DNA of 32,000 bases from Methanobacteriota archaeon (GTDB lineage Archaea > Thermoplasmatota > Poseidoniia > Poseidoniales > Poseidoniaceae): the NCBI GenBank assembly GCA_002694585.1, contig NZMM01000091.1:1-32000 (forward strand), written 5' to 3'. The position numbers and the translations under genes are program-made. A model generated the notes under the pieces. The model had not been told where the DNA came from. It was given only the letters and a program-made list of their open reading frames with translations, and made no database searches. Positions 1 to 32,000 of the stretch are shown here, in pieces (the first letter of the stretch is position 1; each line of letters starts with the position of its first letter).

Positions 1-185
1 AAGAAGGAGCCCACCCCTGAGCCGGAGCCGGAGCCGGAGCCGGAGCCCGAGCCGGAGCCGGAGCCCGAGCCCGATGAGCCGCTCCCGAGTTCAGTGACGC
101 CGCTGTTGCTGTCGTCATCGCCGCAAGCAGCAGCAAAGAGCATGAGGGACATGACTGCACCGAGCAGTCGCATTCGTCGAGACAT
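1..185 (-). CDS. lipoprotein, N-terminal fragment (gene continues past the left edge)
   Basis: Absent from the ORF track because it is open at the edge. Reverse strand from ATG at 185 reads MSRRMRLLGAVMSLMLFAAACGDDDSNSGVTELGSGSSGSGSGSGSGSGSGSG... This is a signal peptide with lipobox FAAAC. A GGGAG Shine-Dalgarno lies at 192-196. Confidence 0.6.
   Translation of the reverse strand, partial: MSRRMRLLGAVMSLMLFAAACGDDDSNSGVTELGSGSSGSGSGSGSGSGSGSGSGSGVGSF
19..81. repeat. hexanucleotide tandem repeat (GAGCCG/GAGCCC), 9 contiguous units plus 1, encoding a (Gly-Ser)n linker on the minus strand
   Basis: Read directly: units at 19-24, 25-30 and so on to 67-72, then GAT, then GAGCCG at 76-81. Confidence 0.9.
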
Positions 186-219
186 TCATTTCTCCCTTGA
201 TACGAATAATTGGGAGAAG

Positions 220-235
220 GATAGGCATGCCTAAC
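220..235. promoter_or_regulatory. iron-box-like palindrome GATAGGCATGCCTAAC (13/16 to the window consensus)
   Basis: The core TAGGCATGCCTA is a perfect 12-bp palindrome. It lies 35 nt upstream of the minus-strand lipoprotein start at 185 and resembles the sites at 6661, 7497, 11644 and 14321. Confidence 0.45.
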
Positions 236-412
236 TCTCGATCAAAACCCTTACGAACAAAAACATTTCGACCTTACTTTACTGCGACTGTGAAGAGTTG
301 CTTTCTCGGACGTTGTCCTGATTCCGAACCCGAGCGCCGTCGTCGAGCCCGCAAGCTGTACAGAGGATCGAGGCCACAACGAGCGTCGCAATGGCCACTC
401 GGCGTCGTCGGC

Positions 413-2038
413 TCATGCTGCGTTGAGTTCGCGGTACACGGCGGGAACGACCTTTCGCAGGTACGGCCCCAGCTTGATGAAGCTCTCCCCTGTCGTGCGG
501 AAGTGGTAGCTGATCGGCACCTCGAGGTACCGGTAGCCCTTCGCCAACAGGTCCAAGGTGATGACCTGGGCGTAGTTGAAGTCGTGGATGACCTCAGCCC
601 GGGATGCTGCGGCCGGCGAAAACGCCCGATAGCCGGTCTGACCGTCGGTAATCTTTCGGCGTGCGATCACCGACAACGTCTTGGTGAGAACCTGGTTTCC
701 GAAACGTCGATGCGGTCGCATGTGCTCAATCTCTCCTAAAAACCGACTCCCACACACGTAGTCGGCTTCATCGCCCAGAATTGGCCTGACGAGGTTCGCC
801 AACTCCTCAGGCGGGTACTCCCCGTCGGCGTCACAGAAGGCGACCGCAGCTGCGTTTCGCGCCACCCCGGCCGAGAGACCCTCGCGGACGGCCGCACCGA
901 GCCCCCGATTCTGGGGAAGAGTAATCACGGTTGCTCCTGCGGCCTCGGCGACAGCGCCCGTTTCGTCGGTGGAACCGTCGTCGATGACGAGCACCTCGAC
1001 TGGGTGCCCGTCAATCTCGCTCGGAGCCCGAGCGACGCATTCGCCGACCGCCGCCTCTTCGTTAAACGCCGGCATGAACAACACGATCGGCGCCGGTGGG
1101 GCGGGGATGGGCGAGGTCTCACGGTCCCCGGTCTCGGAACGAAGCCGGATTCGGCCGATAAAAGACGGGGCTGGGAAGGCCATGGCAATGACTCCGACGA
1201 TGATCGAATAGGCGGTCTTGAGGGCGTGTGCGCTGAGCGCGGCGACAAGTGCGGGTTCGGCGTCGTAGCCGAGGCTGACGTAGGCCGCAACTGCTGCGGC
1301 CTCATACGTGCCGAACCCGCCGGGAGCGATCGCTGCGATCTGGGCAGCGACGGCGACCGTGGTAACGAGCGCAGCGTCGGTGGCGCTGATCTCGAGGCCT
1401 GCCCACCGAGCGGTCTGCCAAACAAGGATCGCCTCAAGCAGCCACGCCGAGCCGGTGAGGGCAAGGGCGAAGGGGCCGGGGAGCTTGATGTCACTGCGAC
1501 CCGCCATACGAAGTAGCCAGCTCCAGGAGGCAACTGCGGCGATAACGACGCCGGCCACGACAAGCCAGCCGAACCAGCCGACGAGATCCATGTAGGCGCC
1601 TGGCGCTACGGCAAGACCGAGCAGGAAGATGGCGATGATGTCGGCCGACCGCAGCATCACCGTGGAAGCGGTGGCGGCGTCGATGGACGTGTTTGAGCGT
1701 TTGGCGACACTCAGCACCCGAACCGGCTCACCGAGGCGGAAGGGCAGCACATGGTTGGCGCCAAGGGTGAGATGAATGCCGGCGAGCGAGTGGCCGAGCG
1801 ACAGTTCGGGCAGCACCAGTTGCCATGCGATCGCGCGCAGCAAAAAGGCGATACCGAAGGCCGCCGAGGCGATCACGACCTCACCTGGATGGGCGATCGC
1901 CTCATCCCAGGCCCGCCGCATGAGCTCGCCGTCGACGGCTCGGGAAACAATGACGCCGGCAAAGAGGCCAGCAAGCACACCGACGAGAACAACGATCGGA
2001 AGTGGCAGGCGCTGCCGGAGCAGCTTCAGCGGGTTCAT
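413..2038 (-). CDS. fusion of an N-terminal flippase-like (LPG-synthase-TM type) polytopic domain and a C-terminal family 2 glycosyltransferase (polyprenyl-phosphate sugar synthase type)
   Basis: ORF 413..2047. The N-terminal ~300 aa are multi-TM. The C-terminal part reads IVLFMPAFNEE...VLVIDDGSTDET...FCDADGEYPPEE...GSRF...DGQTGYRAF, typical GT2/DPM1-like. The track start at 2047 is TTG; ATG at 2038 (MNPLKLL) is preferred. Confidence 0.85.
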   Translation of the reverse strand: MNPLKLLRQRLPLPIVVLVGVLAGLFAGVIVSRAVDGELMRRAWDEAIAHPGEVVIASAAFGIAFLLRAIAWQLVLPELSLGHSLAGIHLTLGANHVLPFRLGEPVRVLSVAKRSNTSIDAATASTVMLRSADIIAIFLLGLAVAPGAYMDLVGWFGWLVVAGVVIAAVASWSWLLRMAGRSDIKLPGPFALALTGSAWLLEAILVWQTARWAGLEISATDAALVTTVAVAAQIAAIAPGGFGTYEAAAVAAYVSLGYDAEPALVAALSAHALKTAYSIIVGVIAMAFPAPSFIGRIRLRSETGDRETSPIPAPPAPIVLFMPAFNEEAAVGECVARAPSEIDGHPVEVLVIDDGSTDETGAVAEAAGATVITLPQNRGLGAAVREGLSAGVARNAAAVAFCDADGEYPPEELANLVRPILGDEADYVCGSRFLGEIEHMRPHRRFGNQVLTKTLSVIARRKITDGQTGYRAFSPAAASRAEVIHDFNYAQVITLDLLAKGYRYLEVPISYHFRTTGESFIKLGPYLRKVVPAVYRELNAA

Positions 2039-2107
2039 GACCGCCAACTCTACGTTGTTAAGGAATCTTTACGACTTTCCAGTATGAACGGTTAGTCTCC
2101 GGAACAG

Positions 2108-3517
2108 ATGCGGCTCCGCCTCCTTCTCGTTGGTCTCGTCACGTTCGGCGTGTCGTTACTTGCGATCGACGCCCGGTCGACGTACGGCGCCCGGGTCAGC
2201 AGCGACGAACCTCAGTACCTCATCACGGCGCTATCGCTTTGGGAAGACTTTGATCTCGACGTAAGTGACGAGATCGGCGAGCGCCGCTACGAGCCATTCC
2301 ATGAGGTCACGATCAACCAGCAGACGATTGCACTCAACGATTCCGGCCAAGAACTCAGCCCGCACGACCCGCTGCTGCCGCTCATCTTGATGGTGCCCTA
2401 CGGCATCGCCGGGTGGGTTGGAGCGAAGGTGATGCTGTCATTCGTCATGGGCCTCTGCGCTTCGCTCACGCTCCATGTTGCGGGCTCGCGGTTTGGGGCC
2501 TCACCTGGCCCGGCTACATGGGTCATCGGGGCGTTCTTCACCTCCGCACCGCTCACCAGCTACGGCACCCACATCTTCCCCGCTGGGCCAGCCGCGCTCA
2601 CACTGATGGCGGCATTCTGGGCGGTCGCCCATCCGAGTTGGGCCAAGCGCTGGGACGTCCTCGCCGTCGTGGCGATCGTCGCACTGCCGTGGCTGTCGGT
2701 GAAGTACGTGCCCCACGCCACCGTGATCGCACTCGGACTCGTTTGGAAGCACCGGTCCGCCAGCAAACGCCTGATCCCCATCGGCGCTGCGTTCGTCGTC
2801 GCCGGCATGACTTATCTGCTCCTACACCGGGGTATCTACGGGGGCTGGACGGTGTATTCGACCGGCGATCACTTCGTCGATGGAAGCGAATTCGACGTGG
2901 TCGGTCGACGTCCACGCCTCCTGCAGCGTTCTCGCAGACTCATCGGCCTCATCATCGACACCCAGTTTGGGATCGGCGCCTGGACCCCGTCATTCCTCGC
3001 CATGCCTGCCGCCCTCACGGCTCTCGGTCGTGTTCGCCGCGACTTCCCGAGCGTGCTCGCCGCAGGTGTGATTCTCATGGGATGGATCGTGGCCACGTGG
3101 GTTGCACTCACGATGCACGGCTGGTGGTGGCCGGGACGGCAGATCACCCCGGTGTTGCCCTTCGTCGTCATCGCGATCGCATTGTGGGTCGGCGACCGGT
3201 CCCGCCACTTGGTCGGCGTGGTCACCGCCACTCTGCTCGGTACTGCAACCTGGCTGATCCTCGCATGGGAGGCGTCAACCGGCCGACGGGCTCTGATCGT
3301 CGACTTCTACGATGTCGAGAGCCCTTGGTACCAGGTACTCGCTTCGACCCTTCCCGACCACCAGCGCCTTAACGACTGGGACTCCGTCGTGACCTTCCTA
3401 TGGATGGCGGTCCTCGGCGTCACCGTGGTCCTCGCTTGGCGAGGCGCAGGTCGCAGCAGGGAGCTAGGCGAACCGACCGGTCCCGAGGGTCAGCTGCGCT
3501 CGACCACGGCGTCGTAG
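2108..3517 (+). CDS. polytopic membrane protein, putative GT-C-fold glycosyltransferase
   Basis: 469 aa with more than 10 predicted hydrophobic helices. The acidic motif SSDEPQY...DFDLDVSDE after TM1 resembles the first-loop DE motif of ArnT/PMT-type enzymes. It sits next to a GT2 polyprenyl-P-sugar synthase. The function is inferred. Confidence 0.6.
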   Translation: MRLRLLLVGLVTFGVSLLAIDARSTYGARVSSDEPQYLITALSLWEDFDLDVSDEIGERRYEPFHEVTINQQTIALNDSGQELSPHDPLLPLILMVPYGIAGWVGAKVMLSFVMGLCASLTLHVAGSRFGASPGPATWVIGAFFTSAPLTSYGTHIFPAGPAALTLMAAFWAVAHPSWAKRWDVLAVVAIVALPWLSVKYVPHATVIALGLVWKHRSASKRLIPIGAAFVVAGMTYLLLHRGIYGGWTVYSTGDHFVDGSEFDVVGRRPRLLQRSRRLIGLIIDTQFGIGAWTPSFLAMPAALTALGRVRRDFPSVLAAGVILMGWIVATWVALTMHGWWWPGRQITPVLPFVVIAIALWVGDRSRHLVGVVTATLLGTATWLILAWEASTGRRALIVDFYDVESPWYQVLASTLPDHQRLNDWDSVVTFLWMAVLGVTVVLAWRGAGRSRELGEPTGPEGQLRSTTAS

Positions 3518-4488
3518 TCGGACTGGGTAGCGTGCCAACTTGCCTGCGCGGACAAGCCGTCAAATAACGAAGTGGTGGGCACCCAGCCGAGCACGTCGAT
3601 CGTTGGCTGCAGATCGGCTTTCGTCACTCGAGGATCGCCGGCGGGCGCCGGAAGCGTCTCGGTGCGCATCGGACCCGCGATTTCTTCGACAAGCGCCATT
3701 GCGTCGAGCAACGAGGCCGATTCGCCGCCACCGATGTCGAGGCTCGTGCCGGCCGCCGCAGGAGCCACGGTGCTCAGGATCGTGGCCTCAGCAACGTCCC
3801 TGACGAAAGTGAACTCACGACGCTGTAGGCCGTCACCACGGCGGACGAAAACGCTTTCGTTGGCTTTGGTGGCCTCAAACATGCGGTGCATCGCCATATC
3901 GGGCCGCTGGCGCGGTCCGTAAACTGTGAAGTACCGCAACGAGACGATATCGAGACCTCGCTCGGCGTAGACGTTGGCAAGGTGCTCACCAGCAAGCTTG
4001 GAGACGCCATACGGGCTGATCGGCGCTGCACGACGATCGTCGCCAACCGACGACCCGCCGTAGAGCGACGAGCTCGAGGCGTAGACCACCCGGTTCGCTC
4101 CGACACCGAGCGCCTCTTCGTAGACGCGCTGAGTCAGTTCGATGTTGCGTCGGCTGTAGTCAGTGAAGCCAAGGCCCCAAGAGTCCTGCACGCCGGGCCG
4201 ACCAGCGAGGTGGATGACGAGATCGTCGGGACGCAGCACATCGCCGATGACATCGAAGGCATCAGCCTCGACGAGCGAGAAGCATTCATGGACACTGGCT
4301 GTGGCAAGGTTTGCCCGCTTGCGAGCCGGCAGGTACCAGGGGTCGAAGTCGTCGATGCCGACGACCTCGACGCCGAGGGCCAACAGCTGCTCGACGACGG
4401 TGGACCCGATGAACCCCGCGGCACCAGTGACGACGACTCGGTGCTCAGTGACGCGGGTTACCGGTACATTTAGGTGGTCAGTCGACAT
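3490..4488 (-). CDS. NAD-dependent epimerase/dehydratase (extended SDR)
   Basis: VVVTGAAGFIGS Rossmann motif and the SPYGVSKLAGE YxxxK motif. I start it at ATG 4488 (MSTDHL...) because the longer track ORF (to 4710) would overlap the divergent gene at 4537. Confidence 0.9.
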   Translation of the reverse strand: MSTDHLNVPVTRVTEHRVVVTGAAGFIGSTVVEQLLALGVEVVGIDDFDPWYLPARKRANLATASVHECFSLVEADAFDVIGDVLRPDDLVIHLAGRPGVQDSWGLGFTDYSRRNIELTQRVYEEALGVGANRVVYASSSSLYGGSSVGDDRRAAPISPYGVSKLAGEHLANVYAERGLDIVSLRYFTVYGPRQRPDMAMHRMFEATKANESVFVRRGDGLQRREFTFVRDVAEATILSTVAPAAAGTSLDIGGGESASLLDAMALVEEIAGPMRTETLPAPAGDPRVTKADLQPTIDVLGWVPTTSLFDGLSAQASWHATQSDYDAVVERS

Positions 4489-4536
4489 TAAGCTTACTTT
4501 ACAAGGGCCGTCTGTGAATCCACCAAGGGAGATCCG

Positions 4537-5910
4537 ATGAGCCGTATCGCGGTAATCGGCGCCGGACCAGCCGGACTGTTGGCAGCGCTGGAGACTGCCG
4601 AGGCGGGCCACGACGTAGTGCTCTACGAGGCCAGCGGCCAGGTCGGCGGCATGTCCGCCAGCTTCGAGGTCGCCGGCCAGCGGGTCGACTACGGCTCCCA
4701 CCGCCTGCACCCCGCTACCGACCCTGATCTGATGGCCCGGATCCGCAACCTGCTCGGCGATGATTTGCAGACTCGCATCCGAAACGGACGGATCCGCCTC
4801 GAGGACCGCTGGGTTAGCTTCCCGCTTCAGCCTGGCCCGATGGTCAAAGAGCTGCCATTCGGCTTTTCTGCGCGCGTGGGTATCGACACGCTGAAGAAAC
4901 CATTGCGGCGCAGCAAAGTCGACAGCTTCGATAAGGCAATCTCGCAGCGCCTTGGCCCCACCATCGCCGAGCGCTTCTACCGGCCCTATGCCAAGAAGCT
5001 CTACGGCGAGCCTGCCGATGACCTCACCGTCGAGCTCGCCGACAAGCGCGTGTCAGCCACCTCGACACTCCAGATCCTCGCTAAGGCGCTCAAGGCCGCC
5101 AAAGTCGACGGGCGAAACTTCTTCTACCCGCGCAATGGGTACGGTCAGATCAGCGAGGCTCTCGGGGCGGCCGGCATCAACGCCGGTGTTGACCAGCGCT
5201 TGTTAGCGCCCGTCGAGGCGATCCGCTGTACCGAAGACGTCGAGGTGACTGCCGCCGGCGCAACCGACAAGTTCGATGCCGTGCTGTCGTCGATGCCAAT
5301 TGACCTGCTGGTCCGTGCGCTTGAGCCCGCTCCTGATCCCACCATTGTCGATGCAGTCGACACGTTGCGCACCCGGGCGATGATTCTTGTTTATCTGGTG
5401 CTCGACCGGCCGCAGTTCACGGCGTTCGACGCGCACTACTTCCCCGACGCGTCGATCCACACGAGCCGCCTGTCAGAGAGCAAAAACTATCGCAGCGCCA
5501 ACGACCCGGCTGGCCAGACGGTGCTGTGCGCCGAGGTCCCGTGTTGGGTCGACGACGAACTCTGGACCTCCACAGACGAAGATCTCGGCGACCTTATAGC
5601 CGACGAGCTGATTCGTTCAGGCCTCCCCGACCCCGAACACGTTGCAACCGAGACCCGCCGTCAGGCTCGGGTGTACCCGACTTATGAGCAAGCCCATGCC
5701 GGCGCCCGCTCACTCGTCGAAGCATGGGAACCCGACGATCCGCGTGTGCTCGTATTCGGCCGTCAGGGCCTGTCGGTGCCCGACAACATCCACCACGTCA
5801 TGGCTATGGGCCGAGACGCAGCTGCGGTCGTGCGAGTCGACGGAACGATCGATCATGATGCGTGGCGTCGAGCTCGTACTCGTTTCGCCGAGCACGTCGT
5901 CCAGGACTAA
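4537..5910 (+). CDS. FAD-dependent oxidoreductase (amine oxidase/phytoene desaturase-type fold)
   Basis: N-terminal IAVIGAGPAGLLAALE...YEASGQVGG dinucleotide-binding motif. A GGGAG RBS precedes ATG 4537. Confidence 0.85.
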   Translation: MSRIAVIGAGPAGLLAALETAEAGHDVVLYEASGQVGGMSASFEVAGQRVDYGSHRLHPATDPDLMARIRNLLGDDLQTRIRNGRIRLEDRWVSFPLQPGPMVKELPFGFSARVGIDTLKKPLRRSKVDSFDKAISQRLGPTIAERFYRPYAKKLYGEPADDLTVELADKRVSATSTLQILAKALKAAKVDGRNFFYPRNGYGQISEALGAAGINAGVDQRLLAPVEAIRCTEDVEVTAAGATDKFDAVLSSMPIDLLVRALEPAPDPTIVDAVDTLRTRAMILVYLVLDRPQFTAFDAHYFPDASIHTSRLSESKNYRSANDPAGQTVLCAEVPCWVDDELWTSTDEDLGDLIADELIRSGLPDPEHVATETRRQARVYPTYEQAHAGARSLVEAWEPDDPRVLVFGRQGLSVPDNIHHVMAMGRDAAAVVRVDGTIDHDAWRRARTRFAEHVVQD

Positions 5911-5917
5911 ATCAGCG

Positions 5918-6430
5918 CTAGGCGATCGAGATCGACGCGCAGAGCTCGGCTACGGCAAGTGCACCGCCGATGTCGGCAGCGAGCGTGTCAAGAGCATTGG
6001 CCATGCACGGCGCATCGATACCGACACCGACAACCGTGACGCCGAGCTCGAGGTCGGGGCGGACGCTCGCACTAACGACCTCTTCCGGCAGCCCCTTTAG
6101 GTTGACCTCTCGCAGCACCTGCACGGCGACGCACGGCGGGAGCTTTGCGGCGAACCATTGACGATCGGGCTCAGCACGATCAATGAACCCGCCCGACTCC
6201 ACCCGCTCGAGTGACCCGCCGATCTCGCAAAGAGAGAGGTCAGCAAACGGTGGCTGCACTCGACCTTGGATGTGATCGACAACGACCGACCGCCAGCGGC
6301 ATGGGTTGACATCCGCGCTGGGATGACGGCCGACGGTGATTTTCTGCCCCGTGTCATTAACGGCCACGAGGGCACCGCCTGGCAGCGCGTGGACCAGGGC
6401 AGTGGCGAGTTCAAGGCGTTCGTCGATCAT
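5918..6430 (-). CDS. hypothetical cytoplasmic protein, paralog of 8526..9089
   Basis: Shares ERLxL...G(A)xLxV...VGxxPxADxxxC and EVNLK...LGVTVV blocks with the 187-aa ORF at 8526. Start taken at ATG 6430, which forms an ATGA overlap with the stop of the upstream 77-aa ORF. The track start is 6463. Confidence 0.7.
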   Translation of the reverse strand: MIDERLELATALVHALPGGALVAVNDTGQKITVGRHPSADVNPCRWRSVVVDHIQGRVQPPFADLSLCEIGGSLERVESGGFIDRAEPDRQWFAAKLPPCVAVQVLREVNLKGLPEEVVSASVRPDLELGVTVVGVGIDAPCMANALDTLAADIGGALAVAELCASISIA

Positions 6431-6660
6431 TCGATGCAGCCGCTCGCTCGGATGGCTGGACACTCTGTGGCGTCGAAGGGCACGTGAATCGCGCCGTGAT
6501 GACCACAGCCGCAGGCATCACAGGTCCATCCCGGGCGATCGAGCATCGCAGGCGACGGATAAACGGCGTGGATGTCCGGGTGTCCACATGCGGAGCACTG
6601 GCGGATCCAGCCGGGAGTCGCATGGAGTGGTTGGGTCTGGACAGCACGATCCGGGATCAT
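6427..6660 (-). CDS. small Cys/His-rich protein (putative metal-binding, zinc-ribbon-like)
   Basis: 77 aa containing QCSACGHPDIH...WTCDACGCGHHG...EC...GC (7 Cys, 6 His). Its stop overlaps the downstream start (ATGA at 6427-6430). Its ATG directly abuts the iron-box palindrome. Third-position GC bias is only moderate. Confidence 0.5.
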   Translation of the reverse strand: MIPDRAVQTQPLHATPGWIRQCSACGHPDIHAVYPSPAMLDRPGWTCDACGCGHHGAIHVPFDATECPAIRASGCIE

Positions 6661-6676
6661 GTTAGGTATACCTAAT
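6661..6676. promoter_or_regulatory. iron-box-like palindrome GTTAGGTATACCTAAT (15/16)
   Basis: Lies between the divergent 77-aa ORF (ATG at 6660) and the DtxR/IdeR-family gene (ATG at 6741). Confidence 0.6.
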
Positions 6677-6740
6677 GGCCCTCGATAGGCGTGTCAAGCC
6701 GACTCGGCGAAGCGTCGCCCACGACAGTAGGATCCGATAT

Positions 6741-7409
6741 ATGAGTGAGTATGAATCGCCGGAGTGGCATCCAGCCTTCGAGGAATACTGCGAAACAATC
6801 TATGAACTCGGCGAAGACGATCTTGACGTCATTCAGGCCCGCATCGCTGAGCGCATGGATGTGAGTCGTCCCGCAGTGAGCGAGATGATGAAACGCCTTG
6901 AGGTCGACGGACTGATCGAAGCGGGACGGGAAATCAAGCTTACCGAGAAGGGCATGCACCTCGCCGAGACGGTCGTTCGTCGACATCGTCTGGCCGAATG
7001 TTTCTTGACCGACGTACTCGGACTCTCCTGGGCCGACGCCCACCAAGAGGCCGGCAAGTGGGAGCACGTCATTTCCCCCACGGTAGAAAAGGCCATGGTT
7101 GCCCGTCTCAACGATCCGACCACGTGCCCTCACGGCAACCCGATTCCCGGTAGCGGGTATGAAGCCCCCGACCTAATCGCCCTCGAGGCGATCGGTGTGG
7201 GCAAAGAGTTCGAAGTGCAGCGCATTCCCGAGGAGCTCGAGTTCGCAGAGGGCATGCTCGACTTCCTTGAGCAGTCGTCGATCATCCCCGGCTCGAGGGG
7301 CACCGTCACGGCCGTATCGCCCGACGGCACCGCAACCGTCACGATCGATGGCAACGCAGTCGGTGTGGGTGGCTTCGCCAGCTCTCGTATCCTCGTGACC
7401 GCACGCTGA
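6741..7409 (+). CDS. ideR: DtxR/IdeR-family metal-dependent transcriptional repressor with a C-terminal SH3-like domain
   Basis: RRHRLAECFLTDVLGLSWADAHQEAGKWEHVISP...NDPTTCPHGNPIPG aligns closely with M. tuberculosis IdeR ([34 protein letters not shown]...NNPTTSPFGNPIPG, recalled from memory). Start taken at ATG 6741 (MSEYESPEW). Confidence 0.85.
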   Translation: MSEYESPEWHPAFEEYCETIYELGEDDLDVIQARIAERMDVSRPAVSEMMKRLEVDGLIEAGREIKLTEKGMHLAETVVRRHRLAECFLTDVLGLSWADAHQEAGKWEHVISPTVEKAMVARLNDPTTCPHGNPIPGSGYEAPDLIALEAIGVGKEFEVQRIPEELEFAEGMLDFLEQSSIIPGSRGTVTAVSPDGTATVTIDGNAVGVGGFASSRILVTAR

Positions 7410-7441
7410 CAGATCCCGGTCTGCGCCTAACGGAATCGAGC

Positions 7442-7471
7442 CGCCGGCCTTCGGGCCGGTGCTTCTTTTTT
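7442..7471 (+). terminator. intrinsic terminator
   Basis: CGCCGGCC-TTCG-GGCCGGTG stem-loop followed by CTTCTTTTTT, 33 nt after the repressor stop codon. Confidence 0.75.
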
Positions 7472-7496
7472 GAGGTTGCATAGCTTACCTACCTTT

Positions 7497-7512
7497 GGTA
7501 GGCATACCTAAC
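7497..7512. promoter_or_regulatory. iron-box-like palindrome GGTAGGCATACCTAAC (14/16)
   Basis: Ends 1 nt before ATG 7513. It overlaps a second inverted repeat, CCTACC-TTT-GGTAGG (7488-7502). Confidence 0.6.
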
Positions 7513-8529
7513 ATGCGCTCTGGGGCACGCACCTTCATACTCGCCACCGTGCTCCTCGCCGGGTGTGGCTCTAGTACGGCGTCAACGTCGGTCCCCGCAG
7601 CGCCCATTGCGACGACAACCACCTCGGTAGCCACCGTGGGAGAACCCAAGGCCGAAGAAGTTGATGTTGCCAACAAGGCCGCCGCAGCCCCGGTGCTGCC
7701 GGTGACGGTCCTAGACCATGTTGGTAACGAGGTCACAATTGCAGCAGTCGATCGCATCATCCCACTCGACGGCACCGTCGCCGAGGTCGTTTTCGCGCTC
7801 GGACTCGGTGCCAACGTCGTTGCGACTGACCTCTCGGCCACGTACCCACCCGAGGCCGACGCCCTTCCGGAGATTGGGTACCAGCGGTCACTGACCGCCG
7901 AGTCGATCGCCAGGTTCGCTCCCACCGTGCTTCTCGCTACCGAGATCGCCGGGCCCGAGGGCGCGCTCGACGACCTCCGTCGCCTCGGCTACCCGCTGGT
8001 GATCGTCCCCAACGAAGCGTCACCGGAGGGCCCCGCTGCCAAGATTCGTGCTGTCGCTGCGGCGCTTGGTGTTCCCGAGCGCGGCGAGGTGCTGGCCGTC
8101 GAGCTGGAGACGACCATCGCCTCCAATCGTGTGGAATCCGCTGACGACCCGCCCATCGTGATCTCGCTCTACCTGCGCGGTGAGTCAACACAGTTCGTAC
8201 TCGGAGAGGCCTCCGCTACGCACTGGCTTATCGAAGCTGCTGGTGGGATTGATGCCGCCGACCTGCTCGGCATTGGGGAGGGGTCACCGGTCAACGCCGA
8301 GGCGATCCTCGCGATCGAGCCCGACATCATCCTCGTCCCCGATGCCGGTCTCGACTCAGTCGGTGGCATCGAGGGCCTGATGGATGTCGGCGGCCTGGGA
8401 CAGACCCCAGCGGGCCAGAATCTCGCCGTCATTAGTCGTGACGACCAACTCCTTCTCGGCAACGGTCCCCGCACCGGGGCGCTGCTAGCCGAGCTTCGTA
8501 CCGCCTTTGAGGAGCTCACCGCACCATGA
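7513..8529 (+). CDS. ABC transporter substrate-binding lipoprotein, heme/hemin (HmuT-like) class
   Basis: MRSGARTFILATVLLAGCGSS signal peptide with lipobox. Periplasmic-binding-protein pattern RIIPLDGTVAEVVFALGLGANVVATD...PTVLLATE. In an operon with a MhuD-like gene. Confidence 0.8.
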   Translation: MRSGARTFILATVLLAGCGSSTASTSVPAAPIATTTTSVATVGEPKAEEVDVANKAAAAPVLPVTVLDHVGNEVTIAAVDRIIPLDGTVAEVVFALGLGANVVATDLSATYPPEADALPEIGYQRSLTAESIARFAPTVLLATEIAGPEGALDDLRRLGYPLVIVPNEASPEGPAAKIRAVAAALGVPERGEVLAVELETTIASNRVESADDPPIVISLYLRGESTQFVLGEASATHWLIEAAGGIDAADLLGIGEGSPVNAEAILAIEPDIILVPDAGLDSVGGIEGLMDVGGLGQTPAGQNLAVISRDDQLLLGNGPRTGALLAELRTAFEELTAP

Positions 8530-9089
8530 ACACCGTCTTCGAACGACTCCGTCTCACCGTCGGTCTCGCACATGCCGTATCTGGAGCGACGCTGATCGTC
8601 GACACCTGCCAGGGCGACCGCCTCGAGGTCGGGGCCTCTCCGAACGCTGACCTGGACCTGTGCACGATGCGTCGCTCAGTGATCGGGTCGGCGCGGCTTG
8701 GGCGGCCCGACGATGCGTGGGCCGACACCAACCTCACGATCGGCGGTCTGCTGGATCGTCACCGCGGCGATATCCACCGCCGCCGGTTCGGGGCAATCGA
8801 GCACTGGTTCGCAACCCTGCTTCACCCCGGTCACGTTTTCGACCGAATCGAGAACCTCGATGCCGACCCCAACCTTGCGGCGCTCGTCGAGGTGAACCTG
8901 AAACCCGATCCAGGGCTCGGTGTGACCGTCGTTGCAGTCCGTGCGGTCGCAGGGGGCACCGAGGAGCACGTCGCCGAGGTCGCCGAGATCGCCTACGCCG
9001 CGTGCCTAGCTGACGAACTGGAATACGAGACGCAGACCCGTTCACTGAGAGCGACTGCCCGCACTCATGACAAGGAAGGCACCAGATGA
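8526..9089 (+). CDS. hypothetical cytoplasmic protein, paralog of 5918..6430
   Basis: ATGA overlap with the upstream stop (8526-8529) and with the downstream start (9086-9089). Paralogy blocks as listed for 5918..6430. Confidence 0.75.
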   Translation: MNTVFERLRLTVGLAHAVSGATLIVDTCQGDRLEVGASPNADLDLCTMRRSVIGSARLGRPDDAWADTNLTIGGLLDRHRGDIHRRRFGAIEHWFATLLHPGHVFDRIENLDADPNLAALVEVNLKPDPGLGVTVVAVRAVAGGTEEHVAEVAEIAYAACLADELEYETQTRSLRATARTHDKEGTR

Positions 9090-9406
9090 GCATCGTTCGT
9101 ATCAACGCCATCACCGTGCCGCCCGACGCTGGCAACGAACTAATGCGTCGGTTCGAGCAGCGAGTCGGTGAGGTTGAGACCATGAAGGGCTTCGAGAGCT
9201 TAGAGCTGCTGAGGCCGGCCGATGGCGACACCTGGTTCGTGTACACGCGATGGGCGTCCGAGGCCGACTTCCTCGGGTGGGTGAGTTCCCCCGCGTTCGC
9301 TCGGGGCCACGCCGAGGCCAGCGAGCAGCCGGTTGCGCACGGCGCTGAACTGTTGTCGTTCGACATCGTTCTCGAAGCAGCCCCGATTTCGAAAGACGCC
9401 GCATGA
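9086..9406 (+). CDS. mhuD: IsdG/MhuD-type heme-degrading monooxygenase (ABM domain)
   Basis: MSIVRINAITVPPDAGNELMRRFEQR...YTRWASEADFLGWVSSPAFARGH... parallels MhuD. The catalytic-type residues Asn7, Trp (GW) and His (RGH) are in the expected places. An AAGGAAGG RBS is present. Confidence 0.8.
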   Translation: MSIVRINAITVPPDAGNELMRRFEQRVGEVETMKGFESLELLRPADGDTWFVYTRWASEADFLGWVSSPAFARGHAEASEQPVAHGAELLSFDIVLEAAPISKDAA

Positions 9407-10830
9407 TGCGTTCCCTCCGCTTCACATTTGTCGGCGTCGCTGCGCTGGCCCTCCTCGCTGCGGCCTGTGGCAACAACGACGACGCTTTGGAGCCGGAATC
9501 GGCGTCCGCGTCTGCCTTCGCCGGCGTGTCAGCGTCAGAACCTGCGACCGAAATCACTAGCGATTCGACACCATTGAGTGAATCCGAACCCGCCGTAAAC
9601 ACGATCATTCACACCTTTGGCGAGACCGTTATTGAGGGCACGCCCCAACGAGTCATGACCCTTGGCTTCTCCGAGCAAGACCCCGTGCTCGCCCTCGGCG
9701 TTACGCCCATCGCCGTGCGCGAGTGGTTCGGCGAGTTTCCGTATGCCACCTGGCCCTGGGCGACTGACGAACTGGGCGATGGTACGCCTGACGTGCTCAC
9801 CATGGCCTTCGGCGAACTCAACTACGAGGCGATTGCTGGGCTCGCACCGGACCTGATCATCGCGACCCACGCTGGCATCACCCAGGAGGAGTTTGACATC
9901 CTCTCCGAGATCGCACCGACGATCCCCGAGGCTGCTGGCACCGCTGCCTTCAGCATGTCGTGGCAGGAACAGACCCAGGTGATCGGCGACGCTTTGGGGC
10001 TGAGCGAAGAAGCCGCCCAACGGATCCGCCTCACCCAGGCGTCGATTCTCGATGCCGCTCGTATCAACGACAACTTCGGTGGCGCCACCCTCGCCTGGCT
10101 CAATGCGAACGAGGGAGGTGAGTACTGGGTCGTCGGCGACACCCCACCTACACGCTTCTTCAGCGACCTGGGGTTCACCCGGAGCGCTGAGCTCACCGAG
10201 GCCATAGGCGATCTCGACTCGCTCCAGATCAGCGCCGAGCAACTCAACCTGCTTGACGTCGATCGGCTCATCATCGCCGCAGACCCCGTCACCCAGGGGG
10301 CGATCGAGGCCGATTCGCTATGGCAGAGTCTTTCGGTCTTCCAAGACGACCGCGTCGTCTGGGTTCCGCAAAGAAGTGAGCTCTTTGGGGCGCTCAGCTT
10401 CTCGACAATCCTGAGCGTGGAATTCCTCGTTGAGAAATTGGTCCCCCTTTTGGCCGAGCCCGGCTCAGCGGACACATCTGACGCCGAGCTCAGCCCTGAG
10501 GCGGAGGCGGCCATGGCTGCCTTCGCCCTGGTCTACGACAGCGAGGCGGCTTGGGAGGAAAAGGCCCTCCACCTCGAGAACGCAAGCTCGCTTGAAGCAA
10601 GCAACACCGTTTACCGGGAAGGTGCATCGAATAGCGGCGGTATCTCACTCAATCCCACCAGCGCCACTATCAACGGCGACGTGGCCACCATTATCTACGA
10701 CGTCTACTTCGGCGATAGCCCCGCATACACCGACCTCGATCGGGTAATCACTCGAGTCGACGGCGTGTGGGTCGTCACCGAAGAGGACTTCTGCGGCTTC
10801 CTGGCGTCGGCGCGCACCCCGTGCAACTGA
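9403..10830 (+). CDS. iron-siderophore-type ABC substrate-binding lipoprotein with an extra ~125-aa C-terminal domain
   Basis: LALLAAACGNNDD lipobox. TIIHTFGETVIEGTPQRVMTLGFSEQDPVLALGVTPIAV...PDLIIATHAG pattern. ATGA overlap with the mhuD-like stop. Confidence 0.85.
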   Translation: MMRSLRFTFVGVAALALLAAACGNNDDALEPESASASAFAGVSASEPATEITSDSTPLSESEPAVNTIIHTFGETVIEGTPQRVMTLGFSEQDPVLALGVTPIAVREWFGEFPYATWPWATDELGDGTPDVLTMAFGELNYEAIAGLAPDLIIATHAGITQEEFDILSEIAPTIPEAAGTAAFSMSWQEQTQVIGDALGLSEEAAQRIRLTQASILDAARINDNFGGATLAWLNANEGGEYWVVGDTPPTRFFSDLGFTRSAELTEAIGDLDSLQISAEQLNLLDVDRLIIAADPVTQGAIEADSLWQSLSVFQDDRVVWVPQRSELFGALSFSTILSVEFLVEKLVPLLAEPGSADTSDAELSPEAEAAMAAFALVYDSEAAWEEKALHLENASSLEASNTVYREGASNSGGISLNPTSATINGDVATIIYDVYFGDSPAYTDLDRVITRVDGVWVVTEEDFCGFLASARTPCN

Positions 10831-10887
10831 CCCCAACTCCTGAAGGGCCCTCCTAACCCCCTTCTGCAGGGCAACAGGCGGCATTCT

Positions 10888-10927
10888 CGCCCGCCGAGTC
10901 CGTAGCTGCGAGCGGACTCGGCGGGCG
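10888..10927. terminator. 15-bp perfect GC-rich hairpin without a U tract (possible factor-independent terminator)
   Basis: CGCCCGCCGAGTCCG (10888-10902) pairs with CGGACTCGGCGGGCG (10913-10927), 58 nt after the stop at 10830. Confidence 0.45.
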
Positions 10928-11027
10928 GTGTCGCGCTCAAACGAGCGCTGCTTCGACGGCAGAGCCGCCTTTTGCGACGGCGGAGGCGAGAACGGCACGA
11001 TGAAAGAGGCCATTTGACCAAGACGCA

Positions 11028-11639
11028 TTGCGGCGTGGTGGCCCGGAGTTACGGCATGCTGCAGGTGTGCAGGATCTCCTAACGGCATTCGGGCTGGTGT
11101 TCGTCGCCGAGCTTGGAGACAAGACCCAACTCGCGGCGGCTGGCTTCGCAACCCGCTATCAAGCTCGCCTAGTCGCGGCCGGCGTCGTTGTCGGCTACGT
11201 CGCAGTCAGCTCGATATCGGTATTGATCGGCGCCGTCGCCGGTGCCGCCTTTCCCACCCGAGCCGTAAACATCGCCGCAGCGCTCGTATTCATCATTGTC
11301 GGGTTCGCCACCCTGCGCGCCGGCGACCCCGATGCCGGCGCCCCTAAACAGTCAGGGAGCGGCCGAGCGGCGGTGGGCGTCGCCGGGTCGATCGCGCTGG
11401 CGATTGTGCTGGCCGAACTCGGCGACAAGACGATGCTTGCAACGATCTCGCTAGCGGCCAGCGGCGAAACGGTCGCCACATGGATCGGAGCGACGGCCGG
11501 CATCACCTCGGCGGGACTCCTCGGGGTCGTGTTTGGCGACGCCATCGCTCGACGGATGCCCCTGCAAGTCGTTCGGCTCGGCGCGGCGGCACTCTTTCTT
11601 AGCATTGGTCTCTTGGTCCTAACCGTTGAGCTCCGATAG
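11028..11639 (+). CDS. UPF0016 (GDT1/TMEM165) family cation (Mn2+/Ca2+) transporter
   Basis: The two signature motifs are present: AELGDKTQLAAAGF and AELGDKTMLATISLAA. The start is uncertain: the track start at 11028 is TTG, and GTG 11067 (VQDLLTAFG) is an alternative. Confidence 0.8.
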   Translation: MRRGGPELRHAAGVQDLLTAFGLVFVAELGDKTQLAAAGFATRYQARLVAAGVVVGYVAVSSISVLIGAVAGAAFPTRAVNIAAALVFIIVGFATLRAGDPDAGAPKQSGSGRAAVGVAGSIALAIVLAELGDKTMLATISLAASGETVATWIGATAGITSAGLLGVVFGDAIARRMPLQVVRLGAAALFLSIGLLVLTVELR

Positions 11640-11643
11640 CCTG

Positions 11644-11659
11644 GTTAGGTATACCTAAC
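11644..11659. promoter_or_regulatory. iron-box-like perfect 16-bp palindrome GTTAGGTATACCTAAC
   Basis: Lies 44 nt upstream of the GTG start of the siderophore-interacting protein gene. GGGAGAAG RBS at ~11688. Confidence 0.65.
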
Positions 11660-11702
11660 TGATCACAGCCTGATCAAAATACTCCGATGGGAGAAGTCGT
11701 CC

Positions 11703-12497
11703 GTGTACGCAGAAGTTCGCTCAGTTGAGCGCCTGACCCCATCGATGATTCGCATCGTCTTGTCCGGTGGTGAGCTCCACGCGTTCGAGCCCTCCTCCGC
11801 CACCGACGCGTATATCAACGCCCGATTTCTTCCATTGAACTCGCCAATCTCAGTGCCGTTCACCGACGACGACCTCGATGGCGTTGACGCAGAGCTGCGA
11901 CCAAAGCCACGACGCTTTACCGTACGACGCTGGAACGCTGACGCCTCAGAGCTGACCATCGACTTTGTTGCCCACGGTGACGTCGGCTTCGCCGGCAGTT
12001 GGGCACAACGCGCAAAGCCCGGTGACCGGCTTCAATTCTCCGGCCCGAGCGGCTCGTACCGACCTTCGATTGACGTTGATTGGCACCTCATGGTCGGCGA
12101 CGAATCGGCGCTGCCCGCAATCGGGGCAGCGCTCGAGGCAATAGAGCCCGGGCGGCAAGTCCAGGTTGTCGCTGTCGTCGACGACGCAGGGTGTGAACTT
12201 GACCTCCCGAGTCGAGGTGACGTGTCGATCACCTGGCTGCACCGGGAGGGCGTCGACGATATCGAGGCTCTACTTCCTAATTCCGTTGCGGCAATGACCT
12301 TTCCGGAGGGAAGTTTCGACGTCTTCGTTCACGGCGAGGCCGCAGAGGTGCGCGCCGTGCGTAAACACTTGCTCGCAGAGCGAGGCGTCTCCTCGGACCG
12401 TGCATCAATCTCGCCGTATTGGCGCCGCACCTACACCGACGAGGCCTGGCGGGAGATTAAGCGCGACTGGGTCGCTGACCAGGCCAACGACGTCTGA
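11703..12497 (+). CDS. siderophore-interacting protein (ViuB/SIP-type FAD ferric-siderophore reductase)
   Basis: RRFTVRRW...IDFVAHGDVGFAGSWA...GDRLQFSGPSGSY...LMVGDESALPAI...HGEA pattern of FAD_binding_9 plus SIP domains. Confidence 0.9.
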   Translation: MYAEVRSVERLTPSMIRIVLSGGELHAFEPSSATDAYINARFLPLNSPISVPFTDDDLDGVDAELRPKPRRFTVRRWNADASELTIDFVAHGDVGFAGSWAQRAKPGDRLQFSGPSGSYRPSIDVDWHLMVGDESALPAIGAALEAIEPGRQVQVVAVVDDAGCELDLPSRGDVSITWLHREGVDDIEALLPNSVAAMTFPEGSFDVFVHGEAAEVRAVRKHLLAERGVSSDRASISPYWRRTYTDEAWREIKRDWVADQANDV

Positions 12498-12540
12498 CAC
12501 CGCCATCCCGGCCAACGCCGGCCGCCCCCTCGGGAGACCC

Positions 12541-13218
12541 ATGAAAGACCGCACGGCCTTCAATGAAACCCTCACCTCCGTTGAGGACCTTGACAACCTC
12601 TACCGCGCTCCATCCCAGGGGGTGAAGGACAAGGAGACCGAAAGACTTGATCTGGGCTGTCGAGATTTCATTGCGATGTCGCCCTTCGTATTGGTGGGCA
12701 CGGTGAACACCGAAGGCGACCTCGACGTCTCTCCCCGGGGCGGGCCGACCGGATTCGTCAAGGTGCTCGACGAGTACCGGCTCGCAATTCCCGACCTTAA
12801 CGGCAACAACCGCCTCGATTCGATCCGCAACATCATCGCTAACGGCCGAGTTAGCCTGATCTTTTTGATCCCCGGTCTCGGCGAGACCCTGCGGGTTAAC
12901 GGTAGCGCATGCGTCACCACCGACGACTTAGTGCTGGATCTGTTCAGCGACGAATTCCGCCGGCCCAAGTCGGCGATTGGGGTGACCATCGAACACGGCT
13001 TCATTCACTGCGCAAAGTCGATCCGGCGCAGTGGGCTTTGGGAACCGGACACGTGGGCAAATCCAACGGCACTTCCGTCGGCGGGGCAGATCCTCGTCGA
13101 TCACATTGGAGCCGGCGATTTCATCACCGGCGCTCAACTCGACGAAGACTTAGCAAGGACCTACGCAAACGACCTCGCTGCCGACAGGCCCGGTGGGCCG
13201 ACAGCGAGCGGAGACTGA
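12541..13218 (+). CDS. pyridoxamine 5'-phosphate oxidase (PPOX)-class flavoprotein
   Basis: FVLVGTVNTEGDLDVSPRGGPTGFVKVLD...NRLDSIRNIIANGRVSLIFLIPGLGETLRVNG. Start taken at ATG 12541, because the longer track ORF overlaps the upstream gene. Confidence 0.8.
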   Translation: MKDRTAFNETLTSVEDLDNLYRAPSQGVKDKETERLDLGCRDFIAMSPFVLVGTVNTEGDLDVSPRGGPTGFVKVLDEYRLAIPDLNGNNRLDSIRNIIANGRVSLIFLIPGLGETLRVNGSACVTTDDLVLDLFSDEFRRPKSAIGVTIEHGFIHCAKSIRRSGLWEPDTWANPTALPSAGQILVDHIGAGDFITGAQLDEDLARTYANDLAADRPGGPTASGD

Positions 13219-13355
13219 GCCGACAGGGTCAATCGGCGGCGCCAACCGCCTTAGCCGGGGGCACGACCGTTGTCGGGTCACCGTCGATAGCCAGCTACAG
13301 CTCAGGAATGATCTCGTCGAGCACGAAATTGATACTCAGGGGACTCGCATAGCAA

Positions 13356-14150
13356 TCAGCTCGATGCTTGGGCGCGTGCCTCGCCAAGAAGTTCGATCAC
13401 AGCTGGGCGTGCCTGATCGGAATCGGTGAGTGGGTTAGCGAACGGCAACCTCGCCATACGCGGTCCGGCTGGGGTGTCTGCGGTAAGCGTCACCCCGTAG
13501 CGGTCGATTCCCACCATCTTCGCGTCGGTCGCATCGTCGAGACCGGCGAGCACCTGCACGTAGAGCAGGTTGGCGTCGCGATGGTCGTCATTCATGTGCT
13601 CGACGACGCCACCGGCGACCTCGGAAAGCGGATCGACCTCAGCTTCGGCATAGCCGTCAGCATCGACCCAGCTCATGTGACCGAAGCCACCGACGTAGCG
13701 GACCGACTCGACGTTGATGCGCCAGAAACCGAAGTCGGTGAAGTCGGCGTAATAGGACGCGTACGGATGCTTCTCGAGATAGCGATTACGGAGATCACCG
13801 GGCTGCTCAAGCATCTCGATTCGCCCGACGATGGTAAGACGGGCGTTCCCGAGCGGGTCACCGTCGCCGCTCATGTCGACCATGAGCATGCTCACTCGGT
13901 CGTCACCGCGAGCGTTGACCGTGTGCTCGGCCATCTCGCTAATCAGCACGATCGGCTGACCAACATCATCGGCTGCGTACGAAACAACGCTGCCGTATGG
14001 GTAGCCCGCTGCAGTCAAAGTCGACAGCGTCGCCATTCGGTTCGCGGCGACGAGCGTGCGAGACAACTCGGCGTCGATCGGAAAAGATGATGGATCACCT
14101 GCGATCGGTGGGCCCGCCTGGCCTCCACCATGTTCTTTCGGCCGACTCAT
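13356..14150 (-). CDS. HugZ-family heme utilization/oxygenase-like protein (PNPOx-like fold plus DUF2470-like C-terminus)
   Basis: ATLSTLTAAGYPYGSVVSYA...RLTIVGR...YADFTDFGFWRINVESVRYVGGFG...HMNDDH. AAGGAG RBS upstream of ATG 14150. Confidence 0.8.
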   Translation of the reverse strand: MSRPKEHGGGQAGPPIAGDPSSFPIDAELSRTLVAANRMATLSTLTAAGYPYGSVVSYAADDVGQPIVLISEMAEHTVNARGDDRVSMLMVDMSGDGDPLGNARLTIVGRIEMLEQPGDLRNRYLEKHPYASYYADFTDFGFWRINVESVRYVGGFGHMSWVDADGYAEAEVDPLSEVAGGVVEHMNDDHRDANLLYVQVLAGLDDATDAKMVGIDRYGVTLTADTPAGPRMARLPFANPLTDSDQARPAVIELLGEARAQASS

Positions 14151-14315
14151 GGGAATACTCCTTCGAGATCATCCAGAACCATATTCGCCGCTGCGACCCC
14201 ACCTTGCTGCCACGCCAACGGATCAACAACGAGGACGTTCCCCGATTCGGCTGCGCCGAGGGTCGAGTAGAGCGGATGGTCGAGCACTGAGGGGAGTGTA
14301 CAGAGTCCCTCGTAA

Positions 14316-15584
14316 ATGTTATTAGGACTACCTATCATCAGCGTAGTGAGCGTGACGGATGAGTCTTCTGTCGATGTCGGCCCAGGTGACGGTGTCTTGT
14401 CCAAGGTGTCCTGGGTCGCGCTCGCAGCCCTGATCGCAATGGTCGCCGCTTTGTTGATCTGGCCCGAGTCGATCCCCGAATTCCAGTTCTCGTGGTTCGA
14501 GGTGGTGGGCATCGTCGGCGTGCTGACCGGCGGACCGATCATGGCTTCGACGATGGCCCGCACACGCAGCCCCACCGCTGGCCCCCTGGTTCGCAACCAT
14601 GCCCTGGCACTTCCCTGCTCACTCGCGCTCTTTTCTTTGTTTGTCCTGTTGAGCCTGCGCTGTGGCTCACTCGAGATCGACAACGCCACCGCCTGGAATG
14701 CGCTCTTCGACTACGATGACCGCGTCCCAGGACAGATCGTGGTCCGGGAGTTGCGAGTACCCCGAACCCTCCTAGGAGCGGTCGCCGGCGCCTGCCTTGC
14801 CGTCGCAGGCGCTATCACTCAGGGCGTGACCCGGAACCCTCTCGGGGCCCCGGGCATCCTCGGGGTAAACACAGGCGCGTCATTCGCGATCGTGACCGCC
14901 ATCTTCGTTGGCGGCTTCGTATCCCCCGAAGGCTATGTCTGGTTCTCTTTCATCGGAGCGGCTGGCGCTGCAGTGCTCGTCTATGCCGTCGCCTCAGTCG
15001 GGCCGGGCGGCGCCACCCCAGTCAAGCTCGCCCTCGCTGGTGTCGTGATCACCGCCCTGCTTGGCGCCTGGACTACGAGCCTCTTGCTGCTGGACCAGGA
15101 GACGCTCGACCAAGCCCGCTTCTGGCTGGCGGGTTCAATTGCCGGGCGGGGCACCGACGAGATTGCGCTGCTATGGCCCATCATCGTCACCGCTCTGATC
15201 AGCGCCATGGCGCTCGGTCGGCAGGTGAACCTCTTGTCAATGGGTGAGGACGTCGCAGCAGGTCTCGGACAGCGCGTCAACTCCGTCCGGGCGATCTCAG
15301 CAGCGGTGGTCGTCGCCCTGGCTGGCGGTGCGGTTGCGATTGCCGGCCCGGTCGCCTTCATCGGCCTTGCGATCCCTCACATGGTGCGGTCGCTCGTGGG
15401 ACCCGACTATCGCTGGATAATCCTCTACAGCCTGGTTCTCGGCCCCTGCCTGCTCCTTGGCGCCGACGTCGTCGGTCGGGTCGTCGTCCGGCCGTCCGAG
15501 CTCCAAGTCGGGATCGTCACCGCAGCAATTGGAGCGCCGTTCTTGGTTTATCTCGTCCGGTTCACGAAGCTGGCAGAGCTGTGA
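14316..15584 (+). CDS. FecCD-family iron-siderophore/heme ABC permease with a ~75-aa N-terminal extension
   Basis: Typical FecCD core from ~aa 80 (MARTRS...LSLRCGSLEI...). The upstream 225 nt keep the coding-type third-position GC bias and encode two extra hydrophobic helices. Alternative starts are GTG 14346, ATG 14541 and ATG 14553. Confidence 0.8.
   Translation: MLLGLPIISVVSVTDESSVDVGPGDGVLSKVSWVALAALIAMVAALLIWPESIPEFQFSWFEVVGIVGVLTGGPIMASTMARTRSPTAGPLVRNHALALPCSLALFSLFVLLSLRCGSLEIDNATAWNALFDYDDRVPGQIVVRELRVPRTLLGAVAGACLAVAGAITQGVTRNPLGAPGILGVNTGASFAIVTAIFVGGFVSPEGYVWFSFIGAAGAAVLVYAVASVGPGGATPVKLALAGVVITALLGAWTTSLLLLDQETLDQARFWLAGSIAGRGTDEIALLWPIIVTALISAMALGRQVNLLSMGEDVAAGLGQRVNSVRAISAAVVVALAGGAVAIAGPVAFIGLAIPHMVRSLVGPDYRWIILYSLVLGPCLLLGADVVGRVVVRPSELQVGIVTAAIGAPFLVYLVRFTKLAEL
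14321..14336. promoter_or_regulatory. degenerate iron-box-like site ATTAGGACTACCTATC (12/16)
   Basis: Lies in the divergent region between the hugZ-like gene and the permease operon. It overlaps the first possible start (14316) of the permease ORF. Confidence 0.4.
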
Positions 15585-16708
15585 CGTTCGCCATCACTGC
15601 GCCCGCAGCCAACACCGCAATGATCGTCACCGCCAGCTTGCTCGGCGTCGTTGCTGCGCTCCGTCTAGCCGACGTCGTCCCCAATCGACGCTTCTCGGTT
15701 CGTATTGGGCCAGTCAGTGCACTCATTCAGTCACGCGTGATCGTCATCGGGGTGGCCGGGTTGATACTCGCCGGCACCTTGTTGGTCATCGGATTGATCG
15801 TCGGCGACTTCCCGATCGGCGCATGGGACGCCCTCGGCGAAGCGTTCTGGGCCCGGGGAGGTGAGTTCGACTTCATCGTCAACAAGCTCCGCTTCCCCCG
15901 AGTGACCGTTGCGATCCTCGCAGGCATGTGTCTCGGCATGTCAGGCGCCATCTTCCAGGCATTGATCAACAACCCGCTGGTCTCGCCCGACATCATCGGA
16001 GTCAATGCAGGCGCTGCAGTCTTCGCCGTGCTAATCCTCGCAACCGGGAAGAACATCGGACTGTTGCCCGTAGCCGCCTTCGGTGGCGCGCTGGGGGCTG
16101 CTGCGATCATCTACCTTCTTGCCTGGAATCGTGGTGTTTCGGGTTCGCGGCTCGTGCTTGTCGGTGTTGGGGTGCAAGCACTGCTCGGGGCCGTGATCAC
16201 CTTCATCACCGTCCGTTTCCCGATCGAGCGGATCGCCGCCGCTGCTCGCTGGCAAGCCGGTTCGCTATTCGGTGTCAGTTGGGAAGACGCCCGGACGCTC
16301 ACCATCGGCTTGTTGCTGCTCACCCCAGCCGCATTCGTCTTGACCCAACGTCTGCGGCTTCTGCAGTTGGGGGACGAAGCGGCGGCGGGACTCGGCATTC
16401 ACGTCGAACGTGACCGATTGGCGTTGATCGCAGTTGCATCGGGGCTCGCGGCCGTGGCCGTCGCCGTCATCGGCCCGTTGGGCTTCGTCGCCCTACTCGT
16501 ACCTCACATGGTTCGGCTGATGGTCGGCCAACTCACCGGAGGCACATTATTGCTAACCGCAGTCGTCGGCGGCGCCTTCCTGCTCAGCGCCGATCTGATC
16601 GCCCAGCGCCTGTTCGCGCCAACGAGCCTGCCGGCCGGTGTCGTCACCGGCGCAATCGGTGGTCCGTACTTCCTCTTCCTCTTAGCTAGGTACAACCGTG
16701 CACTCTAA
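15581..16708 (+). CDS. FecCD-family ABC permease
   Basis: GTGA overlap with the upstream stop. FecCD pattern RFPRVTVAILAGMCLGMSGAIFQALINNPLVSPDIIGV. Confidence 0.9.
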   Translation: MTFAITAPAANTAMIVTASLLGVVAALRLADVVPNRRFSVRIGPVSALIQSRVIVIGVAGLILAGTLLVIGLIVGDFPIGAWDALGEAFWARGGEFDFIVNKLRFPRVTVAILAGMCLGMSGAIFQALINNPLVSPDIIGVNAGAAVFAVLILATGKNIGLLPVAAFGGALGAAAIIYLLAWNRGVSGSRLVLVGVGVQALLGAVITFITVRFPIERIAAAARWQAGSLFGVSWEDARTLTIGLLLLTPAAFVLTQRLRLLQLGDEAAAGLGIHVERDRLALIAVASGLAAVAVAVIGPLGFVALLVPHMVRLMVGQLTGGTLLLTAVVGGAFLLSADLIAQRLFAPTSLPAGVVTGAIGGPYFLFLLARYNRAL

Positions 16709-17495
16709 GTCCGACGCACCGACACTCAGCGCTGAGGGCCTGACGTTGTCTTATGGCGGCCCTGACATCGTCACAAAACTCGGCATCGTAATCCCGCCCG
16801 GCGAGATCACGGCGATCATTGGGGCCAACGGCTGCGGGAAGTCGACGCTGCTTCGGGCCATGGCCCGCCTGCTCAGACCGGTGAGCGGCGCAGTGATTCT
16901 TGATGGTGAAGCGATCAACGAACAGCCCACCAAAGCAGTTGCCCGCCGACTCGGACTACTGCCCCAAGCTCCCCGCGCACCCGAGGGCGTGATCGTGTCC
17001 GACCTCGTGCGGCGCGGCCGCTATCCCCACCAGAAGGTGTTCCAGCAGTGGAGTCCCCGCGATGAGGAAGCCTGCGAACGGGCAATGCGGCTAACCGACA
17101 TGCTCAAATTCGAGGGACGGCCCGTAGACGAACTCTCCGGTGGCCAGCGCCAGCGCGCGTGGATCGCCATGGCGCTCGCTCAGGACACGCCGCTGATGCT
17201 GCTCGATGAGCCGACGACCTACCTTGACATCGCGCATCAAGTCGACGTGCTCGAACTGCTCAAACAGCTCAACGCAAACGAGGGTCGAACCATCGTAATG
17301 GTGCTACACGACCTCAATCTGGCGTCCCGTTACGCAAACCACCTTGTCGCAGTGGCTGATGGTGGAATCGTTGCCGAGGGTGCTCCCGGCGAGGTGATCA
17401 CATCCGAGATCGTTGAGCGGGTTTTCGGCCTGCCGACGGTCGTGATCGAAGACCCGGTGACCGGTTCGCCGCTTTGCGTTCCTGCAATCAGCTGA
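16698..17495 (+). CDS. iron-siderophore/heme ABC transporter ATP-binding protein
   Basis: Walker A GANGCGKST, signature LSGGQRQR, Walker B LMLLDEPT. 11-nt overlap with the permease gene. Confidence 0.95.
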   Translation: MHSKSDAPTLSAEGLTLSYGGPDIVTKLGIVIPPGEITAIIGANGCGKSTLLRAMARLLRPVSGAVILDGEAINEQPTKAVARRLGLLPQAPRAPEGVIVSDLVRRGRYPHQKVFQQWSPRDEEACERAMRLTDMLKFEGRPVDELSGGQRQRAWIAMALAQDTPLMLLDEPTTYLDIAHQVDVLELLKQLNANEGRTIVMVLHDLNLASRYANHLVAVADGGIVAEGAPGEVITSEIVERVFGLPTVVIEDPVTGSPLCVPAIS

Positions 17496-17934
17496 TCGTG
17501 TAGTCACGCAAGAGCTTGTTGAGCTCAATCACGTGAAGCTCTTCCTCACCGATCTGGGTCCGAGCAAACTCTTCGAGGTACACCGAATCCCCCTCAGCAA
17601 TCTCAAGCATCTGCCGGTAGAGATCGAGCGCACGACGTTCGTGGGCGATCGACTCGCGCAACACGGTCTCGAGCGAATGGTCGTGGCTTTCCTCGATATG
17701 AGCGATGCCCTGGTCGGGATGACCACCGAGGCCAGTAACTAGTTCGCCCACCATCTGGGCGTGGAGAAGCGACTCCGACGCTTGCGTCTTCATGAAGTCG
17801 ACAAGGGGCAGCCGATTAGGGCCAGTGATGACCAGTGCGTAGTGGGTGTAGCGGACCACGCCGGCCAGCTCGGCCTTCATGATCTCATTGAGCACAGGAA
17901 TAAGTTTTTCGGTGTCGAAAATCTCGTCAGACAT
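17488..17934 (-). CDS. ferritin-like protein (bacterioferritin/Dps superfamily)
   Basis: 148 aa from ATG 17934 (MSDEIFDTEKL...). The four-helix ferritin-like pattern contains AELAGVVRY, ESLLHAQ, ERRALDLY and EEELHVIEL. The first ExxH is not canonical, so I do not call it bfr. Its 3' end overlaps the ATPase gene by 8 nt. Confidence 0.75.
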   Translation of the reverse strand: MSDEIFDTEKLIPVLNEIMKAELAGVVRYTHYALVITGPNRLPLVDFMKTQASESLLHAQMVGELVTGLGGHPDQGIAHIEESHDHSLETVLRESIAHERRALDLYRQMLEIAEGDSVYLEEFARTQIGEEELHVIELNKLLRDYTIS

Positions 17935-18187
17935 CAAGCTCTGCCTTCTTTGGGGGAACCCCATTCTAGAAGCGTTCGACAGCCTCTGACCCGACGAAGT
18001 CCGCGTTAGCGGCGCCCCTCCGTCAAGGTCGATCAAGACACCGGGAACGACCACCACTTCACTGCGCCTCTGGAGATAAGCCGTTTGTGCTGCTTCGAGG
18101 GCAAATACCTCCGCCTGACCCTGGTCCCGAACCCCTGAATCAGCATCATGAGCGGGTCATATCGTGCGGGTTCCTAGCCAAATCCTC

Positions 18188-18486
18188 GGTGGATGGGGTC
18201 GGAGCCGCTGGCAGTAACGAGGGGACACAAAGGGCCGAGGACAAAGCCGTGCCAAAGTTGGCTAGCAGGCCGCATGTAGGCCGCGAGATACCTCGAAGTG
18301 ACCGTTACTGCCGAGAACTGATCGGGGGAGAGTTCCCCGTAATTCAAGGGCGGTCGGGGTTTTCATCAGTTTTGTCAGTGGTCCGTTGTCGGTCTGGGGG
18401 ACCGAAGGTCGGAGGTTCAAATCCTCTCAGCCCGACCCCTGAGAATCCCTGCTTCGGCGGGGATTCTCGCCGTTTTGGGGTGGGTT
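18188..18486 (+). repeat. tRNA-Pro-3'-half/terminator element, copy 1 (best preserved)
   Basis: 5' module is ~18188-18351. A tRNA-like module follows, with a possible closing strand GGTCGGG at 18352-18358. The anticodon arm is TCGGT-CTGGGGG-ACCGA (18389-18405), the variable loop AGGTC, the T arm GGAGG-TTCAAAT-CCTCT (18411-18427) and the acceptor 3' strand CAGCCCG-A-CC (18428-18437). A terminator follows. The 5' boundary is approximate. Confidence 0.85.
18441..18476 (+). terminator. intrinsic terminator (12-bp stem, UUCG tetraloop, short U tract)
   Basis: GAGAATCCCTGC-TTCG-GCGGGGATTCTC (18441-18468) followed by GCCGTTTT. Confidence 0.8.
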
Positions 18487-18602
18487 GATCGGGCGTTTCA
18501 CCGAGGTCGGGCTATCGGCGTGGTTGGTTTTCGACAAAACTGTCCGCGGCGTCGTTGTAGTTGATCTGGACGGTAACGACACCACCTCATGGGAGAATAC
18601 CG

Positions 18603-19481
18603 ATGAACCGAATCGAACGAATGCTCGTCGCAATCACCGCCCTCGCCCTCTTGGCCTCCGCGTGTGGAGGCTCTGACGATGAGACCGCCGAGGCTCCGCC
18701 GAAGACTGAGGCGTCGGTGACTAATGACGCCGAGTCGACCGAGACCAGCGCTGCCCCGACGACATCGGCAGCCCCGACCACAACCATTGAATCACCCACC
18801 ACCACGACCACCACTGAATCACCAACTACTTCCACGACTGTCCCGACTGCAGAACAGGTAACTGGGAGTGACTGCGTATTGGAGACGACCAATGGCGCTA
18901 TCGCCGGCATCGATGACGGAACAGACATCGTGCTCGCAGTAGCGACCCTGGTTGACAAATGCGGATTGCCCGATCTCGATTCAGGCTGGGGATGGAGTTG
19001 TGCGATGGGAGGTCCAGATTGGGATGGGCCTCAAGAGCCGGAGCGCACAATCTCCTGGGGAGGCCTGGTTCTCACATTCTGGCGTCAGCCCGACAACATG
19101 TGGGCGCCCCAAGAATTCAGTGAATCCCCTACATACTCCGACGCCGGAGTGCTCAGCTCTTGGCGATTTTCTGGTTGGGAAGAAGACCGAGTAGCACTCG
19201 ACATCCACGAGGCTGGAATCTCTTTAGGCACCCCACTGAGCGAGATCGCAGAAGCAGTCGGGGTCGCAGTGGCACCACATGACTGGTACACCGAAGGATC
19301 CTGGGATGACTACGTCGACTACGTGTTGGGCGTCTTCGGCATCATGGATTTCGTTGGCGGAGATGGTGTCGTGTATTCCGGCTGGATAGAGGATTTCCCA
19401 CCGACGACTCCAGCGAATTTTGAAGAGGCGCTTGCTTCAACCAGCCTCTCGATGATCGGCGAGCTGCAGTTCTGCGATTAA
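18603..19481 (+). CDS. lipoprotein with a Thr/Pro-rich linker and a C-terminal domain of unknown function
   Basis: MNRIERMLVAITALALLASACGGSDDE signal peptide with lipobox. Linker APTTSAAPTTTIESPTTTTTTESPTTSTTVP. GGGAGAA RBS before ATG 18603. Confidence 0.8.
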   Translation: MNRIERMLVAITALALLASACGGSDDETAEAPPKTEASVTNDAESTETSAAPTTSAAPTTTIESPTTTTTTESPTTSTTVPTAEQVTGSDCVLETTNGAIAGIDDGTDIVLAVATLVDKCGLPDLDSGWGWSCAMGGPDWDGPQEPERTISWGGLVLTFWRQPDNMWAPQEFSESPTYSDAGVLSSWRFSGWEEDRVALDIHEAGISLGTPLSEIAEAVGVAVAPHDWYTEGSWDDYVDYVLGVFGIMDFVGGDGVVYSGWIEDFPPTTPANFEEALASTSLSMIGELQFCD

Positions 19482-19504
19482 GACGCCGGTAGTGGCGGCC
19501 CGGT

Positions 19505-19750
19505 GAAGGTGAGAAGGCCGGCACAGCCGTCTAGCAGGCCGCATCTAGGCCGCGAGATTTCTCAAATCGACCATCACTGCCGAGAACTGGTCGGGGAAGG
19601 TTTCCCTGCGATTCAGGGCCGCTGAGGGGTTTCGTCAGTTCCTTCAGGCTTGTGTTGTCGGTCTGGGGGACCGAAGGTTGGAGGTTCAAAATCCTCTCAG
19701 CCCGACCCCTGAGAATCCCTGCTTCGGCGGGGATTCTCGCCGTTTTGGGC
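19505..19750 (+). repeat. tRNA-Pro-3'-half/terminator element, copy 2 (diverged 5' module; 8-nt T loop)
   Basis: Anticodon arm at 19658-19674. The T arm GGAGG-TTCAAAAT-CCTCT (19680-19697) carries a 1-nt loop insertion. CAGCCCG-A-CC at 19698-19707. The terminator is identical to copy 1. Confidence 0.8.
19711..19746 (+). terminator. intrinsic terminator, identical to the copy 1 hairpin
   Basis: GAGAATCCCTGC-TTCG-GCGGGGATTCTC followed by GCCGTTTT. Confidence 0.8.
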
Positions 19751-19887
19751 TGGCGTGGTTGAGCGAGCCGGTGAACTGCAGGCCGTCTCAAGGTCGTGAA
19801 CCGCTCGAAGAAGAGTCGAGAAGACCTTTGCTAGCACAACGACACAGAGGGCCCCTCGGGTCTCTTGCTGGCCGTTATCATTAATGA

Positions 19888-21576
19888 GTGCGCATCCGCC
19901 ACGTGATCCCGACCGTCGGCTCCGAAGCTTCCGACGCTCTTTGCGCCGCCCAGAAGATGACACTTGCGTCGGTCGATCGGGCTCTACGAGCGGCCGATCC
20001 TGGCTTACAGATTGAGGTTCGCGCCGTTCACTACCCTGATGAGCCGTGCGACTCGCATCCGTGGCTGACCGCTACTCCCGCGCTCAAGCGGTCGATCCTT
20101 GATTTTGGCGACTTCGATACCCCACGTCGCCTTCCTCTGCTCGCTGACGTTCTGGCGGCATTTGATGGTGGCGACGAATACGACATTGCTGTCTTCACGA
20201 ATGTTGATATCGCCCTGCACCCCCTGTTCTACGACCTAGTTCGCGACACCCGCTCCGACGGCTACGACGCGTTCTCGATCACCCGGCGTACCGTTCAAGC
20301 CCGCTTCGGTGGCTCGACGCTCGCTCAACTCGCCACCACGCGCAGCTCGCCCCATCCCGGCCATGACTGCTTCGCCATGACGCCCGAACTTGTCCTGAAG
20401 GCCGACGTGGGCAACGTCGCCCTCGGCGTCCGTTGGGTCGCTAGAACGCTGTTGTGGAACCTCAAGCTCAATGCCAGGCGCTTTGAGAACTTCGCCGACC
20501 TGCACGCCACGTTCCACATCGGTGACGACAGGATTTGGGCTGACCCCCGCTTGAAAGCGTTCGACGAACACAACGAACGTGAAGCACACGGCGTCGTTGA
20601 GCGCCTTTGCGCAAGGCATGGTGAGGAACGGGTCGAGCGTTTGGCGGGCGCTAGACCGTTCGTGAGGGCCATGCGCAAAAATGCCTCGCCCGTCATCAAA
20701 TCTGCGAAATGGCGAGTTTTCAGTCCGCAAGATCCACCTCATCCGCAGGATCCGCCCTATGTGTCTGGTTCGCACCAGCTCATTTTCTCAGCCAACCCAG
20801 GGCGTAGCGGTTCTCAGTACCTCGCCGAACTGCTCGGCGAGTCGCCAAACGTGATCGCCGGCCACGAGAAAGAACCAGCAATGACGGGTGGATGGCTACG
20901 CGACGTTGTCCACCGTGGTCCCGGTCCTAGTCGTGAGCTTCGCCGAATAAAGGCCGACACGGTTCGCGCAGAGCTCGCTGGCCTCGCGGACTCTACGCGC
21001 TACGCGGATACATCCCACATGTTCGTCAAGACGTTTGCTGATGTGATTTTCGACGAGTTTCCCCACCATCTTGTGTCGGTGGTGGTTCTCCGCCGCGATC
21101 CGATCTCAGTTGCAAGAAGCTTCTTCGAACTCGACTACATGGGGCTCACCAATGCCCCCTGGCCCGATTTCATGCCGCCGCCTACGGCACCGGCGTCCAT
21201 GTTCCACATCCCGGCTGACGAGATCCGCAGCCGGTTCGATCTGATCTTCGGCTATCTGATCGATTTTGAAATCCGCTCCCAAACGCTGCGAGAGCAAGCG
21301 CCGAGTGCCCGATGGATCGATACCCGACTCGAGGAGATCACCACCGTTGAGGGCGCCACTCGTCTCTTTGACAGGCTCAGAGTTCCTACGCCCCCGCAAC
21401 TTGCCGAAATCGTCAATCGGAAAGTCAACGTCAAGCAGAAGAGGAAAGCCACGATTAATCAGCCGACGACGCTCGTAGCCGTTGAGCGGGCCTGGAGCGA
21501 CTTCCTCAACCGCTTTGGGCACCGAGATGAAGTCGGCGCATACGCTGAACTCCACGGACTGGCGACAGGCTCGTGA
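19888..21576 (+). CDS. two-domain protein: N-terminal GT-A-like (glycosyltransferase-like) domain plus C-terminal sulfotransferase domain
   Basis: GTG start. N-terminal IRHVIPTV...EYDIAVFTNVDIALHPLFY...DAFSITRR. The C-terminal half has a PAPS 5'-PSB-like motif FSANPGRSGSQYL and a 3'-PB-like motif VVVLRRDPISVARS. Confidence 0.75.
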   Translation: MRIRHVIPTVGSEASDALCAAQKMTLASVDRALRAADPGLQIEVRAVHYPDEPCDSHPWLTATPALKRSILDFGDFDTPRRLPLLADVLAAFDGGDEYDIAVFTNVDIALHPLFYDLVRDTRSDGYDAFSITRRTVQARFGGSTLAQLATTRSSPHPGHDCFAMTPELVLKADVGNVALGVRWVARTLLWNLKLNARRFENFADLHATFHIGDDRIWADPRLKAFDEHNEREAHGVVERLCARHGEERVERLAGARPFVRAMRKNASPVIKSAKWRVFSPQDPPHPQDPPYVSGSHQLIFSANPGRSGSQYLAELLGESPNVIAGHEKEPAMTGGWLRDVVHRGPGPSRELRRIKADTVRAELAGLADSTRYADTSHMFVKTFADVIFDEFPHHLVSVVVLRRDPISVARSFFELDYMGLTNAPWPDFMPPPTAPASMFHIPADEIRSRFDLIFGYLIDFEIRSQTLREQAPSARWIDTRLEEITTVEGATRLFDRLRVPTPPQLAEIVNRKVNVKQKRKATINQPTTLVAVERAWSDFLNRFGHRDEVGAYAELHGLATGS

Positions 21577-22277
21577 CCAGCCCAATTTGGTTTTTTTACC
21601 ACCTCCCAAAGACAGGCGGCCAGACGATCCGCGATCACCTTCACGCGGGCCTTGGCAGCGAGGGCTACCTCCATCTGGGAAAGTGGGATCGAGACCGACC
21701 CCTCGGGTTTGACGACGTCGCGGCGATGTCCGCAGATCAGCTTGCGGGTCTCCGCGCGATCGGTGGGCATCCGCTTACCGTCAAATTCCACTCGCTGTTC
21801 GCCGACCGCTCGAAAAGGGAGATCGTCGTTGTGCGCGAGCCAGCGGCGCGAATCGTTTCGCATTACAACTTCTCCAACACAATGCGGGAGCGTCGCAGTG
21901 AGCCACTGCTTGATTTTGAGGAGTTTCTCACCAGTCAGACCAACAGGCAGACGATTGCTTTGGTTCACCGCTTCGGGCTGCCCCGCTCGAGGCAGCTACT
22001 GGACAAAGTGCTTTATGGCCTGACCCGTTGTGCCTTCGTCGGTCGGACTGACGACCTCGATCAGACCCTCCCCCTCCTTTTCGGAGCGATCGGTATCAGC
22101 TCCGAAGTCAAAGGTCGCTCAAACGTCACTGGCGAGACCATCAATCGCTACGTCGAACTTACGCCGTCGCTATCGGCACGGTTGCAAGCCGAAAATCCGC
22201 TCGACGTCATGCTCTATTCAGCCGTCGGTCGTCTCCAAGACGCGAGTGTGAGCCGACTACAAGACTCCAAAGACTGA
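21573..22277 (+). CDS. sulfotransferase (Sulfotransfer_2-like)
   Basis: FFYHLPKTGGQTI (5'-PSB) and IVVVREPAARIVSHYNF (3'-PB). GTGA overlap with the upstream stop. Confidence 0.8.
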   Translation: MTSPIWFFYHLPKTGGQTIRDHLHAGLGSEGYLHLGKWDRDRPLGFDDVAAMSADQLAGLRAIGGHPLTVKFHSLFADRSKREIVVVREPAARIVSHYNFSNTMRERRSEPLLDFEEFLTSQTNRQTIALVHRFGLPRSRQLLDKVLYGLTRCAFVGRTDDLDQTLPLLFGAIGISSEVKGRSNVTGETINRYVELTPSLSARLQAENPLDVMLYSAVGRLQDASVSRLQDSKD

Positions 22278-22287
22278 GGTCAAGATT

Positions 22288-22815
22288 GTGCCGTCCCTTC
22301 ACCGCCGCCTTCGAAACCGCCATACACGGATGCTTGTTCAACTCGGCGCGATGACCACAGGCGTTGCGGCCACCTTGCTGATTGCACACGACGAGCCTGC
22401 GAGTCGAGCGATCGGAACAGCAGTTTTGGCCGTTATCGCGATCGTCGCTATCAAGCTCGCTCTCGTTGCGATCAACTCGCCTGGCCAGGGCACAAACGCC
22501 TCCCGGTCGGGGACCTCCGCTGATCAGCGCTCGAAGTTCGATGAGATCGCCGCACGTATCGGTGCGCTCGAGGCGCTCGACAGTTGGGACGGAAATCCGA
22601 TTGATAGGTCAGCAACTTCCCACTTTGAGTCTCAGCACGTGCGCAAGGAGGTCGACCGTCTGCAGGCAGAGGTCGATGAAATCATTACCCGTATCGGTGC
22701 TCTTGAGGCGCTTGGCCGTGGCAGCGAACAGGCGATTGCGAGCGCAGCAACTACTCAATTTGAGCTTCAGCACGTGCGTGAGGAGTTAGACCGTTTGCGG
22801 TCACAAGTCGACTGA
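22288..22815 (+). CDS. membrane-anchored protein with two tandem ~45-aa coiled-coil repeats
   Basis: Hydrophobic segments at aa ~20-62. It then contains DEIAARIGALEAL...HFESQHVRKEVDRLQAEV and DEIITRIGALEAL...QFELQHVREELDRLRSQV. GTG start with GAGG 8 nt upstream; ATG 22330 is an alternative. Confidence 0.65.
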   Translation: MPSLHRRLRNRHTRMLVQLGAMTTGVAATLLIAHDEPASRAIGTAVLAVIAIVAIKLALVAINSPGQGTNASRSGTSADQRSKFDEIAARIGALEALDSWDGNPIDRSATSHFESQHVRKEVDRLQAEVDEIITRIGALEALGRGSEQAIASAATTQFELQHVREELDRLRSQVD

Positions 22816-22831
22816 CCAGAAATGGTTGTCA

Positions 22832-22966
22832 TTAACTCGACTCGATCAGCCGCCAAGGATCTCGGAACGCGAGCCGCTGAAGGTCGTAATCCTCTCCCGT
22901 GATGTGCTCCGACGCCTCGTCGACCAGCTCGGTTTGCTCACAGCAAACGGCCTCCAATGCTGTCAT
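22832..22966 (-). CDS. possible small acidic protein (44 aa)
   Basis: MTALEAVCCEQTELVDEASEHITGEDYDLQRLAFRDPWRLIESS. About 73 percent G/C at third positions. I see no recognisable RBS or homology. It abuts the 5' end of repeat copy 3. Confidence 0.25.
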   Translation of the reverse strand: MTALEAVCCEQTELVDEASEHITGEDYDLQRLAFRDPWRLIESS

Positions 22967-23265
22967 GGCGGATTGGATCGGAGCTGCCGGCGGTTGCGAA
23001 GGGACACAAGGGGCCGAGAACAAACCTGGCCGCAGCCGCCTAGAAGGCCGCATCTAGGCCGTGAGATATCTCACATGGACCCTTACCGCCGGGAACTGAT
23101 CGGGGGAAGAGTTCCCTGTAATTCACGGGCGGTCGGGGGTTTCGTCAGTCTTGTCGGTGGTCCGTTGTCGGTCTGGGGGACCGAAGACCGAAGGTTCACG
23201 TCCTCTTAGCCCGACCCTTGAGAAGCCCTGCTTCGGCTGGGATTCTCGTCTTTTTGGGTTGGGTT
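22966..23265 (+). repeat. tRNA-Pro-3'-half/terminator element, copy 3 (5' module ~85 percent identical to copy 1 by eye; decayed 3' module)
   Basis: GGTCGGG at 23131-23137. Anticodon arm at 23168-23184. A 7-nt duplication ACCGAAG/ACCGAAG follows. The T arm is degenerate (GAAGG-TTCACGT-CCTCT). TAGCCCG-A-CC ends at ~23216. The 5' boundary is approximate. Confidence 0.8.
23220..23255 (+). terminator. decayed copy of the element terminator (two stem mismatches, longer U tract)
   Basis: GAGAAGCCCTGC-TTCG-GCTGGGATTCTC followed by GTCTTTTT. Confidence 0.55.
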
Positions 23266-23325
23266 GCTCCGGTCAGGCGATGACCTGCGGATCGGCGCAT
23301 TTAGTCCTTCGGGTATGTTGAGTCG

Positions 23326-24045
23326 ATGAAGCGATTCTTGATGTGTCTTTTGGTCGCCGTGGCGGCTGCCGGCTGCGGTGGCGACTCTTCCGACGAACTT
23401 GAGGCCGCACTTGAGCGGATTGAGGAGCTCGAGGCGGCTCAGCAGGATGCTGCAGAGACGACGTCAACGCAGCCGACGACCACGTCGCTAGCAGCCACTA
23501 CTTCGACCACGACTGCGCCGCCGGCCACGACGACCGCGGCGCCGGCAACCACGACCACGGTGCCCGTCTGTGATGCTTCGTGGTCCGACGCACCTGATGT
23601 CACTTCGGGCTGGCCATCGGCTGCGTTCACTGCTCCCGGGCGTTCGTTGCAGGAGGAGGTCAGGATCGGAACACATCCCGGCTATGACCGCTTCCTCATC
23701 GAGTTCGAGGAGGACGGACGAACCCCGAATGGGTGGAGCGTCAGCTGGATCTTCGGGTCACCACTTCATGACGGATCTGGTGAGCCGGTCGACATGGAAG
23801 GCGATGAGTTCCTCGAAGTTCGCTATCTCGGATCAGCCGGGTGGGTGACGTATCCCGAGGCCTGGTACCAGGGACCGCAGGAATTCTTTGGCAGCACCAT
23901 TGGCGCCGGCAATCTCGTCGAGGCGGAGATGGCGGGGGACTACGAGGGCTACGTGACCTGGTACGTATCCACCCAGACGAAACGCCCGTTCAACGTCTTC
24001 ACACTGACGGGCCCGCCTCGTTTGGTCGTCGACATCTGCCACTAG
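23326..24045 (+). CDS. lipoprotein with a Thr-rich linker and a C-terminal domain of unknown function
   Basis: MKRFLMCLLVAVAAAGCGG lipobox, then SSDELEAALERIEELEAA, then the linker TTSTQPTTTSLAATTSTTTAPPATTTAAPATTTT, then RIGTHPGYDRFLIEFEEDG... Confidence 0.8.
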   Translation: MKRFLMCLLVAVAAAGCGGDSSDELEAALERIEELEAAQQDAAETTSTQPTTTSLAATTSTTTAPPATTTAAPATTTTVPVCDASWSDAPDVTSGWPSAAFTAPGRSLQEEVRIGTHPGYDRFLIEFEEDGRTPNGWSVSWIFGSPLHDGSGEPVDMEGDEFLEVRYLGSAGWVTYPEAWYQGPQEFFGSTIGAGNLVEAEMAGDYEGYVTWYVSTQTKRPFNVFTLTGPPRLVVDICH

Positions 24046-24048
24046 AGG

Positions 24049-24105
24049 GGTAGGGACACAACAGACCGGGAACAAAGCCAGCGAGCGATTGACGTTAGGG
24101 CAGCC
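24049..24105 (+). repeat. isolated fragment of the 5' module of the repeat element
   Basis: GGGACACAACAGACCGGGAACAAAGCC...TTGACGTTAGGGCAGCCCC compares with copy 1 GGGACACAAAGGGCCGAGGACAAAGCC...TTGGCTAGCAGGCCGC. No tRNA-like part or terminator follows it. Confidence 0.45.
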
Positions 24106-24149
24106 CCTCACCCAGACTTCAAAGACAGTCAAATAGAGAAGTGAGTCAG

Positions 24150-24779
24150 ATGATGAATCCCTACCCGACGCAGCGAGCAAATCGGGCCTTCAGAACACTG
24201 GTCGCTGCAGTTGCGGTCCTGTGCGTCGCTGGTTGCAGCAGTTCGGGCGACACCAGTGCAGAGGGAGCTGGCACTGTGGAGGCGGCTTCTTCAACGACTG
24301 CGTCCCCCACGACAACGGATACGCCATCGACGACGACCGAGTCGTCGACAGCGACGATTCCCGAAACGACGACTGTGCCCCCTGTGACCGTTACGACAAC
24401 AACATCCCTGCCTCACGATGACGAACCGCCAGAAGCTCCTACAGGTTTGGTTTGTCTCGGTATGGGTGGGGGCAGTATGGAAGTGCTTTTGGCCTTTGAT
24501 GCCCCGTCAGATCCGACGGATATCGAGACGATCCGTGTGTACGTCGACGAGGGGAGCGGCTTTCAACGTGTCGCCAAAACCACGATTGACGGTTCTCCGG
24601 CGTCTTTGGGCAGCGTCTTCGATCTCAACACCACCGATCCAACAACATGGTCGATGGGGGTCTTTCCAGTGCCGGACGGTGCGGAGATCGGTATCGCTGT
24701 GACGTTCGGCGACGCCGCTGGCAACGAATCGGGCTGGTATCCCATCACGGTGACGCCAACGGGCATCAGTTGCTCGTAA
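24150..24779 (+). CDS. lipoprotein with a Thr-rich linker and a beta-rich C-terminal domain of unknown function
   Basis: AVAVLCVAGCSSS lipobox. Linker SSTTASPTTTDTPSTTTESSTATIPETTTVPPVTVTTTT. The track start is GTG 24141; ATG 24150 is preferred (AGAGAAG RBS). Confidence 0.75.
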   Translation: MMNPYPTQRANRAFRTLVAAVAVLCVAGCSSSGDTSAEGAGTVEAASSTTASPTTTDTPSTTTESSTATIPETTTVPPVTVTTTTSLPHDDEPPEAPTGLVCLGMGGGSMEVLLAFDAPSDPTDIETIRVYVDEGSGFQRVAKTTIDGSPASLGSVFDLNTTDPTTWSMGVFPVPDGAEIGIAVTFGDAAGNESGWYPITVTPTGISCS

Positions 24780-24797
24780 CCCGAGTCGGCAGCGCTT

Positions 24798-24988
24798 GGC
24801 GATTGGGTGGGCGGCCCGAGGTGCTGCCGTTGGGGAGTTGACGGGGCGAGGATCCCCCGGCGTCGTTGCTTCTTGCCGGGGTGTTCTTTGTCGGTCTGGT
24901 GGACCGAAGGTCGGAGGTTCAAATCCTTTCAGTCCGACCCCTGAGAATCCCTGCTTCGGCGGGGATTCTCGCCATTTTGGGGTGGGTT
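24798..24988 (+). repeat. tRNA-Pro-3'-half/terminator element, copy 4 (central ~110 nt deleted; anticodon GGG changed to GGT)
   Basis: 5' remnant GGCGATTGGG...GGGGCGAGG. Anticodon arm TCGGT-CTGGTGG-ACCGA (24891-24907). T arm GGAGG-TTCAAAT-CCTTT (24913-24929). CAGTCCG-A-CC at 24930-24939. The terminator is identical to copy 1. Confidence 0.75.
24943..24978 (+). terminator. intrinsic terminator, same hairpin as copy 1
   Basis: GAGAATCCCTGC-TTCG-GCGGGGATTCTC followed by GCCATTTT. Confidence 0.8.
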
Positions 24989-25059
24989 GAGCGACCGACG
25001 CGATGAACCTCTAGTTGTTCGTCGGGCGGCGTGGGCGCGGCTTTGGCTATTCTCCTGCC

Positions 25060-26247
25060 ATGAAATCCGCAGCTGTTTGTCTGATTGCGGCAGTGACTTT
25101 GACGGGCTGTGGCAGCGGCAGCGGTGCTTCTTCCGACGAGCTTGACGCAGCGATTGACCGTATCGAGGAACTGGAAGAAGCGCTTGTCCGCATCGAGGAA
25201 GCGGAGCCAGCGTCGGCCGATTCGAACGGCATGGTCGAGTTGACTCCGGCGGCGGTTGGTGCGCAGTTCAGCGATGCCGTTTGGATGGTCGAAACAGGTG
25301 CCTGCGCGAATTACGCGACGGGGTCGGGGTTTGCCGTATCTGAAACCATCGTGGTGACGAACCAACATGTTGTTCAAGACGACATGGCACCGTTCCTGGC
25401 TCGCCGAGATGGTCGAAGGGTTGCCGCACGCGTCCTCGATTCGAGCGTTGAGCTTGACGTTGCCGTGCTGTCCGTCGAGGAACCGCTCGACGCCCATCTC
25501 GAATGGGTGGACCTTGACACGCTGCGTGAGGGCGACCCGGTGATCAGCCTCGGCTACCCGGCTCCGTTCAACGAGTATGCCGTCAGTCCCGGAACTCTTC
25601 TGTCGTTCATTGTCGAAGATGGCAGAAGGATTGGTGTGGTCTCAGATGAGAGCAGCGACTATGGCTCCAGCGGCGGGCCCCTTCTCACCGCTGATGGGCA
25701 CATCATCGGTGTTGTCACGGAATTCGTCGACGCAGAGCTTTCAGGTCAGACGAATGGACAGAGCTACACCTATGACCGTCTGGGCGACTTCATCGAGCAG
25801 GCAAAGCAGGCCGAACCGAAGGCTGCCTTGACATGCGATGGTTTCGAATATGGAACCAACGAAATCGCAGACTCGCTTTGGGACCTTTGCGCCGACGAGC
25901 GCTACTGGGCATGCGACAGCCTCTACGACCTGGATCAGTACCTCCCTGTCGGCGGTGAGTACTCCGACTTCGGCGCAACGTGTGGGGATCGCGTCGAGAC
26001 TGACCGCTACTGCGTCGAGGAGTTCGGAACGATGAATCCGCTGCAGTATGGGGACGATCCGTTCCTCGACGACCTGCATGATGCGTGTCTTGGCGCTGAT
26101 GGTGATGCCTGCGACACGTTGTGGATGGCAACAGTCGGGTTCGAAGACGCTGCGTACTTTGACGTCGCAGCTACCTGTGGCGGTACCGAAGAGTTCGATG
26201 TTGTGTGGTGTGGCGACATCGTCCCTGAGCTCACCGGTGACCCCTGA
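25060..26247 (+). CDS. trypsin-like (S1/S1C-type) serine protease lipoprotein with a C-terminal tandem 4-Cys module
   Basis: MKSAAVCLIAAVTLTGCGSG lipobox. Catalytic-type motifs TNQHVV (His), LDVAVL (Asp) and DYGSSGGPLL (Ser). Cys-rich tail at 25834-26211. Start taken at ATG 25060. Confidence 0.85.
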   Translation: MKSAAVCLIAAVTLTGCGSGSGASSDELDAAIDRIEELEEALVRIEEAEPASADSNGMVELTPAAVGAQFSDAVWMVETGACANYATGSGFAVSETIVVTNQHVVQDDMAPFLARRDGRRVAARVLDSSVELDVAVLSVEEPLDAHLEWVDLDTLREGDPVISLGYPAPFNEYAVSPGTLLSFIVEDGRRIGVVSDESSDYGSSGGPLLTADGHIIGVVTEFVDAELSGQTNGQSYTYDRLGDFIEQAKQAEPKAALTCDGFEYGTNEIADSLWDLCADERYWACDSLYDLDQYLPVGGEYSDFGATCGDRVETDRYCVEEFGTMNPLQYGDDPFLDDLHDACLGADGDACDTLWMATVGFEDAAYFDVAATCGGTEEFDVVWCGDIVPELTGDP

Positions 26248-26374
26248 TTTGCCCATGATGACGACCGCAGTGCCTCACGAGGCGGAGCGACGCGGATCGT
26301 GGCCGGCCGATATCTTTCCACCGACCTGATCGCTCGGGTCCTCGGAAATCAGTGCGGGCCCTAGGCTCCTCGCC

Positions 26375-27796
26375 ATGACCCCCGAGGAATTCCGCGCCGC
26401 CGCTCACGAACTGATCGACTGGCTGGTCGACCGTCGTGTCGCGATCGAAGATCGTCCCGTGCGGCCGCCCGTCGACCCGGGCGACATTCGGCGAGCGTTG
26501 CCCTCCCAACCGCCGCAGGGTGGAGATTCGGCGAGTGAGCTGATCGCCGATCTCGAATCGATCATCGCTCCGGGGATCACCGAGGTGCAGCATCCGATGC
26601 ACTTCGGCTGGTTCCCGTCGAACGCAAGCCTTTCGTCGATCCTGGGTGACTTCGCATCGTCGGGCCTCGCCTCGCTCGGCATCTCCTGGGAATCGTCACC
26701 CAGCCTCACCGAGGTTGAGGAAGTCGTGGTCGACTGGCTTCGTGAGCTGACCGGACTCAGCGATGCGTGGTCTGGTGTCATCCAGGACACGGCCTCGACT
26801 GCCTGCCTCGTCGCCATGTTGGCGGCCCGCGAGCAGGCCACCGGCCACGCCCAGACCGGGGGCGGAGTGCTCGGCTTCGGTAAACGACTCCACGTCTACA
26901 CCACCAGCGAAGCTCACTCGTCGGTGCGGAAGGGTGCCCTGCTCGCCGGCTTCGCCGCCGACGACATCCGGGTGATCGACGTTGATCCGGTCAGCCGAGA
27001 CATGCGGTCCGATGCGTTGGCCGAGACTATGGCCGCTGATGTCGCTGCCGGGGGTGTGCCAACGATCGTGGTCGCCTCGCTTGGCTCAACCAGCGTGACG
27101 GCATTCGATCCGTTGCCGGAGATCATCGATATTGCTCGCCGCCACGGCGCATGGATCCACGCCGATGCCGCAATGGCCGGCTCGGCGATGCTCCTGCCCG
27201 AGTACCGCCATCTCTTCGCAGGGATTGAGGACGCAGACTCGATCTCGTGGAACCCCCACAAGTGGATGGGCACCATCCTCGACACATCGCTGCTGTACCT
27301 GCGAGATCCGGAGCACCTGATCCGGGTGATGTCGACCAACCCGAGTTATCTGCAGTCGACCGCCGGCGGGGAGGCCACCCAGTACCGCGACTGGGGCATC
27401 CCGCTCGGGCGCCGTTTCCGAGCGCTCAAGCTCTGGTACCAACTCCGACTTGATGGTCCGGAGGCGATCCGTCAGCGACTCCGGCGCGACCTTGACAACG
27501 CACAGTGGTTCGCCGAACGCATCGCCGAGAAGCCGGGTTGGGACGTCGTGGCTCCGGTGCGGCTCCAGACCGTGTGTGTTCGCCACACACCCGCTGAGCT
27601 CGAGGGTGATGCGGCAGCGGTCAGCGGTCACAATCAGCGCTGGGTCCGTGATGTCAACGTCTCGGGCGCCGCCTTTCTGTCCCCGTCGCTGCTCGATGGC
27701 GGATGGATGGCGAGGGTGTCGATCGGTGTTGAGTCGACCGAGCGACGCCATCTCGAGCAGCTGCTCGATCTGATGGACGAACACACCCGCATCTGA
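26375..27796 (+). CDS. PLP-dependent group II (aromatic-L-amino-acid/DDC-type) decarboxylase
   Basis: HPMHFGWFPSNAS, the DAAMAGSA region, and SWNPHKWMG carrying the PLP-lysine motif. Confidence 0.9.
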   Translation: MTPEEFRAAAHELIDWLVDRRVAIEDRPVRPPVDPGDIRRALPSQPPQGGDSASELIADLESIIAPGITEVQHPMHFGWFPSNASLSSILGDFASSGLASLGISWESSPSLTEVEEVVVDWLRELTGLSDAWSGVIQDTASTACLVAMLAAREQATGHAQTGGGVLGFGKRLHVYTTSEAHSSVRKGALLAGFAADDIRVIDVDPVSRDMRSDALAETMAADVAAGGVPTIVVASLGSTSVTAFDPLPEIIDIARRHGAWIHADAAMAGSAMLLPEYRHLFAGIEDADSISWNPHKWMGTILDTSLLYLRDPEHLIRVMSTNPSYLQSTAGGEATQYRDWGIPLGRRFRALKLWYQLRLDGPEAIRQRLRRDLDNAQWFAERIAEKPGWDVVAPVRLQTVCVRHTPAELEGDAAAVSGHNQRWVRDVNVSGAAFLSPSLLDGGWMARVSIGVESTERRHLEQLLDLMDEHTRI

Positions 27797-27819
27797 ACAG
27801 GAGCTACGGCAGCTGCGGC

Positions 27820-28968
27820 TCAGTACCCGTCGGTGAGCGGACCAGCGAGACCAGGGCGGTCCGCTGCCACATGAGATGGCGTCAGCCCCAACTCAATCAG
27901 CCGATCGGGCCAGGCTGCGTCGCCGATATTCGCTGCGGTGGCTTGGGCGAGGGCGTCAGCGGTGTGGATGCCGTAGCCGCCTTGACCGACCAGCCAGTAG
28001 AAGCCATCGACGGCCGGGTCGTATCCACTGACGGGCGTGCGATCCGAGGTGAAGGTACGCAGTCCAGCCCACGTCGAGCGGACATGACGAACCTCAAGGG
28101 TCGTGAACGCTGCGAGGTTATGAAGGCCAAGCGCGACATCATGTTCTTCAGGCTTCGCATCGCACGGTTCCGAGGGCGTCTCGTCGGCCGGCGACACGAG
28201 CAGGCCGCCCGGTTCCGGTTTGCAGTAGCCGATCATGCCGCTGCGGTCATCAGGCTGGAAAGCAGTGATCGGCCAACGACGGACCTCGTCGGCGTCGAAG
28301 TGTTCGGGGATCGCCGCGATCGCAATGGTGCGGCGCAGCGGATGCAGACCGAGAGGCTGAGCGCCCGCAAGTTCGCCGATCCGGTCGCCCCAAGCCCCTG
28401 CGGCGTTGACCACCACCGGCGCTGCGAGCGTGTGTTCGCCGGCCACGACTCGCCACGAGCCCTCGGTGCGTTCAAGTGAGCGCACCGGCGCCGATGTGTG
28501 GATCGTGCCATCCGCAGCGCGAAAGCGCTGTACGAAGTTCTGGTGGTAGCTCGCGACGTCGATGTCTTTGGAGTCGGGTTCCCACAGCGCCCCGGCAATC
28601 TCGGGCCGCAGGATCGGCAGGATCTCCCGGGCCTGATCACCATCGAGGAACTCGGTTGTCGGGACAAGCGTCTTGGCGTGCTCGACCTGGGCCTTGAGTG
28701 CCTCCACGCGCGGTTCACGCCCGACCATGAGTTCCGGTCTGGGGCCGAGAAAGGGGAGCAGCGACGCTTTCGACGCGAGGGTGAGCTTGCGGACTTCGTC
28801 GTTGCCGTAATTCTCGAGGTACTGCGCCGCCGATCGCCCAGTCGTGTGGAATGCCAAGGTCGCTTCGGCCTCAACCAGCACGACCGACGCTCCCTGTTCG
28901 GCGAGTCGGGCAGCGGCGGACACGCCAGCAATCCCGCCCCCGATCACGACAACGTCACAGCTCCTCAT
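27820..28968 (-). CDS. FAD-dependent oxidoreductase (DAO family; glycine/D-amino-acid/amine oxidase-like)
   Basis: MRSCDVVVIGGGIAGVSAAARLAEQGASVVLVEAE from ATG 28968. The longer track ORF would overlap the divergent HD gene. Confidence 0.85.
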   Translation of the reverse strand: MRSCDVVVIGGGIAGVSAAARLAEQGASVVLVEAEATLAFHTTGRSAAQYLENYGNDEVRKLTLASKASLLPFLGPRPELMVGREPRVEALKAQVEHAKTLVPTTEFLDGDQAREILPILRPEIAGALWEPDSKDIDVASYHQNFVQRFRAADGTIHTSAPVRSLERTEGSWRVVAGEHTLAAPVVVNAAGAWGDRIGELAGAQPLGLHPLRRTIAIAAIPEHFDADEVRRWPITAFQPDDRSGMIGYCKPEPGGLLVSPADETPSEPCDAKPEEHDVALGLHNLAAFTTLEVRHVRSTWAGLRTFTSDRTPVSGYDPAVDGFYWLVGQGGYGIHTADALAQATAANIGDAAWPDRLIELGLTPSHVAADRPGLAGPLTDGY

Positions 28969-29002
28969 GGCCTGCACCCTAGAGCCGGAGTACCATCGCG
29001 GC

Positions 29003-29584
29003 ATGGCCATCACCGATGCGAATCCCGACAGTTTCCGCCGCATGGACGAGTCCACTGCCGAGCAGTGGGCCCACATCGGCGCCCGGACATTCGAGAACCA
29101 GGGTCGGGTCGCCGACCGGATGATCATGCTGCTCGAGTCACTCGCCGAGATCAGCGATGGCTTCATCACCGATCAGCTCACGCACTGCCTGCAGACGGCG
29201 ACGATGGCCGAGAAGGCCGGCGCCGACGACGAGATGATCTTCGGTGCGCTCATGCACGACGTCGGCAAGGCGATCTCGGTGCCCAACCACGGCGCCATCT
29301 CGGCGGAGATGATCAAGCCCTACGTGCGCGACGACGTCTACAAGGCGATCCTCAATCACCAGGACTTCCAGGGGAAGCACTACTACGGCCACTTCGGTGC
29401 CCCCACCGATCTGCGCTACACGAAGTACGACCAGACCGAGTCCTGGTGGCCGCTGTGTGCCGAGTTCACCGACGACTGGGATCAGCAGGCCTTCGACCCC
29501 GACGCCGAGACGTACCCGCTTGAGCATTTCGAGCCTCTGATCCGCAAGGTCACCGCCACCACCAAGCAGGCCCTCGGCGACTGA
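29003..29584 (+). CDS. HD-domain protein of the PhnZ/MIOX-like (putative diiron oxygenase) type
   Basis: DQLTHCLQTATMAEKAGADDEMIFGALMHDVGK...NHG...NHQ...WDQQ resembles PhnZ ([33 protein letters not shown], from memory). Start taken at ATG 29003. Confidence 0.7.
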   Translation: MAITDANPDSFRRMDESTAEQWAHIGARTFENQGRVADRMIMLLESLAEISDGFITDQLTHCLQTATMAEKAGADDEMIFGALMHDVGKAISVPNHGAISAEMIKPYVRDDVYKAILNHQDFQGKHYYGHFGAPTDLRYTKYDQTESWWPLCAEFTDDWDQQAFDPDAETYPLEHFEPLIRKVTATTKQALGD

Positions 29585-29611
29585 CACGCGGAGCGCCGCA
29601 CGTCGCGACGA

Positions 29612-30382
29612 TTAGTGCGGTGTGAGGCCGCCGTCGGCGATCAGTGCCTGGCCGGTGATGAAACTGCCGGCGTCAGAGCACAGCAGCAGCGCCGGGCCGA
29701 CCATCTCGTCGGGATCCGCGCCACGCCGCATGAACGCCGCCTTCTGCATCGACTCGACTGCTTCGGGTGGGTTGTTCATCACCATGTCGGTCATGACCGT
29801 GCCGGGAGCCAGGGCGTTGACCCGAATGCCGCTCGGCGCGAACGCTGCGGCCATCGACCGAGTGAGTCCCAGAAGCCCGGCCTTACCAGCGGAATACATG
29901 GCGCCGCTCGGGTTGAACAGGAACGCCGCCGCCGAGATGATGTTGAGCACCGCCGCATTGCCGGACGCCTCAAGATGGGGCAGCGCCCGTTCGACAAGGA
30001 ACGCTGGCCCCCGCAGGTTCGTATCGAGCGACTTGCTCCACGCCTCCTCGGTGAGATGACCGAGTGGCAAGGCCAGCGCGTTGGCGGCGCCGTTGACGAC
30101 AATGTCGATGCGACCGAAGGCCGCGACCGTCTCATCGACCAGGTTCGAGATCGAGTCGAGCTCGCCCATGTGCGTGGGAACGCCGATCGCCTCGATTCCC
30201 ATCTCGGCGAGGTGCGCGACCATGGCGTTGCAGGCGTCGGCCTTTCGGCTCGCCACGGCGATCTTGGCCCCGGCGACTCCGAACCCCTCAGCGATCGCCT
30301 TGCCGATGCCGCGGGTGCCACCGGTGATGATGGCGACCCGACCGGTCAGGTCGTGGAGGTTGTCGAGTTTTTCGCGATCCAT
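29612..30382 (-). CDS. short-chain dehydrogenase/reductase (FabG-like)
   Basis: ITGGTRGIGKAI, NGAA and YSAGKAG motifs. Confidence 0.9.
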   Translation of the reverse strand: MDREKLDNLHDLTGRVAIITGGTRGIGKAIAEGFGVAGAKIAVASRKADACNAMVAHLAEMGIEAIGVPTHMGELDSISNLVDETVAAFGRIDIVVNGAANALALPLGHLTEEAWSKSLDTNLRGPAFLVERALPHLEASGNAAVLNIISAAAFLFNPSGAMYSAGKAGLLGLTRSMAAAFAPSGIRVNALAPGTVMTDMVMNNPPEAVESMQKAAFMRRGADPDEMVGPALLLCSDAGSFITGQALIADGGLTPH

Positions 30383-30407
30383 GGTGTGGTCCTCGTGGAT
30401 ATGTGGG

Positions 30408-31136
30408 TCAGCTGGTGGTGGAGCCGCCGTTGACGGCGATGGTCTGGCCGGTGATCCACGCCGCCTCGTCGGAGGCGAGGAAGGTGACGGCGTAGCCGAT
30501 GTCGTCCGGCGTTCCGGTTCGGCCCACAGGGATCATGCGGGCCATCTTCTCGGTGATCTCGCTTGGCCCGTCCTCGCGTTCCATCAGGCCGAGAGCGAGG
30601 GTGTTGGCGGTGACCCCGTCACGGGCGGTCTCGAGCGCAAGGTGTCGCATGAACGAGATCGCGCCCCCCTTGCCGGCACCGTAGAGGGATACGCCGATGC
30701 TTTGTCCATGAGTGCCGGAGCCGGATGAGATCGTGATGACTCGTCCGTGGCCTCGCTGGCACATGCCGTCGATCACGGCACGTGTGCAGTTGAGAACGCC
30801 CACAATGTTGACGTCGAGAAAGGGAGCCCAATCGTCGGGGGTCGTCTGCCGGAAGGGCAGGGGACGCATGCTGGGCGGGATGCCGGCGTTGTTGACCAGC
30901 ACGTCGACCGGGGCGACGGCAGCGAGGGATGTGGTCACGGCCTCGAGATCGGTGACATCGAAGGGGAGCGCGAGTGCTCGTTCGCCGAGATCCGCTGCCG
31001 CAGTCATCGCCCGGTCGGGTTCGAGGTCGTTGACGTAGACGTGAGCGCCCGCATCGATCAGCACCCGGGCGATGCCGAGGCCGACACCCCGGCCCGCGCC
31101 GGTGACGAGAGCAGTGCGATCGGTGAGGTTGAACAC
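30408..31136 (-). CDS. short-chain dehydrogenase/reductase
   Basis: VTGAGRGVGLGIA, NNAG and YGAGKGG motifs. Start taken at GTG 31136 (VFNLTDRTALVTGAG). The longer track ORF would overlap the divergent SDR gene. Confidence 0.8.
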   Translation of the reverse strand: MFNLTDRTALVTGAGRGVGLGIARVLIDAGAHVYVNDLEPDRAMTAAADLGERALALPFDVTDLEAVTTSLAAVAPVDVLVNNAGIPPSMRPLPFRQTTPDDWAPFLDVNIVGVLNCTRAVIDGMCQRGHGRVITISSGSGTHGQSIGVSLYGAGKGGAISFMRHLALETARDGVTANTLALGLMEREDGPSEITEKMARMIPVGRTGTPDDIGYAVTFLASDEAAWITGQTIAVNGGSTTS

Positions 31137-31160
31137 GAGCCTGCACCGTAGTGTGCGGCC

Positions 31161-32000
31161 ATGACGGAGGACCCAAACGACACTCGCCTGCGCCGCTTCG
31201 AGGGACGCCGGGCCTTGGTCACCGGCGCCAGCCGCGGCATCGGGGCCGGTATCGCTGAACGGCTTGCCGCCGAGGGTGCCGATGTGGCGCTCGTCGCTCG
31301 AACTCGGTCGGAACACGCTGTACTTGAGGGCTCACTGGAGGAGACTGCGGCGCGTTGTGAGGCAAACGGCGCTCGCTCGGTGGTCATCGTCGCCGACATC
31401 ACCCGCACCGACGACCGGGAGCGTCTGGTCGGGGAAGCAGTCGAGGGTCTCGGCGGGTCGATCGACGTGTTGGTCAACAACGCAGCGGCGGCGATCTATC
31501 AACCAATGGCCGACTATCCGCTGAAGCGTCGCCATCTCACGTTCGAGGCCAACGTGCACGCGCCGCTCGACCTGGCCCAGGCGGTGCTGCCGTCGATGAT
31601 CGAGGCAGGGGAGGGCTGGATCCTCAACCTGTCGAGCGGCACCGCCCGCCCCTGGGATGGCCCACCCTTCGAGGTCGGCAGTCTGGGCACCACCATTGCG
31701 ATCTATGGCGCGTCAAAAGCGGCGCTCGACCGGCTCACCAATGGCCTCGGCGCGGAACTGTACGGCAGTGGTGTGCGGGTCAACGCCGTGCAGCCACGCG
31801 CAGCCGTGCTCTCGGAAGGCGCGGCCAAGCTCGCCGGCACGAAGTTGCGACCAGAACAGGTCGAGTCGATCGAGCAGATGGTCGAGGGGTCGGTGGTGCT
31901 CGCCTGCTGTGACGAAGACATCACCGGCCGGTCGACGGTCAGCCTCGACAACCTGATCGAGTTCAATCTCGCCGTTCGAGGGCTTGACGCCCGACCGCTG
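31161..32000 (+). CDS. short-chain dehydrogenase/reductase, 3'-truncated by the window edge
   Basis: Absent from the ORF track because no stop falls in the window. Hand translation from ATG 31161 gives MTEDPNDTRLRRFEGRRALVTGASRGIGAGIAERL...NNAAAA...YGASKAAL..., open to position 32000. Confidence 0.8.
   Translation, partial: MTEDPNDTRLRRFEGRRALVTGASRGIGAGIAERLAAEGADVALVARTRSEHAVLEGSLEETAARCEANGARSVVIVADITRTDDRERLVGEAVEGLGGSIDVLVNNAAAAIYQPMADYPLKRRHLTFEANVHAPLDLAQAVLPSMIEAGEGWILNLSSGTARPWDGPPFEVGSLGTTIAIYGASKAALDRLTNGLGAELYGSGVRVNAVQPRAAVLSEGAAKLAGTKLRPEQVESIEQMVEGSVVLACCDEDITGRSTVSLDNLIEFNLAVRGLDARPL

Follow-up and report, generated by a model that had tools for sequence, protein, structure and literature searches.

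Repeated half-tRNA units as probable attachment-site scars of small mobile cassettes at tRNA-Pro(GGG) in a marine Acidimicrobiia population

Introduction

Tandem accretion at tRNA and tmRNA genes, integrase-less CIMEs and tRNA-anchored cassette islands have already been described (PMC4383910, PMC5704250, PMC3146451, bioRxiv 10.1101/2020.12.28.424599), and the building of a variable island at one tRNA gene is a well-known route. In the tandem tyrosine-integrase islands of Islander (anticodon-centred 'A' class att; Williams 2002, PMC100330; Hudson et al. 2015, PMC4383910), an intact tRNA gene stands at one end and displaced 3´ fragments follow as direct repeats. The gene is regenerated through the tRNA fragment that is part of attP, and the crossover falls in the anticodon loop. 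The integrase gene adjoins the tRNA with its ORF running across att, and the newest element lies beside the tRNA. The locus described here resembles these islands in all of these respects.

The DNA analysed is a stretch of 32,000 nt, referred to as the window. Its array region very likely lies distally in a variable genomic island that is anchored at tRNA-Pro(GGG) in a marine Acidimicrobiia population. We consider it highly probable (about 85%) that the units of half-tRNA and hairpin repeated along it are attachment-site scars of small mobile cassettes, which were inserted successively into this gene. The array is a tandem accretion of decayed integrative elements, CIME-like and comparable to tycheposon islands, and represents a miniature form of the known route. 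An earlier note made from the sequence had not recognised the layout as a described system, a view that the cited literature overturns. All comparative sequences (contigs numbered with the prefix L) are metagenome assemblies.

Results

Repeat units and their tRNA core

Four direct copies and one 5´ fragment are located on the + strand of the window, where the earlier note had placed them: c1 at 18188-18493, c2 at 19499-19763, c3 at 22967-23272 and c4 at ~24798-24995. The copies are built from an arm of ~200-250 nt, followed by positions 27-76 of tRNA-Pro(GGG) and a 12-bp hairpin. The core corresponds to a genuine Acidimicrobiia tRNA-Pro(GGG) in the same orientation as the gene, which bears out the proposed origin from a tRNA-Pro 3´ half, and homology to the intact gene begins exactly at tRNA position 27. 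The core of copy 1 (18389..18495) comprises the tRNA positions (18389-18437), the hairpin (18441-18468), a T-run and a shared stub of ~20 nt; it is 100% identical to the intact tRNA gene of L010 and L172. The core of copy 2 (19658..19763) has one extra A in the T loop and a hairpin at 19711-19738. In the decayed core of copy 3 (23168..23272), the T stem and the T loop are mutated, and the hairpin at 23220-23247 carries 2 changes. The core of copy 4 (24891..24995) forms the last att (attR), with the anticodon GGT and a hairpin at 24943-24970. The hairpin starts 3 nt past each core, as had been noticed, and its pairing is maintained among relatives via compensatory changes. The 5´ fragment is a decayed junction (24049..24140, + strand) that keeps the first ~60-90 nt of an arm, with the remaining arm and the core deleted. 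A longer version is found in L010 (1676-1800).

Within the window, neither the tRNA-like core (49 nt) nor the hairpin motif (28 nt) occurs outside the copies, with 0 chance matches in shuffled sequences. A scan with the anticodon arm gave matches in >120 genomes, nearly all of which are intact tRNA-Pro(GGG) genes of Acidimicrobiia. No inverted repeats of at least 40 nt were found in the window. The copies themselves were rejected as tRNA genes, in agreement with the earlier note: ARAGORN reports zero tRNA genes in the window, no copy forms a complete cloverleaf, and c4 reaches the threshold of the Rfam tRNA model (29.1 vs 29 bits) only with the D arm deleted.

Arms and the paired 8-mer

Arm 1 (18188..18388) has the place of the P arm in an attP-type site and contains a paired 8-mer, CAGGCCGC-ATG-TAGGCCGC, at 18266-18284. 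Arm 2 (19499..19657) and arm 3 (22967..23167), likewise on the + strand, contain such pairs at 19535-19553 and 23044-23062, and homology of arm 3 to the other arms begins ~35 nt earlier than 22967. Conservation upstream of the core, as had been proposed, reaches ~200-250 nt at 71-88% identity in c1-c3; the arm of c4 (24798..24890, + strand) is shortened and diverged. The pattern YAGGCCGY-N3-YAGGCCGY, with 11-nt spacing of its two 8-mers, matches the window 4 times vs 0.35 expected. Three matches are those of arms 1-3; the fourth, CAGGCCGTCTCAAGGTCGT at 19779-19797, lies on the P´ side of c2 inside an integrase remnant. In L167, L169, L171, L173 and the distant L008, the pair is likewise found on the P´ side beside integrase genes, and L179 has it in Y, its arm homologue. 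This recurrence beside integrase genes is as expected of putative arm-type binding sites. The first cassette of the array (E0) is devoid of P´-side 8-mers, yet seems to have moved.

Cassettes and cargo

Cassette 1 encodes a 292-aa lipoprotein (18603..19481, + strand) with no Pfam match, and is located directly 3´ of the intact tRNA in L162, L163 and L172. Three proteins are encoded by cassette 2 (cargo at 19888..22815, + strand): one of 562 aa (called 539-557 aa) with no assigned function, one of 234 aa that is sulfotransferase-like, and a coiled-coil protein of 175 aa, whose gene contains a 135-nt tandem duplication. The cargo of cassette 3 (23326..24045, + strand) is an AMIN-like lipoprotein (PF24837, E 2e-29), and that of cassette 4 (24141..24779, + strand) is a lipoprotein of ~210 aa. 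Lipoboxes are readable in the cassette products (LLASAC, AAAGC, VAGC and LTGC), which upholds the description of the array as + strand genes with lipoproteins. Cassettes 1, 3+4 and E0 hold cargo only, without integration or transfer genes, and each lies between arm-core units. All cassettes terminate in homologous arms, although their cargo is unrelated. The array is followed by a trypsin-like lipoprotein protease gene (25051..26247, + strand), the conserved chromosomal flank of the island, which is present in every relative.

The same locus in relatives

An intact tRNA-Pro(GGG) with the same 3´ half, for which a search of relatives had been suggested, stands at the upstream end of the array in L172, L162/163, L178/182/184, L010 and L161. 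The near-identical long-read contig L172 (1.42 Mb) reads tRNA - cassette 1 - arm 2 - ... - core 4 - protease. In L178, L182 and L184 (99.5-100% identity), the order is tRNA - core - X - R´ - pre_c1 - arm 1 - core 1 - cassette 1, and the Sanger contig L159 reads X - R - pre_c1 - arm 1 - core. Four to six elements are stacked at the locus. Comparison of syntenic loci, also proposed beforehand, revealed single cassettes present or absent among strains of ~99% identity, with breakpoints inside the repeat; the repeat unit is always the boundary. Cassette 2 is wholly missing from L139, L140, L141, L162 and L163, and one more cassette with a full arm is found past c4 in L136, L137, L139, L140 and L160. 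The junctions of the cassette-2 deletions are mosaic and strain-specific, located inside the hairpin in L139 and with several switches in arm and core in L141. These losses are therefore attributed to homologous recombination rather than to precise excision.

Tyrosine integrases at the site

The window contains no integrase gene, as had been stated, apart from a 23-codon remnant; in the same population, however, integrases are found behind the tRNA. In L169, the tRNA and hairpin are followed by a convergent gene matching PF00589 (E 1e-19), and L173 reads tRNA - integrase - ABC sugar-transporter cargo - core - integrase remnant - cargo. Integrases also adjoin tRNA-Pro(GGG) in L008, L025, L066, L085, L087 and L113. 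The remnant in the window (19761..19829, - strand) corresponds to the 3´ end of a tyrosine integrase gene, has an internal stop and opens cassette 2. In a tblastn comparison, 47 aa align with the L169 integrase at 72% identity, and positions 19732-19817 match L169 at 80% over 86 nt (blastn). The closest integrase homologues are mostly 100-260 aa long, corresponding to the catalytic domain only or to fragments. Among the relatives, no integrase-bearing element ending in this arm was recovered, and in L173, the one complete element seen has a far end that is only vaguely arm-like.

The left edge of the array

The left 18 kb of the window connects to the array through repeat R (17378..17997), which consists of the last 110 nt of an ABC ATPase gene, a Dps/ferritin gene on the minus strand (17488-17934) and 63 nt of its upstream sequence. 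R is 620 bp long and occurs in two copies, one chromosomal and the other the cargo of E0. A helicase gene lies 3´ of R in L126/127/129/130/176/177/180/181 and in the long-read contig L183. Conversely, X precedes R and pre_c1-arm 1 follows it in L178/182/184, L159 (Sanger) and L179. Contig ends fall inside R. The remainder of E0 (17998..18187, + strand) is non-coding and runs into arm 1; its final ~50 nt are already similar to an arm fragment of L010. The join between the left 18 kb and the array is probably an assembly chimera. Because the two parts are joined via this 620-bp repeat, the window has no intact tRNA-Pro. The earlier observation that the gene is missing at both ends is thus correct for the window and incorrect for the real locus (L172, L162/163 and L178/182/184). 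An arm 1-core-X junction in L132 is expected of a circular or tandem E0, and equally of a cycle in the assembly graph.

The crossover position

A tRNA-Met(CAT) locus of L179 harbours E0, a cassette without an integrase gene. The intact tRNA-Met junction reads ...GGGCT|CATAA. At one hybrid junction, Y is joined to the right part of tRNA-Pro and then X (...GTTCT|GGGGGACCGA); at the other, arm 1 is joined to the right part of tRNA-Met (...TCGGTCT|CATAACCCGA). All three junctions, on this single scaffold, switch after C32-U33 of the anticodon loop. The partners share just CT at the switch point, and a stretch of 24/25 nt common to both tRNAs, located further 3´, is unused. Hybrid junctions at the anticodon loop indicate site-specific recombination, which substantiates the earlier reading of the units as recombinase att scars, and the presence of E0 at two different tRNA loci with precise ends implies movement.

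Discussion

Proposed mechanism

The attP of this family consists of a P arm of ~200-250 nt, the anticodon stem-loop with the remaining tRNA 3´ half, the hairpin terminator and a short P´ arm. The P´ arm abuts a convergent tyrosine integrase gene at the 3´ end of that gene. Elements integrate after C32-U33 of the anticodon loop and give the tRNA a new 3´ half and terminator, and the old 3´ half is displaced downstream. Repeated integrations stacked the elements, with the newest adjoining the tRNA. Stacking in this manner leaves a P arm, a tRNA 3´ half and a terminator at each element junction, i.e. a complete attP-type site, and the data support the earlier suggestion of a whole site of this type at every junction. 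Integrase genes were presumably lost later, which would leave cargo-only cassettes of 0.9-3.4 kb, the remaining cargo being lipoproteins, the sulfotransferase-like protein and the Dps copy. Since both att sites are retained, an integrase supplied in trans could still move the cassettes. The tRNA-type hairpin after each cassette would insulate it transcriptionally and require a promoter of its own. Ordinary homologous recombination between the ~300-nt units probably also removes cassettes and homogenises the repeats.

Alternative explanations

An explanation by homologous recombination alone, in which the repeat unit is a passive homology anchor and cassettes are swapped, lost and gained through transformation, transduction or unequal crossing-over between ~300-nt repeats without a site-specific recombinase, is unlikely. 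The mosaic cores and arms with their strain-dependent switch points (the hairpin in L139, arm and core in L141) agree with it, and cores 4 and 5 of L136 carry the same private variants in a gene-conversion-like manner. However, the L179 switch lies in the anticodon loop and not in the longer shared stretch, integrase genes of the same population occupy precisely this site, and cassette 2 opens with what is left of one. Arms bordering unrelated cargo are homologous, and their conserved paired 8-mer also recurs beside integrase genes. The homology boundary at tRNA position 27 is typical of anticodon-centred att sites (PMC4383910). It is still less probable that the metagenome assemblies produced the repeats or the whole array. 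The left junction of the window passes through the two-copy repeat R and many contigs break at repeats, but the array from cassette 1 to the protease is reproduced in >15 independent assemblies, including long-read L172, k127 and k141 contigs and a Sanger GOS contig. The artefact reading of the array itself is largely refuted, and the suspect join is limited to that of ABC/Dps to the array.

The ~300-nt unit could also be viewed as a structured RNA with its own function (a tRNA-like 3´ UTR element, an sRNA or a leader attenuator with its own terminator) that was duplicated along with surface-protein genes. The fold of copy 1 is better than those of shuffled sequences (z -3.3), all units finish with a strong hairpin and T-run, and the Rfam tRNA model gives the copies 22-29 bits. 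Against this view, the covariation term is penalising (+2.4) in the consensus fold calculated from eight distinct arms, with a double change in 4/67 pairs, and the 8-bp pairing of c1 between the 5´ end of the arm and the acceptor strand is lost in other arms. The arm matches no Rfam family, the tRNA part decays freely (c3 has a broken T arm, and c4 has a changed anticodon), and the core is identical to the 3´ half of the host tRNA. An RNA structure of the arm-core unit has no support, and this explanation is very improbable. An integron or integron-like platform, with a dedicated integrase at one end, a primary attI and folded attC-type sites, can be set aside almost entirely. Small same-strand cassettes of strain-variable content with a recurring recombination site between them do recall integrons, and the earlier note had likened the layout to an integron-like array. 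Nevertheless, an IntI-type gene, attI and a common promoter are absent from the window and all relatives examined; the sites have long arms and repeat a tRNA 3´ half in direct orientation, unlike the imperfect inverted repeats of attC; a terminator lies behind each cassette; and the integrases associated with the site converge on the tRNA and belong to the ordinary phage type.

Significance

Accretion of small mobile cassettes at tRNA-Pro(GGG) makes this island a clear example, in uncultured and abundant marine Acidimicrobiia, of strain-level variation in gene content resolved at one tRNA gene. Cells with ~99% identity elsewhere carry different sets of tiny cassettes, whose products are lipoproteins and surface-modifying enzymes. 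With the crossover point, the arm motif and the att-borne terminator now defined, other genomes can be searched for the element family. Short-read assemblies are mis-joined at the island repeats and at the cassette-borne copy of chromosomal DNA, an error that can give an ordinary tRNA island an anomalous appearance.

A more speculative extension, which we regard as possible though doubtful, is that the array is more than a set of decayed islands and works as a cassette system, a functional analogue of integrons that arose from lambda-type att sites. Its integrase-less cassettes of 1-3 kb would be excised, reshuffled and re-inserted by a small tyrosine integrase acting in trans. Each cassette may keep a complete att (P arm with the paired YAGGCCGY, core with the anticodon stem-loop, and terminator). 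Cassettes may enter more than one tRNA gene (Pro-GGG and Met-CAT) and may capture chromosomal genes, as with the Dps copy in E0. If so, an abundant marine actinobacterium would have a dedicated means to vary its surface proteins.

Comparison with known systems

The likeness to integrons is functional only and concerns the one-directional stack of small, promoter-poor cassettes with a recurring recombination site. The tRNA-Pro array has no IntI, attI, Pc or attC; its att is of the lambda type and derived from a tRNA, and its terminated cassettes need their own promoters. The Dehalococcoides ssrA islands (PMC3146451) share several traits with the tRNA-Pro array. More than a dozen direct repeats of the target 3´ end are found downstream of one gene, the islands are in tandem, conserved extra nucleotides flank the repeat, and some islands are without an integration module and are proposed CIMEs. 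These islands differ in their serine recombinase (DsiB), 20-bp repeat, site in the T loop of tmRNA and size of ~10 kb or larger.

Under the Islander rule for arrays, each member has its own integrase and at least 2 kb, whereas members in the window are without an integrase and several are ~1 kb. Islander lists just 4 arrays of 3 or more, compared with the four to six elements stacked here. CIMEs (Pavlovic 2004; Bellanger 2011; PMC5704250) have likewise lost integration genes and kept attL and attR, are stacked via integration into a resident att, and can be mobilised by a related integrase, which is predicted for the tRNA-Pro cassettes. In contrast to these cassettes, they lie beside ICEs/IMEs of Firmicutes at protein-gene or tRNA-Lys sites and are usually larger and linked to conjugation; the tRNA-Pro cassettes are miniature, with no transfer functions seen.

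Tycheposons of Prochlorococcus (Hackl et al., bioRxiv 10.1101/2020.12.28.424599) are recognised by an integrase of their own clade together with the hallmark replication genes of the family; no primase, helicase or polymerase gene of this kind was seen in the window, L169, L173 or L174. The host phylum and the target tRNA also differ, and a long conserved arm with an att-borne terminator at every junction is unreported there. The tRNA-Pro island nevertheless shares with tycheposon islands and with the additive flexible genomic islands of marine bacteria a streamlined marine host, partial tRNAs among the cargo with older ones pushed inward, integrase fragments, and surface or nutrient cargo that differs between co-occurring strains.

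Repeat units carry the 3´ part of the host tRNA-Pro

The array contains four direct copies of a unit (c1, 18188-18493; c2, 19499-19763; c3, 22967-23272; c4, ~24798-24995) and a 5´ fragment of the unit at 24049-24140, all on the + strand, as the earlier note had accurately described. Each copy comprises an upstream arm and a core, which consists of a 49-nt tRNA-like module and a 28-nt hairpin. Module and hairpin are confined to the unit copies within the 32-kb window, with 0 chance matches in shuffles. ARAGORN found no tRNA gene in the window, and c4 alone reached the gathering score of the Rfam tRNA model (29.1 vs 29 bits), and only with the D arm deleted. When the anticodon arm (GTCGGTCTGGNGGACCGAAG) was scanned against one genome per species, >120 loci matched, almost all of them in Acidimicrobiia and almost all intact tRNA-Pro(GGG) genes. 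The unit copies match these genes from position 27, the first anticodon-stem base, through the 3´ end. The same hairpin lies 3´ of the intact tRNA-Pro gene in the closest relatives (L010, L009, L037, L025, L035 and L120), and its pairing is retained by compensatory changes (GAGAAT/ATTCTC to GAAGAT/ATCTTC in L035 and to GAGAAC/GGTTCT in L120). The core is the 3´ part of the host tRNA-Pro together with this hairpin. A simple terminator scanner missed the unit hairpin because its T-run is just 4 T long.

The MFE fold of c1, in which the 5´ end of the arm (GGGGUCGG) pairs with the acceptor 3´ strand, had prompted a tmRNA or permuted-tRNA reading. This was rejected because the pairing is offset by 4 nt from the acceptor stem and is lost in the other arms, and because ARAGORN found no tmRNA. 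A viral origin was likewise rejected: neither the core, the anticodon arm nor the arm motif had a relevant match in IMG/VR, where only tRNA arrays of large phages were hit. The G+C content of the island is 0.58-0.61, vs 0.62-0.67 in both flanks (window 17000-26000), which would fit DNA that is foreign or turns over fast.

The array starts at an intact tRNA-Pro gene

Comparison with metagenome contigs of marine Acidimicrobiia places the start of the array at an intact tRNA-Pro gene, contrary to the earlier claim that none sits at either end. L010, 95% identical to window 24052-27995, has the intact gene at the place of c1; a variant of cassette 1 comes next, and then the fragment, cassette 4, c4 and a protease gene. 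Three same-population contig sets (~99% identical) also begin the array at tRNA-Pro. The 1.42-Mb long-read contig L172 reads SpoIIE, zinc-ribbon protein, tRNA-Pro(GGG), cassette cargo 1, arm 2, core 2, cargo 2, arm 3, core 3, cargo 3, fragment, cargo 4, arm 4, core 4, protease and decarboxylase, and L162 and L163 start in the same way. In L178, L182 and L184 (99.5-100% identity to the window), the zinc-ribbon gene and tRNA-Pro are followed by a core, an 840-nt segment X with a single 126-aa ORF, R´, a stretch termed pre_c1, arm 1, core 1, cargo 1 and arm 2. R´ repeats the 620 nt of window 17378-17997 (R), which contain the last 110 nt of an ABC ATPase gene and the complete Dps gene. We conclude that c1 is the right-hand att site of a first cassette, E0, composed of X, R´, pre_c1 and arm 1. 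Since R´ is carried within it, a mobile cassette has captured chromosomal DNA.

R exists twice, at the iron-uptake locus and within the first cassette of the island at tRNA-Pro; in L178 it is seen at 5891-6510 (reverse complement), and in L132 at 6079-6698 and 8019-8638. The chromosomal R is followed by a UvrD-like helicase gene in nine contigs (L126, L127, L129, L130, L176, L177, L180, L181 and the long-read L183), and the Sanger GOS contig L159 joins X, R, pre_c1, arm 1 and the core. Contigs terminate within R at distances that fit k-mer overhangs, and the SNPs at 17614 and 17942 sort imperfectly between its two contexts. Short-read contigs break or swap partners within R, where the window is probably mis-joined too. 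A real rearrangement of the chromosome, by deletion or inversion, might instead have joined Dps to the array; a deletion would cost core genes such as hemE and lnt, and a two-copy repeat fits the data better. The attachment of the left 18 kb of the window through R is thus most likely an assembly mis-join and less likely a real recombinant, so that the missing intact tRNA-Pro is not a property of the locus. L128/L185, L134 and L132 most likely contain the same mis-join. The TARA scaffold L132 (6699-8638) runs ABC, R, pre_c1, arm 1, core, X, R, helicase; its arm 1-core-X order could reflect a circularised or tandem E0, E0 placed at the Dps locus by homologous recombination, or equally a cycle walk in the assembly graph.

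Upstream of the island junction, window 6675-17495 holds an iron-acquisition cluster unrelated to the array: an Fe-dependent repressor, two periplasmic binding proteins, an ABM monooxygenase-like protein, a siderophore-interacting protein, PNPOx/DUF2470 haem-utilisation-like proteins and a FecCD ABC transporter.

Integrases at the tRNA-Pro(GGG) site

L169, a contig of the same population, has a convergent gene ~50 nt past the tRNA and its hairpin, with a match to PF00589 (Phage_integrase, E 1e-19). L173 carries the tRNA, an integrase gene, an ABC sugar-transporter cargo, a core, an integrase remnant and a glycosyltransferase/sulfotransferase cargo, and related integrases occupy the equivalent position in seven other contigs (L008, L025, L066, L085, L087, L113 and L174). 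An integrase thus resides at the tRNA-Pro(GGG) site. The earlier statement that there is no integrase holds for the window save for a 23-codon remnant, but does not extend to the population, in which L169 and L173 have integrases behind the tRNA. The 86 nt 3´ of c2 show 80% identity to the L169 sequence past the hairpin, and window 19761-19829 (minus strand) corresponds to the last 23 codons of the L169 integrase, interrupted by a stop codon. Cassette 2 thus once carried an integrase gene, which it has since lost. Following the integrase homologues revealed no element with both an integrase and this arm; L173 and L174 carry integrase-bearing elements at the same tRNA with right ends of another type.

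Database homologues of the integrase clade, found by protein search, are mostly just 100-260 aa, either fragments or no more than the catalytic domain; the short form may be functional, or most copies may be decaying. L174 has a 198-aa gene 3´ of an unrelated 351-aa ORF. The integrase frames beside tRNA-Pro(GGG) meet no stop until they have passed antisense through the hairpin and the entire tRNA gene (L169 825-1400, minus strand; L173 15193-15786; L008 1474-2799), so the last ~45 integrase residues would be encoded by the att site and tRNA. Mx8 and SSV are known examples of integrase ORFs reaching across attP (PMC4383910).

The arms contain paired 8-mers

Arms of different cassettes are 80-90% alike, while their cargo is unrelated. 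Single-nucleotide indels among the arms rule out a coding function. RNAalifold on eight arms gave no covariation support for a conserved RNA structure (covariation term +2.4; double changes in 4/67 pairs). No Rfam family matched the ~200 nt upstream of the tRNA-like module; at E up to 10, weak terminator-driven matches (rnk leader, rsmX, istR) remained well below threshold. The arm motif is a direct pair of 8-mers at 11-nt spacing, YAGGCCGY-N3-YAGGCCGY, observed 4 times in the window against 0.35 expected, in arms 1-3 and on the P´ (integrase-gene) side of c2 at 19779-19797. It also occurs between the hairpin and the integrase gene in L167, L169, L171, L173 and the distant L008, and in the arm homologue Y of L179. 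Arm-type binding sites of integrases and accessory proteins look like paired direct repeats on both att arms, and the paired 8-mers are predicted to be such sites.

The crossover lies in the anticodon loop

The 55-kb TARA scaffold L179 contains E0 (98.5-99.5% identity) inserted elsewhere, at a tRNA-Met(CAT) gene; the region spans 5539-7755 on the record strand and is read as reverse complement. At the first junction, the intact tRNA-Met continues from TCGGGCT into CATAACCCGA, followed by a Pro-type hairpin (GAAGATCCCTGCTGCGGCAGGGATCTTC) and Y, a 190-nt arm homologue. At the second, Y passes from CGTTCT into GGGGGACCGA, followed by the right part of the Pro core, its hairpin, X, R´, pre_c1 and arm 1. 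At the third, arm 1 passes from TCGGTCT into CATAACCCGA, followed by the Met 3´ half in its displaced position and by another hairpin, presumably the native one. All exchanges in this single scaffold fall directly after C32-U33, which places the crossover in the anticodon loop. tRNA-Pro and tRNA-Met have 24/25 nt in common further 3´ (CCGAAGGTCGNAGGTTCAAATCCT); the switch is not located there, which counts against a k-mer chimera as well as homologous recombination. For tRNA islands, att sites centred on the anticodon are among the main recorded classes (PMC4383910). E0 contains no recombinase and was therefore probably moved in trans. With the Pro-type hairpin at tRNA-Met and another at the displaced half, the terminator travels with the elements, and an element lineage seems to have changed its target tRNA yet kept its terminator.

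Cassettes vary between strains

Cassette 2 with arm 3 is missing from six contigs (L139, L140, L141, L160, L162 and L163), and five (L136, L137, L139, L140 and L160) have an additional ~930-nt cassette with a full arm after c4. L161 reads tRNA, a sulfotransferase cassette, arm, core, another cassette and cargo 3, the latter encoding the AMIN-like lipoprotein. The cassettes are thus polymorphic between strains, and in every case the variable segment is cargo plus arm and one core, so that the arm is part of the right end of the cassette to its left, like the P arm of attP. The deletion junctions differ: in L139, c2-type sequence gives way to c3-type within the hairpin, and L141 shows several switches in arm and core. 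At least the cassette 2 losses in L139 and L141, and some repeat homogenisation, were due to homologous recombination.

In metagenome contig L158 (900-1130, reverse complement), a full arm precedes a core cut short after its first 25 nt, and an unrelated gene on the minus strand comes next; this looks like a deletion of the remaining att site. Within ORF 22288-22815, which encodes a small membrane-anchored cassette protein, a 135-nt tandem duplication (22535-22804, 73% identity) yields two coiled-coil-like copies of 45 residues. The AMIN-like lipoprotein and the chromosomal trypsin-like protease have a 66-nt N-terminal stretch in common (23367-23432 and 25110-25175, 73% identity), a lipobox followed by SSDELEAAxxRIEELE, which suggests either an export/anchoring module in both or recombination between the genes.

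Model and comparison with known systems

The array is a tandem accretion at a tRNA gene. Elements would integrate in the anticodon loop, supplying a new 3´ half and terminator, and would stack through serial integration. Through integrase decay, cassettes may then be reduced to cargo flanked by both att sites, and could still be moved in trans. The unit hairpins would insulate the cassettes, so that each would need its own promoter, and homologous recombination between units would remove cassettes and homogenise the repeats. A working, integron-like cassette system mobilised in trans appears unlikely.

The earlier note was right to regard the repeats as att scars of a recombinase; the absence of a tRNA anchor, the integron likeness and the undescribed status that it proposed did not stand. 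The array falls outside the definition of an integron, and no tycheposon hallmark genes for replication were seen in the window, L169, L173 or L174. It most resembles Islander-type tandem islands whose att sites are of the anticodon class (PMC4383910), CIMEs, which are decayed elements retaining attL and attR (PMC5704250), the Dehalococcoides ssrA islands, which have over a dozen direct repeats and include putative CIMEs (PMC3146451), and the tycheposon-shaped, tRNA-anchored islands of Prochlorococcus with partial tRNAs and integrase fragments (bioRxiv 10.1101/2020.12.28.424599). What sets this array apart is that its cassettes are small, that every junction keeps a complete ~300-nt att unit and that the terminator is borne by the att site; in addition, two tRNA genes are used, and one cassette has captured chromosomal DNA.
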